Shown: in pieces, positions 1-53,713 of the stretch | Layout of the letters: each line of letters starts with the position of its first letter | How positions within the stretch are numbered: the first letter of the stretch is position 1 | The notes under the pieces: generated by a model | Database searches by the model: none | The model's input: the letters and a program-made list of their open reading frames with translations, nothing else | Told to the model about the DNA's origin: nothing | IMG/VR virus record: IMGVR_UViG_3300036852_000233 | Coordinates: 1-53,713 of that record | DNA: 53,713 nucleotides | Source of the DNA: a virus | Taxonomy: Duplodnaviria; Caudoviricetes | Direction: 5' to 3' (one strand) | Made by a program: the position numbers and the translations under genes

Positions 1-22
1 TGCGCGTGGGGGGAGAAATGGC
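1..22. repeat. Terminal direct repeat (identical to 53692-53713); circular-assembly overlap
   Basis: TGCGCGTGGGGGGAGAAATGGC at both ends; gene order is continuous across the junction (HNH then terS). Confidence 0.95.
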
Positions 23-128
23 TGAGATGGCGCGGAGTCAAGAGGTCAGCTGCATGGAGCCGAGTTGAGTCAGTCTGCGCCGATTGGCTGGATGGTCGGT
101 ATCAGTGCGCTGTTGAACAGTGGCACTT

Positions 129-509
129 CTACCAGTCCCTCGTGTGCTGCCGCCGGCGGATCCTACCTTGGATCCTTGATGCGCGGGTTCTCAATGCGTT
201 GCCGAGCCGCGTGCCGGCCGAGCGGTTGCAGTGGCGGTGCTCGAGCTCACGACCACCAACGCTGGGTCTGGTGTGGTCAGCGCCGCCCTGGGTGAGGACT
301 CGTGGTGCGTCATCGGGGTGGCCGAGGTCGAGGGTGCAGAAGAAGCAACCACGCCGATTGCAGTACCGGCACCGCGTCGGGTGGTACATGGGGTGGCCGC
401 AGCGTCGGCAAGGTGTGCCATCGACGAGGGCTGCGAGCTTGTGTTTGCGGAGGGCCTGGTGTTCTGCGCCGAGTCCACGTTGTGTGGTGGTGCCCGCCCA
501 GCGGGGCAT
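129..509 (-). CDS. HNH endonuclease, probable packaging cofactor (HK97 gp74-like position)
   Basis: CRRCG...LDLGH...LEHRHCNRSAG motifs; directly upstream of terS across the junction. Confidence 0.8.
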   Translation of the reverse strand: MPRWAGTTTQRGLGAEHQALRKHKLAALVDGTPCRRCGHPMYHPTRCRYCNRRGCFFCTLDLGHPDDAPRVLTQGGADHTRPSVGGRELEHRHCNRSAGTRLGNALRTRASRIQGRIRRRQHTRDW

Positions 510-670
510 CAGCGTGGCTGGATTTCGCTAGGGACGCTGGCGCCGCAGACGAGGCAGTAGATGATCCCGTCGGCATACGCAAGCCGTGCATCGAATGGGC
601 AGCTAGGCTTGTGGATGATCGCCTGGGTGGTGACGAACTTGATGGGAGGCAGTTCGCGGGGCTCGCTCAT
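509..670 (-). CDS. Small Cys-containing hypothetical protein (53 aa, not in ORF track)
   Basis: MSEPRELPPIKF...YCLVCG; GGAG RBS; TGA overlaps HNH ATG. Confidence 0.6.
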   Translation of the reverse strand: MSEPRELPPIKFVTTQAIIHKPSCPFDARLAYADGIIYCLVCGASVPSEIQPR

Positions 671-767
671 GGTCACACTCCAGGTACCGCGATGTAATCA
701 TGGGTGCAACGGCCAAAGCAAGTGCTGGCCTGCGGGGCTGTCCGCTTGACAGATTGCGTGCTCGGCC

Positions 768-929
768 TCATCCGACTCTCCGCTGGTAGTCCCGTCGATC
801 CTGATGTTGCTGTCGGTTGAACGCCGGCCACTTGGTAATGGCTCGGGGGAGAACCCACCACCAGGGCTTGTGGCCCATGTACTTCCGGCTCTCCTGATAC
901 CAGCGCCAAAATCCCCAGTCTTCCATCAT
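768..929 (-). CDS. Small Trp-rich hypothetical protein (53 aa, not in ORF track)
   Basis: MMEDWGFWRWYQESRKYMGHKPWWWV...RRVG; ATGA overlap with upstream stop; flanked by a 15-bp direct repeat. Confidence 0.55.
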   Translation of the reverse strand: MMEDWGFWRWYQESRKYMGHKPWWWVLPRAITKWPAFNRQQHQDRRDYQRRVG

Positions 930-1348
930 CCGACTCTCCGTTTGCCGTCGGCCTGGTAGTCGATCGACTGCACCGGCGGTCGCTGAGGGGGGCGCCGGCC
1001 AAGCCGTTCCTCGTAGTAGGCGATGATGCGGCGGAGCTCACCGAGGGCGTTCTTGCGTTGCCGGTCGCGGTCCCGCTGTGCCTGCGCGACCGCGAGGCTA
1101 CATGCTTCCATCTGGTCATGGTCGCTGGAGCCGGTGACCCTGCCGGACGCTGGTTCGGTGCTGGGCAGGGCAGCGCGTTCGATGTCACGGTCAAGCTTGG
1201 CGAGCAGGTCCTCGTGGAGCATGACGATTTCGGCGATCAGGTTCTGCGCCACGCCATCGCGCATGACGAGGTTCGGGTCCCGACCCGGGTCGAGCGGGCC
1301 ACGGTAGCCGGGCGGCGGCTGGGTCACCACAGCCGACACACCTTCCAC
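926..1348 (-). CDS. Hypothetical protein (helical; start may be GTG ~1327)
   Basis: ORF coupled into the minus-strand operon; high-GC3 codons. Confidence 0.6.
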   Translation of the reverse strand: MEGVSAVVTQPPPGYRGPLDPGRDPNLVMRDGVAQNLIAEIVMLHEDLLAKLDRDIERAALPSTEPASGRVTGSSDHDQMEACSLAVAQAQRDRDRQRKNALGELRRIIAYYEERLGRRPPQRPPVQSIDYQADGKRRVG

Positions 1349-1473
1349 AGCAGGACCGCGAGCCGTTCGCGGTTATGGTCGCAGAGCCAGCATGCAGAGT
1401 GGTCGATTCGGGCGGTGCACCACAGCCGCAGGCGGACCTGGCGGGGTAGCAACTGCCGAAGATCGAAGCTCAC
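1324..1473 (-). CDS. Small hypothetical protein
   Basis: GTGA overlaps at both ends; CWLCDH motif. Confidence 0.45.
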   Translation of the reverse strand: MSFDLRQLLPRQVRLRLWCTARIDHSACWLCDHNRERLAVLLWKVCRLW

Positions 1474-1649
1474 CGGGCCTCCTGTTCGGCGTTCCAGCAG
1501 TACGCGCATCCCTCGTGCGGGCATTTCACGACCGCATCCCTGGCCTGTCGGAGGAGCAACGCCAGTTCACGCCGAGCCCACGCCTTGCCCTCGAACGCGG
1601 CAGCGTTCAACCGGGCATGGAGCTCGGCACGGCCAGCACTGAGGGTCAC
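1470..1649 (-). CDS. Small hypothetical protein with CPH-x2-CAYC motif
   Basis: GTGA coupling; GAGG RBS. Confidence 0.5.
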   Translation of the reverse strand: MTLSAGRAELHARLNAAAFEGKAWARRELALLLRQARDAVVKCPHEGCAYCWNAEQEAR

Positions 1650-1783
1650 TCGTCCGCCTCGTAGTCGTCGCAGTCGCAGCCGTCCACCAAGCAGGGACAC
1701 AGCTCGGCCGGGTTGGTGTGGAGCTCGTGCTGGTCGTCGTCGTGGTGGCACCGGCGGCATGGCAGCGGCAGGGGCAAGCTCAC
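1646..1783 (-). CDS. Small Zn-binding protein (45 aa)
   Basis: CRRCHH-x3-H...C-x4-CxC-x2-Y, the same pattern found twice in 8534-9352; GAGGAGG RBS. Confidence 0.55.
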   Translation of the reverse strand: MSLPLPLPCRRCHHDDDQHELHTNPAELCPCLVDGCDCDDYEADE

Positions 1784-1977
1784 TCTCCCTCCTCGGGACC
1801 GGACCGGGAAGGCTTAGGTGGATGACGTCGACATTCGTGGTAACCATCTTCGGAGATCCATCCTTCGCTGCGGGCGAACTCCTCGGCTGCCTCGGCGGGC
1901 AGACCGCCGAGGCTGACGCAGACGATGCCGTCTTCCTCGGAGCGGTCACAGATGATTGACCACGAGTGCCGGATCAT
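1780..1977 (-). CDS. Hypothetical protein
   Basis: Translational coupling; Cys motifs. Confidence 0.55.
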   Translation of the reverse strand: MIRHSWSIICDRSEEDGIVCVSLGGLPAEAAEEFARSEGWISEDGYHECRRHPPKPSRSGPEEGE

Positions 1978-2165
1978 GGCGTCTCCTGCGGGTCGGGGTC
2001 GGCCTTGTTGGCGTCGAAGACTGCGAGCACCGCTTCAGCGTCCTCACCGACCGCGGCGAAGACTCGGCAGCGTTCGATGTTGGCGACCTGGACCGCGTTC
2101 ATCGCCTTGATCGTGGAGGTGAGGTCCGTTTCGTCGGGAAGTTCGATGACCAGTACCTTGCTCAT
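1974..2165 (-). CDS. Hypothetical protein
   Basis: AGGAGG RBS; ATGA overlap; flanked by a 31-bp imperfect direct repeat. Confidence 0.65.
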   Translation of the reverse strand: MSKVLVIELPDETDLTSTIKAMNAVQVANIERCRVFAAVGEDAEAVLAVFDANKADPDPQETP

Positions 2166-2581
2166 GGCGCCTCCTGAGGGTCGGGGCCGGCCGGTGGCGA
2201 CTCGATGCCCGCAGCCTGCTGCGGGGTCAGGTCACAGCCGACCGGCAGTGGACCATCGACCGAGATGTAGCCGTGTGGGTCGCTCATGGCTGGCTGCTCC
2301 TTGTCGTTGCCGGGACTTGTATCGATTGCATAGCCACGTTCCGGTGTTGGGGGTAGCTGGGGAAGCACCCGGGGTTCCTGGGGCGATTGCAATCGGTCGC
2401 AGGCGCAGGTGTGCTGCGTGACACGCGTTGGCCCGGACGGCGGGAACGTCATGTGCCACTGGTCGACGTTGCGGAGCGCGACGGCCGGTGCGCAGCCGCC
2501 GTGTCGCAGGCACGTCCACCCCTGGACAGGGTCCCGGTAGAGCGGGTGAACGTCGGGGACCTCGAGGTCGAGTTCGTTCAT
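2162..2581 (-). CDS. Hypothetical protein
   Basis: AAGGAG RBS; ATGA overlap. Confidence 0.55.
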   Translation of the reverse strand: MNELDLEVPDVHPLYRDPVQGWTCLRHGGCAPAVALRNVDQWHMTFPPSGPTRVTQHTCACDRLQSPQEPRVLPQLPPTPERGYAIDTSPGNDKEQPAMSDPHGYISVDGPLPVGCDLTPQQAAGIESPPAGPDPQEAP

Positions 2582-2763
2582 TGCGTCTCCTTGACGGGGC
2601 CGCCGCAGCGGGGGCAGCGCTTCCGGGTCGGGTTCTCACGGAACGTGCGACCGCGGTAGGTGGTGATGAGCCGGCCTTGGCGGGTGCCCTTCCAGCCGCA
2701 GGGGCCGGCGAGGGTCGGCTGCGGGTTCGCGCATCGGACCTTCACCGCCTCAATGGTGGTCAT
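2578..2763 (-). CDS. Small Zn-ribbon protein, paralog of 11498-11722
   Basis: VRC...PCGWKG.R...CPRCGG.V. Confidence 0.6.
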   Translation of the reverse strand: MTTIEAVKVRCANPQPTLAGPCGWKGTRQGRLITTYRGRTFRENPTRKRCPRCGGPVKETQ

Positions 2764-3422
2764 CCGGCTTCTCTTTCGTCGATGGGGGCCTTCCGGAAGT
2801 GGTCGAGGAACTCGGCTTTGGTGCCGAGCTGGCCCCACCCTCCAGAAGGACAGTCCGGATACACCCGACGGACACGGAAAATGGCGTCATCGCCGAGATC
2901 CCAGTACAACGGCATGGTGATGGTGGCGTGGGACTTACGAGGCCAACGCCAGCGGAACGTACGGACACGCGGGTCGGTGAGCACCTGCCGGCCCCGCTCG
3001 CCATAGCGTCCATGCTCCCGCATGGGTCGCAGATCCACGTTGTCAGTGAAGCTGCTGGCGTCGAATACCCAGACGATCGCGCCGACGTTGGCACGGTAGA
3101 ACCGTTCACGCTCCCGGATCTCCGACACCGCCAACGACTGGTGTTGAAGTTCGATGACTGTGCCATTGGTGATGATGTCTGCCCGGTGCGATCCGACCGT
3201 CACCTCTGTTTGTTCCGGCTGGAAGAGCCGTTTCCAGTCGGCGTGCCAGTCAGACTCGGGCTCCGACCATGGATCGCAATCAAACTGGGCATGGTGAGCC
3301 CAGTGCCAGGTGACGATCTCTCCGCACTTCGCTATGAGCTGCTCTTGGCAGAGCGGGCACCAGCCAGCCTCCCCGGGACTTGCCGGGGTCCGCTGACCGG
3401 TCCCGTCATCGGCGAGGAGCAT
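2760..3422 (-). CDS. CoiA-like PD-(D/E)XK nuclease
   Basis: CPLC...HWAH...C...ESDWH..WK, HRADI, VIELQH, E..ERERFY. Confidence 0.8.
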   Translation of the reverse strand: MLLADDGTGQRTPASPGEAGWCPLCQEQLIAKCGEIVTWHWAHHAQFDCDPWSEPESDWHADWKRLFQPEQTEVTVGSHRADIITNGTVIELQHQSLAVSEIRERERFYRANVGAIVWVFDASSFTDNVDLRPMREHGRYGERGRQVLTDPRVRTFRWRWPRKSHATITMPLYWDLGDDAIFRVRRVYPDCPSGGWGQLGTKAEFLDHFRKAPIDEREAG

Positions 3423-3440
3423 GGCGATCTCCAGAACAGC

Positions 3441-4655
3441 TCATGGCTCCAACTTCTCGGGCTTCGCCCAGTCGGGTTCCAAGGAGTCCCACGGGGGGGT
3501 CCTTCTAGAGACCCCCCCGTCGTGGGACTTTTCCTCGCGAGTCCCATGGGGCAATGGGACTGCGTGGGACTCGTGGGACTCTGGGGATTGGGCGGCTTGG
3601 GCGGGGAGCTTGTAGACGGGTCGGCTCATGGTGCCGACGTTGAGCAGCGCACCCTTGCTGACCAGGGATTTTGTTGCTCGGTAAAAGGTTTGCTTGGGGA
3701 GCTTGGCGAGGTCTTTGAGCTCGGTGCGTGAGACGGCCGCAGTCGTCCCAAGCAAGTCCCACATGATTGCCATGAGCGCCTGTTCTGAGGCCACCAACTC
3801 ATCTGTAGTCCCACGACCTGTGTGGGACTGAATAACGCAGGAAGTGGTCATCTGACCACGGAGAGTGACCACCGACCGGGTGAGCTTGATCAGCTCGAAC
3901 TGTTCGGCGTCTTTGGCTTTCTCACACTTAACGGTGAGGTTTGCCCCTTCCGCTTCCACGAGAATCATCGTGTCAGCGGCCCCCTCGATGGAACTTGACC
4001 CACGGTAGGTCTCACCACCTTTGGAGGTGTGGTGAACGACGAGGACGGTGGCGCCGGTCACGTTCTTCACATGGTCCGCGGCGTCGATCGCCAGGCCGAC
4101 ATCGCGGGTGGAGTTCTCATCCCCACCGACCATGCTGCGGGCCAGCGTGTCGATGATGACTAGGGTCGGTTCCAGTGTCATGGTCATCTCGACGAGCGCC
4201 TGCCGGCGGGCTTGGTCGAGAAGGTTGATGGCGGTGGGGAAGAACCGGATTCTGCTGATTTCCGCCACATCAACCCCGAACGTCTCGGTCCACGCCCGAA
4301 CACGGATCCCAAGCCCACCGACCCCTTCCGCGGCGACATACAGGACGATCCCACGACGGACTTCCCGGCCGTTCCATGGAAATCCAGCGGCAACGCACAA
4401 TGCCCAATCGAGCGCGAGGAAGCTCTTGCCTGATCCGGGTTTGCCATACAGGACTGCGAGGGTCGACGCGCCGAGAAGATCGTCGATGAGCCATCGTGGT
4501 GGTGGCATGGTGACAAGCTGGCCAGCGGTAAGGAGTTGACCGACCAGCTTGTCACCGAGCGGCTGAAGCCCATTGTCGGTTTGGCGTTGGCGGACTGTGG
4601 CCCGTGCGACCATCTCGACATCGGGGATGGTGTCGTCGAACGGCCAGCCGCTCAT
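3441..4655 (-). CDS. RepA/AAA_25-family replicative helicase with C-terminal wHTH-like region
   Basis: Walker A GKPGSGKS, LYVAAEG, Walker B VIIDTLAR, VVHHTSKG...RGSS. Confidence 0.88.
   Translation of the reverse strand: MSGWPFDDTIPDVEMVARATVRQRQTDNGLQPLGDKLVGQLLTAGQLVTMPPPRWLIDDLLGASTLAVLYGKPGSGKSFLALDWALCVAAGFPWNGREVRRGIVLYVAAEGVGGLGIRVRAWTETFGVDVAEISRIRFFPTAINLLDQARRQALVEMTMTLEPTLVIIDTLARSMVGGDENSTRDVGLAIDAADHVKNVTGATVLVVHHTSKGGETYRGSSSIEGAADTMILVEAEGANLTVKCEKAKDAEQFELIKLTRSVVTLRGQMTTSCVIQSHTGRGTTDELVASEQALMAIMWDLLGTTAAVSRTELKDLAKLPKQTFYRATKSLVSKGALLNVGTMSRPVYKLPAQAAQSPESHESHAVPLPHGTREEKSHDGGVSRRTPPWDSLEPDWAKPEKLEP
3485..3830. repeat. Cluster of GTGGGAC/GTCCCAC iteron-like repeats; probable replication origin
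   Basis: About ten direct and inverted TGGGAC/GTCCCA copies in the 3' part of the helicase gene. Confidence 0.65.
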
Positions 4656-4846
4656 GTTCGTCCCCAGGCACGCCGTTGGAGTTGCTCAACCTCGATGCGG
4701 AGCATCGCCACCTCAAGCATGAGGTTGGCGATGACGGTGCGAAGCGTCTCGATGTCATCTGGGACTTGGAGCGCGGCGCGGGTGTAGCGGCCTGCCTGTT
4801 CGATGAGCTGGCGGGCGTGCTGTTCGGCGTCTGGGACAAGTGCCAC
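4652..4846 (-). CDS. Small coiled-coil hypothetical protein
   Basis: AAGGAG RBS then GTG; coupled to helicase. Confidence 0.55.
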   Translation of the reverse strand: MALVPDAEQHARQLIEQAGRYTRAALQVPDDIETLRTVIANLMLEVAMLRIEVEQLQRRAWGRT

Positions 4847-4871
4847 GGCGCTCCTTGGACCGGTGGTGGGA

Positions 4872-5255
4872 TCAGAACGGTGGGAGATTCTTCGCGACCC
4901 AGGTGCGGGCGGTCTGCCGGTCCTCCTCATTGGGGTCGGTGAACAGCCATGGTGGTGATTGGCCGGGCTTGGCGACGCCTTTGCCGAGCCTGCCGAGCAG
5001 CATGCGTGGGGTGCCGACACGGTCGGCGAGCTGCGCACGCAACGCCTTTTGGAACAACATGAGTCCCTTGTGTTGAGTACCAGCGTGGTCGCCGTCAAGG
5101 ACGGCGATATCGCAGATGGTCGCGTCGGCGTCTCCGAACGCGGTCCGGATCCCGGTCTCGACTTCGAGGGCTTTGACGAGCAGGAGGCGACCTTCGTAGT
5201 CGGTGATGCGGGTCTGCTCGGTGGGCCCGTCGAACATATCCTGTGCCATGTGCAT
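4872..5255 (-). CDS. Phage protein, possibly ssDNA-binding
   Basis: LLGRLGKGVAKPGQSPPW motif; C-terminal PPF; next to exonuclease. Confidence 0.55.
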   Translation of the reverse strand: MHMAQDMFDGPTEQTRITDYEGRLLLVKALEVETGIRTAFGDADATICDIAVLDGDHAGTQHKGLMLFQKALRAQLADRVGTPRMLLGRLGKGVAKPGQSPPWLFTDPNEEDRQTARTWVAKNLPPF

Positions 5256-5294
5256 GCTCGTTTCTGCTTGTGCGGATGATGTGCATGTGCTGGT

Positions 5295-6335
5295 CTAGCT
5301 GGTCATCGCGGCTCCTTCCTGCAATTGCACCTTCCGGCGCTTGCATGCCTCCAGCAGCTGGTCGTCCCAGGCGCCGGCGTGGTCGGCGTCCTGCCACACC
5401 TTCACGAGGTCATCTTCCGAGGTGGCTTCGTCGACTCGCAGAAGCCACCCGTTCGCGGGTGCATTGGCTGGGGCTGGGGGTTTGGCGCTGGGGGTGAACT
5501 TGGCAGCGAGGTCTTTGCGGGCCCGCCACTGGCGAACCTGGTCGCACAGCTGCGCTTTCTCCCAGCCGGCGGTGATGTCGACCCAGTACAGGTCGCATCT
5601 GGCTTGTCCGACAGGGAGGTGGATGACGACCGCGTCGTTGCGGTTGACTTCCGGCATTGGCTCGTACCGGCCAGCTGCCGGGTCCCATAGCAGTTCGGCG
5701 TTGGCGTAGAGGGCGAGTTGGATGGCGATCTCACCCCACCCGTAGGAGAGGTCCCGGCCAGTTTTCAGATCGCCGATGACTAGGCCAGTGCTGGGCACAT
5801 CTAAGATCCGGTCGAAGGTGCCCGCAACACCGAGCTCGGGGAGGACGACGACCCGTTCGATGTATCTGGCATCGGTGGTGATCTCGGCGTTTGCGAGGGC
5901 CTGCTGATACACCTGGATGTCTCGGTCCCAGGGGGCTGGGATAGTGAGTTGTTCGCCTGCGTCGATGTGTTCGGTAAAGGAATGCAATGCCTGGCCGAGC
6001 CGGGCGCCAGAGCTCGCGGCAGCGGCCTCTTTTGCGTCGTCGACGAGACGGTCCAGCGTGGTCTTGTCGTCGATCGGGGTGGCCGCGGCGAGCGCGTACA
6101 GATCTGGCCTGGTGGCGATGCCCTTGGCGACCATCCTGCATTGCCACTTGGTCAGGCCGAACATGTCGCTCAAGGTCTTGGCCAGCGTGGTGGCGCGGGT
6201 CCACGGCTGTTCCCGGCCGGTCTGCGGGTCGGGGAGCAGGTAGCGGCCATAATGGTCCCGGCGGGGTTCCGGTTGGACCGACGCCACCGCGTCCGCGGGG
6301 TTGCACGCTGAGGGTGCGCGCGTAGCATCAGTCAA
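5295..6335 (-). CDS. RecE-like/PD-(D/E)XK exonuclease
   Basis: G..LH, VAGTFDRI, IGDLKTG, IQLALYA. Confidence 0.82.
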   Translation of the reverse strand: MTDATRAPSACNPADAVASVQPEPRRDHYGRYLLPDPQTGREQPWTRATTLAKTLSDMFGLTKWQCRMVAKGIATRPDLYALAAATPIDDKTTLDRLVDDAKEAAAASSGARLGQALHSFTEHIDAGEQLTIPAPWDRDIQVYQQALANAEITTDARYIERVVVLPELGVAGTFDRILDVPSTGLVIGDLKTGRDLSYGWGEIAIQLALYANAELLWDPAAGRYEPMPEVNRNDAVVIHLPVGQARCDLYWVDITAGWEKAQLCDQVRQWRARKDLAAKFTPSAKPPAPANAPANGWLLRVDEATSEDDLVKVWQDADHAGAWDDQLLEACKRRKVQLQEGAAMTS

Positions 6336-6411
6336 CGTCGACCACCTCCTAGGGTCTGGTCGGCCGTGGCCGGGGGCGTTCGCGCGCCGCCCGGCCGTTC
6401 ACTCCCCCGGA

Positions 6412-6420
6412 TCATAGCAT
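6412..6420 (-). promoter_or_regulatory. Extended -10 promoter (TGcTATGAT) for exonuclease/replication genes
   Basis: Reverse complement of ATCATAGCA in the intergenic gap upstream of 6335. Confidence 0.45.
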
Positions 6421-6450
6421 GAACCCGCAGGTCAGAGGGCATGTGCGCGG

Positions 6451-7803
6451 TCATAGGAGTGTCCCCTGCCGTTCGATGTTGACCCGTCCGAGGACCTTGG
6501 CGGCCCGCTGCCGCGCCAGCGTCTGGTCAGCGGCCAGCCGCGAATATGGTTCGCTCAGGTCGATGCCGACGCCGATCCGGCCGAGGGCCCGGGCGACATG
6601 GGGGACGGTCCCCGTGCCGGAAAAGGGGTCGAGGACGATGGCAGGGCGGGTGGGTGGTGGGGTCCACCGGTCGAGGTGGTACTCCCGCCATGGCCCGACC
6701 CGCTGGTAATTGTGCAGCTCGTTCATTGCTGGTCGGCGGCTAGCGCCCTCAGCGCGTAGCCCGGCGAGGCGGCCGTCGGTGCGTTCGTCCTGCGCCCACT
6801 GGCTCTCGCCGGTGCCTGGGTGGTCGGTGTGGGGGGTACACCCACACGCATACCCCAAGATCGTCGCCGCTTGGCAAGGCATGCAGCCGTCCTCAAGAAC
6901 GGTAGTGGGGCGTCCGCTGAACCGCTCGGCGCTTTCCCACATTCCCGACTTGGCGCTCTGATGATGTTTGCTGCGTTCCGCTCCGCAGCCGTCGCAACGG
7001 CCGTTGGTGAAACCTCGGCGTCGCTCGACGACGGGGAACCTGCCTTGCCCGCACGCCCGGCAGATGCCGGGTGGGGAGAATGCGAGGATCAATCGCCGGG
7101 GCCATTCGGTGGGGAAGGCTGCGTAGTGGTCGGTGTCGATCCAGGGTGGCAGCCGCAACGGCTCGGAGGGGATGCTCCAGACCGACCCGGGGAGCTTCCC
7201 AAGCGGGTTGTCGCCAGCTTTCGGCTCGTCCCACAAGCGGCTTCGCAGCAGATTGCCAGCCTGTTCGCCTTGCGTCCGGTAGTACGGCACCTGCGGCGCC
7301 GGCGTGAGTCGCCGTTGCGGCTTCGCCTCGTATGGCTCGCGGATCTCGTCGAGGGCGGCGTAATACCGCGGCTGCTTGGCGAGATGCCACCAGCGGGAGT
7401 GCGACACGCGGACGCGGTCAGTGACCGATTCCGGTAGGCCGTTGGGCCGGTTCCAGATGATCTCTGCCCGGAGGATCAGCCCGAGCTTGTCGACGCAGCC
7501 GATGGCGTACCGCTGCGGGCTGAGGTTCAGCGATTTGTCGGAGTAGGAATCACCCAGCTCGACGAACAGGCTGGCGGTCGGCTTCATGACCCGGACGCAC
7601 TCGGCGGTGACCTCCCAAAGATGCTGGAGGAACGTCCCCCGAGTGGCCTCATTGCCGATCTGGCCGGGCACGCCGTAGTCGCGCAATTGCCAGAACGGCG
7701 GGCTCGTTACGATCAAATCAATGCACGCGTCGCGCAGTGGGAGCCGTCGGGCGTCCCCGCGGATGATGGTCCGCTCGACCCGGGGGTTCACCATGCCGGT
7801 CAT
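6451..7803 (-). CDS. N4/N6 DNA methyltransferase (beta-type) with Cys-rich insertion
   Basis: IVTSPPF, H.AAFP, VLDPFSGTGT. Confidence 0.88.
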   Translation of the reverse strand: MTGMVNPRVERTIIRGDARRLPLRDACIDLIVTSPPFWQLRDYGVPGQIGNEATRGTFLQHLWEVTAECVRVMKPTASLFVELGDSYSDKSLNLSPQRYAIGCVDKLGLILRAEIIWNRPNGLPESVTDRVRVSHSRWWHLAKQPRYYAALDEIREPYEAKPQRRLTPAPQVPYYRTQGEQAGNLLRSRLWDEPKAGDNPLGKLPGSVWSIPSEPLRLPPWIDTDHYAAFPTEWPRRLILAFSPPGICRACGQGRFPVVERRRGFTNGRCDGCGAERSKHHQSAKSGMWESAERFSGRPTTVLEDGCMPCQAATILGYACGCTPHTDHPGTGESQWAQDERTDGRLAGLRAEGASRRPAMNELHNYQRVGPWREYHLDRWTPPPTRPAIVLDPFSGTGTVPHVARALGRIGVGIDLSEPYSRLAADQTLARQRAAKVLGRVNIERQGTLL

Positions 7804-8102
7804 GGGATGCCGCCGATGGGTTCCATGGCCCCGTCGGTGTAGTGGTGCCACTCGAGGATGTGATGACGGGCGAGGATGCATGGGTTGGGGTCGGTGAGGT
7901 GGCCGCAGCGGGCGGCATGACAGTTGAGGCACACGCAGACGACGTACCAGGGGTCGCCCTGCTGGAGTCCTGGTGGGGTGCGGTCCTCGAGGACCCATTC
8001 GTGGCTCGGGCAAACCATGACCTCAGCGTCGAACCCGTCGGCCAGCCGCAATCGGCATCGCTGATGCCAGAGTGACCGCGCAGGGTTGGGCATGCCGGTC
8101 AT
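7800..8102 (-). CDS. Cys/His-rich hypothetical protein
   Basis: GGAGG RBS; CLNCHAARCGH...C...HH. Confidence 0.55.
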   Translation of the reverse strand: MTGMPNPARSLWHQRCRLRLADGFDAEVMVCPSHEWVLEDRTPPGLQQGDPWYVVCVCLNCHAARCGHLTDPNPCILARHHILEWHHYTDGAMEPIGGIP

Positions 8103-8305
8103 GACCCTCCCCTGAGCGGTTCGCCAGCGGGGCACCAGCGGTCGCTGATGACGGTCTGGAACGGCTCGACGAGTGTCTGCTGCTTGTGGCGGACCGGCTT
8201 TCTGATCCCCGGGATGGGCCGGCCACGGTTGACGCGGGGCGCTCGGATGAGCCGGAACGCCACTTGCCGCCCGCAGGTATTGCAGGTCATCCGGTCGAGT
8301 TTCAT
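8099..8305 (-). CDS. Small Zn-ribbon protein
   Basis: CNTCGR...RH...WCP; ATGA coupling. Confidence 0.55.
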   Translation of the reverse strand: MKLDRMTCNTCGRQVAFRLIRAPRVNRGRPIPGIRKPVRHKQQTLVEPFQTVISDRWCPAGEPLRGGS

Positions 8306-8378
8306 CGGCGGACCGCCGTGATGGCGAGGGCGGCGACGTAGCCGCAGAGGAACCCGAACAGCCACCAGCCGAGGCCGC

Positions 8379-8537
8379 TCACCGGTCGCCCTCCCGCTGT
8401 GCCGGGCCTGGGCAAGCCTCGTCGTCTGGTGGCCATGTCTCGAAGCGTTGGCCGCAGTCCTTGCACCACCAGCGCCTGCTGTCGGGTAGCCAGGAGACTT
8501 GATGGCGGTAGCCTTCTCGCCACTGGTAGGTGGTCAC
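8379..8537 (-). CDS. Small Zn-finger protein, paralog of 19726-19917
   Basis: W..GYRHQV...W.CKDCGQ.F..WP.DDEACPGP; flanked by a 26-bp exact direct repeat. Confidence 0.65.
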   Translation of the reverse strand: MTTYQWREGYRHQVSWLPDSRRWWCKDCGQRFETWPPDDEACPGPAQREGDR

Positions 8538-9352
8538 CGGTCGCCCTCCCGCTGTGCCGCCCGGTCGAGGGCGTGGATGGGGTCGTCGCGTTCCTTGCCG
8601 CATGTCCGGCCACCCTGGACGAAGAGCAGGCAGAGGTTGCTGCGCTGCTCGGCGACAAACGGATGGGTCGGCACATCCTCCACGGCGGTCAGCGCGTGCA
8701 ACCGCTGGACCTCGTGGAGGATGGCGTATCCTCTGGCGGGCCCGTCGACCTGTTCGATCACCTGCTGAATGTTGAACAGGGTGAGGCAGGCTTGGCTGCG
8801 GGTAGGGCCGATGGGTGACTCGTCAAGGAACTGCTGCACCTTGGCGACCTGCACCTCGAGGGCGGCGTGCCGGTCCCGGGTGGCCTGGAGCTGCTCCAGT
8901 AACTCACCGATGCGCCGCTCGGACTTCTGGGCCAGGGTTCGCCAGCCGTCGATATCCGAGCGGGCGGCCTGGAGCAGGACCGGGGCCGCGGTCTCCACTG
9001 CGATGCGGGCGACCTGGGCCCACGGGTCGGACAGGCCGATGGCTGGGTGCTGATCGCAGAGCGCCGTGGTGGCCGCCTGGATGGCCTGGTGAAGGTCGGT
9101 GGTGGTCTGCTCGACCGTGGGGTCGGCCTTCTCGAACTTGGTGCAGGTGCAGTCGGTCACGCGGCATGGACCGGTTATCGGCGTGTCCCACAAGATCATG
9201 TGGCTTCGTTCTCCGTGGCCACAGGTAATGCAGGCATCGACCGGTTCGGTTTGCACGTAGGCGGCGCAGGTACAACCGGGAATGGCGCAGGTGGAGGCAC
9301 CGGGGACATGCGTAGCCCGTTCGTGGCCGCAGGTGAGGCAGGCGTCAGCCAC
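8534..9352 (-). CDS. Hypothetical protein with tandem Cys/His Zn-binding repeats and coiled coil
   Basis: Two CxTCGH-x3-H...C-x4-CTC units. Confidence 0.65.
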   Translation of the reverse strand: MADACLTCGHERATHVPGASTCAIPGCTCAAYVQTEPVDACITCGHGERSHMILWDTPITGPCRVTDCTCTKFEKADPTVEQTTTDLHQAIQAATTALCDQHPAIGLSDPWAQVARIAVETAAPVLLQAARSDIDGWRTLAQKSERRIGELLEQLQATRDRHAALEVQVAKVQQFLDESPIGPTRSQACLTLFNIQQVIEQVDGPARGYAILHEVQRLHALTAVEDVPTHPFVAEQRSNLCLLFVQGGRTCGKERDDPIHALDRAAQREGDR

Positions 9353-9563
9353 TGCGACCACGCTCGGAGGCCAGATACGTCCGGAGCAGGGTGAGATCCA
9401 GCCCGGCCATGTCATGGATGCCCCACACCAGCATGGGAATGATGGCGTCGGCGAACCGGTCGACTTCGGCGCGCAGGCGGTGAAGCTCCGCGGTGGAGGG
9501 GTCGTGGGTCCATACCAGCCGGCCGGCGTCTGTCCAGGTGACGGCGGCGGATCGTTCAGGCAT
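9345..9563 (-). CDS. Hypothetical protein
   Basis: GGAGGTGA upstream; overlap coupling. Confidence 0.45.
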   Translation of the reverse strand: MPERSAAVTWTDAGRLVWTHDPSTAELHRLRAEVDRFADAIIPMLVWGIHDMAGLDLTLLRTYLASERGRSG

Positions 9564-10470
9564 CGGCCTCGTCACCTCCCACGGGTTCGTCCAGCGCGGG
9601 GGTCGTCGCGGACTCTTGGGACCCTTCCCCGTTCTCATCCCGTCGGTCTGCTCGCCCCGGGCTGGACGTCTGGTCGGCACCGGGGCGGGGGGAGTGCCCC
9701 GCTGCCGGCGTGTTGGCACCAGCCGGCCGGCCAGGGTCGCCGTCGTCACCGGCCGGCCGGCTGGAACCCTGCTCCCGCTCGATCGCGCGGCGGAGCTGAT
9801 TCAGCTGCCCCTTCGCGAGTGGACGGGTGTAGCCCTTCGACTCGAGCCAGGTGGCGACCCACTCCCGCAGGCCGCGCTGCTGGATGAGCTCGCCAAGGTC
9901 GGCGTGTGCGCGCTGCTGCTCCGCGAGGTCCTTCCATCCGGGCGCGACGCCCTTGCCACCGGAGACGGTCTCCCCGCGGGCCGCGGCGGCCTCCATCTCC
10001 TCGGCGGGAGTGGTGTCGTAGCCGGCGAGCTTCATGACGAACCCGAGCGGCATCCGCAGCGCCTTGGAGGACGCACGGGTCTGGCACATGCTGATGAGTT
10101 GGAACGCGGGGGCTTCCAGCCACTTGCGCTTCCCGCCGACTTCCTCGTTGCGCATGACGACCGCGTCGGCGCGGCCGACCAGCGCGCCGGCCAGGGTGCG
10201 GGCTTCGACGGTGGCGCCGTAGCCGGCATCGTCGCCGATCTCCCACGTGCGGACGGTGGTCGCGAACACCCCCAGCATGGTCCCGGCCAGCGTCCATCCT
10301 TCGAGGTAGACGTGTTCGGAGGCGCCGATGCGTTTGATGAGATTGCGTTCGCGAATGAGTGGGGCAATCACGTCGGCGATGGCGGTCGCTCTGGCGACGA
10401 TGGCGTGTGGGGTCGCGTCGCCGAACAGAGTCAACGTCTGCCGGTCGGGATTCAGGTCGAGGTCGCTCAT
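9556..10470 (-). CDS. Probable single-strand annealing/recombination protein
   Basis: SMCQTRASSKALR..L.F...AGY.TTPAEEM resembles phage annealing proteins; same operon as exonuclease. Confidence 0.55.
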   Translation of the reverse strand: MSDLDLNPDRQTLTLFGDATPHAIVARATAIADVIAPLIRERNLIKRIGASEHVYLEGWTLAGTMLGVFATTVRTWEIGDDAGYGATVEARTLAGALVGRADAVVMRNEEVGGKRKWLEAPAFQLISMCQTRASSKALRMPLGFVMKLAGYDTTPAEEMEAAAARGETVSGGKGVAPGWKDLAEQQRAHADLGELIQQRGLREWVATWLESKGYTRPLAKGQLNQLRRAIEREQGSSRPAGDDGDPGRPAGANTPAAGHSPRPGADQTSSPGRADRRDENGEGSQESATTPALDEPVGGDEADA

Positions 10471-10679
10471 GCATGAGCCCTTTCAAGTGCATCCAGCGTG
10501 CGGTCGTCGAACTCGATCAGTTCTGCGGCGGTGAAGGTCGGCAGCCGCCCAGCTCGACGGGCACGGGCCAGCTGGCCGACAATGCCCGGGGCTTGGATGC
10601 CGTGCTTGCGGCCGCCGCAGTCGGCGCAGCGGCACCGCTGCGGGTCGCTGGTGGAATGCTCGCAGCGAAGGTTATGCAT
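10467..10679 (-). CDS. Small Cys-rich hypothetical protein
   Basis: CRC..CGG..HG; AGGAG RBS. Confidence 0.55.
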   Translation of the reverse strand: MHNLRCEHSTSDPQRCRCADCGGRKHGIQAPGIVGQLARARRAGRLPTFTAAELIEFDDRTLDALERAHA

Positions 10680-10688
10680 CGGGTGCTC

Positions 10689-10925
10689 CTAGTTCATGTC
10701 GGGCCAGTAGCCGGCCGGCGGGTGCGCCAGCGCGGCATCTGTGGTGGTGGGGTCGTCGTCGGGGTCGTCGTGGAGAAGGTGATCGAACAGGTCGTCGGAG
10801 AGGTCCGCGGTCGCGCGTGCGAGGAATTCGGCGAGCAGGCGGATCTGGTGTCGCTGCCGCCGGTACATCCACAGCGCGCCGAGGAGGAACGCGCCGGCCA
10901 GCTGCGCCGCCAGGTCCCAGTTCAC
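10689..10925 (-). CDS. Small membrane protein
   Basis: N-terminal hydrophobic helix; GGAGG RBS. Confidence 0.6.
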   Translation of the reverse strand: MNWDLAAQLAGAFLLGALWMYRRQRHQIRLLAEFLARATADLSDDLFDHLLHDDPDDDPTTTDAALAHPPAGYWPDMN

Positions 10926-11153
10926 GACTGTGGCCTCCGTTCGGCGAGTAGGGTGATCTGCCGTTCATGCTCGAGGCAGTAGCGTGCGCCGGGGCTGAGC
11001 GGCCGTCCGCAGGTCCACTCGGTGAACGGTTCGCTGGTCATGTCCCACCAAGTCGCGCGGCATTCCCCGTTCCCGCGTGGTTTGCGGGTGCGGATTCCGG
11101 TCCCCTGGCAGTAGGAGCAGACGGACCGGACCGGCGGACCGGCGGAACGGCGG

Positions 11154-11501
11154 TCATGCGGGCCTCCGAAGGTTCCGGCGGACCTTGTACCGCTCCTGGG
11201 GCAACATGCCGCCCCACACGCCGTGCACCTCGCCAGTGGCCAGCGCCCACGCCAAGCACTCGTGCAGTGCCGGACAGCGGGACTTGCACAGCTTCTTGGC
11301 GTGCTCCGCGTCCTTCAAGTCCAGGCCGAGCTCCCGGTCTGGCGCGAACCAGATGTTGGGGTCGTACTGCTCATGGTCCTGGCAGGGCAGCCCAGCGCCG
11401 AAGTCTGGGGCGGGCCTGCCGAGTGGCAGGTTGACACCGGGGGGGCGGTGGAGATTCCCGACCGGCTTGGCGAGGCCGGCGAGGCTGGTCGCGCGGGTCA
11501 T
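11154..11501 (-). CDS. whiB: WhiB-family transcription factor
   Basis: C...WF...AKKLC..CP...ECL.WAL...E.HGVWGG....ER. Confidence 0.92.
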   Translation of the reverse strand: MTRATSLAGLAKPVGNLHRPPGVNLPLGRPAPDFGAGLPCQDHEQYDPNIWFAPDRELGLDLKDAEHAKKLCKSRCPALHECLAWALATGEVHGVWGGMLPQERYKVRRNLRRPA

Positions 11502-11722
11502 GGCTCGCCATCCGTGGGGATGAATTCGACCCGGCCACCACAGTTCGGGCAGGGGTCGCGGACGGCTGCGGCAGGATCGAAGAAGAACCCTTCGCTGGGG
11601 CTGGTCCGAGGCCAACGTTCGCCTGTCCAGCCGCAGGGTGCACGGACGGTACGCATGTCGCACGGTTGCCCTATCCCCGGTGGGAGGACGGTCCGGCCGG
11701 CACAGCGAACATTGGCGCTCAT
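11498..11722 (-). CDS. Small Zn-ribbon protein, paralog of 2578-2763
   Basis: VRC...PCGWTG.R...CPNCGG.V. Confidence 0.6.
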   Translation of the reverse strand: MSANVRCAGRTVLPPGIGQPCDMRTVRAPCGWTGERWPRTSPSEGFFFDPAAAVRDPCPNCGGRVEFIPTDGEP

Positions 11723-11961
11723 TGCGCACTGTCCAGCTCGACCTCGGCTGGTGGAACCCAGCCGCCGGAGATGGCGAGGGTGACGCCGCCCTCGAGGATG
11801 GCCAGCGCAGCCTCGTCGGTGGCCCATTCCTGGTCGGGGAGCTCAGCGAGCTGCTGGAGGGTCTGGCGGCTGGCGAACCGGCCGACGAACCGGCCCGTCC
11901 GGGGGTCGCGGCGACGATTGCCATACGGCGATGGCGCCTTCGGCGCTGTTGGTACCATCAC
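11719..11961 (-). CDS. Hypothetical protein
   Basis: RDPRTGRF motif; coupling. Confidence 0.5.
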   Translation of the reverse strand: MMVPTAPKAPSPYGNRRRDPRTGRFVGRFASRQTLQQLAELPDQEWATDEAALAILEGGVTLAISGGWVPPAEVELDSAQ

Positions 11962-11989
11962 TTGCCCCCCATGGCCTCGTCGGCGGCGG

Positions 11990-12349
11990 TCATGAGGTCT
12001 CCTCGGAGAGCTTGGCGACGAGGTGGTCGTAGATGACGATGTCGCGCTCTTGATGCACGCAGGGCGCCAACCATCGGGTCGAGCAGTTGTGACCGCGGGT
12101 CGACTCGATGATCTTCCGGGCGGCGCGGAGTTCCTCCCGTACGGCACGCAGCTCGGCATGCTCGGCCTCATGTTTGGCTGCCTGTTCCGCGTATGCCTGC
12201 TCCCAGCGCGACACGGCTGTGATCGCGGTCTCACGGGCGTTCTGGCACTCCTCGAGTTCAAGGCGGAGCCGGTCGACCGCCTCGCGGAGCAGGGTCTCGT
12301 TGCGGGTGGGTGGCGGTGGCCCGCCAGCGTTCCCGAGCACATGCGGCAT
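11990..12349 (-). CDS. Coiled-coil hypothetical protein
   Basis: GGAGG RBS; TGATG coupling. Confidence 0.6.
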   Translation of the reverse strand: MPHVLGNAGGPPPPTRNETLLREAVDRLRLELEECQNARETAITAVSRWEQAYAEQAAKHEAEHAELRAVREELRAARKIIESTRGHNCSTRWLAPCVHQERDIVIYDHLVAKLSEETS

Positions 12350-12579
12350 CAGCGGCTCGCCTCCCCGGTGACCTTGTCGTAGGCGATGACGGCCGTCGTG
12401 ACAGCGCGGATCACATCCGTCGACCCAGCAGCCTCGCCATCACGCAGCCAACCGCGGGTTGCCTCAATGACCTCCCGTGCGGCGTGCAACTCGGCGACCA
12501 CGGGTGGCACGTACTGGCGGACCCATCCATCAGGCGCGAAGGTCCCCACCATCTCTTCGAGCTTGTCGAGGTCGATCAT
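12349..12579 (-). CDS. Hypothetical protein
   Basis: AGGAGG RBS; coupling. Confidence 0.6.
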   Translation of the reverse strand: MIDLDKLEEMVGTFAPDGWVRQYVPPVVAELHAAREVIEATRGWLRDGEAAGSTDVIRAVTTAVIAYDKVTGEASR

Positions 12580-12887
12580 TCGGCGACCTCCTGGTGGAGC
12601 AGATCGGCAAGGCGCTGGTTAGCCCGCTCGATCATGGCGAGCCGCTCCGGTGTCTCGTCCTCGCGGTAGCAATCCACGTAGAGGCGATAACGATCGAACT
12701 CGGGTGGGTTGACGTAGCACGTGCGGAACTTGCCGCCGAAGCCGAGCGCGCCCTGGAAGCGGTACTCGATGCCACCGTCACCACGGCGGATGTCATGGCG
12801 CAGGAGCGTCCGGAACATCTCGCGGCCGTCCTCTCGGGCGCCGCACTCCTCAACGAGGATCGTGTAGGCCGCGTCCAAATCAAGCAT
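12576..12887 (-). CDS. Phage hypothetical protein
   Basis: EYRFQGALGFGGKFR...YVDCYREDETPER; flanked by a 26-bp direct repeat. Confidence 0.7.
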   Translation of the reverse strand: MLDLDAAYTILVEECGAREDGREMFRTLLRHDIRRGDGGIEYRFQGALGFGGKFRTCYVNPPEFDRYRLYVDCYREDETPERLAMIERANQRLADLLHQEVAE

Positions 12888-13074
12888 CGGTGACCTCCTG
12901 GTGGAGCAGATCCTGCCGACACGAGTCCAGGTCGCGGGTGAGTTCGTCCGCCAGCCGCCGGTACTTCTCCCGCAACTGGCGGGGCAACTGGGGGTCATCG
13001 CACATGGCGACCCTGCGGAGCCACCGGGCGGGGATGATCAGGTCACGATGGGTGACCCGGGTCGCGGAGGTCAT
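12880..13074 (-). CDS. Hypothetical protein
   Basis: GGAGGA RBS; coupling. Confidence 0.55.
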   Translation of the reverse strand: MTSATRVTHRDLIIPARWLRRVAMCDDPQLPRQLREKYRRLADELTRDLDSCRQDLLHQEVTDA

Positions 13075-13301
13075 GAGGATTCCTCCCCGGGGTCGCTGTT
13101 CATCTCCAGTTCGGCGGCGGTCATCGCTCGGTGATGCGCGCGTATCGTCTCCAGCGTCTTTAGCCGTTTGCGTGCTCTCCAGGTCTGATAGACCCGCTGT
13201 TGTGTGGGCCGACTTACCCGTGCCCAGTGCACCGGGCAGGCGAGCTTGTCCATGGCGACCTCGACCTCGCACCCATCCGCCGGGCAGACATGTGTCGCCA
13301 T
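13071..13301 (-). CDS. Small Zn-binding protein
   Basis: HVCPADGC...LACPVHW. Confidence 0.65.
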   Translation of the reverse strand: MATHVCPADGCEVEVAMDKLACPVHWARVSRPTQQRVYQTWRARKRLKTLETIRAHHRAMTAAELEMNSDPGEESS

Positions 13302-13501
13302 CAGCGCACCTCCGCGGCGTGGAGGCGACGATGGGTGACCACCGCGGCGACCGCGGCGGCCAGGTCGTTGCGGATCTGGTGACGGTCCCCGCTTGGGATG
13401 AGGTCGCCGAGGAGGCACAGCCGCAGCAGCGCGTCGTCGATGCGGGCCATGGCGATGTCGAGTTCGACGGTGCTCGGCAGCGGCGGCGCGGCGACGGTCA
13501 T
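13301..13501 (-). CDS. Hypothetical protein
   Basis: TGATG coupling. Confidence 0.5.
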   Translation of the reverse strand: MTVAAPPLPSTVELDIAMARIDDALLRLCLLGDLIPSGDRHQIRNDLAAAVAAVVTHRRLHAAEVR

Positions 13502-13743
13502 CACGCACCCACCTCTTCGCCGGTGCGTTCGTTGCGGGCCACCATCAACCCCCGGACTGCGGACTCGGGGATCCGGCGGTGTCCGCCGGGGGTGTGGATG
13601 CTGGGGATCTTGCCGGCCTTGCACCAGGCGAGCACCGCGCGGGGTGACACGTTCAGCTGGTGGGCGACCTCGCTGGGCTTCAGCAGGCGCTCCTGGTCGC
13701 CTACCTCCGGGGGGCGTCGCCAGGGACGCTGGGTCTGTGTCAT
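13501..13743 (-). CDS. Excisionase/MerR-like (HTH_17/BldC-type) DNA-binding protein
   Basis: LLKPSEVAHQLNVSPRAVLAWCKAGKIPSIHTPGGHRRI. Confidence 0.85.
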   Translation of the reverse strand: MTQTQRPWRRPPEVGDQERLLKPSEVAHQLNVSPRAVLAWCKAGKIPSIHTPGGHRRIPESAVRGLMVARNERTGEEVGA

Positions 13744-14021
13744 ATACTGTCCTCCTGGGGTTCCAGTTGGCGCCGCCGGTCTCTCCACAGGCTCGGCGGC
13801 GTCGGCGTTAGTGGCCGTTGGCGTTGCTTCGGTCGTGGCGCATGTAGACCAGATAGCTCACCGGCATCACCCCCCGGTCTTGCGGTAGGTGGTGGGGTCG
13901 CCGACCCGGTAGGGCGGCGTCGGCGGGGTTGGGCGGTGGCCGGCGCGGATGAACCGGCCGACCCCGACCGCCAGCAGCAGCGAGCCGGCCAGGTAGCCGA
14001 CGACGATCAGCGCGACGGTCA

Positions 14022-14285
14022 TCACGCCCATCCCTGCAACTGGACCGGCGGGTCGCCACCGCGGGCATGCCGGACCACGTCATGCAGGTCCGGTGGGGTG
14101 TGGTCCTGGCGAGGCGGCTTCGGCAGGTACGGGGCGAGGTCCTCGTCGAGGAAGCTCTGGAACTTGTAGAAGCTGTGCTCCAGGTTCGAGCGCATGCGCT
14201 CGTCGGGGACTTCCATGATCTCCCGGTAAAGCTGGGCGCGTTTCTTGATGGTCGCCTCGCCGAGCAGCGGGTCAACGTGGTACAT
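14022..14285 (-). CDS. Hypothetical protein
   Basis: GGAG RBS; high-GC3 codons. Confidence 0.6.
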   Translation of the reverse strand: MYHVDPLLGEATIKKRAQLYREIMEVPDERMRSNLEHSFYKFQSFLDEDLAPYLPKPPRQDHTPPDLHDVVRHARGGDPPVQLQGWA

Positions 14286-14303
14286 GGCGTCTCCGTTCGT
14301 CGT

Positions 14304-14552
14304 TCACCAGAACAGGCCCTTTCCCCCACCCGGGTCGTCCCGGTCCTGGTCGCTGGTCCACCCCTCAGCGTCGAACCCGTAATGCTGCTTGGCGTAGTGG
14401 CGGGTCTGCTGCTCGCGGGCTTCCCGCATGGTCGTGGCGGGCCGGCCCTGGTGGTCCCCCTCGGGACAGCTGGACTGGAACGGCTTGAGGTTGTCGCCGG
14501 TCTGGTTGACGTCGACGTTGGTGGGGACCTGGAAGAAGTCGGTGAGTCTCAT
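14304..14552 (-). CDS. Hypothetical protein
   Basis: MRLTDFFQ...; high-GC3 codons. Confidence 0.55.
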   Translation of the reverse strand: MRLTDFFQVPTNVDVNQTGDNLKPFQSSCPEGDHQGRPATTMREAREQQTRHYAKQHYGFDAEGWTSDQDRDDPGGGKGLFW

Positions 14553-14693
14553 AGCGCGCCGCCGCCGGTCTGGATGGTGGTGGCGTGCTGGCCGAGGAAC
14601 CGCATCCACATGTCGGCGGTGGAACCCAGGGCGGGCGGGCTGAGTGTTCGAGGCGGAGGTGCAACGACCCCCCGACCAAGAAGGGCGCGGTCG

Positions 14694-14987
14694 TTACCGA
14701 TTCCCGCCACCTCCGCCCGTACCGGCGGTGACGCTGGATGCAGCAGCGTCGGGGGTCACGGCCGCCCTGAACATTGGGGTCATACGGTCGGTGGGATTGG
14801 GCACCCAGGGGTCGGGTTCGCCCGGGGGGGGCGGCTCCCCGGGCGGCGACCAGGGGTCGTCCGGCTGGTCGCCGTTCGGGCCGGTGTCGGATGCCGGGGC
14901 GGGCTCCATCACCCGTCCGGGAGCGCGACGGCCCGCGCTCGGACCGGTGGGTGCTGTCCCCAGACTGGAGCCCGCCCCGGGGGTCAT
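14694..14987 (-). CDS. Pro/Gly-rich hypothetical protein
   Basis: GAGGAGG RBS; ATGA overlap. Confidence 0.4.
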   Translation of the reverse strand: MTPGAGSSLGTAPTGPSAGRRAPGRVMEPAPASDTGPNGDQPDDPWSPPGEPPPPGEPDPWVPNPTDRMTPMFRAAVTPDAAASSVTAGTGGGGGNR

Positions 14988-15163
14988 GCGGACCTCCTCG
15001 ACGACTTGGACCGTGCGAGGCGACGCAGGATCATCGCGGCCTCAAGTTCGGTGGTCTCGTCGATGAGGACCGCAGCGATCGCGCTTTTGATGGCGCCGGT
15101 GCGGACGCCCGCGTCGAGGGCGTCGCGGATGGCGCGGTAGAGGTCAACGGTGTCGTCGGTCAT
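14984..15163 (-). CDS. Small hypothetical protein (59 aa, not in ORF track)
   Basis: MTDDTVDLYRAIRDALDAG...; ATGA overlaps at both ends. Confidence 0.55.
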   Translation of the reverse strand: MTDDTVDLYRAIRDALDAGVRTGAIKSAIAAVLIDETTELEAAMILRRLARSKSSRRSA

Positions 15164-15759
15164 GGGATCTCCAATGGCAGCGTGGGGTGGTCGTCACGAC
15201 GCTTGTGGGAGCGGTGCTCCATCAGCCGTAGCGAGTCGGGGCTGCGGTCGAACCGCAGCAGCTCCACCAGTTCGGCGCGGCTAATCGTCTTGCGGTCCCA
15301 CTTGATAAGGTCGCTGGTGTCGGGTGTCGCGCCGGTCAACCGCAGGAGATGCACGCCAAAGCAGTGCACCTGCACGGGACGGCCAGCGAACGATGACCGG
15401 ACGATCCGCGAATTCTGGTCATGGCCATTCAGGAACTGGCCGTTGTCGCGCTGGACCTTCCAGGTATTGGTGCGCAGCAGGTCGTTGATGATCAGGTACA
15501 GGTCGCGGAGCTGCGCGTTGAGGTCCCGGCCGTGGGTTTTGATCTCGACGAGCATCAGATACTTCACATCGCGGTCGACGCGCGGGCCCTCTCGTGTACC
15601 GTAGCGATGCACCCAGAGGTCGCTATCGCCAATGCATAAGCACGCCTGGCGGCTGTCGAGATTCTCGTGGCTGCGGATCCATGCCTTGATCGGCGTCTCG
15701 GTGCTGACCGGCACACCGCAGCGGCCGCACGGGACGACTTCCCGCCAGGGTGTGGTCAT
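15160..15759 (-). CDS. PD-(D/E)XK-like nuclease-fold protein
   Basis: DSDLW...LMLVEIKTHG......Q. Confidence 0.5.
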   Translation of the reverse strand: MTTPWREVVPCGRCGVPVSTETPIKAWIRSHENLDSRQACLCIGDSDLWVHRYGTREGPRVDRDVKYLMLVEIKTHGRDLNAQLRDLYLIINDLLRTNTWKVQRDNGQFLNGHDQNSRIVRSSFAGRPVQVHCFGVHLLRLTGATPDTSDLIKWDRKTISRAELVELLRFDRSPDSLRLMEHRSHKRRDDHPTLPLEIP

Positions 15760-17249
15760 GCCAACCGCTCCCGCGCGGCGACAACCGTCTGCTCGTCGAT
15801 GTCGCAGCCGACGAACCTGCGGCCCAATTCCTTGCATGCCGCCGGGGTGGTCCCTGAGCCGACGAACGGGTCAACTACGAGATCGTCCGGCTTGGTCAGC
15901 TCGGCGATCCAGTAGGACGCCTCGGCCTCGGCCTGCTGCCAATCGTGGTCGGTCTTCTCCCGACTTCCGTCGGCGACGAAGTCCTTATGCCAGTTCGGCG
16001 GGTCGCCGTCGCCGTTGCGCATGACCAGCAACGGCTTCCAGCCGCATTGCACATGGGTGGCGTTCATGCGGAAGAACGCGCCGTCGTGGGCGACGGCGTA
16101 GCACCAGAACCATGACAGGCCGGCGTCGCGAAGCCGGTCGAGCACTTCTGGCAGGAGGTACTGCCCGGTGTAGGCGACCAGCAGACCGCCTGGCTTCAGT
16201 GCCTTGACGGCCAGCTCGCCGAGCTCGGACCAGCAGTCGATGAACTCGGCTGGGTAGGGCGGGTCGGTGAAGATCAGGTCGACTGAGCTGGGCTCCAGGT
16301 GGTCGAGCAGGTCGGCTGCGCGGCAGTGTTCGATCCGGATGCGGCCGCCGTCGGCCTGGTCGCGCCGTTCAGCCCAGAGGCGGATGAGGTCGGCGTGGTA
16401 GGCGCTGATCTTGCGGTGCTCCCAGGAGTCCCCGGTGGTGTTGGCCACCAGCCATGCGCGGAACTCTGCGGCATCCTGTTCGGTGCCGTTCTCGGCAATG
16501 GCGTCGAGGACCCGGTCGGCCTCCTCCACGAGTCGCTGCACTGCGGTCGGGGTCGGTCGCTCGTTGGAGAGATAGGCCTCAACGATCTTGCCTTGCGGGA
16601 GCCATGCGCCATGCTGCTCGGGGATCTCGAACTTGGCGACCTCGCCGACCGCCCGTGCGGTGTCCTTGACGGACCAGCTTTTCGCCAGGAATGCAGCGGC
16701 GAGCGCAGGCCAGCATTCTTCCGGAGCCTTGCTGACCTCATGGAGCTGCATCAGGCCGACGAATGCGGGAAACTGTACAATGTTTGTACACTTTTCGTAG
16801 ACCGCATAGGCGTCTCGGCGCTGGATCAACGAATTCACGTTCTTGTTGAGACGCCGCGCATATTCGCGTAGGCCACCCTTATTGCCACGACCACCAACGT
16901 GCCCGCGTTCCACGTAGTAGTGGACGTGGTGACCTTCTTCCAGGGCTGACAGCTCACCTTGGGTGTTGGTGAGGATGAGCTGCATGAACGCCTCATCGTC
17001 GTCCATGTCCCGCACCCAACACGGCACCGTTTCGAGCCGGCACCGCTTGGCGGCCTCGTGACGATGGTGGCCGGAGATGATCTGCCAACCGTCGCCGACC
17101 GGCCGGACGAGGAGCGCATGCTCGGGGCCGAAGCCGCTGCGGGTGATCTCGGCAGCGATCTGCGTGACGATATCCTCGCGGATCTGTAGCCGCGGGTTGT
17201 CCGGATGTGGCCGCAGGTCGGCGATGAGGAGGTCGCAGAGCTCGCTCAT
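15756..17249 (-). CDS. ParB/Srx N-terminal domain fused to N6/N4 DNA methyltransferase
   Basis: LRPHPDNPR...IISGHHR; IFTDPPY; VVDPFVGSGTT. Confidence 0.88.
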   Translation of the reverse strand: MSELCDLLIADLRPHPDNPRLQIREDIVTQIAAEITRSGFGPEHALLVRPVGDGWQIISGHHRHEAAKRCRLETVPCWVRDMDDDEAFMQLILTNTQGELSALEEGHHVHYYVERGHVGGRGNKGGLREYARRLNKNVNSLIQRRDAYAVYEKCTNIVQFPAFVGLMQLHEVSKAPEECWPALAAAFLAKSWSVKDTARAVGEVAKFEIPEQHGAWLPQGKIVEAYLSNERPTPTAVQRLVEEADRVLDAIAENGTEQDAAEFRAWLVANTTGDSWEHRKISAYHADLIRLWAERRDQADGGRIRIEHCRAADLLDHLEPSSVDLIFTDPPYPAEFIDCWSELGELAVKALKPGGLLVAYTGQYLLPEVLDRLRDAGLSWFWCYAVAHDGAFFRMNATHVQCGWKPLLVMRNGDGDPPNWHKDFVADGSREKTDHDWQQAEAEASYWIAELTKPDDLVVDPFVGSGTTPAACKELGRRFVGCDIDEQTVVAARERLA

Positions 17250-17461
17250 GAGGCCTGCTCCGCCGGCTCCGGCTCGGCCTTGGCTTCCTCGACGGTCACG
17301 CCGAGCGCCCTGGCGATGGCCTCCCAGGTCTCCTCGTTCGACTCGCCGCGGTATTCGCGTTCGGTCTCGCTGACGGTCTGGACGTGCAGGCCCGCCCGGA
17401 AGGCGAGCTGCTGCTGTGACCAGCCCTTGGCCCGTCGAAGCTGGGCGACTCGGTTTGCCAC
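17246..17461 (-). CDS. Cro-like XRE HTH regulator
   Basis: LRRAKGWSQQQLAFRAGLHVQTVSETER; divergent from repressor. Confidence 0.85.
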   Translation of the reverse strand: MANRVAQLRRAKGWSQQQLAFRAGLHVQTVSETEREYRGESNEETWEAIARALGVTVEEAKAEPEPAEQAS

Positions 17462-17469
17462 GTCCGGTT

Positions 17470-17605
17470 CCTCCTAGGTCGAGAGTGGCATCATCCGACT
17501 CTCAGCCTAGGCTGTCAAGAATGACAGACGCATACGGCATGCACCGTAGAACGGTTACGTCTGCGAGACCTGTTGACACGGTCACCTAGGTCTGACAACC
17601 TAGGC
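17470..17605. promoter_or_regulatory. Immunity switch: divergent TTGACA promoters with four CCTAGG operator-like palindromes
   Basis: Leftward TTGACA-N17-GATGAT; rightward TTGACA(17573)-N17-CAACCT; CCTAGG at 17473, 17506, 17585, 17599. Confidence 0.65.
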
Positions 17606-17616
17606 CGGCCAGGGTA

Positions 17617-18111
17617 ATGGGGACCCTGATCACGAGGAGTACAGCAACGATGGGAGCAAGAGAACTTGGGGAACTCTGTGAGGCCGAGCGCCGCCGCCGC
17701 GGTTGGTCGCTTGCACGCGTCGCCTACGAGATCGGCCTCGTCCCACCACACGACAGAGCGCTGAACGAGTCACAAGCCAAGCGGATACTCGAAGGTCGTC
17801 GCGGCCTCGACGAGTGGATGATCTGGCGCCTGATCAGCGTGTTCGGCCTCCGCCCTGCTGCTGCGTGGGCCGCCGCTGGCCTGCTGCCGAAGGGCGTGGA
17901 TGAGGAAATGCTGAGCAAGCTGGAGTTCTTCGCCACGACCCCCAGCGAACTTACCGCTCGGTCAGTCGGACAAACCGTCTTACCAGTGCCGGCCGAGCTC
18001 CAGGACGCCGCCCTGTTGCGCCGCCTCGGCGTGCCCAACCTCGAGCGGCGCCGCGTCCAGCGCCGCCGGCGGCTGCGGCTCGTCCCCCAGGTCGAGCGGA
18101 GGGTGGCATGA
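17617..18111 (+). CDS. CI-like immunity repressor (XRE HTH; start may be 17650)
   Basis: LGEL..AERRRRGWSLARVA...ILEGRR; divergent from cro-like gene. Confidence 0.7.
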   Translation: MGTLITRSTATMGARELGELCEAERRRRGWSLARVAYEIGLVPPHDRALNESQAKRILEGRRGLDEWMIWRLISVFGLRPAAAWAAAGLLPKGVDEEMLSKLEFFATTPSELTARSVGQTVLPVPAELQDAALLRRLGVPNLERRRVQRRRRLRLVPQVERRVA

Positions 18112-18740
18112 ACCGCCCCCGCTTGCTGGATCTTATGTGCGGGGCCGGAGGTAGTGCAGTCGGATATGCGCGAGCGGGATTCGATGTCGTCGGCGTGGAT
18201 ATCGCCCCGCAGCCCCGGTACCCGTTCGAGTTCCACCAGGCAGACGCGCTCACGTTCCCACTGGACGGGTTCGACGCCATCCACGCCAGCCCACCCTGCC
18301 ACGATCACACGCCGCTGTCGTCGCTGGTCGGCAAGGATGGCACCGGCTGGCTACTCGCCGCCACCAGGAAGCGCCTGCTCGCTTCTGGCGTTCCCTGGGT
18401 CATCGAGAACGTCCCCCACGCTCCGCTGCGCCCCGATCTCGTGCTGTGCGGCGAGATGTTCGGGCTGCGGACTATCCGCCACCGCTGGTTCGAGTTGTGG
18501 TCCGGGTTCGTGCTCCAGCCAGGCCACCCACCCCACACGGCCAAGACGAGCACCCGCAAGCGGCGGTCCTGCTGGGACGCGGGGATGCACATCTCCGTCA
18601 CCGGCGATGTGGGTGTCTATGTCGGCTTGCTGGCGATGGGCATTGACTGGATGACCGGCGACGAACTCTCCCAGGCGATCCCGCCCGCCTACACGGAGTT
18701 CATCGGCGGACTCCTGCTCCAGGCGGTGGCAGCAGCATGA
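18108..18740 (+). CDS. C5-cytosine DNA methyltransferase-like protein
   Basis: LLDLMCGAGG, IHASPPC, VIENV. Confidence 0.82.
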   Translation: MNRPRLLDLMCGAGGSAVGYARAGFDVVGVDIAPQPRYPFEFHQADALTFPLDGFDAIHASPPCHDHTPLSSLVGKDGTGWLLAATRKRLLASGVPWVIENVPHAPLRPDLVLCGEMFGLRTIRHRWFELWSGFVLQPGHPPHTAKTSTRKRRSCWDAGMHISVTGDVGVYVGLLAMGIDWMTGDELSQAIPPAYTEFIGGLLLQAVAAA

Positions 18741-19729
18741 GTATCGCCCTACCTACAGCAACGACCGCACCGATATCCGCTGTTTGCGACTTGGAGCGGT
18801 CTGTCCCCTTAGGCCAGGATGCGGCGCCCGACATCCTGGCACCAGCCGGTCAGCTTTGGACTGAGGGGGGACCTTTGCCATCCAACGAGGTATGGGAGCA
18901 GTATGCGCTGCTGCTGCACCGCCGCCACCGCAGTCAGGAAACCATCGCTCTGTACGAGGTTGCCCTGAGCAAGCTCTGGGCGTTCCTCGCCGACCAGCAG
19001 CACGACTGGCGAACGGTTACCCCGGAACTCGTGGACGCATGGCTGGACGGGCGAGTGCGGGCGGAGTGGACCCGCAACACCTACGGCCGGGTCGTCCGCC
19101 GGTTCTACGCTTGCGCCGTCAGCCGCGGCTGGTTGGACGGTCCGAATCCACTGGAGGACTGGCAGCCACCCCCGGCACCGCCGCCGCGGCCGCGGGCGTT
19201 GCCGCTGGATGCCATCGGCGCGTTGCTGGCGGTCGTCGACCCGAGGATCAGGATGATGGTGCTGCTCGGCTATCATCAGGCCCTGCGGGTCGGGGAGATC
19301 GTGCGACTGTCCGTCGAGGATCTCGCGCTGGGGGCGGACCCGCCGATGGTCCGGGTGGACGGCAAGGGTGGCAAGCAGACGTGGATGCCGCTATCCCCGG
19401 CGCTGGTCGGCCCGCTGCGCGCATGGCTGCTGCTCCGCCCGGCGCGGGGGCCGCTGATTCCTAACTACCGCGACCCCACCAGATACCTACATCCCAAGTA
19501 CGCGGCACATCTGCTCGCCAGCGTCATGCGGCCGGTGGTCGGGGACTCCGGGCATGCGCTGCGGCACACCGCCGCTAGACAGCTCCGCCGGCAGACCCAC
19601 GACCCGTTCCTGGTCCGCGACGCGCTGCGACATGCGGGCCTTCAGACGTTGGACGTGTACACGCAGGATCCGGAGCGGTTGGCGGCCGCGCTCGGCCAGC
19701 TACCCGACCCGCTCAAGACGGAGGCGTGA
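18737..19729 (+). CDS. Tyrosine recombinase (integrase/Xer-like)
   Basis: ALRVGE, GKGGK, HALRH, LRHA, VYT catalytic motifs. Confidence 0.88.
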   Translation: MSIALPTATTAPISAVCDLERSVPLGQDAAPDILAPAGQLWTEGGPLPSNEVWEQYALLLHRRHRSQETIALYEVALSKLWAFLADQQHDWRTVTPELVDAWLDGRVRAEWTRNTYGRVVRRFYACAVSRGWLDGPNPLEDWQPPPAPPPRPRALPLDAIGALLAVVDPRIRMMVLLGYHQALRVGEIVRLSVEDLALGADPPMVRVDGKGGKQTWMPLSPALVGPLRAWLLLRPARGPLIPNYRDPTRYLHPKYAAHLLASVMRPVVGDSGHALRHTAARQLRRQTHDPFLVRDALRHAGLQTLDVYTQDPERLAAALGQLPDPLKTEA

Positions 19730-19917
19730 TGAGCGACTGGAAGCCAGGGTTCCGCCACCAGGTCACTGAGGCCACCGGCTACGACCAGTGGTGGCGACTG
19801 TTGAACTGGCGCTGCGTCGACTGCGGACAGTGGTTCGTCGCGTGGCCATCCGACGATGAGGCCTGCCCAGGCCCACCAGCCGATACCGACCCGCTCCGTC
19901 AGGAGGTCGGCCGGTGA
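19726..19917 (+). CDS. Small Zn-finger protein, paralog of 8379-8537
   Basis: W.PGFRHQV...WRCVDCGQ.F..WP.DDEACPGP. Confidence 0.65.
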   Translation: MMSDWKPGFRHQVTEATGYDQWWRLLNWRCVDCGQWFVAWPSDDEACPGPPADTDPLRQEVGR

Positions 19918-20102
19918 GGTTCCTCGACCTGGCGGCGGTAGCGTTCCCACGCGGCCGGTCGGGAGACGCCGAGCCGCTCCGCAATCTTCTCCCAGGAATC
20001 ACCCTTGGCCCGCGCTCGTCGAATGGCCTCGGTGAGCAGCGCGTCGAAGCGGTCGCGTTCCCGGCGGAACTCGCTGATGTCGTTGAGCTCGAACTCTGGC
20101 AT
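19899..20102 (-). CDS. Small HTH DNA-binding protein
   Basis: ARAKGDSWEKIAERLGVSRPAAWERY. Confidence 0.8.
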   Translation of the reverse strand: MPEFELNDISEFRRERDRFDALLTEAIRRARAKGDSWEKIAERLGVSRPAAWERYRRQVEEPHRPTS

Positions 20103-20125
20103 CAGACCTCCGGCGTTAGGGATTC

Positions 20126-20154
20126 TTGACAGGAGGTAAGGATACCCTTACACT
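20126..20154 (+). promoter_or_regulatory. Sigma-70-type promoter with palindromic operator
   Basis: TTGACA-N17-TACACT; GTAAGG-ATAC-CCTTAC at 20136-20151. Confidence 0.75.
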
Positions 20155-20336
20155 GATTCCATTGTCCACCTAGACCAGCCGCGGGTCGCGTCGTCTATAG
20201 CGGCACTGCCTCGGTACCCGCCGACTGCGCAGCGGCAGGTACCAGCCCACGAGGTCCCTTGTCCGCCGACTCACGAGCACGACCGACCTGCCGCAAGGTC
20301 GGACGCCCCGGCCGGGGCAACACCCACGGAGGAACC

Positions 20337-20660
20337 ATGATCTTCTACGACCGTGCTGGCCAGCCGATCGCCGATGTTCTCGAGTGGGCCCGCCTGTTCG
20401 AGACCATGGACCGCCGGGTCGCCCTCGACGACGTCGTCTGCGGCGACGGATCGGTGCGGATCTCCACCGTGTTCCTCGGACTCGACCACAACTGGGATGG
20501 CGGGCCACCGCTGATCTTCGAGACGATGTGTTTCGGTGGGCCACCACCGGTCGACCAGTGGCAGACTCGCTACTCGACCGAGGAGCAGGCCCGCGCGGGC
20601 CATCAGAAGGTGGTGGATGCGCTGCGCGCGGCAGAACTTGACTGGTTCCTCCAGCACTGA
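20337..20660 (+). CDS. Phage hypothetical protein
   Basis: ISTVFLGLDHNW...PLIFETM.FG...RYST.E.A..GH; GGAGG RBS. Confidence 0.8.
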   Translation: MIFYDRAGQPIADVLEWARLFETMDRRVALDDVVCGDGSVRISTVFLGLDHNWDGGPPLIFETMCFGGPPPVDQWQTRYSTEEQARAGHQKVVDALRAAELDWFLQH

Positions 20661-20790
20661 CCCGACCTTCTCAGCCTAGACCGGCCGGACGGTCGGTGGT
20701 AGAACATGGCGCATCTCGCGCTATCAACGCGAAAGTGGCCCCCGGACGGGGTTAGCGTCCGAGGGCCTGGAGCACCCGGGAAGGAGCCCC

Positions 20791-21039
20791 ATGGTGCCCG
20801 ACAGCAAGTATGACGACCTCGCCGAGCAGTGGGCACATATCGCGTCGCTTGTCGAGCAGGCAAGCCGGGACGCGGACGTGCTCCACGTGCCGATCCCACA
20901 GTCGCTGGCCCGCGGCATGGCCGACCTGCTGGTGTTCCCATCCGAGATCCGCCAGGTCGGCGCCCGCCGCGCCGGCACGTGGGTTGAGCCGATCATGGAA
21001 CGCGCCGACGAACCACCACCCGACCCGGAGGAACCATGA
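20791..21039 (+). CDS. Hypothetical protein
   Basis: AAGGAG RBS. Confidence 0.6.
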   Translation: MVPDSKYDDLAEQWAHIASLVEQASRDADVLHVPIPQSLARGMADLLVFPSEIRQVGARRAGTWVEPIMERADEPPPDPEEP

Positions 21040-21227
21040 ACGAGCAGCAAGGACCACCCGCCTTCAGCGCCGCGGACATGCCCATCCAGGATGAAGGCTG
21101 GCACCTATCGACACGCTATGAGGTGCTCGAACGTTGGCTGGAATCGGCGAAGGTGCGGCAGGTCAGGGTGCGGGACATTGTGACCGGGCACACCATCAGC
21201 CGGACGGACTTCTATGAGGGACCATGA
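21036..21227 (+). CDS. Hypothetical protein
   Basis: GGAGG RBS; ATGA coupling. Confidence 0.6.
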   Translation: MNEQQGPPAFSAADMPIQDEGWHLSTRYEVLERWLESAKVRQVRVRDIVTGHTISRTDFYEGP

Positions 21228-21285
21228 GCGAGCAGGTCAGGATCTACCGGGTGTTCTGCGAGAGGCAGGCCGGAGGTGAATCGTG

Positions 21286-21308
21286 TTGTCACACCCTCGC
21301 TGTACGAT
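21286..21308 (+). promoter_or_regulatory. PafBC/RecA-NDp-type promoter driving cassette A
   Basis: TTGTCA-cac-N8-TACGAT; same spacing in cassette B. Confidence 0.6.
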
Positions 21309-21314
21309 GCAGCT

Positions 21315-21482
21315 GTCCCGCTCGACAACCAAGATCGGGGCGATGCCGCCGGGCAGGCGGTGTACCGCGCGGGCAGGCCCTTGACCGGGCCGAGTCCCCG
21401 CCGAGAGGCGGGAGGCGGTTCCGCGAACCACCCGGACAGGCAACCGGGAATCCCCGCCCTTCTAGGGCAGGGAGGATGTCAA
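21315..21482 (+). ncRNA. TnpB omega-RNA-like scaffold A (IS200/IS605 right-end derived)
   Basis: Ends GGAATCCCCGCCCTTCTAGGGCAGGGAGGATGTCAA; hairpins shared with 36324-36477. Confidence 0.7.
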
Positions 21483-21632
21483 TATCTGCTGGTGTGCCTA
21501 GAGTGCAGCGAAGGCTCCGATGCGCTCATTCTGCCGTTCGACAGTGCAGAGGCGCGGGGGAAGTGGGCGGCCGCGCATACCAAAGAGACTGGGCACGACC
21601 GCTGGTACGTGGAAGACGAGGAACGATGAGCG

Positions 21633-21740
21633 ATGAAACGTCTTCAGATCGTCGCTACGCAGTATTGCCCGTGCTGCCGCCGCGACCATGACGTGTACGG
21701 GTTCGTGGTCGTGGGCAGTTACGTGATCCGCTCGACCTGA
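21633..21740 (+). CDS. Small peptide with CPCC motif (35 aa)
   Basis: MKRLQIVATQYCPCCRRDH...; precedes terminator. Confidence 0.35.
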   Translation: MKRLQIVATQYCPCCRRDHDVYGFVVVGSYVIRST

Positions 21741-21752
21741 CCCTAGACGCCA

Positions 21753-21792
21753 AGATGCCGCCACGTCCTTGGGGAGGAACGTGGCGGCATCT
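21753..21792. terminator. Long-stem hairpin between convergent operons
   Basis: AGATGCCGCCACGT...ACGTGGCGGCATCT, 14-bp perfect stem. Confidence 0.75.
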
Positions 21793-21933
21793 GTATGGTC
21801 CAGCCATCGCAATAGCGGGAGTCTAGCAGGCGGTCCGGACAGACCATTCGGCCCCCTACCGCCGGCCGGACGGTCTGCGGGGGCCGAATCGTGGTCCGAC
21901 ACTTCTACGGCGTGCCGGTACCGTACCGGGAGT

Positions 21934-22197
21934 CTATCCCGTCGGTCGGCGTGGCTGGGGTTGTGGCCGCTCGTCGGCGATCCGGCTCGGCGGCGGCGGC
22001 TCGGCACGCTCGGCCCGTGGGGGCGGCACCGACTGGACGTTGCGAACCCCGAATACCCCGAGGGCGGTCGCCGCGCCGATCACCACCGGCGCCCACCGCT
22101 GCACCCCCTCCGGGGTACCGGGGGGCAGCTGGGTCGCCAGGACCGCAGCCAGGCCGATGATGGCGACGATCGCCTTGCGTGCACCAGCGACGTTCAT
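21934..22197 (-). CDS. Holin-like protein (2 TM)
   Basis: ARKAIVAIIG...IGAATALGVFGVRN; in lysis cassette. Confidence 0.75.
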   Translation of the reverse strand: MNVAGARKAIVAIIGLAAVLATQLPPGTPEGVQRWAPVVIGAATALGVFGVRNVQSVPPPRAERAEPPPPSRIADERPQPQPRRPTG

Positions 22198-22346
22198 GGT
22201 TGCCTCCTTGGCCAGGGAATGGCGACCGCCAGGGCAAAGTGCGCCGCCCAACAGGCAAGGGCGAGCAGGAAGATGTCGACCTGGCCGAGGTGATCGATCC
22301 CGAACGCGTCGAGCAGCAGCAACGCTGCGGCGATGAGCGCGAGCAT
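22194..22346 (-). CDS. Small 2-TM membrane protein (50 aa, not in ORF track)
   Basis: MLALIAAALLLLDAFG...; AGGAGG RBS; ATGA overlap. Confidence 0.65.
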   Translation of the reverse strand: MLALIAAALLLLDAFGIDHLGQVDIFLLALACWAAHFALAVAIPWPRRQP

Positions 22347-22354
22347 GGCGCCTC

Positions 22355-22816
22355 CTACCAATGCAACCAGAAGTGGATGATCTCGTCCTGCGCGACCGTG
22401 AGCGGCAGCGGGTCCTTCGTCCGGCAGACTGCGGCGTGGAGGCGATTCTCCAGGCCGTCTTTGCGCTGCTGGTCACGGTCGTTGAGCTGCGGCCAGATGT
22501 TCTTGGCGCCGTTGCCGCCGCCGAGCTCCAGCGGCAGAAGGTGATCCCACTCGGCGACCTTCTGGCTGGCCGGGTAGCCGTATGCCTTGAGGACGGCGGC
22601 CTTCTGGGCGGCGGTCAGGCTGCGACGGTGCTTGCTTGCCCACCCGGCCGTGCACACGTCCGCGCGGCTGGTGGTTGCCACGACCCCGGGGGTGATGGTC
22701 GGTTTGGGCTGGCCGAGGGTACTGAGCGTGGTGGTCGTGGATATTGGCTGCTGGTGGGAGGTGCAGCCGGCCAGGAGTGCCAACGCCAACACGAGCAGCA
22801 GGACGCGGCGGGTCAC
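22355..22816 (-). CDS. Lipoprotein with HNH-like nuclease domain
   Basis: Lipobox LLAGC; EWDHLLPLELGG.N...NIWPQ...KD.LEN.LH. Confidence 0.72.
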   Translation of the reverse strand: MTRRVLLLVLALALLAGCTSHQQPISTTTTLSTLGQPKPTITPGVVATTSRADVCTAGWASKHRRSLTAAQKAAVLKAYGYPASQKVAEWDHLLPLELGGGNGAKNIWPQLNDRDQQRKDGLENRLHAAVCRTKDPLPLTVAQDEIIHFWLHW

Positions 22817-23013
22817 GCCATCTCCAACTCCTCGACCGCATGGGGGGACATGTTGCCTTGGGCTTCACCTTCGCTGGAATCCCAGATCACGAACGCCACA
22901 CCGTCGACGACGCGGTCGATCGTTCCGGCCGGTGAGGTGAACCCGAACCGGGCGTTGATGGTGGTCATCGGATCGTACTGCGCCTTCCAGCGGACCCGGT
23001 CCCCGGCGTTCAC
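22813..23013 (-). CDS. Small SH3-like hypothetical protein
   Basis: GDRVRW...GTI...V.WD. Confidence 0.55.
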   Translation of the reverse strand: MNAGDRVRWKAQYDPMTTINARFGFTSPAGTIDRVVDGVAFVIWDSSEGEAQGNMSPHAVEELEMA

Positions 23014-23201
23014 CAGTCCACCTGCTTCGGGTCGTGCCAGTCGGTGATGTGGGCATGCTCGCAGCAGCGGTAGATATGGCCAGTCTTGCCACTGCCACGC
23101 CGGAGGAAGATGACCCGGTCATCTTTGCCACACACGTCGCAGGTGACGATGCCGCAGCCGACCGCCTTCCACTTCGGCTCAACGAACTTCGCGGCGGTCA
23201 T
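23010..23201 (-). CDS. Small Cys-rich protein
   Basis: AGGAGG RBS; CDVCG...CCEH. Confidence 0.5.
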   Translation of the reverse strand: MTAAKFVEPKWKAVGCGIVTCDVCGKDDRVIFLRRGSGKTGHIYRCCEHAHITDWHDPKQVDW

Positions 23202-23328
23202 GACAGTCGTGCCTCCTGATTCCAGCAGACCCATGAGGTGGTCCCGGTCCCCCACGACAGTGGCAGACCAACCGGCCACTCCTCCCCGTCGGCCACGGCG
23301 CCCTCGTCCGGGTCGGATGCGCGGTCGT

Positions 23329-23601
23329 TCATGCCCATAGCACCCCAGAGCTCTGGCAGGACTGGCATGTCTCCGGACTGGTACCCGCACCCCACCCGCC
23401 CGTGTAGAAGCCAGCGGGAACGTGGCCGCGGCCCTCGCAGACCGGGCAGCGGTAGGGGCGGGTCTGCGGTGTGGCAATCGCCTGATACATCGGATGCTGC
23501 CAGTCGCCCATGTCGAGCAGCATGGGCCGCTTGCAGACGTGGCTCGGCCCTGAGGAGGGCGGGAGCGGCTCCCCGCAGGAGCAGACACCAGGCGAAGTCA
23601 T
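23329..23601 (-). CDS. Small DnaJ-type Zn-finger protein
   Basis: CPVCEGRG...CQSCQSSG. Confidence 0.6.
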   Translation of the reverse strand: MTSPGVCSCGEPLPPSSGPSHVCKRPMLLDMGDWQHPMYQAIATPQTRPYRCPVCEGRGHVPAGFYTGGWGAGTSPETCQSCQSSGVLWA

Positions 23602-24491
23602 ACCGTCGCCTTCGGCCCAAACTGAACGGTGACGACACCGCCCGGGTCGGTGGTGACGCCGACGATCTCGAGCTGCCCGGCGACCAGCGCCGCCAGCGTG
23701 GCCGGATCGACGACCTGACCGACCTTGCTGGCCAGCGTGTCGAGGCGGGTAGAGATGTCGGACAGGCCAGCGGCGAGGTCCTGGCGGGTCCGCTGCAGGT
23801 TGTCTGGATGGGTGTCCTTGGTCGGGTCAGTGGTCTCGTCCCCGCGGATCACCACCAGCAGGCCCTGCTGCACCGCGGCGAACTTGGCGTCCAGGTAGGT
23901 CCTTGTAGCGTCATCGAGCACGGTGAGGTCTCCTTCCATGTCCCAAAGCCGGGTGGAATCGGCCACCAGTGACGCGTCCCAAGGTTGGCCGAGGGTGGTG
24001 TCCCCGCCGTACTGGGTGGCCGCCGACCCCGCGTTCAGATGCGGCTCGTTGGTCCACTGCGCATCCCAGTACCCACCGCTCGGCTTAGGGTTCTGGAGGA
24101 CGGTCCGGCGGGTGCCGTACACCATCACCTTCCAGCCGGCATCCATGACCGCCCGGTCGAAGGCGGCCAGGTAGCCCGGGTCGATGCGGGTCTCGTAGTC
24201 CAACGCTAGCGTGGTGCCGCGGGGGACCTCGTGGCGGACCAACCAGGTGATCGCCGAATGCGCGTCAGCCAGCGGGTCACCGCCGGTCGAGCGGACGAAG
24301 ATCGGCAACCTGTAGCGGGCCGCCTGGCGGGACCACTCCGCGTCGGTCCATACGTGGGGCGTGTTCCCGCCGATATACCCGGCGACCGCCTCCCACTTCG
24401 GTGGCGAGGTCGGCGGGAACGCCGCGTCGAACATCCGTCGCAAGGCCATAGGCTCCCCATACGTGTCGTGGTAGATGTCCGAGTAGGTCAT
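23598..24491 (-). CDS. Endolysin, GH25/DUF1906-like glycoside hydrolase
   Basis: MFDAA, AGYIGG, ALDYET, MVYG, YWDAQW, ATQY...D.S; in lysis cassette. Confidence 0.75.
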   Translation of the reverse strand: MTYSDIYHDTYGEPMALRRMFDAAFPPTSPPKWEAVAGYIGGNTPHVWTDAEWSRQAARYRLPIFVRSTGGDPLADAHSAITWLVRHEVPRGTTLALDYETRIDPGYLAAFDRAVMDAGWKVMVYGTRRTVLQNPKPSGGYWDAQWTNEPHLNAGSAATQYGGDTTLGQPWDASLVADSTRLWDMEGDLTVLDDATRTYLDAKFAAVQQGLLVVIRGDETTDPTKDTHPDNLQRTRQDLAAGLSDISTRLDTLASKVGQVVDPATLAALVAGQLEIVGVTTDPGGVVTVQFGPKATV

Positions 24492-24503
24492 CGGCGGTCC
24501 AGG

Positions 24504-24914
24504 TTAGTGCGGCAGGCAGACCGGATGCTGCGTTGTACTCGGGTGCACCGTGCTCTTGGGCGTCTGGCACGTCGTGCTCGTGACCGGCAAGGTAGTGCTG
24601 GTCGCCACGGTCGTGGCTGGCCCAGTCGTCGGTGGTGGCATCACCACGATGATCCCCGCCGGCCCCGCCGGCCCGGGCGGTCCCGGAACGCCTGGTGGCC
24701 CTGGAACGCCGATGAGTCCGGCCGTCCCCGTCGTTGAGGACGGGGAGGTGCTCGGCGGTACCGACGGGGGCCGACCGGACGTGGGTGGCCGGGTGGTGAC
24801 CGGCGGCAGGGTCGTCGAGGTCGGGATGGTCGGCTCGAACACCTGCGAGCTGACCGTGACCGCGGCGATGAACGCGGCGGTGGCGACTAGGCCGAGGATC
24901 ACCGACCATCTCAT
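24504..24914 (-). CDS. Membrane-anchored collagen-like Pro/Thr-rich protein
   Basis: N-terminal TM; GVPGPPGVPGPPGPAGPAG. Confidence 0.65.
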   Translation of the reverse strand: MRWSVILGLVATAAFIAAVTVSSQVFEPTIPTSTTLPPVTTRPPTSGRPPSVPPSTSPSSTTGTAGLIGVPGPPGVPGPPGPAGPAGIIVVMPPPTTGPATTVATSTTLPVTSTTCQTPKSTVHPSTTQHPVCLPH

Positions 24915-25267
24915 GGGGGCTCCCCATTAGGAGTCGCAATGCCCTCGCGGTGTAACGCGTCCTCGAGCTGGCGGATCCACCGTCGCAGCGCCTGCTCCCG
25001 GACCCGTGCGGCCTCCACGTCAGCCTCAAGGGCGGCGACCCGCCGGTTGCAATTCTCGATCCGCCTCTGCGCCTCATCGATGCCAGCCTGATAGAGCCCC
25101 TTCGCCTGGTCGAACGCCTCACGGACCTCATCTTTGCTGGCCTTCTTGGCGGCGTCCTTGCGGATCTGCTCGGCCTGCTTGCGGTTGGCGGTGCCAAGCT
25201 GCCACACCAGGACCGAGCTGAGCGCCGCTGCGAGTGTCGGCAGGAGGATCCCGAGGAGGCCGAGCAT
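24911..25267 (-). CDS. Membrane protein with coiled coil (lysis-associated)
   Basis: One TM followed by heptad repeats. Confidence 0.7.
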   Translation of the reverse strand: MLGLLGILLPTLAAALSSVLVWQLGTANRKQAEQIRKDAAKKASKDEVREAFDQAKGLYQAGIDEAQRRIENCNRRVAALEADVEAARVREQALRRWIRQLEDALHREGIATPNGEPP

Positions 25268-25268
25268 G

Positions 25269-25733
25269 CTAGTCCTGCCGGTAGGGGATGCCGCGTTGCG
25301 CGGCCACCACGAGAATACACAGGCAGATCCACTGGCCCGCGGCACGGACGATCAGCACATGCGCGTCCGGCCAGGCCGCCAGCGTCAGGATCGCCAGGAG
25401 GATCTTGAGGAGCCACGCGGCAGTGAACGCCGCACGGTCGTCATCCACCCATACTTGCCAGCCACACAGTGCTCCGACCAGGGCGAACAGGATCGCCCAC
25501 AAAAGCAGCGGATGGGTGGCGCTGAAGCGTGCGCCGAACCCGACGATCGCGCTGGATGCGGGCGCGGCCGCCAGTAGCCCTGCGGCCCGACGGTCCCATA
25601 GGCCCCATGCCCAGAAGAGGTCCAACGTAGCGAGGCCGGAGAGGAACAGGCCGCGGTAGCCGACCCGGTGGGACAGCCGATGAACCACCACCGCGAGGCG
25701 GTGGTCGGCGTCGAGCAGCTGGGCGCGGATCAC
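25269..25733 (-). CDS. Multi-TM membrane protein (lysis-associated)
   Basis: Four hydrophobic segments; RVGYRGLFL. Confidence 0.7.
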   Translation of the reverse strand: MIRAQLLDADHRLAVVVHRLSHRVGYRGLFLSGLATLDLFWAWGLWDRRAAGLLAAAPASSAIVGFGARFSATHPLLLWAILFALVGALCGWQVWVDDDRAAFTAAWLLKILLAILTLAAWPDAHVLIVRAAGQWICLCILVVAAQRGIPYRQD

Positions 25734-26056
25734 GCCAGGCACACGTAGACGTAGTTGACGGCGGTGGCGGAGGACACCCCGCCCCATCGTGCCCGGAACG
25801 TGGTGGAGCCGTAGGTGTCGGTGCCGTACACCCCGGTCGGACCGCCGCCAAGCCCCTGCCCCGACCAGAAGCAGATGACCACGCTGGGGGTGAACCCGGC
25901 ACCATGGGTGATCGTCAGGTAGCCACTGGCGTCGGTCGTGCCCGACCCCGACCCGATGTGCAGGGTGCGGCTCGAGCCGGGAGCGGCCTGCACCACCAGC
26001 GTGTTGAGGTCCGAAGCGGTCAAAATGTCTCCGCTTGACCAGGTCTTTCTCGCGAT
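25730..26056 (-). CDS. Small minor tail protein, apparent ATC start
   Basis: AGGAGG-N9-ATC then ARKTWSSGDILTASDLN; ITHGAGFTP. Confidence 0.7.
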   Translation of the reverse strand: MARKTWSSGDILTASDLNTLVVQAAPGSSRTLHIGSGSGTTDASGYLTITHGAGFTPSVVICFWSGQGLGGGPTGVYGTDTYGSTTFRARWGGVSSATAVNYVYVCLA

Positions 26057-26069
26057 GGTGATCGTCCTC

Positions 26070-27374
26070 CTACGCCAGCGTCCCGGTGTTGAGTTTCGAG
26101 GTATTCAGCTGGAAGGGCTTGAAACTGTCGATGTTGCGGGTGTCGAACCCGATCTCCCAGTAGTCCTGCGTGATGTCGTGGTTCAGCGACTGGATGATGA
26201 CCTGCACGTCCAGGGTGTTCGGACCGTAGTCGCGGACAACCCGAATCCGGTCGAGGTAGGTGAGGCCGAGCAGGGTCGTCCACATCCCCTGCGTTTCTGC
26301 GTGGATGGTGACGTGGGTGACCCGGACGTTGGGGGTTTTGGACCGGCCGACGATCCAGTTCCCGATCGACAGAGCATCCGAGTCGACCCGCAGTAGCGTC
26401 CCCGCGGTCCCCGAGAACGTCCGGATCCCGTAGGCGGTCTGGGAGGTGACGTCGTCGGCTTGCTGTTCGATGCCGCCGTTGCGGGTGATCAGCGCCCGGT
26501 TGGCGATCGTGTCCCGCTGCTTGGACACAGTCACCTCGAGCATGTCCACGTCGGTGCCGACGTCGGAGATGGTCGCGCGGACGGTCTGCGACCGGTGCGC
26601 CAGGTAGGGGTGTAGGCGGTCGTAGAACACCACCGCACCGTTCCCGTCGACGGCGAGGAAGCCGAGTTCGGTGGCGACCGCGTCGTTCACCATCTGCAAC
26701 GCCGACCCCGCATCGCCCAGGACGGTCTGCTGGCAGGTGGACAGGCCCGTGTCGATCTTGCGGAGGGTGGTCGGCCAGGCGGCGCCGTCGAGGATCCGGT
26801 TGATCCGGGCGCCGGTGGTCTCCCCATCCGGGTAGGGAAACCCCGACCGCAACACCGCGCTGGCCAGCACCTCCAGCCCGTCGGTGCATGCCAGCGTGAC
26901 GGTGGGGTCGAACCCGGCGTCGAGGGTGATCGAGTCGGTGAACCCGCGGAACAGCGGGTAGGTGACGCCCTGCCAGATCGCCTTGACCCACACGGCCACG
27001 CCGACGTCGAGCTGCCCGTACCAGGGGCTAGCCGGGTTGAGCGGGTCGTAGGTCCCGGCGGTGTTGTCCAGGTAAACCTGGCAGGTTCCGGGGGAGGCGG
27101 CCTCGAGCTCGCCGGCCTGGCCACGCTGGAAGCTGACCCGCTGCACGTCGGCGGTGACATCAACGAACCCGACCGCGCCGAGCTGCCCGGTCCCAAGCGC
27201 GGAGGAGTCGAGGACGAAGTAGCCGCCAGCGGGGTCGATGGTGGTGGTCCCGCCGAAGGCGACCTCGACGATGATCTGGGGCGCGTTGACTCCGTCGAGG
27301 GAGTAGATCGCGCCGACCTGGGGGCCGAGCGTCCCGTAAACATCAGAATAGACATCGTGGTAGACATCAGGCAC
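26070..27374 (-). CDS. Minor tail (baseplate hub-like) protein
   Basis: DVT..V....RG, LDN..G.YDP.N, TGARINRILD, DDVTSQTAYG. Confidence 0.8.
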   Translation of the reverse strand: MPDVYHDVYSDVYGTLGPQVGAIYSLDGVNAPQIIVEVAFGGTTTIDPAGGYFVLDSSALGTGQLGAVGFVDVTADVQRVSFQRGQAGELEAASPGTCQVYLDNTAGTYDPLNPASPWYGQLDVGVAVWVKAIWQGVTYPLFRGFTDSITLDAGFDPTVTLACTDGLEVLASAVLRSGFPYPDGETTGARINRILDGAAWPTTLRKIDTGLSTCQQTVLGDAGSALQMVNDAVATELGFLAVDGNGAVVFYDRLHPYLAHRSQTVRATISDVGTDVDMLEVTVSKQRDTIANRALITRNGGIEQQADDVTSQTAYGIRTFSGTAGTLLRVDSDALSIGNWIVGRSKTPNVRVTHVTIHAETQGMWTTLLGLTYLDRIRVVRDYGPNTLDVQVIIQSLNHDITQDYWEIGFDTRNIDSFKPFQLNTSKLNTGTLA

Positions 27375-27390
27375 GGCGTATCCTCAGCGG

Positions 27391-27699
27391 ATGAACGATG
27401 CGCAGCGACCCTTCGGCTTCACTGTCAAAGCAGTGCGCTCCCGGTACGGTCCGGAGAAGCAAACGAACCAGTGGGGCGTCATCACCTACGTAGAGCAGGC
27501 GGTAGACCAGCCGTACTGGCGGGTCTACCTGCCGCACTAGTGCGACGAATGGCAGATCACCGACGATGAGGGCTACGACTCCACTGGCAGCATCGTGCAT
27601 GGATCGAGGCCGGCTGCCGCTATTGCCGAACTGGAGCGGTTCATCGCCGAGGCACAGCAGGCCCTAGAAGCACTTCGCGCAGGCCAAGAGTTCGGTTAG
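27391..27699 (+). pseudogene. Antisense accessory gene with an in-frame TAG (27538-27540)
   Basis: MNDAQ...WRVYLPH*CDEWQI...AELERFIAEAQQALEAL; frame open on both sides; TATCCT just upstream (leaderless-type). Confidence 0.6.
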
Positions 27700-30044
27700 T
27701 TGTGGGTGGACATGAACCCGAACGACTGGCCGCTGGACACCGCCACCGTGCTCTTGATCGCCACCGTCCACCCGATCCCCAAGTAGCTGGTCGCTGAGGC
27801 GGTGTAGGTTTTGGTGCCGTAGGTACCGGCCGCGTGGGTGGTGGCGTCGTCGGTGACGACGCTGGCGACCCGCCCGTCCGAGGTCCCGGAAGGGAACGCT
27901 ACGGCGCGTTGCGCCTCCCCACCGGGCAGCGTCCATGAACTCGTGAGCCCGCCAGGGTTGTCGCGGGTGAACGCGGCGGAGATGACAAGGTCGCTTGAGC
28001 CGGTGGTGGTCGCGTTTGGGGTGACGACGGTGGTGGAGTCGGTGTTCTTGGTGGATGACTGGTCGACGTCGACGAGGGCGACCTGGTCGGTGCCGGAGTA
28101 GGCGACCAGGTCGATCGACCCGTGCGCGTTCACCGAGTTACCTGAGCCGTCGGTGGTGTTCAGGGCGATGCTGCTGTTGGGGTCGCCAGCAGCGGCGGTC
28201 TTACGGTACAGGCGGCTCACCAGCTCGGCGGCGCCAGCAGCGAGCAGCCGCGAGTCGAACGCCACCCATCCGGTCGGGTCGGTCAGCACCGCGGAGGTCC
28301 CGGAAGGGCCCATCCACGTGTCGGTGGTCAGACCCATGTCGTCCATGTACAGGTCGTAGGTTTGCGCGACCGAGCTGGACAGCCCGAAGTTGTAGGAGAC
28401 CCCGGCGGCGGTCTGGGTGAACGCGGTCGAGTCGACCGGGCCCTCGTCGACAGTCGTCTCGGCTGCCCCACCCGCGTTGGTGTTCTCGAAGATCTTGACT
28501 GTGACCGTGGTCGTCGACCCGTTCCAGACGTACTTCCATTCGACCCGGTTCCACACGTTCGCAGCCGGGGTGATCGTGGAGGTGTAGCGGGTCGCGCCAG
28601 CGGCGATATCGCGGATGATCACCTTCCCGGCGGTGTCCAACCCGATACCCCAGTTACTCCCGGTGGTGGGGTTCTGCTGCATCAACCGGGTGATCTGGGC
28701 GGGCAGCGCGGTCCGGTAGTAGTACAGCCGGCCGTAGTAGGTCGACGGGGAACCGAAGCTGGCCTGCCAGGTCGTCCGCGAGGTCGTTTGCGCCGCCACG
28801 CTGTGATGGATCGACGTAGTCCCAGCGTGTGCCTGCGTGCTCGAGTAGACCGGGATCGGGGAACCGATCGAATCCCACGGGTTCGACCCCACCGAGTTCG
28901 AGTTGCCGGTGGTGACGTTGCCGAGGTTGGTACCCTCCGCGGCGTTGCGCAGGCCGATACGGGTGCAGGTGTGGAACAGCAGCATCCCATCCCCGGCCTG
29001 CACCGTCGATGGCACCGTCAGCGTCTGACTGGCCGAATTCGAGAACGACTTGCTGGCACCATCCCGGAACGAACCCGTGCTGATCGGGGGGCCGGTCGGG
29101 CTCAGGTCCGGGTTGAAGTAGTCCGCCTTCGCCAGATCCTGGAATCCCTTCAGCGCGTTGGCGGAGGTGTTCATGCATTCGCTGACCCCGGAGACGCCGT
29201 TGAAGTAGACGATCGCCTTGACCTGCGGGTAGCTGGCCTGAAGGGTGGTGCGGACCTGGTCGTAGAACCCCTGCTTGGTGTTCGGATAGCTGCCGGTGGT
29301 CTCCTTCTTCCCCCACTCCGCCATCATCAGCGGCTTGGTGTGGCTGCCGCTTTTGGTGACGGTGGCCCAGTTGAGCATCGGATACTTCGTCTGGATGACG
29401 TAGTCCAAGTCCTCGCTGGTCGAGGCGCTGCCGTAGGGATCCCACCCGATCCAGTCCACGTAGGCGTCGCCGGGGTACAGCGCGTTCATCCGGGTTGGGA
29501 ACTGGGTGAGGTACCCGCTCGGCTTGAACACCCACACAACGTTGGTGGCGCCTTGCGCGACGAACACGTCGTGGAGGTGCTGCGCCGCCGACGCGTACTC
29601 CGCGTCGGTCCCGTACGTCCCACCATCCGCACTCGAGCTGGCGTTCATCTCGTTGTGGAACGCCAGGAAGAACGTGACGCCCCAGTCCCGCATCAACTTG
29701 GCCTGCGGGATCACGATCGAGTTGTCGTAGGAGCCGGCGGCGATGTCGGGCCACCTGTACTGCGTCGATGATCCGAAGATCCGCGGAGTCCAATGGATCA
29801 GCAGCAGCCGACCCTCAGCTGACATCGCCTGCTCATCAGCGGTCGGGAACGCCGTCGCGTAGTCGTTCCAGTCGTGATAGGCCGACGCGATGTTGAGGAC
29901 GCCGTTGGTGGTGGGGGTCCGGTTGGCCGTGGTCTCGAAGTTGCGAACCCGGGTGGCGTAGCTGGTCGCCGAATCACACGACGTCGACGGGTACACCCCG
30001 AACAGGCAGCCGACGTTGGGGACCAGGATGGAGCTGAGGCTCAC
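27696..30044 (-). CDS. Virion protein: GH26-like glycoside hydrolase plus beta-sandwich domains
   Basis: FHNEMN, YPGDAYVDWIGWDPY, KPLMMAEWG. Confidence 0.75.
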   Translation of the reverse strand: MSLSSILVPNVGCLFGVYPSTSCDSATSYATRVRNFETTANRTPTTNGVLNIASAYHDWNDYATAFPTADEQAMSAEGRLLLIHWTPRIFGSSTQYRWPDIAAGSYDNSIVIPQAKLMRDWGVTFFLAFHNEMNASSSADGGTYGTDAEYASAAQHLHDVFVAQGATNVVWVFKPSGYLTQFPTRMNALYPGDAYVDWIGWDPYGSASTSEDLDYVIQTKYPMLNWATVTKSGSHTKPLMMAEWGKKETTGSYPNTKQGFYDQVRTTLQASYPQVKAIVYFNGVSGVSECMNTSANALKGFQDLAKADYFNPDLSPTGPPISTGSFRDGASKSFSNSASQTLTVPSTVQAGDGMLLFHTCTRIGLRNAAEGTNLGNVTTGNSNSVGSNPWDSIGSPIPVYSSTQAHAGTTSIHHSVAAQTTSRTTWQASFGSPSTYYGRLYYYRTALPAQITRLMQQNPTTGSNWGIGLDTAGKVIIRDIAAGATRYTSTITPAANVWNRVEWKYVWNGSTTTVTVKIFENTNAGGAAETTVDEGPVDSTAFTQTAAGVSYNFGLSSSVAQTYDLYMDDMGLTTDTWMGPSGTSAVLTDPTGWVAFDSRLLAAGAAELVSRLYRKTAAAGDPNSSIALNTTDGSGNSVNAHGSIDLVAYSGTDQVALVDVDQSSTKNTDSTTVVTPNATTTGSSDLVISAAFTRDNPGGLTSSWTLPGGEAQRAVAFPSGTSDGRVASVVTDDATTHAAGTYGTKTYTASATSYLGIGWTVAIKSTVAVSSGQSFGFMSTHN

Positions 30045-30724
30045 GCCGGCACCGTCAGCTGCACGAGCAGCAGGATCTGCAACGGCCCACCCGACGATCC
30101 CTGCGTGACGTGGGTGGTGATGACGCTGGTCCCACCCGTCAGGGAGGTGGAGGAGAACACCGCCGCGATCGTGTTAACGGTCTGGCCGACCACGATCTCC
30201 GGCTGCGTCGACAGCCGAGTAGTGCCGCCGACCTTCAGATCCACCTTGGTGTTCAAACCGGTGGTGGCGACGTTCTTCAACCAGCAGGTGTAGCTGTAGA
30301 GGTCGGCGTTGAACGGCACGACCAGGTTGTACTGGATGTCCAGTGGACTGGTGACCGTGTCGACGGTCCACAGGAACGGCAGGATCGGCCGGTCGGAGCG
30401 GTGCTTGTGGTCCTCCCGCGCGTAGTTGGTGCCGGTCCCCACCGCTGACGCGGTGGTGTAGTCCATCGCGATGACCGTCGAGGCGGGCGTCCCGGCGGGT
30501 ACCGCCGCCCACGCGGTGGTGCCATCGCCCTGCTTGACTGGCACCCACCCGGTGGTCGCGGCAGCGGCAGTCGAGGTGCCGATGCCGAGTTTGGCTTCCA
30601 GCGCACGGATCGCGCCGTGGGCGTTCGGGTGGTGGGTGTCGTGCCCGGTGGTCACCCCATCCACGACAAGGTCGTCGGGGATGGTGGTGTCGTCGTCGAG
30701 CGCGGCAGGGTACTTGGTCGCCAC
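30041..30724 (-). CDS. Minor tail/fiber protein
   Basis: YPAALD, AIRALEAKLG, YAREDHKH. Confidence 0.7.
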   Translation of the reverse strand: MATKYPAALDDDTTIPDDLVVDGVTTGHDTHHPNAHGAIRALEAKLGIGTSTAAAATTGWVPVKQGDGTTAWAAVPAGTPASTVIAMDYTTASAVGTGTNYAREDHKHRSDRPILPFLWTVDTVTSPLDIQYNLVVPFNADLYSYTCWLKNVATTGLNTKVDLKVGGTTRLSTQPEIVVGQTVNTIAAVFSSTSLTGGTSVITTHVTQGSSGGPLQILLLVQLTVPA

Positions 30725-30733
30725 AGACGGCTC

Positions 30734-33420
30734 CTAAAGCTGGTTCGCGATGTCTTTCTTGCCACGACTCCGCAGGTCCTCGCGGATGCTTTGGAGCAGT
30801 TGCCGAGCGGCAGTACGGTCAGTGCCGACCGCGGTGATGTTGAAGATGAACGTGTTACCGCCGCCGTAGCGGCGCCCCGGGGTCACGCTGACGGTCTCCG
30901 GACCTGCCTCCCCAACCCCGATCAGGGTCGGGCGGGAGAACACGGTCTCCGGCAGCCCACCGGCGTACCAGTGGGGCGAGCGGGCCTGCCATGCCGCCCA
31001 CGCGGTCGCCGGATTGCCGTACACCATCTTGATGTAGTTCAGACCGGCGGCGATCTGGTCCTGCGGGTTGGAGGTCTTGTGGAACCCGGTCATCGCCCAT
31101 GTCGAGTCGAGGAACTGCGCGATCCCGTAGGCGCTGGAGGTGGGGTTCTGCGCGGCCGGGTTCCAGCCCGACTCGTGCTGCCACAGTTGGCGGAGCGCGT
31201 CCCACTGGGCGCCGACCCAGCCCATCATCGCGGCCATGCTCTTGCCGAGGTCGACGATGGGTCCGACCGCGCCGGTGGTGGTGAACCCCGCCCAGATCTG
31301 CGACCACACGTCCTTGAGCGGCCCGGCCACGTCGGAGGCGAGCCCCCGGAAGAACCCGGCCACGTCGGCGGCACCGTGGGCGAGGCCCTTGAGGATGCCG
31401 CCCATCACGTGCTTGCCAGCCGAGATGGCCCAGTCCGGTGGGCTGTGGATCCCGAGCGCCCCCAGGATCTTGGAGGGCAGACCTTTGAACCAGCCGACCA
31501 CGGTGTTCCAGACCGCTTTCACGCCGTTGAACATCCCGCTGATGATGTCCTTGCCCTTTTGGAGCAGCCACGTCCCCGCACCAGCGAGCGCGGTTTTGAT
31601 GCGGCCGGGAAGGTCCCGGAACCACTGGACCAGTTGCCCCCAGCGGGACAGGATCAGCGGGATCGGGCCGAGGAACCCGTCTTTGGCGGCGCGGACGACC
31701 TGATCGGCGAGCCAGTGCGCCGCCGCGACAAGGGCATGCCACGCGTCGTTGATCCCATGCCACGTCTTCAGAACCCACTCGCGGATGTCCTGCCAGGCCT
31801 TGACGAAGAAGTCCCGCATGTTCAGGACGGCGTGGACGAGGTTGGCGGCGGCATGCTCGAGCGCCGCCCACGTCCCTTTCACGATGTTGCGGAACGTCTC
31901 CGAGGTCTTCCACAAATGCACCAGCCAGGCCGCCAAGGCGACCAGCGCGACGATCACGATCCCGATCGGGTTGGCGGCCAAGACCACGTTCAGGACGCCT
32001 TGGGCGACCGCGAACAGCTTGGCCCCGACCGCCACCTTCACCAGCGTCGGCGCGAGCAGGATCAGCAGCGGGGTGAGCGCCAGCAGGATCGGGACCAACC
32101 CTTGCACGAGCACTGACGCGATCTTGGCGGCGGCGGGGATGATCGGCAGGAACGCCAGCGCTGCGGTCACCACCACCGGGATGAGGGGAGCCAGCGCGAT
32201 CAGGAGCTGCCCGACCGCTTTGGCGACCTGCACCAGCGACGGGGCGGCCTGCTTGAACGCCACGGCCAGCGCGTTCCCGACCTGGTTGGCGACCTGGATG
32301 ATGATCGGCAGGATCACCTTCAACGCTGGCATGAGCCCGCCGAGCAGTGCCGTGACAACGGGGATGATCGCGCTGAGCAGGTTGTTGGCGACCTTGCTGA
32401 TCCACACGGCCAGGTAGACCAGCGATGGCAGCAGCGGCTGGATCCCCTTCAGGAGCTGCCCGACGACCTGGACGAGGCCGACGAACGCGGGGACCAGCTG
32501 CGGCAACACCTTCGCAAGCGCGCCCGCCAGCGCCGCGACGACGCTGGACAGGACCGGCAGCAACGCCCGCAGGATCGCCGCCAAGGCGGGGAACAGCGCG
32601 CCGGCGAGCCGGCCGATCGCGGGGAGCATCTGGTTGATCGCCTTACCGACCAGCGGCAGGACCTTCATCAGGCCCGAGTCCAACGCGGTGCCGACCCCGA
32701 GGATCGCCTGCTGGAACGCCGGCATGATCTGCTGGCCGAGGCGGACCAGCGACCCGATGATGCTGCCCACGATCGGGAGCAGCGACCCGATGGTCTGCAA
32801 GAGGGTCCCGAACGCCTTGGTATTCCCTGACAGCGGCGACAGGATCATCTGCAACGCCGCAGCGAGGTTGCCGACCAGGTCAGGGATCTGGTTGAAGAAC
32901 TCCCGCACGATCGGGAGGACCTGCTTGATGAGCGGTTGGAACTCGGTGATCACATTGAACACTGCGCTGACCAAGCCCTTGCCGAACACGTCCACCAGCG
33001 GTGCGACAGACTTGAAGAACCCCTGCAAGACGGGCTGCATCGTCTTCAGGCTCTCGCGGATGTACTTCACCAGCCCGAGCATCGTGTCCTGCACCGGCTT
33101 GGCGTCGGCGGCAAGTTGGTTCTTCAGGCCCTGCCCGAGGTCCTTGAACTCCTTACGGACGTTCTTGTTCATCAATGCCGCAGCAACGCCCACGCCAGCA
33201 AATGCCGCGCCCAAACCAACGCCCAAAGTCCCCGCAAGTCCAACGCTCGCGACCCCAGCGGCACCAGCAGCCGCGACGAATTTTAGAGTTCCGGTGGACA
33301 GGACCTGGAGATCTTTTGCTGTTCCAGCGGCGGCGACACCTACCCCAGAGATGGTGCGGGAGGCGTTGATGTCCACGCCGAACAGCTTAAAAAGGTCAGA
33401 CTGGCCGTGTTACCGGGCAT
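30734..33420 (-). CDS. Tape measure protein with lytic-transglycosylase domain; 5' end (ATG 33420) out of frame with main ORF (GTG 33376)
   Basis: Long Ala/Leu-rich amphipathic ORF, ANPIG motif, HESGWNP.A.N..S.AYGIAQ. Confidence 0.9.
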
Positions 33421-33449
33421 CTGACTGCACCACCTCCTTTCTCGAAGCT

Positions 33450-33983
33450 CTAGATGAACGACTGCTGCCCAGGACTAGGACGTCCCCTGCGTCTCAATCC
33501 CGCTGCTGCTAACTTCCTTTGGCGCTCCGCACGGCACTGGCGACAGGCATTATGTCCCGTCTTTGGGTGGACGTAGATATTTGCAGGAATCCAAGGATGC
33601 CCATTACGACAAGCGCCATTCATCTTGCGCGTCGCACGCGCACGCGCAGTATTTTCTCCACGCGTGACAATTTCCATATGTTGCGGGTTAACGCAGCAGC
33701 GGACACGACACAGATGATCCAGCGTCAAACCATCAGGGATGGGGCCTTTCAGCAACTCCCAGATAAGGCGATGCGCGGCTCGGTTCTTTCGGCTGCCTGG
33801 AGGCCACGTGGCGGCCCCGTAACCAGTCACGGCAACATGGCCGATCCAGAGCCAGCATCCTGTCGTTTCTTCAATGCGGATCTTAACCGTCAGCTTGAAC
33901 GGCAGGGCAGACAGGTCCACAAGGGACCACCCCCTTGATGTGAGTTCCTTGATGTCGTCAGATAAACGGGGAGCCCCAGCCAT
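33450..33983 (-). CDS. Free-standing HNH homing endonuclease
   Basis: CWLW.G...GYG...AHR..WE...LDHLC....CVNP.H; C.NGH...C..C; low-GC3 codons. Confidence 0.9.
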   Translation of the reverse strand: MAGAPRLSDDIKELTSRGWSLVDLSALPFKLTVKIRIEETTGCWLWIGHVAVTGYGAATWPPGSRKNRAAHRLIWELLKGPIPDGLTLDHLCRVRCCVNPQHMEIVTRGENTARARATRKMNGACRNGHPWIPANIYVHPKTGHNACRQCRAERQRKLAAAGLRRRGRPSPGQQSFI

Positions 33984-34003
33984 CAAGGGAACTGGGGCTC
34001 CCC
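33968..34003 (-). promoter_or_regulatory. 12-bp hairpin sequestering the HNH RBS and start codon
   Basis: GGGGAGCCCCAG-N12-CTGGGGCTCCCC; ATG in loop. Confidence 0.6.
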
Positions 34004-34028
34004 TACCCGCCGACGAAGCGGGCTTCTT

Positions 34029-34544
34029 TCAGCCGAGATGAAGTTTCCCAGCAATCACCTTGGCTTTTATATCGTCGAGCACCTTGCGGACCTCGTGTTC
34101 CATCTCCGGCCGTTTCTCCCGCATGGTGGAGTCGAAGTACGGGTAGCCCCGCTGGAACACCACCGGCTTGTGCCCATACGTCGGGTGTTTCCAGCCGCCC
34201 CGGTCGATGTCTTTGGGGAGGTCCCGGGAGTTGCGGCCGCGGAGCCCGGCGGTGAACTGTTTGACCGCCACCTCCCGCGCAGTCACGCTCACCTTGATGT
34301 CGAGCGCCAGCGTGGACCGCAACCCAACCCCGGTCCCTGCCCTGCTCTTGCGGTAGTGCCGGCCTGCGCCGGTGGCGGTGTACTTGGCGGTCGCGGGCAT
34401 CGTGCGGATCTTCACCCGAGCGGCGTCCGCGCCGATCTTGGCGGCCTTCCGCAGCCGCTTCCGGAACGCGCGGCGGATCTCCGGGCGCATCCCCCGGGTC
34501 GCGCGGGTCAACTGAACGTAGTCAGCAACGTCGATCTTCGGCAT
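34029..34544 (-). CDS. HK97 gp10-like tail/neck protein
   Basis: Basic; G.W.HP.YG...QRG.PYF; before TMP. Confidence 0.6.
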   Translation of the reverse strand: MPKIDVADYVQLTRATRGMRPEIRRAFRKRLRKAAKIGADAARVKIRTMPATAKYTATGAGRHYRKSRAGTGVGLRSTLALDIKVSVTAREVAVKQFTAGLRGRNSRDLPKDIDRGGWKHPTYGHKPVVFQRGYPYFDSTMREKRPEMEHEVRKVLDDIKAKVIAGKLHLG

Positions 34545-35133
34545 CAGCCCTGCCTCTTGGCTTCCTCGTCAGCACGCTTCTGGCGGCCCTCGTCGATCGC
34601 CTCGGTCACGAACCGGAGCCGTTCCGCCTGCCGCCAGCCGAGCTCGTCGACCATGGTGGGGGTCCACCGGAACCGGTCAGCCCACCACAGGTCATCCAGG
34701 GCGGCATGCCAGACCGGATCCAGCCGCTGTGCGAGCTGCGGTTTCAGCCCGTACTGGCCGATGTTGACGAGGGTCCCGCGGGCAAAGGGGATGGTGCCTG
34801 CCCGTTGGCCTCGCCACCGCCAAGGATCTCCGCCAGCGCCGGGGTGACCACCGCCGCCAGCGGCTTGTGATACTTGACGGGGAGGTCCTGCACCGACGCC
34901 AAGCTCACCTCGAGCGGCTGGCCATCGTCGTTGGTCAAGGACCAGCGGCGCACGAACCGCACGATCAGCGCATCCTGCAGGGTGCCGATCCCGGACAGCC
35001 CCATCCCGGCACCGAACAGGTTGATGCCTTCGTCGTCGGCGGCTTTGAGCGCGAACCGGACGTCGCCGCGGCGCAGGTCGCCAATGTCGCGCAGATCGGC
35101 CGTGTGGCCGTCGGGGAGTTCGATGGTGGCCAT
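34544..35133 (-). CDS. Tail assembly chaperone G (35133-34744) / GT via -1 frameshift
   Basis: Slippery C-CCT-TTG (34783-34789) enters the frame encoding ADRFRWTPTMVDEL; between tail tube and TMP. Confidence 0.75.
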
Positions 35134-36278
35134 CAGAACGCCTGGTCCTGGGAGACGAGCCTGATCTGCACCGGAACACCCCCACCGTCGTCGTAGCACT
35201 CAAATCCGATACTCTCCGGAATCAAGTCAGGACCGCCAACCGCGAGGGGGTCAGTCTTGAATTTGACAAATGGGAGCACAAAGGACAAACGGTACGCGCC
35301 GGTGCCGGTGCTGCCGGCCGCGCCGTCGGCGCCGGAGCCGTTGATGCCGTGGGCGAAGTCAAGCTGCAACGACCGGGTCGCATTGGTGGAGAACAGGTCG
35401 TAGAACTCGGTGCGGTTGGTGAACTCGGCGTCCAGCGTGCCGGTGAGGGTGGGGATGCCGTTCTCAAGCTGTTCGCGCTTTATGCCGGCGTTGCCGAACC
35501 CGTACCGCTCGGAGGCGACCGGCCGGGCGGCGGTGAGGGTGAACCCCTTCACCACGTGGCTGACCGAGGCGGTGCCGGTCAGGGTGGTGTAGTTCCCGGT
35601 CCCGGTCCCGGTCCCACCAGTACCCGGCAGCGACCCGGTGCCCGCCTGGGTGCCGGTGCCGACCTGGAACAGGTAGGCGTCCACGAACGAGAAGATCTGC
35701 GACTGATAGGTGGATGCGGCGAACACGGGCTGGGTGATGGACCCGGTGGTGGTGCAGTTCATCCCGTCGGCGGTGAGCTTCAGCTGCGCGAGCGCACCGT
35801 CGGAGCAGGTGAACTCCCAGCCCGAGAACTTGAGGCCGGAGTAGCCGAACCGGATGGACGTGTAGGGGCTTGCGATCTGCGGGCGGCCGACCTCTGCGGT
35901 GAGTGACAGGCCGGCGGTCGTGCCGGGCTGGTGGACCTGCTGCCACGCGGAGGTGGCGCCGAGCTGCTGCGCCCCGGTCGCCGGTGACCCGAGGGCGTAG
36001 TGGAGCAGAAACCCCATGCCCTTCCCACCGGTCGCTGACACGCCCCGGTCGGCGAACTCGAAGACGAGGTCGCCGTTGACGTCGTAGCGGCTGATCGCGG
36101 TCCGCTGGCCACGCTTGAACGCCTGCCCCTGCTTCAACCCGGCCGAGTCGAGGTAGGTCGGGGTGAGCGCCAGCGACTCCGACAGGAACTCATACCAGGC
36201 GGTCGGCACCGCTTCGGTGCCTGGGGTACCTTCGACGCCGAACCCGAGACTGGCGCCAAGCCCGGATGCGTAGGGGAT
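35133..36278 (-). CDS. Major tail tube protein, apparent ATC start
   Basis: PYASGLGASLGFGVE..PGT...EF.SESL; GGAGG-N8-ATC. Confidence 0.82.
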   Translation of the reverse strand: MPYASGLGASLGFGVEGTPGTEAVPTAWYEFLSESLALTPTYLDSAGLKQGQAFKRGQRTAISRYDVNGDLVFEFADRGVSATGGKGMGFLLHYALGSPATGAQQLGATSAWQQVHQPGTTAGLSLTAEVGRPQIASPYTSIRFGYSGLKFSGWEFTCSDGALAQLKLTADGMNCTTTGSITQPVFAASTYQSQIFSFVDAYLFQVGTGTQAGTGSLPGTGGTGTGTGNYTTLTGTASVSHVVKGFTLTAARPVASERYGFGNAGIKREQLENGIPTLTGTLDAEFTNRTEFYDLFSTNATRSLQLDFAHGINGSGADGAAGSTGTGAYRLSFVLPFVKFKTDPLAVGGPDLIPESIGFECYDDGGGVPVQIRLVSQDQAF

Positions 36279-36295
36279 TGGACTCACCTCCGTAC

Positions 36296-36317
36296 TGTCA
36301 CACGCATGGGATACGAT
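36296..36317 (+). promoter_or_regulatory. PafBC/RecA-NDp-type promoter driving cassette B
   Basis: TGTCA-cac-N8-TACGAT. Confidence 0.6.
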
Positions 36318-36323
36318 GATGTT

Positions 36324-36477
36324 GCGCTCGGCGATAACCAAGCTGGGACGCTCTGCCGCAGGACATGCGGTGAACAGCGCGGGCAGTCACTCCGGTGGCG
36401 AGGCATCAAGCCGGTTCCGCGAACCACCCGGAGAGACAACCGGGAACCCTTCGCCCGTAAGCGAAGGGGGATGTCAA
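36324..36477 (+). ncRNA. TnpB omega-RNA-like scaffold B
   Basis: GGTTCCGCGAACCACCCGGA...CAACCGGGAA-hairpin-GGATGTCAA shared with scaffold A. Confidence 0.7.
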
Positions 36478-36638
36478 TCCTTGTCCTTCGCCTTGGCGGC
36501 GGGCTTGTCGGTGACGGGCTGGAAATACTCAGCTGGCAGGTTGGTGCCGTCGGGGACCTCGACGACCTCGTCGGCGTCCACGTCCCGGCCGACCAGCGGG
36601 AAGCTGACGGGACCACCGCTCACGTTGCGTACCTTCAC
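36474..36638 (-). CDS. Small virion-associated protein (54 aa, not in ORF track)
   Basis: MKVRNVSGGPVSFPLVGRDVDADEVVEVPD...; AGGAGG RBS; its TGA is supplied by the cassette end. Confidence 0.7.
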   Translation of the reverse strand: MKVRNVSGGPVSFPLVGRDVDADEVVEVPDGTNLPAEYFQPVTDKPAAKAKDKD

Positions 36639-36646
36639 CTGTCCTC

Positions 36647-37129
36647 CTAGAGGCGTGCTTTGGCGTCGATGCGGAACAGGACCTTCACGAGGACACCCTG
36701 GCTGGTCTGGTCCTGCCGCAGCTCCGACCCGCCGCTGACGGGTTCGCAGAACAGCACCAGCCCGCCGAGCATCGGGTCGGCGCGGATCAGCGTCTCGACC
36801 GCGTGGACGATCCCGTAGGCTTCCAGCCGCAGGGTCCGCACGTCGGTCTCACCACTCCACGCTTCGGCGCAGCAGTGGATGGTGAGGGTTTCGTCGACGG
36901 CCTGCTTGCCGAGCGCCGCCCACGTCTGCTCACTGTTGGCGGAGACCGGCTCGTCCGAGTCAGGGTCGGTCAAGCCCACATACAGGTTCCGCTGCGAGGG
37001 TTCCTGGGTGATCCGGGGCCCGTCGTACACCGCGACGGTGTTGGGGGCCGGCGCTGTGCCGAGCGTCACATCACCCGAGAACAGGCTCACCAAGTAGTCA
37101 AGAACGTCCGGTACTCTGGATGTGCTCAT
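36647..37129 (-). CDS. Tail terminator/completion protein
   Basis: VYDGP, D..LGG; upstream of tail tube. Confidence 0.7.
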   Translation of the reverse strand: MSTSRVPDVLDYLVSLFSGDVTLGTAPAPNTVAVYDGPRITQEPSQRNLYVGLTDPDSDEPVSANSEQTWAALGKQAVDETLTIHCCAEAWSGETDVRTLRLEAYGIVHAVETLIRADPMLGGLVLFCEPVSGGSELRQDQTSQGVLVKVLFRIDAKARL

Positions 37130-37188
37130 GGGCGTGGCACGGCAGGGTTAGGCTCGGCATGGCACGGCTCGGCAGGCATGGCACTCAT
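37126..37188 (-). repeat. Pentanucleotide (GGCNN)n tract encoding a 20-aa bridging mini-ORF
   Basis: ggcgt ggcac ggcag ggtta ggctc ggcat ggcac ggctc ggcag; ATGAG duplicated at both ends. Confidence 0.7.
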
Positions 37189-38027
37189 ACGTACGCCTCG
37201 AGCATGGCCCAGGCGATCAGTTCGACCGCCCGGTTGGGGATCGCATAGCCGAACCCGGGCAGGGTGACCTCCTCCTCCCCACCGATGCTGGGACGGAGCG
37301 ACGGGCCATGCTGGGTCTGCCACAGGTGTTCGAGGACGATCCGTGCGAACTCGTTGAACGACGGTGGGATTGCGGTGCCCCATCCGACGGTGTAGACGAC
37401 GGTGTAGGCGCCACCCCAGCCGAGGAACGGCCAGCCGAGCTTGCGGCGGATGATCCCCGCGTTCGAGTCGATCTCGAGGTCGCTGGTCGACTGCGCGACC
37501 CCGCTGGCGACGTCGGTGATGGAGGTGACCGCCACTAGCGGCCGTTGCCGGACAGCGATGGTGGTGTGCCCGTACGGGCACGGGACCCGTTCGGTCACGC
37601 TGCGGGTAATGATCGGGCCGCCGGTGAGCTTCTCGAGGTTGGCTTGGATGGTGGCGATCTTGCTCTGGATCTCGCTGTCGTAGGTGGTGTTCGTCTGCGG
37701 GATGTTCAGATGGTCCTTGGCGTCCTGCAAGCCGAGGACCGCGACCTCCAGGGGGTCGAACACCTCGAACACGGAGTAGGAGACGCCGGCGTTGGTGCCG
37801 GTCGCGACCCACTTGTACGAGTAGTGGCCGATCAGGTTGATGTCGGCGGTTGGGATGTCCTGGTGGTACAGGCCGGTCCCGTCGTTGGTCGGCGAGGAGT
37901 AGGTCTGGGTGGACGCGTCAGGCTTCTGCACCGTGAGGGCGATCGCGGTCGCGTTGCCAAGCTGGCCGGCAGCGTTCTTGACGGTGGTTGACAGGGTGAT
38001 CGGCGCGCCCTGCGGATACCTGGGCAT
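37185..38027 (-). CDS. Head-tail adaptor with N-terminal beta-rich extension
   Basis: L.DAK.HLNI...D.EI, VVYTVGW...P, IP.RA.EL. Confidence 0.75.
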   Translation of the reverse strand: MPRYPQGAPITLSTTVKNAAGQLGNATAIALTVQKPDASTQTYSSPTNDGTGLYHQDIPTADINLIGHYSYKWVATGTNAGVSYSVFEVFDPLEVAVLGLQDAKDHLNIPQTNTTYDSEIQSKIATIQANLEKLTGGPIITRSVTERVPCPYGHTTIAVRQRPLVAVTSITDVASGVAQSTSDLEIDSNAGIIRRKLGWPFLGWGGAYTVVYTVGWGTAIPPSFNEFARIVLEHLWQTQHGPSLRPSIGGEEEVTLPGFGYAIPNRAVELIAWAMLEAYV

Positions 38028-39782
38028 CTAGCTTGGCCCTCCTGCCGTGTCGGTCGCCGTGAGCGTCGCGGTCATCCCGCCCGTCGTGCTGAGCGCCGCA
38101 GCCGCCTCCGAGGTGGTCAGCGTTGCCGCCGCAGTCGCCACAGTCAGCGTGGCGGTCGCCTGATCCGCTGCGGTGAGAACACCGATCGTGAACGGGATCT
38201 GCGTGGCAGCCGTGAACGTGTCGACGCCGGCGGCCGTCTCAGTCAGCGTGACGAGCACGGCCGCGGCGAGGGTGTCTGCCGCTGCTGCCAGGTCGGCAAG
38301 GGAGACCTGGACTGTGACCGTGAAACTGTCGCTTGCGGTGCCCCCGTCGGCGAGAGTCTTGGGTTGACCGACTGCCACCGAGTCTGTGGCGGCTCCCACG
38401 TCGGCGAGGGGGATTGCCGCCGTGACCGCAAGGCTGTCGGCGGTAGTGCCCTGGTCGATCAGCGGCGTCTGGACGACGACGGCGAGGCTGTCGGTGGCGG
38501 ACCCGGAGTCGAACAGGGGGATCTGCTGGACACCCTGCGCGATGGAGATCGAGTCGGACCCGGTGCCCGAATCGTTGAGGGAGATCTGCGCTGCGACTGT
38601 GAGGGTATCGGCGGCGGCGCCGGCTTCCGCCAGCGGCACCGCGGCACTGACGGTCAGGGAGTCGGCAGCGGTGCCGGTGTCCGCTAGGGGTTTGGGGATC
38701 CCGACGTTGATCGAGTCGGCTGCGGATCCCGTGTCGGCCAGTGGGATCTGCGCGGCGACGGTGACCGAGTCCGACGCGGCGCCGACCTCGCCGAGCGGCA
38801 CGGCGGCAGTGACGGTGAGCGAGTCCGATCCGGTGCCGCTGTCGTTCAGCCCGACCGGGATCGAAACGGCGAGGCTGTCGGTTCCGGCGCCCACATCGGC
38901 CAGCGGGACCGCTGCGGCGACCGTGAGGCTGTCAGCTGCGGTGCCACTGTCCGATAGTGGTGCGGCGACGGTGACTGTGAAACTGTCGCTTGCGGCACCG
39001 GAGTCGTTGAGGGTGATCGCGGTCGCGCCGCCGCCGACCGGGCCGAGGTAGGCGCTGGTGGAGACGCCAATGTCGTCCAGGTAGTAGGTGACGTTGGCGA
39101 TGCCGGTGCCGGTCTGCCCGAACCGGACCCGGTCGATCGTCCCGCCCGTGTTCAGTGCAGTGTTGGTGATCGTCTCCAGCGGGGTGTTCGACTCGGGTGA
39201 GTCGAACAGCTTGCACTCCAACACCCCCGCAGCCGCATCGCCAGTGCAGAACGCCTCCACCCGGACCAGCTGATTGAGCGGGACCGAGTTGCCCATGGTC
39301 GCCACCGTCGACCCAGCCGAGTCGGTGGTGAGCAGCTTCCCCGTCGTGCTGATCTGCACCGACCCACGGACGTTCGAGACGTTGAGCCAACGGAACAGGC
39401 GGGTCTGCGTGCCCGGGTTGGCGGTCAGGTACAGGTAGGCGCGGAGCCACACCGTGCCGGTGGCGCCACCGAGCGCCGTGGACCACATGACGTAGGCTTC
39501 GCCGAGGGTCGCGCCGGTCTGGCACAGCATCCCCAGCGTGCCATGGCCGGGGTGGGCATTGGAGAAGTTCACCGCGCCGTCGCCGGCGCTTACGGTGACC
39601 TGGTCGAACTGGGTGTTCCCGACCCCTCCCGCATTGCTGGTCGAGATGGCGACACCGTTGGTGCCACCCTCAAAGTCGTTGGTGACGGTGACCGCAACAA
39701 GGCCTGCCGCAGGCTTGAGGATCCGTGACCCGCGGCGGATGATCCGGGCTGGGGGCTTGAGATATCCCCGGCGAGGTGGCAT
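38028..39782 (-). CDS. Virion fiber/decoration protein: lectin-like domain plus ~15 repeats of ~18 aa
   Basis: (P/S)LxDxGxxxDSLxV repeats; N-domain similar to part of 27696-30044. Confidence 0.7.
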   Translation of the reverse strand: MPPRRGYLKPPARIIRRGSRILKPAAGLVAVTVTNDFEGGTNGVAISTSNAGGVGNTQFDQVTVSAGDGAVNFSNAHPGHGTLGMLCQTGATLGEAYVMWSTALGGATGTVWLRAYLYLTANPGTQTRLFRWLNVSNVRGSVQISTTGKLLTTDSAGSTVATMGNSVPLNQLVRVEAFCTGDAAAGVLECKLFDSPESNTPLETITNTALNTGGTIDRVRFGQTGTGIANVTYYLDDIGVSTSAYLGPVGGGATAITLNDSGAASDSFTVTVAAPLSDSGTAADSLTVAAAVPLADVGAGTDSLAVSIPVGLNDSGTGSDSLTVTAAVPLGEVGAASDSVTVAAQIPLADTGSAADSINVGIPKPLADTGTAADSLTVSAAVPLAEAGAAADTLTVAAQISLNDSGTGSDSISIAQGVQQIPLFDSGSATDSLAVVVQTPLIDQGTTADSLAVTAAIPLADVGAATDSVAVGQPKTLADGGTASDSFTVTVQVSLADLAAAADTLAAAVLVTLTETAAGVDTFTAATQIPFTIGVLTAADQATATLTVATAAATLTTSEAAAALSTTGGMTATLTATDTAGGPS

Positions 39783-39799
39783 GAGCTACCCCCCGAGGG

Positions 39800-40243
39800 T
39801 CACTGATCAAACGACCAATACACGTCGGCGCTCTGGCCGGTGCCGTTGATCGGCAGCAACGCGAACCCGTTGCCGGTGCCCGACGGGAGGAACAGGCCGC
39901 GCCCACCGAACGTCCAGATGATGCCCGACCCGATCGACGCGCCGATGGACGCGCGGCGGATCTCGCCGGCCACCAGGGTCGGCAGGACGGTGTGTGTATC
40001 GCGAGCGTCGGCTTTGGCGGTGAAGTTGGTGTCGTGCTCCTCGTACACGACTGTCTTGGCTGCGCCTTGGGTGCCAGTCGAGCTGACCCGTTGTAGGGTG
40101 CATTCGAACGCAAGGGCGCTGACATTGGTGATGCCGACCTCGACCAGCCATATCCCGCCAGTTCCCAGGGAGTACAGGCTGGCAAGGGGCAACGTTGCCG
40201 TTCCGGGACCGGTAGCACGGTAGGCGGATGCTGCACGGGCCAC
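39800..40243 (-). CDS. Probable virion protein
   Basis: AGGAGG RBS; beta-rich; structural operon. Confidence 0.6.
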   Translation of the reverse strand: MARAASAYRATGPGTATLPLASLYSLGTGGIWLVEVGITNVSALAFECTLQRVSSTGTQGAAKTVVYEEHDTNFTAKADARDTHTVLPTLVAGEIRRASIGASIGSGIIWTFGGRGLFLPSGTGNGFALLPINGTGQSADVYWSFDQ

Positions 40244-40246
40244 GAC

Positions 40247-40957
40247 TTAGCCTCCTGAAAGGATCGACGGGGCCTCGCGGCCTGGGTTCGTCGGCCGCCC
40301 CGCAATGGCCGGCTTGATCGCCCCGGAGATGACCGGGACCAGCGACAGGATCGTCTCGGTGAACGCGATCTGGGACTGGCCGGCCACCCCATTGGGGCCG
40401 TTCACCCAGAACTGGCAGTTCTGCCCTGAGGCCATCGACCCTGAGCCGCCCTGCCCCGATGCGTCGTCGATGAACAGCGACACCTTCAGCCGCTCCCCAT
40501 CCAGGATGGCCGTGTCGACCACGTTCGCGGCGGTGACCGTGCAGGTCTTGGTTGCCCCACCGGCCGTGTTGGTGAACTCAAGTGCCCCTTGGCTTGGGCC
40601 GGCCGGATCCACGATGGTGGCCAGCTCCAAGCCGTTGGCATCGCAGCGGTACACGCCGATGCAGGGAGCGCAGTTGGCGGTGGCGGAGGTACTTTGACGG
40701 CCCCACAGCGAGGCGACGATCTGCCCCGCGATCGTGACGGGCTGGAGCTGTTCGGAGTACCACGCGATCGCAGTCGTATCGGTACCAGCAGTCGTCGACG
40801 CAGTGATCTCCAGCGGGACGGTCGGACCGGCGACGGTGTTCTTGTTCCGCAACGTCGACGCGGCGCCTGCCGACCCGTTCAGCTTGTGACGGTTCGTCTC
40901 TGTACCCGAGGGGGTCACCCCGGACATGTCAGTGTTGGTGAGGTAGAGGTTACTCAT
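40247..40957 (-). CDS. Probable virion protein
   Basis: Thr/Gly/Ala-rich; structural operon. Confidence 0.6.
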   Translation of the reverse strand: MSNLYLTNTDMSGVTPSGTETNRHKLNGSAGAASTLRNKNTVAGPTVPLEITASTTAGTDTTAIAWYSEQLQPVTIAGQIVASLWGRQSTSATANCAPCIGVYRCDANGLELATIVDPAGPSQGALEFTNTAGGATKTCTVTAANVVDTAILDGERLKVSLFIDDASGQGGSGSMASGQNCQFWVNGPNGVAGQSQIAFTETILSLVPVISGAIKPAIAGRPTNPGREAPSILSGG

Positions 40958-40961
40958 CGGC

Positions 40962-41639
40962 TCATCCCGTCAGGACCTCACCGCCAGGATCCACCGGCAG
41001 CTCCCCGACGGCGCGGTAGACCAGCATCGTGCCCAGCGCCGTGGCTGCCGCACCCAACGTGGCGGTGCACTCGTACTGTCCGGCCGCCCCGGGATACAGC
41101 CGGGAGATCGCCACCGTCGCATCGCCATACGTGACGCTCGACTGCGACAGCTCCTCGCCCTCCACAAAGCCGTTGGTCTGCCCAGAGATTGTGGTCAGAC
41201 TAAACGCCCCATGTACCGCGAAACACGCAATGTCGCTGGCGCTCGTCTGTGGGGTCGTGCCGGTCGAGATGGACGTGACCCCGGTTGCGCCGTGGGTCTG
41301 CCACTGGTCCAGCGGCTCCGTGAAATCAACGCCATTGATCTCGTAGGCAAACCATAGAATGAGGCCCGTCTCGCCAATAGTTTGCACCGTCCATGACGAC
41401 TCATTAGCCGGCACGCCCTTGCGACGCCAGGCATAAAGATCCGAGCTGCCCAGACCAATCGGGACGATATCCTGCTCGAACCCGGCTGGAATCTGCAACT
41501 GACCAGCGAGTCCGTTCGCCCAGGCGATGATCAGGACCGTGCTGCCATCGGTCGTGCCCGAAGGCAGCGTCGCTGTACCGCTGGCCGCCTCGAACGATCC
41601 CTGGTTCTTCTGGAGGATGCTGGCCTCGGACAGCGCCAC
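40962..41639 (-). CDS. Probable virion beta-sandwich protein
   Basis: ATLPSGTT.G..VLI...P.GF...LYAW; resembles C-terminal domain of 27696-30044. Confidence 0.6.
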   Translation of the reverse strand: MALSEASILQKNQGSFEAASGTATLPSGTTDGSTVLIIAWANGLAGQLQIPAGFEQDIVPIGLGSSDLYAWRRKGVPANESSWTVQTIGETGLILWFAYEINGVDFTEPLDQWQTHGATGVTSISTGTTPQTSASDIACFAVHGAFSLTTISGQTNGFVEGEELSQSSVTYGDATVAISRLYPGAAGQYECTATLGAAATALGTMLVYRAVGELPVDPGGEVLTG

Positions 41640-41651
41640 CTTGCCGTGCTC

Positions 41652-41891
41652 CTAGCTGCGGTTGGGGTAGTTGGCGATCGCCCACGCCTCGACCGCCTGC
41701 TCGTCGCACGCCACCCCGGACGGGTCGGCCATGTAGCTGCCGTCGGGGACGATCAGGTTCCCGTACCCGTCGTCCTTGTAGTAGGTGGCGCTGGCGAAGG
41801 TGCCGTTGCAGGAACCGATGATCTTCTCCGGATGCGTACCGGACTGGTCGGTGACGTCGACGATCCACTGCCACGCGGAACCCTTGGGCAT
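41652..41891 (-). CDS. Hypothetical protein
   Basis: AAAGGAG RBS. Confidence 0.6.
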   Translation of the reverse strand: MPKGSAWQWIVDVTDQSGTHPEKIIGSCNGTFASATYYKDDGYGNLIVPDGSYMADPSGVACDEQAVEAWAIANYPNRS

Positions 41892-41910
41892 ACGTGCTCC
41901 TTTGCCGCGA

Positions 41911-42333
41911 TCAGAACAGGCCAGACAGGGTCGTCGAGATGCCGTTGGTGGTGTCGGTCACGGTCACATCCCCGAACACGACCGTCATCGGCGGTGAGCA
42001 GGACGGCTGGAACGTCGCCACCAGGTCGAGCGAGAAGTACGCCTTGCCGTTTTGCACTGGCACCACGGCGCTGGCGGTCACCGATTCCTTGTTGGCGGCC
42101 TGTGGGAAGTTGTCGCCAGGGTTCAGACACGCCGCAGTCGCGGACGCTTCGACGGTGATCTGGGTCTCGTCGCCGAGTCCGGCTTCCTTCCCGCTGACGG
42201 TGAGGGTGTCACCGGTGCGGGTGGCGGTGAGCTGGTCGTCGACGAAGTGGGGCGAGCCAGCGTAGGCCGGCACCACGATTGCGGCCAGCAGCGCGGCAGC
42301 CAGAGCGAGAGTCGTGAGGATGCGGCGGGTCAT
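41911..42333 (-). CDS. Secreted protein with Sec signal peptide
   Basis: MTRRILTTLALAAALLAAIVVPAYA; two Cys; GAGAGG RBS. Confidence 0.7.
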   Translation of the reverse strand: MTRRILTTLALAAALLAAIVVPAYAGSPHFVDDQLTATRTGDTLTVSGKEAGLGDETQITVEASATAACLNPGDNFPQAANKESVTASAVVPVQNGKAYFSLDLVATFQPSCSPPMTVVFGDVTVTDTTNGISTTLSGLF

Positions 42334-42344
42334 GCGGGTCCTCT

Positions 42345-42992
42345 CTATGTGAAGTCGAGGTTGAACGTGGCAGTCCAGGTCTGCCCGCTCACCTTCGTCG
42401 ACTGGTTGGACACGAGCCGGTTGAGCATCGCGCCGACGGTCGCGCCAGTTCCGGTAGTTGTCCCTTGGTCTATACATTCTTCCTGCCAGGCTATATTCGC
42501 GACACCGGTCGCGAACGTCGCGACGAACGACAGGCGCCGCACCGCCGTCCCAGCCGAGGTGGTTGGGGTGGCATCCAGCATCGCGAAATACCGGCCGGCA
42601 GCACCCTGCGCGGCGTTCAGGTCCGTCTGCCCGGATGCGGCCGCCAATGTGCCGGTGCCGACCCCGATCCTGGCGTTCGCGGACGCGTAGGTGGTGCCAC
42701 CACCACCGAAGGCGAGGGTGAGGATCCGGTCCCACCCGCCGGTGGTGACGAGGTTGGAGTACCCCTCGGTCACCAGGTACGGCTGGACGCCGAGCGTGCG
42801 GAAGTCGGCCGCTTTGGGCTGCTGGAACCCCGGCTTGCCGGCCGGCTCCCCGCCGAGCAAGCGGGACACCCAGCTTGACTGGTCCTGGTCCCACCGTTCC
42901 ACCAGCAGCAGCCCCTTGGCCCGACCGGCCTCGTGGAGTTGGGTGCGGACACCGACCCCGAAGGTGTCGGTCCCGAAGCCGACGTCGGTCAT
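42345..42992 (-). CDS. Probable virion protein
   Basis: NLVTTGG...IGVGTG..AA..GQTDL...F..GVAN.AWQE. Confidence 0.7.
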   Translation of the reverse strand: MTDVGFGTDTFGVGVRTQLHEAGRAKGLLLVERWDQDQSSWVSRLLGGEPAGKPGFQQPKAADFRTLGVQPYLVTEGYSNLVTTGGWDRILTLAFGGGGTTYASANARIGVGTGTLAAASGQTDLNAAQGAAGRYFAMLDATPTTSAGTAVRRLSFVATFATGVANIAWQEECIDQGTTTGTGATVGAMLNRLVSNQSTKVSGQTWTATFNLDFT

Positions 42993-43306
42993 GGCTGGCC
43001 GGCCTTGGTGTCGATCTCCTGCTGGAGCCTGCTTGCCGACCAGCGACCATCCACCTTGACGCCGAGCCGCTCAGCCTGGCCCCGGAGACGCTCGAGCTCC
43101 GAGGCCGGCACCTCGGTCGGGCCTGACGCAGCCGCTGCCGCTGCTGGCGGCTCGTCGATCTCCACGACGACGGGACGGACATGCCCGGGTGGCAGATCGT
43201 CCAGGGCCGGGTCGTCCTGGTCGAACTGGGCACCGGGTTGGTAGACCACGGTCCCGTCCGGATCACTGACCGGCTGGGTCAGCTCCATCTTCACCTTGCG
43301 TGCCAC
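42989..43306 (-). CDS. Small head-associated protein
   Basis: LR.QAE.LGVKVDGRWS..RL; GAGGAGG RBS. Confidence 0.65.
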   Translation of the reverse strand: MARKVKMELTQPVSDPDGTVVYQPGAQFDQDDPALDDLPPGHVRPVVVEIDEPPAAAAAASGPTEVPASELERLRGQAERLGVKVDGRWSASRLQQEIDTKAGQP

Positions 43307-44303
43307 CAGTGGCCTCCTCGAAAAGACTCTCGTACGCGCGTTCCCACATCCTCCAGTGTTCCTGGATCGTCCACCCCGCCGCCTGCTCCTTCGCCGCCGC
43401 GCCCAGCTCCGCCCGCGCATCAGGGTCGTTGACGAGCTCGGTCAGCCGCGCCTCGAACTCCTCCGGCCCGTCGACGAGGTAGCCGGTCTTCCCGTCGATC
43501 ACATAGTCCGAATAGGGCAGGTGGTTGGCCGCGACGATCGGGATGCCGAGCGCGCCCATCTCCAACGCACGGATCGCGCTTTTGCTGCGGTTGAACGGCA
43601 CATCCGCCGACGGGGCGACCGCGATGTCGAAGTCGATCTGCTTGTAGTACTCGCCGACGTCGGCCTGCCACGGCGTCCACCGGCAGGTCCGCTGCACCAG
43701 CGGGGAGAAGTCGAACCCCATCCAGTGCATCTCCACAGCCGGATGCCGCTCGAGCACTGCGCGGAGCGGGTCGGCGACCGTCACCATGTCCACCAGATGA
43801 GAGGTGCCACCCGCCCACCCGACCGTCAGCTGGTCCCGCCGCGGCCGCTGCAGGTCCAGCAGCCCAGCCTTGATGCAGTTGGGAAGCACGACCACGTTCG
43901 GGTTGTAGGGGCGGACCTGCTCCGCCAGGTACGGCGTGGACGCGGTCACCAGGTCGACCAGCCGCAGACACCGCCGGATCGACGCGCGGGTCTGCTCGTC
44001 GTACAGGTGCGGCAATCCGCTGGGTTCGGCCTGGAGCATGTCGTCGTCGATCTCGTAGACCAGCTTCACCTTCCCGACGATCCGCTCCAGCTGCCGCGTG
44101 CCGGTCCGCCCTGCGGGGCGCTGCAGCGCCAGCACGTCGAGCTGGCCGACATCCTCGGGGGTGATCGGCGGCTGCGGACCGGGAGGTGCCATCCCGGCGA
44201 TGTGGTGGGAGTTGGCACCCAGATGCTTGAACGGGAGGAAGAACCGGTAGTAGCCGCTGCCGTCTGGGGCGTGCGCGATCCCGCCGATGACCAGGGTCCG
44301 CAT
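43263..44303 (-). CDS. Glycosyltransferase (GT-B/GT4-like)
   Basis: GSGYYR...VYEIDD...VGWAGG.SH...FNRSKS.IRALE.GALG.P. Confidence 0.88.
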   Translation of the reverse strand: MRTLVIGGIAHAPDGSGYYRFFLPFKHLGANSHHIAGMAPPGPQPPITPEDVGQLDVLALQRPAGRTGTRQLERIVGKVKLVYEIDDDMLQAEPSGLPHLYDEQTRASIRRCLRLVDLVTASTPYLAEQVRPYNPNVVVLPNCIKAGLLDLQRPRRDQLTVGWAGGTSHLVDMVTVADPLRAVLERHPAVEMHWMGFDFSPLVQRTCRWTPWQADVGEYYKQIDFDIAVAPSADVPFNRSKSAIRALEMGALGIPIVAANHLPYSDYVIDGKTGYLVDGPEEFEARLTELVNDPDARAELGAAAKEQAAGWTIQEHWRMWERAYESLFEEATGGTQGEDGADPAGQ

Positions 44304-44878
44304 CAGGCCGGCACCTCCGCGGGCTGGTAGCACAGCGCGCCGATGCCACCCCACGTCGGCGGGTCGGTGATGAACTCCTCCGTCTCCGCGCCTTCGCGGA
44401 CCTGCAGCCAGAACCGGCCTACCTGCACCTCCGGCATCCTCGGGTGGTTGCAGATGTCGTGCAGGGCGATCACCCCACCCGGACGGACCAGCGGGGAGTA
44501 CAGCTCGAAATCGCGTTTCACCCCGTTGTAGGTGTGGTCCGCGTCGATGAACAGGAAGTCCACCTCATCGCCGTCCAGCAGTTTCACAAGCTGGTCGTAG
44601 GTCGCCTGCTCGTGGGAGTTGCCGATGACCACCTCGGCGCCATGGCGCTGCAGCGGCTTCCCGGAATGGAACCCCGCACGGGGCAGCTCCACCCCCAGCA
44701 GCCGCTGCGGTTCCAGCTGCCGCCACGCCCACAGGGTGCCGCCGGCATCACAGCCGACCTCCACGATCACCTTCGGTTCCAGCTCCAGCAGGACAGCGAG
44801 CAGCCCGGCGAGCTCCGCCTCCTTCTGGAGGGCGTTGTGCTGCTGGATGGCGGCCCGGGCAACAGTCAGTGGATGCAA
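44303..44878 (-). CDS. Class I SAM methyltransferase (Methyltransf_24-like)
   Basis: IVEVGCDAGGT; LFIDADHTY.GV..DF...VRPGG.I.LHD. Confidence 0.88.
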   Translation of the reverse strand: MHPLTVARAAIQQHNALQKEAELAGLLAVLLELEPKVIVEVGCDAGGTLWAWRQLEPQRLLGVELPRAGFHSGKPLQRHGAEVVIGNSHEQATYDQLVKLLDGDEVDFLFIDADHTYNGVKRDFELYSPLVRPGGVIALHDICNHPRMPEVQVGRFWLQVREGAETEEFITDPPTWGGIGALCYQPAEVPA

Positions 44879-44894
44879 GTTGGCCTCCCATGTA

Positions 44895-44932
44895 GTCGGG
44901 CCGGCTGGACATGGGATGCCAGCCGGCCCGAC
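44895..44932 (-). terminator. Hairpin after capsid gene
   Basis: GTCGGGCCGGCTGG-N10-CCAGCCGGCCCGAC. Confidence 0.65.
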
Positions 44933-44951
44933 GGCCGTTGTTGGGATGGGG

Positions 44952-46445
44952 TCAGGAGATTGTCAGGTATCGGAATGCTGCGGTAGTCGAGATGGTTGTC
45001 CCGGTCCTCCAGAACATGTACCATCCTGCCTGACCTGTCGGTATTGAGCCGGCTGTCCCTTTCACCATGGGTTCGTACAGCATCGAGACACCGACGCGGT
45101 CCGCGATGATGAACTGCTGCCAGTCGCCGAACAGGAGCGTCATCGAGCCAGTGCCGGTGGCGCCGGAGGCGCCGGTCATGGTGGCGTTCATGTCGCTGGC
45201 TTCGTAGATGCCCTTGCCGAGCAACTGCTCCGGCGTGTCCGACCCGAAGTTCGCCCAGAACGCGGAACCGCCGTACTGGTCAAGCGCGCGGACCTTGTTG
45301 ATGGCGACGATGTTGGCGATCCACCCGACGTTCGCGCTGTTGCGGAAGCGGGGTGGAAGGGCGGCCTGGAGGTTGTAGACGTCGGGGATGGCGGCGGTGC
45401 CGTTGAAAGCGGTGCCGGTCGCGCTGGGGGCGACCCGGGAGCCGGTGCCGAGCGCGGCGGCGATGCCGAGGGGGACGGCGGTGCCTGAGCCGGTGGTGAA
45501 CGAGCCGGACTCGAGCCGGTCCCGGGCGTCGGCAAGCAGGCCAGGAAGCTGGGTCCCGAAGTCCGTGTCGTCCAGGGCCTCATACGACCCAAACACCCAC
45601 GCAACGCCCTTAACAGGCGTCACCTGGATCTGGCCGAGGGTCGGGGACGCGTCGGCGGCGCCCGTTCCCTCAGCGACCCACGCGGCGGTCACGCCAGCGG
45701 AGTTGACGCCCTGCCACGCGTTGCTGGTGGTCGTGACGCCTCGGGAGATCCGCCGGAACGGGTTCGCCGACGCGTTGTTGGTGAGCACGATCGTGGGGTC
45801 GAGCACGTACGGAAGGAGGTATCCGCCCGAAGCCGCCGTCAGGTTCATCGCGCGGAAGCGCTGCTCGCCGTCCTCGGGGCTCTCAAGGTAGGCGCGGAAC
45901 GCCTCCCGGTACTCCGGGGAGCCGGTGAGCAGGACGTGCCGCGCGATCCCCTGGCTGGTCTTCGCGCGGCGGGTCGCGGTCTCGGCGAAATCCTGGGGCA
46001 GCTCGTAGCGCTTGGCGTCGGTCTCGATCACGGTCTCCGCGCGGGAGCGGAGCTCCTCCGAGGACACCAGCCGCGACCGGACGCGGTCCATGTCTTCGAA
46101 CGGGTCGCGGTTGGACCTGGTGGTCTGCGCGGGGGCCTGCCGGGTCCGGGGGGCGCCGTCCTCGGTGTTGGCGGGATCCTGGCGGGCGCGCATGACCCGG
46201 TCGATATCGGCCATCCGGCGGCGCAGCGGCCCGGCACGCTCCTCGAGGGCGTCGTACTCCTGGATGAGGGTGCCCTGCCAGTTGACGTCGTCGTCGGTCG
46301 GCTCCGGGAGCGCGTCGATCGTGGACAGCTCCGCGCGGATGGCGTGCTGCCGCCCGTCGATCTCCTGCAGGGTCCGGTACATGTTCTGCCCCTGCGCCGG
46401 CTGGGGCTGCCGCTCCTGCGGCTGGGTGGTGGTGTCCTCAGGCAC
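44952..46445 (-). CDS. Major capsid protein (HK97 fold, N-terminal delta domain)
   Basis: GGYLLP..LDP, WVAEG, LFGDW..F.I.DR.G. Confidence 0.92.
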   Translation of the reverse strand: MPEDTTTQPQERQPQPAQGQNMYRTLQEIDGRQHAIRAELSTIDALPEPTDDDVNWQGTLIQEYDALEERAGPLRRRMADIDRVMRARQDPANTEDGAPRTRQAPAQTTRSNRDPFEDMDRVRSRLVSSEELRSRAETVIETDAKRYELPQDFAETATRRAKTSQGIARHVLLTGSPEYREAFRAYLESPEDGEQRFRAMNLTAASGGYLLPYVLDPTIVLTNNASANPFRRISRGVTTTSNAWQGVNSAGVTAAWVAEGTGAADASPTLGQIQVTPVKGVAWVFGSYEALDDTDFGTQLPGLLADARDRLESGSFTTGSGTAVPLGIAAALGTGSRVAPSATGTAFNGTAAIPDVYNLQAALPPRFRNSANVGWIANIVAINKVRALDQYGGSAFWANFGSDTPEQLLGKGIYEASDMNATMTGASGATGTGSMTLLFGDWQQFIIADRVGVSMLYEPMVKGTAGSIPTGQAGWYMFWRTGTTISTTAAFRYLTIS

Positions 46446-47538
46446 CGATCCGACCTCCTCCGTGCTTGATCAGGAACTTGGCCCGTTGGGCCTGAAGTTC
46501 CAGATGCGGGGGCCGACCGGAGCGCATCTCCCCACCCTGGGGGCGCGAGTCCTCGGCGACGAGTCCCGAACTGTCGGGAGCGTCGGCGGCTGGCGAGTCC
46601 AGCGGAGCGCCAGTCCGGATCATCAGGGCGAGCCGTTCACGCTCGTCCGGGTCAAGGCTACCGAGCAGGGAGGCGACCTGCTCGGCGCGGACACCGACGA
46701 TCTCGGCGCCCGCGTAGGCGGGGAACGGTGTCGGGCCGTACTCCCGCAGAGTCGCCTCCATCCGCCGGACCACCTGCAACTTCCCATCCCGTCCCGGCCG
46801 GAACCCCATGCGCGGGACCGGCGGGTCGCTGCGCAGGTACGCACCAGAGACGGAATAGGTGGTCAGCAGCCCCTCACGGATCCCCTCGAGGATCTGATCG
46901 CCGAGCTGGCCAGGGACGTACCGGGTCCGGGTGAACAGCCCACGAGGCTCCGGGCGGATCTCGATCGGCACGCCGACCGGCATGGAGTACAGGTCGCTGG
47001 GGGTCTTCCAGATCGTCATGCCGTGGTTGTAGAACACCCCGACCCGCCACGACTGCCGACCGCCAGCGGGGGCGGCGTCGGCGATGGCCCGGTTGTACAT
47101 GGTCCGGTCGTTGACCTCGCGGTAGTGGCCATCCTCGTCGCGGATCTCGGCTTCCTCGTCGAAGACGGTGGCGTACGCGTCGACGGTACGGCCGTCCCCG
47201 CCGGCGCGGATGGAGATGTCCTCGAGCGGGAAGCTGCGTGTGTATGCGGTCACTTTGCCGGTCCTCCCGTGTTCCTTCCCGCCTGACTTGGCTTTGAGCG
47301 CTTCCCACTCGGCGATCGCCGCGGCGGCCTTCGCGCGGGTCTCCGGCTTCACGTTCTCGCCGCCGGCGGCCCACCGCTTGCACTGGGAGATCGCGGTGGC
47401 GATCGCCTCCGACTCGGGCATGCCCCGCTCGTGGATCAGGTCGTTGGCGATGTGCTGGATGAACGCAGGGAGCTGGACGCCCTTGTGGTGCCACAGCCCC
47501 TGCTGCGTGTGGCCGACCTTCTCGTGTGCGAGGGCCAT
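46438..47538 (-). CDS. Prohead maturation protease (HK97 family) with N-terminal extension
   Basis: YATVFD, FYNHG, YSVSG, LREYGPTPFPAY.GA. Confidence 0.88.
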   Translation of the reverse strand: MALAHEKVGHTQQGLWHHKGVQLPAFIQHIANDLIHERGMPESEAIATAISQCKRWAAGGENVKPETRAKAAAAIAEWEALKAKSGGKEHGRTGKVTAYTRSFPLEDISIRAGGDGRTVDAYATVFDEEAEIRDEDGHYREVNDRTMYNRAIADAAPAGGRQSWRVGVFYNHGMTIWKTPSDLYSMPVGVPIEIRPEPRGLFTRTRYVPGQLGDQILEGIREGLLTTYSVSGAYLRSDPPVPRMGFRPGRDGKLQVVRRMEATLREYGPTPFPAYAGAEIVGVRAEQVASLLGSLDPDERERLALMIRTGAPLDSPAADAPDSSGLVAEDSRPQGGEMRSGRPPHLELQAQRAKFLIKHGGGRIGA

Positions 47539-47664
47539 GCGTCCTCCTCAGGCAGGGTCTTCCGCCGGCCCGACGATGCAGATTCGTGACCTACCAGCTA
47601 TGGCGGACAACGACGGTTAGTGACATGCTGTGACCACAAGTAGTCTTTCGGGAAAGGAACCCCG

Positions 47665-48300
47665 ATGCTCACCGTCAAGCGCCTACTCATCGCCGGCGCC
47701 ACCATCGCCATCGTTGCCGGGATAGCCGCCTGCTCCAGCTCAGCCAAGACGGATGCCGCCGCAATCCCCGTTGTGACCCCGGCATCCCGCGGCGGCCCCG
47801 TCGGGTTCCCCGACGAGGGGATCACGACCACGACCGCCCCACACATCACCGTCCCAGCACTGCACCTCGGCGACACCGTCAACCTCGCCGTCATCAACGT
47901 CCCCGCCGGCGACACCGGCGCCGAAGCACCACGGTTCGCAGTAGACCCGTCCAAGCCGACCGCCGGACGACTGCAAGCCGCCCGGGTCAAGACCACCCGC
48001 GGCAGCGACTACGACACCCCCGAACGCGGCCTCTACCTCGGCGTGTACATGAAGGCCCAGTCCGTCCACGGCACTGGCATCCCCGGCGGGCTCGGCTGGA
48101 ACCTCTACGTGGTCGTCAACGGCCACCACTACGACTCCACCATCGCCATCGACGGGTTCAAGCCTGATTTCGGCGACGTCTACCTGCACCCCGGCGAGAC
48201 CGACGAGGGCTGGTTCGTGTACGACGTGCCCGCCGCCCACGGCAAGATCGTCTTGACCGACGAGTTCAGCGACGAGCAGATCGCTACCTGGAGCTTCTGA
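47665..48300 (+). CDS. Lipoprotein, DUF4352-like beta-sandwich
   Basis: Lipobox IAAC; LHPGET.EGW.VYDVP. Confidence 0.75.
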   Translation: MLTVKRLLIAGATIAIVAGIAACSSSAKTDAAAIPVVTPASRGGPVGFPDEGITTTTAPHITVPALHLGDTVNLAVINVPAGDTGAEAPRFAVDPSKPTAGRLQAARVKTTRGSDYDTPERGLYLGVYMKAQSVHGTGIPGGLGWNLYVVVNGHHYDSTIAIDGFKPDFGDVYLHPGETDEGWFVYDVPAAHGKIVLTDEFSDEQIATWSF

Positions 48301-48476
48301 TGTCCGAGCTCCTCACCATCAAAGAGGCTGGTGCGTACCTCAAGGTCTCCGTTGAGACACTCCGCAAGTGGCGCGCGCAGGGCCGCGGCCCCAAAGCCGT
48401 CAAGCTCGGCCGTCACCTGCGGTACCGGCCCGAGGACATCGACCAGTGGATCAAAGAGCAGGAAGGAGCACAGTAA
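48300..48476 (+). CDS. Excisionase/AlpA-like HTH protein (58 aa, not in ORF track)
   Basis: MSELLTIKEAGAYLKVSVETLRKWRAQGRGPKAVKLGRHLRYRPEDIDQWI. Confidence 0.88.
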   Translation: MSELLTIKEAGAYLKVSVETLRKWRAQGRGPKAVKLGRHLRYRPEDIDQWIKEQEGAQ

Positions 48477-48721
48477 TGCGCATCTACACAGGCAGGCACG
48501 GAACCCGCGTCAGCATGGGACCGTTCACCGCGCTGCTGGTCGGCATGTTCGTCTGGCCAGTCCAGATCATCTGGCACCTGTTCAAACTGATGGTCCCCAT
48601 CGCGATCGTGGTGCTGGCCGTGACCTGGCGGTTCAGCGTGTGGACGGTCCGGTGGACCATCGACGGTGGCAAGATCCTGTGGGACGAATTCCACCACCAC
48701 GACGAGGCGCGAGACCTGTGA
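48476..48721 (+). CDS. Small membrane protein
   Basis: AAGGAG RBS; TAATG coupling; hydrophobic core. Confidence 0.7.
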   Translation: MRIYTGRHGTRVSMGPFTALLVGMFVWPVQIIWHLFKLMVPIAIVVLAVTWRFSVWTVRWTIDGGKILWDEFHHHDEARDL

Positions 48722-48921
48722 TCATCAAGAGCCGCGCAGCCAAACTCACCGAGGTCGTGCCCGGCGCCCCGACCCGCTGCCCGAACTGTCACCACCGGGT
48801 CGGCACCCACTTCCAGGCGTTCTACAGCGGCGACCCCGAGCTCCCCGATACGGTGCGTCTCGAAGGCTGGCGGTGCACACGGTGCGGCACCGTCCATGAC
48901 ATCCCACCAAAGGAGGTGTGA
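48718..48921 (+). CDS. Small Zn-ribbon protein
   Basis: CPNC...WRCTRCG; GTGA coupling. Confidence 0.6.
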   Translation: MIIKSRAAKLTEVVPGAPTRCPNCHHRVGTHFQAFYSGDPELPDTVRLEGWRCTRCGTVHDIPPKEV

Positions 48922-48922
48922 G

Positions 48923-49054
48923 ATGTACTGCCCTGTTTGCCACATCAAGATGTACTGGTGCTTCGATGTTGGCTGGTACTGGTTCTGCATCCCATGTGGT
49001 CTCCGGTATGGAGACATCGACTGCAAACGTGGCGGAGGAGTGATCATGGCATGA
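48923..49054 (+). CDS. Small Cys/aromatic-rich Zn-ribbon peptide (43 aa)
   Basis: AAAGGAGG RBS; MYCPVC...WFCIPCG. Confidence 0.55.
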   Translation: MYCPVCHIKMYWCFDVGWYWFCIPCGLRYGDIDCKRGGGVIMA

Positions 49055-49263
49055 GAAAAACCGCGATTCCCTGGTCTGTCTCAAGCACCGGCGGAGACCC
49101 TGACCCGCACCCTGAGCCTCCACCCGACCCGTGGCCGGGCCCTCCGATCCCACCGCCGCAACCTTGGACCATCTCCACCACCGGTGGTGGTACCGACGCG
49201 CCACCGTGGGTGACCCCACCCAACTCGCCGCCGCTACCACCGCCACCGCCACCAGGCAAGTGA
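49051..49263 (+). CDS. Pro-rich peptide with two PW(S/T)(V/I)S(S/T)TGG motifs
   Basis: GGAGGAG RBS; ATGA coupling. Confidence 0.5.
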   Translation: MRKTAIPWSVSSTGGDPDPHPEPPPDPWPGPPIPPPQPWTISTTGGGTDAPPWVTPPNSPPLPPPPPPGK

Positions 49264-49266
49264 CGA

Positions 49267-50724
49267 CTAGGGCCGACGGAGTAGCGTGGGTGGCATCGGC
49301 CGCATCTGTTTGGGGGTCGGACCCTTCCCGTTCCCGGTCGGCGGCCCCGGCTTCTGGCTGGGTGCGGGCGGCTCCCCGCTCGGGTTCCCATCGGTGACCT
49401 TCCCCGACGCGGCGGCTGGCGCGTTGTACCGCTCCGTGGCGGTCTCCCGGCCGCTGATCCCCGGCGGTGGCGCGGACGGGGCCTCCTGCAGCTGGCTCAC
49501 GTCCCCGGTCTGCAACGCCGCCACCGAGCTCTCGCGGGTGTAGCCAGCCTGTACCAGGGTGAGCAGCGCGGCGGCGTTCACCTGCATCGTCTGCGCCCGC
49601 TCGGTCTCGCTGGCCCGCAGCGCCGCGATGTCGGCGGTGTCGAACCACAACCTGACCCCCGCCGGCGGCACGTTCGGGACGAGCTTCTGCAACGCCGCGC
49701 ATGCGGAGCGCCACAGCGGCCGCATCGTGATATCCCCAACCCGCCGCATCGCCTGCTCATAGGTCACCGCAGCCCGGCCAAGCGTCAACAGGCCGATCAG
49801 GATCGGGTCCACCCCGCTGGCGGAGCAGATCCGGTTCGCGCCGGCCTCCTGCGTGGACGCAAAACCCATCCGGTCCAGACTGTTGTCCAGCACGGTCGCG
49901 TCAGCGCCCTGGTCGAGCACGAACGTCTTGAACGCATTGGAGCCGCCGAACTTGGCGTGCATCCGCTCACCGATCGCGTCCACCGTGTCCGGCCGGAGCT
50001 TCTGCTGATACTTGAGCAGAAGGTTCGGCGCGGCCATGTTCTCCAGATAGGCGATCTTGTAGCTGGTCATCGCCGAGTCGGCCTGCGTGTCCCGCAGCAC
50101 CGGCGTGAGCCAGCTCATCCCACGGAAGTTCGCCCGAGGGTCCGGATACGGCGACCAGTGCGCGATCTCGTCGACAGTGAACGTCTGCGCCTGCTCCGAG
50201 CGGTTGTCGGTGCCGGGGGCGACGTTCTGGACCGGGGTCGGATCCCAATCATAGCCGACGATCTCACGGTAGTGCCCGCCAGGGACACGGACCTGCTGGC
50301 TGATGATCGTCACCTCGTCGGGGGGCAGACGGACCAGCCGGTCGTCGGCGGCCTTCCACAGGTAGCAGTTCCCCGCCAGGCTGAGGTCCTGCTCCATCCG
50401 GGCGAGCAGCTCACCGGTGGTGCAGTTCGGCCACGGCTCCTCCAAGATCTGCAGATCCTGGCTGCCGTAGGTGTGCTTGTCGACCAGCGACTGGAACACG
50501 AACCTGGCCTCGGAGAACAGCGCGAGGCGGATGAGGATGACCGCAAACACGGCCCCGTTGGACTGGTAGGCGTCCCTGGCCATCCCGACCAGGTTGGTGA
50601 TCGCCTTCTCCTTGCCAGGGTCACCGTAGTTGCCCATGTACACGGCGGCGCCGGAGGCCATGCCCTCCCAGAAGCCTTGGCGAAGGCTATAGCGATCGGC
50701 GAGTCGGTCAAGGAGGCGAGGCAC
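49267..50724 (-). CDS. Portal protein
   Basis: L.LAGN.Y, DEIAH, RG.SWL, Y..N.A.P; follows terminase. Confidence 0.9.
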   Translation of the reverse strand: MPRLLDRLADRYSLRQGFWEGMASGAAVYMGNYGDPGKEKAITNLVGMARDAYQSNGAVFAVILIRLALFSEARFVFQSLVDKHTYGSQDLQILEEPWPNCTTGELLARMEQDLSLAGNCYLWKAADDRLVRLPPDEVTIISQQVRVPGGHYREIVGYDWDPTPVQNVAPGTDNRSEQAQTFTVDEIAHWSPYPDPRANFRGMSWLTPVLRDTQADSAMTSYKIAYLENMAAPNLLLKYQQKLRPDTVDAIGERMHAKFGGSNAFKTFVLDQGADATVLDNSLDRMGFASTQEAGANRICSASGVDPILIGLLTLGRAAVTYEQAMRRVGDITMRPLWRSACAALQKLVPNVPPAGVRLWFDTADIAALRASETERAQTMQVNAAALLTLVQAGYTRESSVAALQTGDVSQLQEAPSAPPPGISGRETATERYNAPAAASGKVTDGNPSGEPPAPSQKPGPPTGNGKGPTPKQMRPMPPTLLRRP

Positions 50725-50938
50725 CGTCGGTCTTCTCCAGAATGTCGAGCGCGGTGCCCTGGTCGAGGATCAGGATCTTGATGTCCTCGCCGAGCTTGGC
50801 CTCGAGGTGCTCGCCGATCTCATGGGCGGTATCTGCGCGAAGGCGCTGCTTGAACCGGAAAACGAGAATGTCACCCGGCCGGATCGTCAGCCGACGGACC
50901 TCCTCAAGATCCTCCAGCAGCTCATCCAGCTTGCTCAT
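50708..50938 (-). CDS. Hypothetical protein
   Basis: GGAGG RBS; coupling. Confidence 0.65.
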   Translation of the reverse strand: MSKLDELLEDLEEVRRLTIRPGDILVFRFKQRLRADTAHEIGEHLEAKLGEDIKILILDQGTALDILEKTDGASPP

Positions 50939-51099
50939 CGCGCCCTCCGGTACCGCTCCAGCACGTCCTCATGGCTCGTCGGGACCGGCCGCCGCTCTGG
51001 TGCCTCCCGCAGCAACCCGTCCACCCCGATCAGCAAGCAGCCGACGATCAGCATGATCCCCAGCGCCACCCGGCTGATCAGCGCCGCACCACCCAGCAT
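50935..51099 (-). CDS. Small membrane protein (start uncertain, may extend upstream)
   Basis: Hydrophobic segments; pre-portal position. Confidence 0.55.
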   Translation of the reverse strand: MLGGAALISRVALGIMLIVGCLLIGVDGLLREAPERRPVPTSHEDVLERYRRAR

Positions 51100-51145
51100 T
51101 CCCCCAACCGCAAGCAGGATCTGGAACGTGGGGGTTCGGGCGCGG

Positions 51146-51367
51146 CTACTTGCCCTTCCGGCCGCCGCCCTTGCGTTTGCGGCCAGCAGCAGCCAGCTTC
51201 TGCATAGCCGCTTTCCCGTACTTCCTGTTCCCCGCGGCCGCGGCCACAGCGGCGGGATTTCTCGCGCCGGACTTTGCAGCACTGGCCTCCACCGCCTTGA
51301 AGTTCGCCCCCGACCCGAGCGGCGCCCCCGCTGCGGTGCCACCCTTCCGGCTCTTCCTGGTCGCCAC
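51146..51367 (-). CDS. Small basic protein
   Basis: LGSGANF...GARNPAAVAAAAG..KYG...M.K.AAAGR. Confidence 0.7.
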   Translation of the reverse strand: MATRKSRKGGTAAGAPLGSGANFKAVEASAAKSGARNPAAVAAAAGNRKYGKAAMQKLAAAGRKRKGGGRKGK

Positions 51368-51368
51368 G

Positions 51369-51578
51369 TCAGTACCCTCCCGCCTGCCGGCCACGGTCCG
51401 CCGACCCGTCCCCGACGTCGGCGTGGCCACCGACGACTTGGTGGCCGTTTGAGACGATGAACCGGTGCGCGTCGGCCTGCTGCGCATCCGCCTTCGACTT
51501 CGACGACGCCAACCCCGAACGCACCTCACTGGCGGTCTGCTGGAGTCCCGGGGCGAGCTGGCCGGTGTCCTGGCTCAC
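51369..51578 (-). CDS. Hypothetical protein
   Basis: GTGA coupling. Confidence 0.5.
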   Translation of the reverse strand: MSQDTGQLAPGLQQTASEVRSGLASSKSKADAQQADAHRFIVSNGHQVVGGHADVGDGSADRGRQAGGY

Positions 51579-51856
51579 CCGGACCCGCCCCCCTCCACGT
51601 CGTTGATCGCCAAGCCCGCATCCCACCCGAACATGTCCCCACCACCGCCGATCTGGTGGCCGGCCACGCCGGAACCCTGCGGGGACTGAATCAGTCCCGC
51701 CGCCTCGTTCTTCCGCCGGTTCGCGGCCGCCTCCGCCTGCCGCTTCGTCGAGGTGATCTGACCCGTCGCGTCCGGACCCGGCCGCGCGGTGTTCTGCTCA
51801 CCCGCCACCCCCACGTTCCCGTTGCGGGCCTGCTTCACGCTCGGATTGACCGCCAT
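51575..51856 (-). CDS. Hypothetical protein
   Basis: GGGAGG RBS. Confidence 0.6.
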   Translation of the reverse strand: MAVNPSVKQARNGNVGVAGEQNTARPGPDATGQITSTKRQAEAAANRRKNEAAGLIQSPQGSGVAGHQIGGGGDMFGWDAGLAINDVEGGGSG

Positions 51857-51872
51857 CCCAACCTCCCTGCCA

Positions 51873-53420
51873 CTAGATCGCCCCGACCGTCACATCGGAC
51901 GGGCCAAGCTCCATCCCGTAGGTCCGATAACCCCAGTGCGCCAAGTCCACCGCCTCGGCCGGACTCTGATCCACCGAGACCCTCCGGTCCAACCGCCACG
52001 AATCCCCAAGCGGGTACTTCTGCGCCGCCGCAAGCGCCGCCCGCAACGGCCGCTGGCTCTCAACGTCCCCAAGATGACGCAGCGTCCGCGAGTCGACGAT
52101 CGCGTCGTAGAACTGCGCCCACGACTGCGCCACCTCCCGCGCGGTCGGCGTCTCGATCCGCAGCCCCTCGTTCCGCAGCTCCTCGACCAGCGACCCAGCG
52201 GGACTGCCAGCGTCCACCACGGTCGCGCACGGATCCCACTGCCGGTCGAGTTCCACCAGCCGGTCCTTCACCCATGAGGTCCCCGGGCGGTACTCGAGCA
52301 GCTCCACGAACGTGGTCCCATCCCCACGGCCACCCGACACCGCAATCGACGTTTTCCGGGCCTCTGGATGCACCGCCACCGCGAACGCGACCGGATCCTC
52401 GAGCTCGGAGTCGTTGTCAGCCAACGCGTCCCAGGAGAGCTTGGGGATGACTGCCCACGCGTCTGCCCCATCGGACAGGTCCGGCCAGTCACCGATCCCG
52501 AGCCGCTCCACCTCGAAATCCGTCGGGTCCAGCGCGCCCAGCTCCGTCTCGATGAACTCGTCGCTGATCCGGATACCCCGCGCCGGGTTCGCCATCGCCC
52601 ACGCCCGCCGGTCTGTCCGCAACGCGGCCAACTCGTCCGGCTTCAGATCCTCCCGATCTCCCGCCGACCACTCCAGGTACACCAACCGCGGACTTCCCGT
52701 CTTCCCACGTGCCCGCAGCCTTGCCAACACTCGCGCGTTGTTGTCTTTCACTTGGTTCGGCGGCGTGGAGGTGTACCACAGCTGCGGGTTCGGCTGCGCC
52801 GACATCGTCGGAAGCAACGCCGCCATCGACGCGTCCGCAAGCTCGAACGCCTCGTCCAGGATCACGACCCGGCCGGTGAACCCCCGGGCACTCACACGGG
52901 AACGCGCCAGGAACCGAAGCCGCGGCGCCACACTGCGGCGGACCTTCCGGCCACCAGCGCCGAAGATGATCGTCGGGGTCGCGCGGAGTTCGATGCCCTC
53001 CTCACCGTGCGACCGGTTGATCCGTTTCACCCTGCGGGAGAACTCGTCGTAGTTGGTGATCGGGGCCAACAGCCGCAGGAACGCCTCAGCGGCGGTCTTC
53101 ACCTCGTGTGCGGTGTGCAGGATCAACGGCTCGTTCAGCAGATACAGGCCGCCAAGCTCACGAGCCTCGACGATGACCCCTTTCCCGTTCTGCCGGGCAA
53201 CAACCAACCCGACCTCGGGCGCCGCCCAGTCGCCATCCTCCCGCTCGCCCAGCCCGTCGTCGAGCGCATCCGCCTCCCACGGGTCCAGCACCAGCCCAGC
53301 CTGCGCGGCCAGCTCCCGAACCTCAGGGCCAGCCGACGACACGTACGGTGGAACGCAGCGGATCCTAGGCGCTACCACGCCTGGCGGCGCGTCGAGCAGT
53401 GAGGTCATCAATCCCGTCAC
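51873..53420 (-). CDS. terL: Terminase large subunit
   Basis: VARQNGKG, LHTAH, RGF....ILDEA, YTST. Confidence 0.92.
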   Translation of the reverse strand: MTGLMTSLLDAPPGVVAPRIRCVPPYVSSAGPEVRELAAQAGLVLDPWEADALDDGLGEREDGDWAAPEVGLVVARQNGKGVIVEARELGGLYLLNEPLILHTAHEVKTAAEAFLRLLAPITNYDEFSRRVKRINRSHGEEGIELRATPTIIFGAGGRKVRRSVAPRLRFLARSRVSARGFTGRVVILDEAFELADASMAALLPTMSAQPNPQLWYTSTPPNQVKDNNARVLARLRARGKTGSPRLVYLEWSAGDREDLKPDELAALRTDRRAWAMANPARGIRISDEFIETELGALDPTDFEVERLGIGDWPDLSDGADAWAVIPKLSWDALADNDSELEDPVAFAVAVHPEARKTSIAVSGGRGDGTTFVELLEYRPGTSWVKDRLVELDRQWDPCATVVDAGSPAGSLVEELRNEGLRIETPTAREVAQSWAQFYDAIVDSRTLRHLGDVESQRPLRAALAAAQKYPLGDSWRLDRRVSVDQSPAEAVDLAHWGYRTYGMELGPSDVTVGAI

Positions 53421-53637
53421 CCTCCGGCTTCGACGCCTTCGCCTCCGCCCGCAGGTCAGCCATCAGCAGCCGATGTTGCGCCGCTGCGGCCGCCGCGGCT
53501 ACCGCGCCACGGGCCCGGTCGATCTGGCTGGCAAGCGCCACCGCCAACGCGGCCGTGGCCGAGTCCTGGACCGAGATCTTCAGCCGGCGCAGCTCCGCCC
53601 GTGTGGCCTTCTCGACCCGCCCAGCAGTCTCACTCAT
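53365..53637 (-). CDS. terS: Terminase small subunit
   Basis: Overlaps terL start; ALA..LA..ID...IDDL.ARR.AR pattern. Confidence 0.7.
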   Translation of the reverse strand: MSETAGRVEKATRAELRRLKISVQDSATAALAVALASQIDRARGAVAAAAAAAQHRLLMADLRAEAKASKPEGDGIDDLTARRAARRGSA

Positions 53638-53713
53638 GCTCGCATCCCATTAGCACCACTGATAACCGGGGGCTGGGTGCAACCCCTAAGTTGCGCGTGG
53701 GGGGAGAAATGGC

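Follow-up and report, generated by a model that had tools for sequence, protein, structure and literature searches.

Two protein-less cassettes with IS605-type right ends and predicted omega-RNA folds in a temperate soil phage

Two related cassettes without protein genes

The stretch of DNA analyzed here (the window; 53,713 nucleotides, IMG/VR record IMGVR_UViG_3300036852_000233) represents a complete temperate soil phage that carries two related cassettes, both on the plus strand. Cassette A, taken as the block that it has in common with cassette B, spans positions 21287 to 21482 and appears as a miniature IS605/tnpB derivative. It interrupts a small plus-strand phage gene of the phrog_27770 family (21224 to 21629), and a frame opening at the GTG at 21276 runs through the cassette into the 3' part of that gene. 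Cassette B (36296 to 36477) lies antisense between two minus-strand head-tail genes: a phrog_290 tail gene (35133 to 36287) that starts just left of it, and a small virion-region gene (36474 to 36638) whose stop codon now comes from the right end of the cassette. The two cassettes align over 202 columns with 140 of 176 aligned positions identical, and all motifs listed in an earlier note on this DNA occur in order in both. The full architecture, as a pattern designed after the cassettes had been seen, matches twice in the window (0.00 matches expected; 0 of 100 shuffles), and there is no third copy within it. Contigs of run X1 span both cassettes with no differences, but this agreement is not independent, since X1 is probably the source.

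Each cassette is shorter than 240 nt and holds no transposase or nuclease gene, and a comparison with 4,227 Rfam families gave no matches at an E value of 1 or below. We also observe, as previously proposed, that tnpB is absent from the phage genome as a whole, judged by Pfam PF07282 (0/1) and by a 120-protein TnpB profile whose best match has an E value of 2.1.

Ends and junctions

Both cassettes display the right-end features of IS200/IS605 elements, namely, a guide tetramer, a subterminal hairpin, and a TCAA cleavage site, in agreement with the right-end assignment made earlier. The hairpin of cassette A (21452 to 21472) is preceded by GAAT and that of cassette B by GAAC. Identity between the copies had been described as stopping just after TCAA; the junction is indeed exactly TCAA, and cassette-free relatives resume at the very next base with no target duplication at the right junction, but one shared T lies beyond it. 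Because the empty sites of the relatives begin with T, this base belongs to the flank.

Candidate left junctions fall after 21247, 21256, or 21292 for cassette A and after 36287, 36295, or 36301 for cassette B. No IS605-type left-end hairpin was found upstream of either promoter, as the earlier note had also seen, and what lies upstream resembles known left ends no more than random phage DNA does (p 0.30 to 0.93). Possible left-end remnants upstream of the promoter look alike by eye and were rejected for want of significant similarity; the AACCAA hairpin described below was likewise rejected as a left end, as its four preceding bases differ between A and B. The bases at the empty sites are CTAC for B (3/3) and CTTC or GTTC for A (4/4), and, with three junction candidates per cassette, the common TAM that had been anticipated does not clearly emerge. 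Taking TCAC as the TAM restores the reading frames but leaves approximately 15 residues at A that are absent from every relative, and this candidate was set aside.

A promoter motif probably inherited from the parent element

PafBC-type promoter motifs are located on the plus strand at 21286 to 21308 in A (a TGTC element, a 10-nt gap after the first hexamer, and TACGAT) and at 36296 to 36317 in B. Both fit the 22-nt consensus tGTCgg(N10)tA(N3)T, as given in PMC8635444, with AC at positions 5 and 6 instead of the weakly conserved gg, and their geometry, as first noted, is PafBC-like and is that observed before tnpB in full-length elements. By itself the motif is weaker than the full architecture, with 2 matches in the window against 0.45 expected and at least two in 7 of 100 shuffles. 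Among 26 actinobacterial-type IS605 loci, however, 11 contain a PafBC-type motif no more than 60 nt upstream of the first IS gene, in 8 cases 6 nt ahead of the start codon. From these sequence comparisons the cassette promoter appears to be the parent element's own, inherited from the IS and not a phage invention, contrary to the idea that the phage had added it.

Predicted omega-RNA scaffolds with an altered core loop

At the predicted transcription start, each cassette contains a 5' hairpin with an AACCAA loop (21315 to 21341 in A, z score of -2.5; 36324 to 36351 in B, z score of -2.3); the stem sequences differ and the pairing is kept, and this hairpin was not seen in full-length elements. 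It is followed by the putative omega-RNA scaffold (21345 to 21482 in A, 36355 to 36477 in B), comprising an ISDra2-like stem 1, a 3' pseudoknot (with one G-U pair in A and fully paired in B), stem 2, and the terminal stem of the right-end hairpin, up to the TCAA end. A profile of nine tnpB-locus 3' ends, built without A and B, finds only these two in the window (E values of 2e-4 and 6e-3, respectively). Across six sequences, an ISDra2-type structure that we drew by hand is paired in 96% of 108 cells and shows two-sided change at 7 of 18 pairs, compared with 31 to 48% of cells paired in slid controls; 0 of 500 shuffles equaled it for paired cells and covariation score, and 2 of 500 did so for two-sided pairs. 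These results support the omega-RNA fold proposed earlier. The AAGQAV/AAGHAV reading had been likened to actinobacterial TnpB C termini, and an origin from a tnpB tail is supported; TnpB tails are of the matching type (xNREP in 75 of 120, AGHAV in 70 of 120).

The core loop between stems 2 and 3 is altered, reading GCAG/GTT in both cassettes versus the canonical GGAG/GAA. In the tnpB-type loci, GAA is present in 20 of 21 resolved cases and GGA in 17 of 21, with L036 unresolved and both L035 and L081 wrongly paired on their 5' sides. We found no TnpB locus with the same core loop, nor the cognate tnpB of matching scaffold that had been anticipated. Since both copies carry the GTT/GCAG core, an ordinary TnpB may not load the cassette RNAs.

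Predicted guides and further copies

The predicted guide of cassette A (21483 to 21498, plus strand) is coding sequence of the interrupted phage gene, and that of cassette B (36478 to 36493, plus strand) is antisense to the neighboring gene at its 3' end. Guide B matches 20 of 20 bases in one cassette-free relative (L010) and 15 of 16 in another (L011), and guide A matches 15 of 16 in a third (L003). None of the 11 related phage records contains a cassette copy above noise level (14 to 15 bits).

A third, diverged copy was recovered at the protein level only (P0242; 67% identity, E value of 3e-14), its protein deriving from a contig of 1456 nt. It has unrelated flanks and no useful phage match, and residues of its read-through frame match the altered core loop of A and B. 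At all three insertions the host gene keeps an open frame or a stop. Exact cassette patterns gave no matches in viral, genome, and metagenome collections, which is weak evidence for the absence of further copies, since such patterns miss diverged members. Looser viral patterns returned 7, 8, and 17 matches, all due to chance by inspection and profile except for 2 of the 17, which are tandem right ends of unrelated type. Of two other pattern searches, one gave 5 matches, including 4 unrelated IS605 right ends, and one gave 10, with a single real match (L081). Searches with blastn against phages and plasmids yielded right-end matches only, and the cassette read-through peptide has no longer homologue among the matches found. 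No cognate full-length element or TnpB locus emerged from the viral, genome, and metagenome pattern searches, no viral locus from the PIS 136 TnpB search, and no host from an integrase search of genomes.

Comparison with known systems

Phage TldR loci use RNA guides as the cassettes would, but encode a protein of their own, while the guides of phage CRISPR mini-arrays are acquired spacers and those of the cassettes are adjacent flank only. Actinobacterial InsQ/IS609-like tnpB-only (IS1341-type) elements, such as L081 and L092 to L095, have a cassette-like PafBC-type promoter and share stem 1, the pseudoknot, stem 2, and the right end with the cassettes; L081 additionally shares AACCACCCGG and CCGGGAA. 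They differ in retaining tnpB (in full in L092 to L095, its 3' part alone in L081), in the left-end hairpin that follows TCAT in L093 to L095, and in having the canonical core loop and no AACCAA hairpin.

Palindrome-associated transposable elements (PATEs) are described as members of the IS200/IS605 family with no protein gene (PMC3119063), and omega-RNA-bearing PATEs of Geobacillus that need TnpB in trans are reported in 10.1101/2023.03.14.532601. The cassettes resemble PATEs in their lack of a protein gene, the IS605 right-end palindrome and TCAA end, the lack of a visible target duplication, an origin by internal deletion, an omega-RNA whose action would depend on TnpB in trans, and the presence of copies at several unrelated sites (A, B, and, as protein only, P0242). 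PATEs, however, have palindromes near both ends, whereas the left junction of the cassettes is ambiguous and without an IS605-type hairpin. Standalone omega-RNAs of OMEGA systems, used in trans, are likewise known (summarized in PMC10691335), and both they and the cassettes are guide-RNA loci without effector or transposase whose guide comes from the flank. As that text presents them, standalone omega-RNAs share genomes with compatible effector loci, while the cassettes reside in a phage, and our searches turned up no TnpB compatible with them. Protein-less omega-RNA elements working in trans are therefore already in print, and the label of a new system is not supported. What differs from known kinds is the missing left-end hairpin, the promoter leading into the RNA via a new conserved hairpin, and the changed core loop; this comparison rests on main texts, and supplements or extended figures may hold closer precedents.

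Origin and possible function

By sequence, A and B are best described as internally deleted IS605-family elements. We consider it somewhat probable that they belong to a small family of miniature nonautonomous elements, PATE-like standalone omega-RNA genes retained through trans-guided action. Homology indicates that an internal deletion removed the coding region of an actinobacterial InsQ-like tnpB element, joining the parent's PafBC-type promoter to its omega-RNA. The exact TCAA junctions suggest that host TnpA then inserted the mini-element at separate sites in trans; together with the third copy, whose site is unrelated, they argue for a transposed miniature element. The present copies, with the left-end hairpin missing, are probably stuck. 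DNA damage would activate the promoter, producing an RNA of approximately 155 to 185 nt that ends in the flank-derived guide; a compatible host TnpB could load this RNA and, following published TnpB biology, cleave the corresponding site in its cassette-free form, which would favor cassette retention or homing. Such self-retention would be the likeliest function, with the element itself as beneficiary and any benefit to the phage incidental. The missing left-end hairpin, the altered core loop, the lack of a cognate element, and the lack of a single TAM across the empty sites were counted against this explanation.

An unlikely but serious alternative is that the cassettes are inert relics, dead IS605 fragments tolerated because they spare host genes and perhaps transcribed without forming a working TnpB complex. 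The absent left-end hairpins, the changed core loops, and the lack of copies in related phages agree with this, as does GAAC in B, which on the IS608 model should weaken TnpA cleavage. The kept pairing of divergent 5' and right-end stems, the fully paired pseudoknot of B, and the intact promoter motifs speak against it, suggestively, as only two DNA copies are compared. We find it improbable that the cassettes are domesticated phage weapons, with host TnpB directed at induction by a phage-kept promoter and guide RNA to cut or silence cassette-free related phages. Two copies in one phage, both retaining promoter and RNA while losing the left-end hairpin, would fit, as would the guide matches to relatives, and free-standing homing nucleases confer such an edge on phages. 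Yet these matches are expected under any reading, since the guide of any IS605 insertion matches its own empty site; moreover, the cassettes are not conserved in relatives, the promoter derives from the parent IS, and neither a shared TAM nor a cognate TnpB was found.

No less improbable is a combination of protein-free homing and inter-phage competition, in which a family of RNA-only cassettes became fixed in actinobacterial phages through loss of the left end, is transcribed upon DNA damage, and directs a borrowed host TnpB, from a so far unsampled subclade whose core loop differs, to cut related phages that lack the cassettes. Least credible to us is a decoy or antisense regulator, whose altered scaffold would bind host TnpB unproductively or whose B transcript would dampen the neighboring head-tail genes. 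The identical core-loop change in A and B, with matching residues in P0242, and the antisense orientation of B into virion genes are compatible with it; however, a phage need to block TnpB is not known, the guide junction is kept exactly, and our literature search found no paper on such decoys.

If the RNAs work, the cassettes provide natural minimal scaffolds of 123 to 138 nt with an unusual core, a pointer to an undescribed TnpB subclade, and a direct test of what standalone omega-RNAs are for. A sturdier by-product is the observation that, in many IS605 elements of actinobacteria, tnpB or tnpA is closely preceded by a PafBC-type DNA-damage promoter, an arrangement that we did not find stated in our literature search. 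Such a promoter would confine production of the nuclease to periods in which the cell is using repair templates.

Two IS605-derived cassettes inserted in a phage genome

The window, 53,713 bases long with 67% G+C, is a complete virus record bounded by direct terminal repeats; it encodes an integrase, an HK97-type capsid, a portal and tail genes. An actinobacterial host is suggested by the capsid, since Frankia is the sole organism name among the best 120 relatives listed (56% identical). Two plus-strand blocks, cassette A (21287-21482) and cassette B (36296-36477), carry the motifs described in the earlier note and share 140 of 176 aligned bases. We found no third copy in the window, no tnpB in the phage genome, as that note had reported, and no Rfam match for the cassettes. 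A pattern of the whole architecture, designed after the cassettes had been seen, matches twice in the window against 0.00 expected; the promoter motif alone is weakly above chance, with as many matches in 7 of 100 shuffles. Contigs from the probable source run of the window, X1, span both cassettes with 0 differences.

The right end of the cassettes is matched by tnpB ends of Streptomyces plasmids and more extensively by a soil metagenome fragment (L081), which also has AACCACCCGG and CCGGGAA. The 120 best longer homologues of this fragment are InsQ-like TnpBs, with tails reading AGHAV in 70 and xNREP in 75; codons for both motifs are matched in the cassettes. Profiles built from tnpB-type 3' ends, cassettes excluded, match the window at E<=2 only at A and B (E of 2e-4 and 6e-3 with nine ends; 1e-8 and 0.05 with 22). 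These profiles and codon matches establish, at the level of sequence, the IS605/tnpB ancestry that had been read from the right end and the TnpB tail. Among the comparison loci we also observe two partial right ends without tnpB (L021:1947-2053 and L026; one Streptomyces plasmid), a second IS605 right end in tandem downstream of the first (L033:188-290, L057, and L065), and, in L034 (about 10020-10120), two repeats that we take to be CRISPR-like, closely followed by a tnpB tail fragment with its omega-RNA.

Eight viral loci encode relatives of the gene that follows A on its right, and none of the eight has the cassette; a relative from sequencing run X2 joins exactly at position 21483. For the gene right of B, three close relatives (of four loci) continue directly into the tail gene. 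Because cassette-free relatives join there, the comparison identifies A and B as insertions with the right junction at the base after TCAA, reported as the right cleavage site of IS608 type (PMC3201880). Three left junctions are candidates for A (after 21247, 21256, or 21292) and three for B (after 36287, 36295, or 36301). A interrupts a small gene, with an internal GTG reading through into the gene's 3' part, and the stop codon of the gene neighbouring B comes from B's right end. CTAC precedes the empty B sites in 3/3 relatives and CTTC or GTTC the empty A sites in the 4/4 within three mismatches; no single TAM, such as the earlier note proposed to look for, emerges from these tetramers. Between B and the tail gene body lie about 16 bases (36279-36295) missing from the three relatives; on the minus strand these bases contain a strong ribosome-binding-like sequence, and they may compensate for the insertion of B.

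Promoter and left end

The cassette promoter motif agrees with the 22-nt PafBC consensus of PMC8635444, so the proposed PafBC-type motif stands, but not as a phage-specific feature: it already occurs no more than 60 bases from the first IS gene, tnpB or tnpA, in 11 of 26 IS605 loci (L020, L023, L045, L082, L085, L086, L087, and L092-L095), with only 14 matches in the whole 133,628 bases scanned. Homology was the basis on which the 26 loci were chosen, and some of them are related to one another; L021, L081, L084, and L090, with no usable start, were omitted. In eight of the 11 the motif precedes the start codon by exactly 6 bases, a placement suggesting leaderless tnpB translation, and seven have a left-end hairpin 53-88 bases farther upstream. 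Upstream of the cassettes this hairpin is absent, as claimed, and likeness to left ends is no more than that of random phage DNA (p 0.30-0.93). Given this order of motif and then hairpin upstream in IS605 loci, the cassette is the parent promoter fused to the parent omega-RNA after deletion of tnpB, and it lacks the left-end hairpin. We found no paper linking PafBC with TnpB or IS605, nor one stating the motif in actinobacterial IS605 left ends; mitomycin C is reported to induce nine transposases without RecA (PMC8151990).

Just outside the left-end region, TCAT coincides with the annotated ATG of a divergent neighbour (L020:661, L082:270, L093:698, and L095:696); in L020 and L082 the element carries CTCCTT after TCAT, which would supply a ribosome-binding site to the divergent gene.

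Omega-RNA fold

We mapped the fold on the ISDra2 structure described in PMC10097598 (stem 1, loop-3' end pseudoknot, stem 2, and terminal stem). When a structure that we drew ourselves is laid over a small alignment of A, B, and four tnpB loci (six sequences), pairing reaches 96% of 108 cells, against 31-48% in slid controls, with two-sided changes in 7/18 pairs; the pseudoknot is fully paired in B and has one G-U in A. The modeled fold thus upholds the claim of an omega-RNA scaffold, with ISDra2-type stems retained in both cassettes. However, the loop flanking stem 2 is GCAG/GTT in both, whereas tnpB-type loci have GAA in 20/21 and a 5'-side GGA in 17/21 (22 examined, one unresolved), and this changed core loop argues against function. 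A new hairpin, with an AACCAA loop, begins 7 bases past the -10 element in both copies; its stems differ in sequence between A and B with pairing kept (z of -2.5 and -2.3).

Possible mechanism and relation to known elements

The cassettes would have been inserted by TnpA in trans, and their transcription would be induced by DNA damage. Host TnpB may then load the RNA and cut empty sites, with repair from the filled copy, steps that follow the model in 10.1101/2023.03.14.532601. The earlier note had proposed inter-phage competition, in which cassettes are kept as a domesticated weapon against cassette-free related phages. The predicted guides, taken from the flank just 3' of each TCAA, do match such relatives (guide B, 20/20 bases in L010; guide A, 15/16 in L003), yet any insertion's guide fits its own empty site, so the matches do not favour competition over selfish retention, and we consider the weapon improbable.

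By analogy, the cassettes may work like PATEs (defined in PMC3119063), which are described as often encoding omega-RNAs that need TnpB in trans (10.1101/2023.03.14.532601), or like standalone omega-RNAs, which according to the summary of PMC10691335 act in trans with a biological role that is unknown; homing between co-infecting phages is treated in PMC13565253. With both kinds of element already published in these sources, the new system that had been proposed is not supported. Without the left-end palindrome the cassettes are not PATEs in the strict sense, and their altered core loop sets them apart from canonical omega-RNAs.

Distribution and other observations

Pattern scans of viral, genome, and metagenome collections found no more copies, and 11 related phage records had none (best scores of 14-15 bits, about the window background). 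A further copy was seen as protein only: a contig of 1456 bases encodes a read-through peptide of 88 residues, 67% identical in the same frame, which was one of three matches besides self and one repetitive protein. Its homology runs from the promoter motif to the right end, with unrelated sequence on either side. In another viral contig (L036:6850-7066), a left-end-like hairpin and a canonical omega-RNA lie about 200 bases apart without tnpB, so that this virus carries what is by its sequence a PATE-like element of the ordinary kind.

Elsewhere, the window holds three DNA methyltransferase genes (6451-8013, 15756-17249, and 18108-18740), one fused to a ParB-like domain, and a long minus-strand gene with internal 54-base periodic repeats (38310-39014). 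A 26-base repeat in identical copies (8379-8404 and 8534-8559) and its 69-base inverted relative (19806-19874) probably mark ends that small paralogous genes have in common.

Follow-up and report, generated by a model that had tools for sequence, protein, structure and literature searches.

A protein-less omegaRNA-like cassette at the tail tube gene junction of a phage without TnpB

The tail junction holds a cassette without a protein-coding gene

The window analysed here, a stretch of 53,713 nt, is the complete genome (53.7 kb) of a soil actinophage, and in it a cassette, here called cassette B, lies between a gene for a 54-amino acid protein and the tail tube gene. It was scored with R1, a covariance model built from this cassette and from a second one, cassette A, found elsewhere in the genome. 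The features of the junction are as follows.

35133..36287, minus strand: tail tube gene (Pfam Phage_tube_2, 4.7e-18; phrog_290; alignment to 4 relatives)
36279..36290, plus strand: extra 12 nt, TGGACTCACCTC, present in neither the empty sites nor copy A
36291..36477, plus strand: cassette B, a protein-less omegaRNA-like module of 187 nt (210 bits with R1), without counterpart in relatives
36291..36353, plus strand: cassette-specific 5' module, holding TGTCACAC, TACGAT and a hairpin
36312-36317, plus strand: TACGAT hexamer (TANNNT-type, -10-like), also in copy A
36324-36351, plus strand: 5' hairpin with an AACCAAG loop, inside the 5' module
36354..36477, plus strand: omegaRNA scaffold homologue, similar to TnpB-linked RNAs
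36409-36449, plus strand: block 90% identical to copy A, inside the scaffold
36447-36468, plus strand: right-end hairpin, inside the scaffold
36474-36477, plus strand: terminal TCAA, the right end of the element
36474..36638, minus strand: 54-aa late gene (from the ORF list), conserved in 4 of 4 relatives
36478..36497, plus strand: flank in omegaRNA guide position, antisense to the final codons of the 54-aa gene

Neither cassette (187 and 201 nt) has a protein-coding gene between its ends, and a remnant reading frame carries no TnpB signal. No Rfam family reaches its gathering score anywhere in the window (the sole match of an E-value scan of 36200-36560, to a miRNA at E 1.6, is a chance one), and the window contains no tRNA or tmRNA. 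The first-pass annotation had given cassette B a promoter; a sigma-70 consensus scan of 36150-36700 returned 0 promoter-like sites, and what stands of that claim is the TACGAT hexamer shared with copy A. An ordinary HNH gene lies at 33450-33986, 2.5 kb from cassette B and unrelated to it.

A diverged second copy lies in an early gene region

Within the window R1 recognises cassettes A and B only (228 and 210 bits), the next best match scoring 11.4 bits.

21282..21482, plus strand: cassette A, a diverged copy of 201 nt (227.9 bits with R1) ending in GGATGTCAA
21483..21502, plus strand: guide-position flank of cassette A, corresponding to codons 4-10 of phrog_27770, a small Cys-rich gene

The two copies align with a BLAST E-value of 3e-15, including 41 nt at 90% identity, and differ at ~24% of aligned columns; given this second copy matching it, cassette B is no chance feature. 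The sequence blocks of the 5' module are common to both cassettes, and the stems of the 5' hairpin differ in sequence, yet pair in both. Cassette A runs in the same direction as the genes around it, in sense orientation, and occupies the beginning of a small early gene. In the complete relative G003, which is free of the cassette, this downstream gene starts ATG ATC TTC TAT CTG..., and in the window cassette A abuts TAT CTG, homology to G003 resuming at the base after the TCAA of the cassette. The 20 nt of its flank in guide position match the G003 site at 17/20 and are unique in the window. The relatives G001-G004 contain no R1 match and no TNB domain.

The 5' hairpin of the cassettes is unlike their right-end hairpin, and no left-end hairpin resembling the right-end one is recognisable in either, which makes TnpA-type mobility of the cassette doubtful. 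The first 50 nt, compared with the left ends and the tnpB coding sequence of 6 relatives, gave no significant similarity (best z 3.8 and 3.0, most below 2).

Cassette B is an insertion with a rebuilt stop codon and a new Shine-Dalgarno sequence

The relatives of the cassette B region are the viral contigs L004-L007, whose tail tube proteins are 85-95% identical at the amino acid level. All four are without the cassette and read uninterrupted through the junction (...AAG GAG TAG CAG ATG...), their 54-aa gene finishing ...AAG GAG TAG. In four other soil metagenome runs no contig covers 36274-36409, and in three of the four (X2, X4 and X5) contigs bridge the junction without the cassette, carrying 37, 58 and 639 other letters between the two genes. 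This bears out the earlier proposal of an insertion at a conserved junction, and the comparison with cassette-free relatives that had been put forward with it defines that junction and gives the original tail tube start as ATG/GTG, with which an ATC is now aligned. The cassette is known from one phage record only; presence/absence polymorphism and the existence of two copies are both seen for it. Identity to L006 is 85% and 88% in the 60-nt bins flanking the cassette, a mild dip that says nothing on co-conversion because similar dips occur elsewhere.

Cassette B and the 12-nt TGGACTCACCTC stand where the relatives have 7 nt (CTGCTAC, plus strand), and homology to the relatives resumes exactly at the base after TCAA (36478). 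As the first-pass annotation had it, the 54-aa gene takes its TGA stop from the TCAA end (36474-36477), the stop being the reverse complement of 36474-36476; the cassette end also forms the last codon of that gene, GAT here and GAG in the relatives. The annotated GGAGGTGA-N5-ATC ahead of the tail tube gene is likewise present (36291-36276, minus strand) and replaces the AAGGAG-N6-ATG/GTG of the relatives: GGAGGTGA at 36291-36284 is followed by GTCCA and then by ATC at 36278-36276, which is in frame with the tail tube ORF and aligned exactly with the ATG/GTG start of all 4 relatives. The reverse complement of TGGACTCACCTC makes up most of this new Shine-Dalgarno sequence (36284-36291, minus strand), inside which the in-frame GTG of the tail tube gene (36287-36285) also falls, and the old Shine-Dalgarno AAGGAG, within the end of the 54-aa gene, is now ~200 nt from the tail tube start. 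The insertion was probably tolerated by the phage because the cassette end rebuilds the stop and the strong new GGAGGTGA precedes the tail tube gene.

The overlapping stop, Shine-Dalgarno and start of the relatives have thus become a 199-nt structured spacer with a stronger Shine-Dalgarno, which is what would be seen if the reverse complement of the cassette were a cis element of the late mRNA, kept by the phage as a structured spacer that uncouples tail tube translation from the 54-aa gene, or stabilises or processes the mRNA. The variability of the junction in relatives, with its 37, 58 and 639 nt between the genes, is consistent with this. We nevertheless regard a cis role as very unlikely, given that 4 of 4 relatives manage without the cassette, that no terminator-like site was found on either strand around it, that copy A lies in a different context, and that the conserved positions are those common to omegaRNAs on the plus strand.

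The 3' part of the cassettes is homologous to the omegaRNA and right end of TnpB elements

Over their 3' ~125-140 nt both cassettes share homology, of sequence and of fold, with TnpB elements of the IS200/IS605 family, in the region of the right end and omegaRNA scaffold. In these elements the same ...GGATGTCAA end sits just beyond the tnpB stop codon, and the motif CCGGGAA-hairpin-GGATGTCAA was found at the end of tnpB genes elsewhere. A scan of viral sequences for the 3' motif gave at least 117 loci; an ORF with a TnpB-type C-terminus ended at the motif in 10 of the 12 loci examined, all six such ORFs tested had OrfB_IS605 and TNB domains above the Pfam cut-offs, and R1 matched 11 among the 117 loci listed (E <= 0.01). 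At L170 and L068 (42.4 bits each) the R1 match stops exactly at ...GGATGTCAA. In an independent set of 7 loci, chosen by TnpB protein similarity alone and coming from 5 of 401 Actinomycetota genomes, R1 matched six, at the 3' end of the tnpB gene. Scores at TnpB 3' ends range from 17.5 to 43.5 bits, with the match always ending at the element boundary, and the best of them (~42-44 bits) compare with 210-228 bits for the two copies, from which the model was built.

Fifty scaffold columns are invariant in the 7 TnpB-linked RNAs, and of these cassette A retains 42 and cassette B 44 (84-88%); identity at variable columns is only 41-59%. The cassettes keep somewhat fewer invariant positions than the TnpB-linked RNAs do when each is left out in turn (60 of 61-66, or 91-98%, with L183 as an outlier at 60 of 93). 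The coding signal derived from tnpB is lost, with 4 of 10 invariant 5' columns kept.

The fold of the scaffold is conserved

Folded as single sequences the cassettes have modest z-scores (-2.0 and -1.8). Across 17 aligned matches, 89.0% of cells are paired compared with 75.4% in shuffles, and 28 pairs are changed on both sides compared with 12.3 +/- 2.3 in shuffles and 8-10 in slid controls, a covariation count that carries the caveat that the alignment (A8) was fitted to the model. A structure derived from the 7 TnpB-linked RNAs, with neither A nor B included, is retained at 36 of 41 pairs by cassette B and 29 of 41 by cassette A (slid controls, 14-17 of 41), and five pairs of this structure differ on both sides between A and B and still pair.

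This conservation bears on the main rival to any function of the cassette as an RNA, which is that it is an inert relic, either the dead scar of an old TnpB-element insertion or a product of recombination with a carrier phage, with no RNA function left. Such a relic would persist only because the spacer that contains it is non-essential and because its loss would once more upset the stop and the ribosome-binding site that it now provides. What is seen here is more than prolonged neutral decay should have spared: with ~24% divergence between them, the two copies are alike in architecture and in their cassette-specific 5' module, 84-88% of the invariant scaffold positions are retained, and most base pairs survive, some of them with both partners changed.

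The flank in guide position matches the empty sites of relatives

An omegaRNA that ended in TCAA would take its guide from the bases that follow, and the first-pass annotation had read the flank of cassette B in this way. The position fits: the 20-mer at 36478-36497 occurs nowhere else in the window, even at 3 mismatches, and the empty sites of the relatives match it at 20/20 (L004), 19/20 (L007), 17/20 (L006) and 15/20 (L005). It was also correctly described as antisense to the late mRNA, since 36478-36497 on the plus strand is complementary to the final codons of the 54-aa gene.

The further suggestion of an antisense role in late-gene control has fared less well and is an argument from orientation only. 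Under it, plus-strand cassette RNA would pair with the spacer of the late polycistronic mRNA, independently of TnpB, and would tune tail tube expression or trigger RNase cleavage; the antisense orientation of cassette B to the tail operon and the conserved TACGAT box 5' of the structured part in both copies agree with it. A transcript starting after TACGAT (36312-36317) would, however, miss the Shine-Dalgarno and start of the tail tube gene (36276-36291), copy A is in sense orientation to its neighbours, so that antisense action cannot be a shared function, and what is conserved is what marks an omegaRNA scaffold that binds protein. An antisense regulator is therefore highly unlikely.

If the flank is read as a guide, its target is preceded on the 5' side by CTAC (B site) or CTTC (A site). 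Only in L183/L185 and L057/L098 were the ends of the element mappable (the left ends of L170, L068 and L179-L182 were not fixable), and the first bases shared at their left boundaries, TCATC for L057/L098 and GCGAC for L183/L185, resemble their own terminal motifs, TCAAG and GTCAC, which suggests that the TAMs of the mapped relatives resemble their own terminal motif. According to Meers et al. (PMC10055086), ISGst2 likewise has left-boundary bases resembling its terminal motif. In contrast to the two mapped relatives, CTAC at the B target is unlike the cassette's own end, GTCAA, and thus this target may not be cleavable.

The phage encodes neither nuclease nor transposase of the family

No tnpB gene overlaps the cassette RNA and there is no TnpB anywhere in the 53.7-kb genome; genes for TnpB, IscB-type proteins and TnpA are all absent from it. 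Pfam searches of 61 ORFs and PHROGs searches of 15 + 25 ORFs found no nuclease of the TnpB or IscB type and no transposase, and six-frame searches of the phage genome with PF01385, PF01797 and the TnpB protein of L170 gave 0 matches each. A 14.9-bit match to PF07282 (TNB) at 48775-48900 was rejected as a hidden TnpB, being a small zinc ribbon of the CxxC...CxxC kind with which a shadow ORF ends, and not a RuvC protein. The terms "domesticated" and "homing" that had been applied to the insertion require a nuclease, and are not sustained for a complete genome without a TnpB, IscB-type or TnpA gene. As the phage is without TnpB, the cassette RNA could act only with TnpB supplied in trans.

No close TnpB-linked sibling of the cassette was found in three collections (viral, genome and metagenome) by pattern scans, which need exact matches and which diverged copies can escape. 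A conserved-core 19-mer had 0 viral matches, and the scan of metagenomes for a sibling gave one contig. A stem-fixed pattern gave one viral locus, a chance match without an R1 match, and 28 loci in genomes, also chance matches, of which blastn matched 3 over at most 49 nt; a second-block pattern gave 8 viral loci, none homologous, and a cassette-specific 5' pattern gave one locus, in a coding region and without an R1 match. Among cultured phages, megablast of 35100-37200 found no match and the tail tube protein had no tblastn match, while distant blastn returned only chance matches of 21-39 nt, a match to Streptomyces phage VWB not being homologous beyond ~40 nt. The terminase shares no more than 40% identity with those of actinophages. 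Capsid matches occur in 8 of 401 Actinomycetota genomes (a count that takes in the unpublished genome G398, on which no other result here depends) at no more than 43% identity, and there is no capsid relative in the 5 genomes with the nearest TnpBs.

Several of these results are consistent with the inert relic introduced above, namely a phage without nuclease or transposase, a cassette present in one record only and the lack of a close TnpB-linked sibling in the three collections, to which the loss of the tnpB coding signal (4 of 10 invariant 5' columns kept), the 0 consensus promoters and the want of a recognisable TAM adjoining the target can be added. Weighed against the conservation of scaffold and pairing, they leave the relic a serious possibility, although we do not favour it.

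A possible guide RNA for a nuclease supplied in trans

The identity of cassette B is assessed from the insertion, the homology to omegaRNA and right end, the conserved fold, the absence of nuclease genes and the guide-to-empty-site matches. Taken together, these sequence features indicate that cassette B is very probably an orphan omegaRNA module, a protein-less derivative of an IS200/IS605-family TnpB element. That it is such a module and also depends on a nuclease in trans is likely as a joint statement. That it actually works as a trans guide is somewhat less likely than not; here we infer transcription of the cassette, loading into a trans TnpB, and cleavage.

The mechanism would run as follows. 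A TnpB element derivative would have lost its nuclease and transposase genes while keeping the omegaRNA scaffold and the TCAA right end and, as cassette B, would have entered this phage lineage at the junction of the 54-aa and tail tube genes. Plus-strand transcription that continued past the scaffold would yield an omegaRNA guided by 36478-36497, for which the host or a co-resident element would supply TnpB. The TnpB-RNA complex would then recognise the cassette-free alleles of related phages and, depending on the outcome of repair, the cassette would be copied into cassette-free phages or these would be excluded.

If the RNA is made and loaded, this would be a natural example of a virus that brings the guide for an RNA-guided nuclease but not the nuclease itself, the guide being aimed at the uninterrupted allele of its competitors, and the "cut-and-copy" homing of TnpB would extend from chromosomes and plasmids to phage-phage conflict. 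The most far-reaching form of the proposal, in which two guide-only genes borrow the IS605-family TnpB of an actinobacterial host to cut cassette-free related phages, is unlikely. Were it true, the targets would be the junction of the 54-aa and tail tube genes and the start of the small early gene, mixed infections would over-inherit the cassettes and flanking markers or see the competitor destroyed, and the cassettes would form a homing element made of RNA only, through which a phage hijacks the transposon nuclease of its host. Cassette-free relatives with target matches of 20/20 and 19/20 provide a test set that is at hand. If the cassette is inert, it would still be a tidy case of a phage absorbing an insertion at an overlapping stop, Shine-Dalgarno and start junction, in which the element end remakes the stop, the Shine-Dalgarno is new, and the codon aligned with the old tail tube start is ATC.

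Comparison with known systems

The concept of a guide-only virus borrowing a host nuclease is shared with virus-borne mini-CRISPR arrays, which use host Cas proteins in inter-virus conflict; their RNA family and nuclease differ from those of the cassette, and the resemblance serves as a lead only. Full-length TnpB elements (IS605/IS1341; L170, L068, L180-L183) are collinear with the cassettes in sequence and fold over the last ~125-140 nt, sharing the ...CCGGGAA-hairpin-GGAGGATGTCAA end and the covarying helices. The full-length elements have a tnpB gene of 409-456 aa whose 3' end overlaps the RNA; the cassettes have no gene, their upstream ~60 nt are unrelated or decayed, and both have a much reduced loop in one internal hairpin.

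The likeness to the free-standing homing endonuclease genes of phages, with their intronless homing and marker exclusion, is a functional analogy only (review PMC13565253). Common to both are a position between two conserved phage genes and a specificity element recognising the uninterrupted allele of relatives; unlike those genes, the cassette encodes no endonuclease, and recognition would be by an RNA guide with a borrowed nuclease. Listings and abstracts of the literature on orphan or stand-alone omegaRNAs in phages yielded no TnpB-less phage with omegaRNA-only cassettes ("orphan" in 10.64898/2026.09.22.753285 refers to oppA genes).

Among the closest systems is the PATE of Geobacillus stearothermophilus, described by Meers et al. 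2023 (PMC10055086), who state that protein-less PATE-like IS200/IS605 elements "often encode omegaRNAs" and need TnpB in trans. Cassette B differs from PATE in having its own ~60-nt 5' module and no recognisable matching left-end hairpin, in residing in a phage whose complete genome has neither TnpB nor TnpA, and in that its target-adjacent bases do not resemble a cognate TAM. Like PATE it has no ORF and keeps the right end, the subterminal hairpin, the terminal motif and the omegaRNA scaffold, its guide is the adjacent flank, and its TnpB must be encoded elsewhere. Protein-less elements of this PATE type are thus already known, and cassette B adds a member to them.

The phage genome and the site of cassette B

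The window is a complete virus record of 53,713 bp with direct terminal repeats and, judged by its gene content, is a temperate actinophage. Cultured actinophages have terminases at most 40% identical to its own, and no match to its tail tube protein was found among them. The relevant features are as follows.

18737-19729: tyrosine integrase
21282-21482, plus strand: cassette A
35133-36287, minus strand: tail tube protein (Pfam Phage_tube_2)
36291-36477, plus strand: cassette B
Structural module, minus strand: terminase, portal, capsid, tail tube, HNH endonuclease, tape measure
Further genes of the window: WhiB, two DNA methylases, RecE-like exonuclease

The free-standing HNH endonuclease gene (33450-33986, minus strand; HNH_3; phrog_826, 2e-43) adjoins the tape measure gene within the tail module; it looks placed as a classical phage homing endonuclease would be and has no relation to the cassette. 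The 584-aa ORF at 38028-39782 (minus strand), also in the structural module and without a family match, contains at 38310-39016 a diverged unit that occurs at least 8 times, with copies set apart by multiples of 54 nt (18 codons). Two plus-strand ORFs embedded within the minus-strand head module (47665-48921) look moron-like. The first, of 211 aa, has a signal-peptide/lipoprotein-like N-terminus, and the second (about 48740-48921) encodes a small zinc ribbon of the CxxC...CxxC type.

The first-pass annotation had described cassette B as an insertion lying antisense between a 54-aa gene and the tail tube gene, and our analysis bears this out. Its terminal TCAA (36474-36477) supplies, through its complement, the TGA stop of the minus-strand 54-aa ORF (36474..36638), while at its other end GGAGGTGA (36291-36284) is followed after five bases by ATC (36278-36276), on the minus strand and in frame with the tail tube ORF. 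The cassette is absent from all four related viral contigs compared (tail tube 85-95% identical), which in gene sense read ...AAG GAG TAG CAG ATG CCG TAC GCG... (variants TAG GTC GTG and TAG GCC GTG), so that the 54-aa gene ends in the tail tube Shine-Dalgarno, AAGGAG. In the window, ...AAG GAT TGA is followed by the cassette in reverse complement and this in turn by GAGGTGAGTCCA ATC CCC TAC GCA; the cassette end has brought about the change from GAG TAG to GAT TGA. The 187-nt cassette and a further 12 nt creating a new Shine-Dalgarno, 199 nt in all, stand in place of 7 nt in the relatives. With the reverse complement of the cassette lying directly before this new Shine-Dalgarno, it could be imagined to act as a cis element of the late mRNA, a role to which we give small odds.

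The ATC aligns with the ATG/GTG start of the four relatives and lies 5 nt past the perfect 8-nt Shine-Dalgarno GGAGGTGA; the sole canonical start nearby is an in-frame GTG 9 nt upstream, yet this falls within the Shine-Dalgarno, and the major tail protein may have a non-canonical start codon.

In four further soil metagenome runs both flanks were covered by contigs but 36274-36409 was covered by none, and in three of the four the flanks were bridged with 37, 58 and 639 other letters between them, the 37-letter joint being a typical empty site. The 639 letters lie in a related contig of run X5 (window 36260-36498) and the 58 in another run; different insertions thus seem to recur at this junction, as at a hot spot.

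The cassettes are related to TnpB right ends

A scan of IMG/VR for the 3' motif of the cassette (CCGGGAA, a hairpin and GGATGTCAA) gave at least 117 loci, and the covariance model built from cassettes A and B (R1) matched 11 of the 117 listed. Of 12 loci examined, 10 had the motif at or just past the stop of an ORF with a TnpB-type C..C..HDRDxNAAxNI ending, the other two being cut by contig or locus ends, and all six such ORFs tested had OrfB_IS605 and Cas12f1-like TNB domains above Pfam cut-offs. The best relatives among the matches listed, L170 (a metagenome contig) and L068 (a viral contig), were collinear with the cassettes to a shared end, ...GGAGGATGTCAA. As an independent check, TnpB genes were collected by protein similarity to L170, yielding 7 loci from 5 of 401 sampled Actinomycetota genomes, and R1 matched the 3' end of 6 of them. 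None of three collections searched yielded a close TnpB-linked sibling of the cassette.

Related TnpB elements in three different Actinomycetota genomes (L180, L181 and L182) have nearly identical right-end flanks (AATGCC..CGACCAGCGC); this target site, filled in three species, would reflect either an old orthologous insertion or repeated targeting. A 537-nt IMG/VR contig (L130) carries two tandem right-end-like motifs 53 nt apart (blastn, 197-237 and 250-290), perhaps a TnpB right end that has been duplicated.

No TnpB, IscB-type or Y1 transposase gene was found in the phage using Pfam (61 ORFs) or PHROGs (40 ORFs), and in six-frame searches of the window neither PF07282, PF01385 and PF01797 nor the TnpB protein of L170 had a match above cut-off; the lone faint TnpB-type match was a small zinc ribbon and was rejected. 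A consensus scan of 36150-36700 found no sigma-70-type promoter and no terminator, and Rfam gave no matching family.

Fold and modular make-up

In 17 aligned R1 hits 89.0% of cells were paired (75.4% in shuffles), with compensatory changes at 28 pairs (12.3 +/- 2.3 in shuffles, 8-10 in slid controls), figures biased in favour of structure as the alignment had been fitted to the model. Using a structure derived from seven TnpB-linked RNAs alone, cassette B retained 36 and cassette A 29 of 41 pairs (slid controls 14-17), and five pairs differed on both sides between A and B with pairing intact in both. These seven RNAs share 50 invariant scaffold columns, of which A retained 42 and B 44, against 41-59% identity at variable columns, while the first ~60 nt retained only 4 of 10 invariant columns and had no significant similarity to left ends or tnpB coding sequence. 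Because scaffold columns and fold are kept and the 5' ~60 nt are not, the cassette is best read as a cassette-specific 5' module joined to an omegaRNA scaffold/right end of about 125-140 nt. Within the 5' module lie TGTCACAC, a TACGAT box and a hairpin whose AACCAAG loop is conserved and whose stems covary. It is very probably a protein-less, omegaRNA-type IS200/IS605 derivative, and as such is a real and well-explained feature. That this derivative is now an inert relic is a possibility to be taken seriously.

Cassette A

Cassette A has the same orientation as cassette B and agrees with it at ~76% of aligned columns, and at 90% within one block of 41 nt. With filters off, R1 found only these two in the window (228 and 210 bits; next best 11.4 bits, E 0.059), and the complete relative G003 and three partial relatives had no R1 match and no TnpB domain. 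In G003 the small Cys-rich gene downstream of the site (phrog_27770) begins ATG ATC TTC TAT CTG, while in the window cassette A abuts TAT CTG, so that the first three codons, ATG included, are lost; translation of the gene has to begin at a later GTG/CTG or else read through the cassette, across which the frame 21276-21629 is open. Between 21011 and 21482 the window further contains a 63-aa gene (21036-21227) and a short stretch of sequence, both without counterpart in G003 (locus L014).

Possible guide function

The 20-mer at 36478-36497, unique within the window, corresponds in reverse complement to the end of the 54-aa gene, in agreement with the earlier proposal that a putative guide is antisense to the late mRNA. 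The cassette might regulate the late mRNA as an antisense RNA, but copy A is sense to its neighbouring genes, which argues against this as a common function, and we consider it improbable. Since the guide of a TnpB element is the flank of its right end, as Meers et al. (PMC10055086) describe, a plus-strand RNA through the scaffold would, by position, carry 36478-36497 as its putative guide. This flank matched the empty sites of L004, L007, L006 and L005, the cassette-free contigs, at 20, 19, 17 and 15 of 20 positions, and that of cassette A matched G003 at 17/20. The bases 5' of the target are GTCAA in the filled allele and CTAC in empty alleles, and therefore a nuclease reading them could discriminate between the two. 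CTAC/CTTC at the empty sites is unlike the terminal motif of the element, which TAMs (the motifs adjoining targets) resemble in two mapped relatives and likewise in ISGst2 (Meers et al., PMC10055086). We hold real activity as a trans guide to be quite possible while falling short of probable. Of moderate interest as it stands, the cassette would be of high interest only if a host TnpB were shown to use it in trans when phages compete.

Comparison with known elements

No account of a TnpB-less phage with omegaRNA-only cassettes was found in those parts of the literature consulted, which does not prove that there is none. Among known kinds, the cassette comes closest to PATE-like IS200/IS605 derivatives that have no protein gene and encode an omegaRNA; such elements "often encode omegaRNAs" and need the TnpBs of other elements in trans, according to Meers et al. 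(PMC10055086), and the cassette fits this kind. It differs from PATE-like elements in being without a recognisable left-end hairpin, in bearing a distinct 5' module and in its location, an essential junction between tail genes of a nuclease-free phage.
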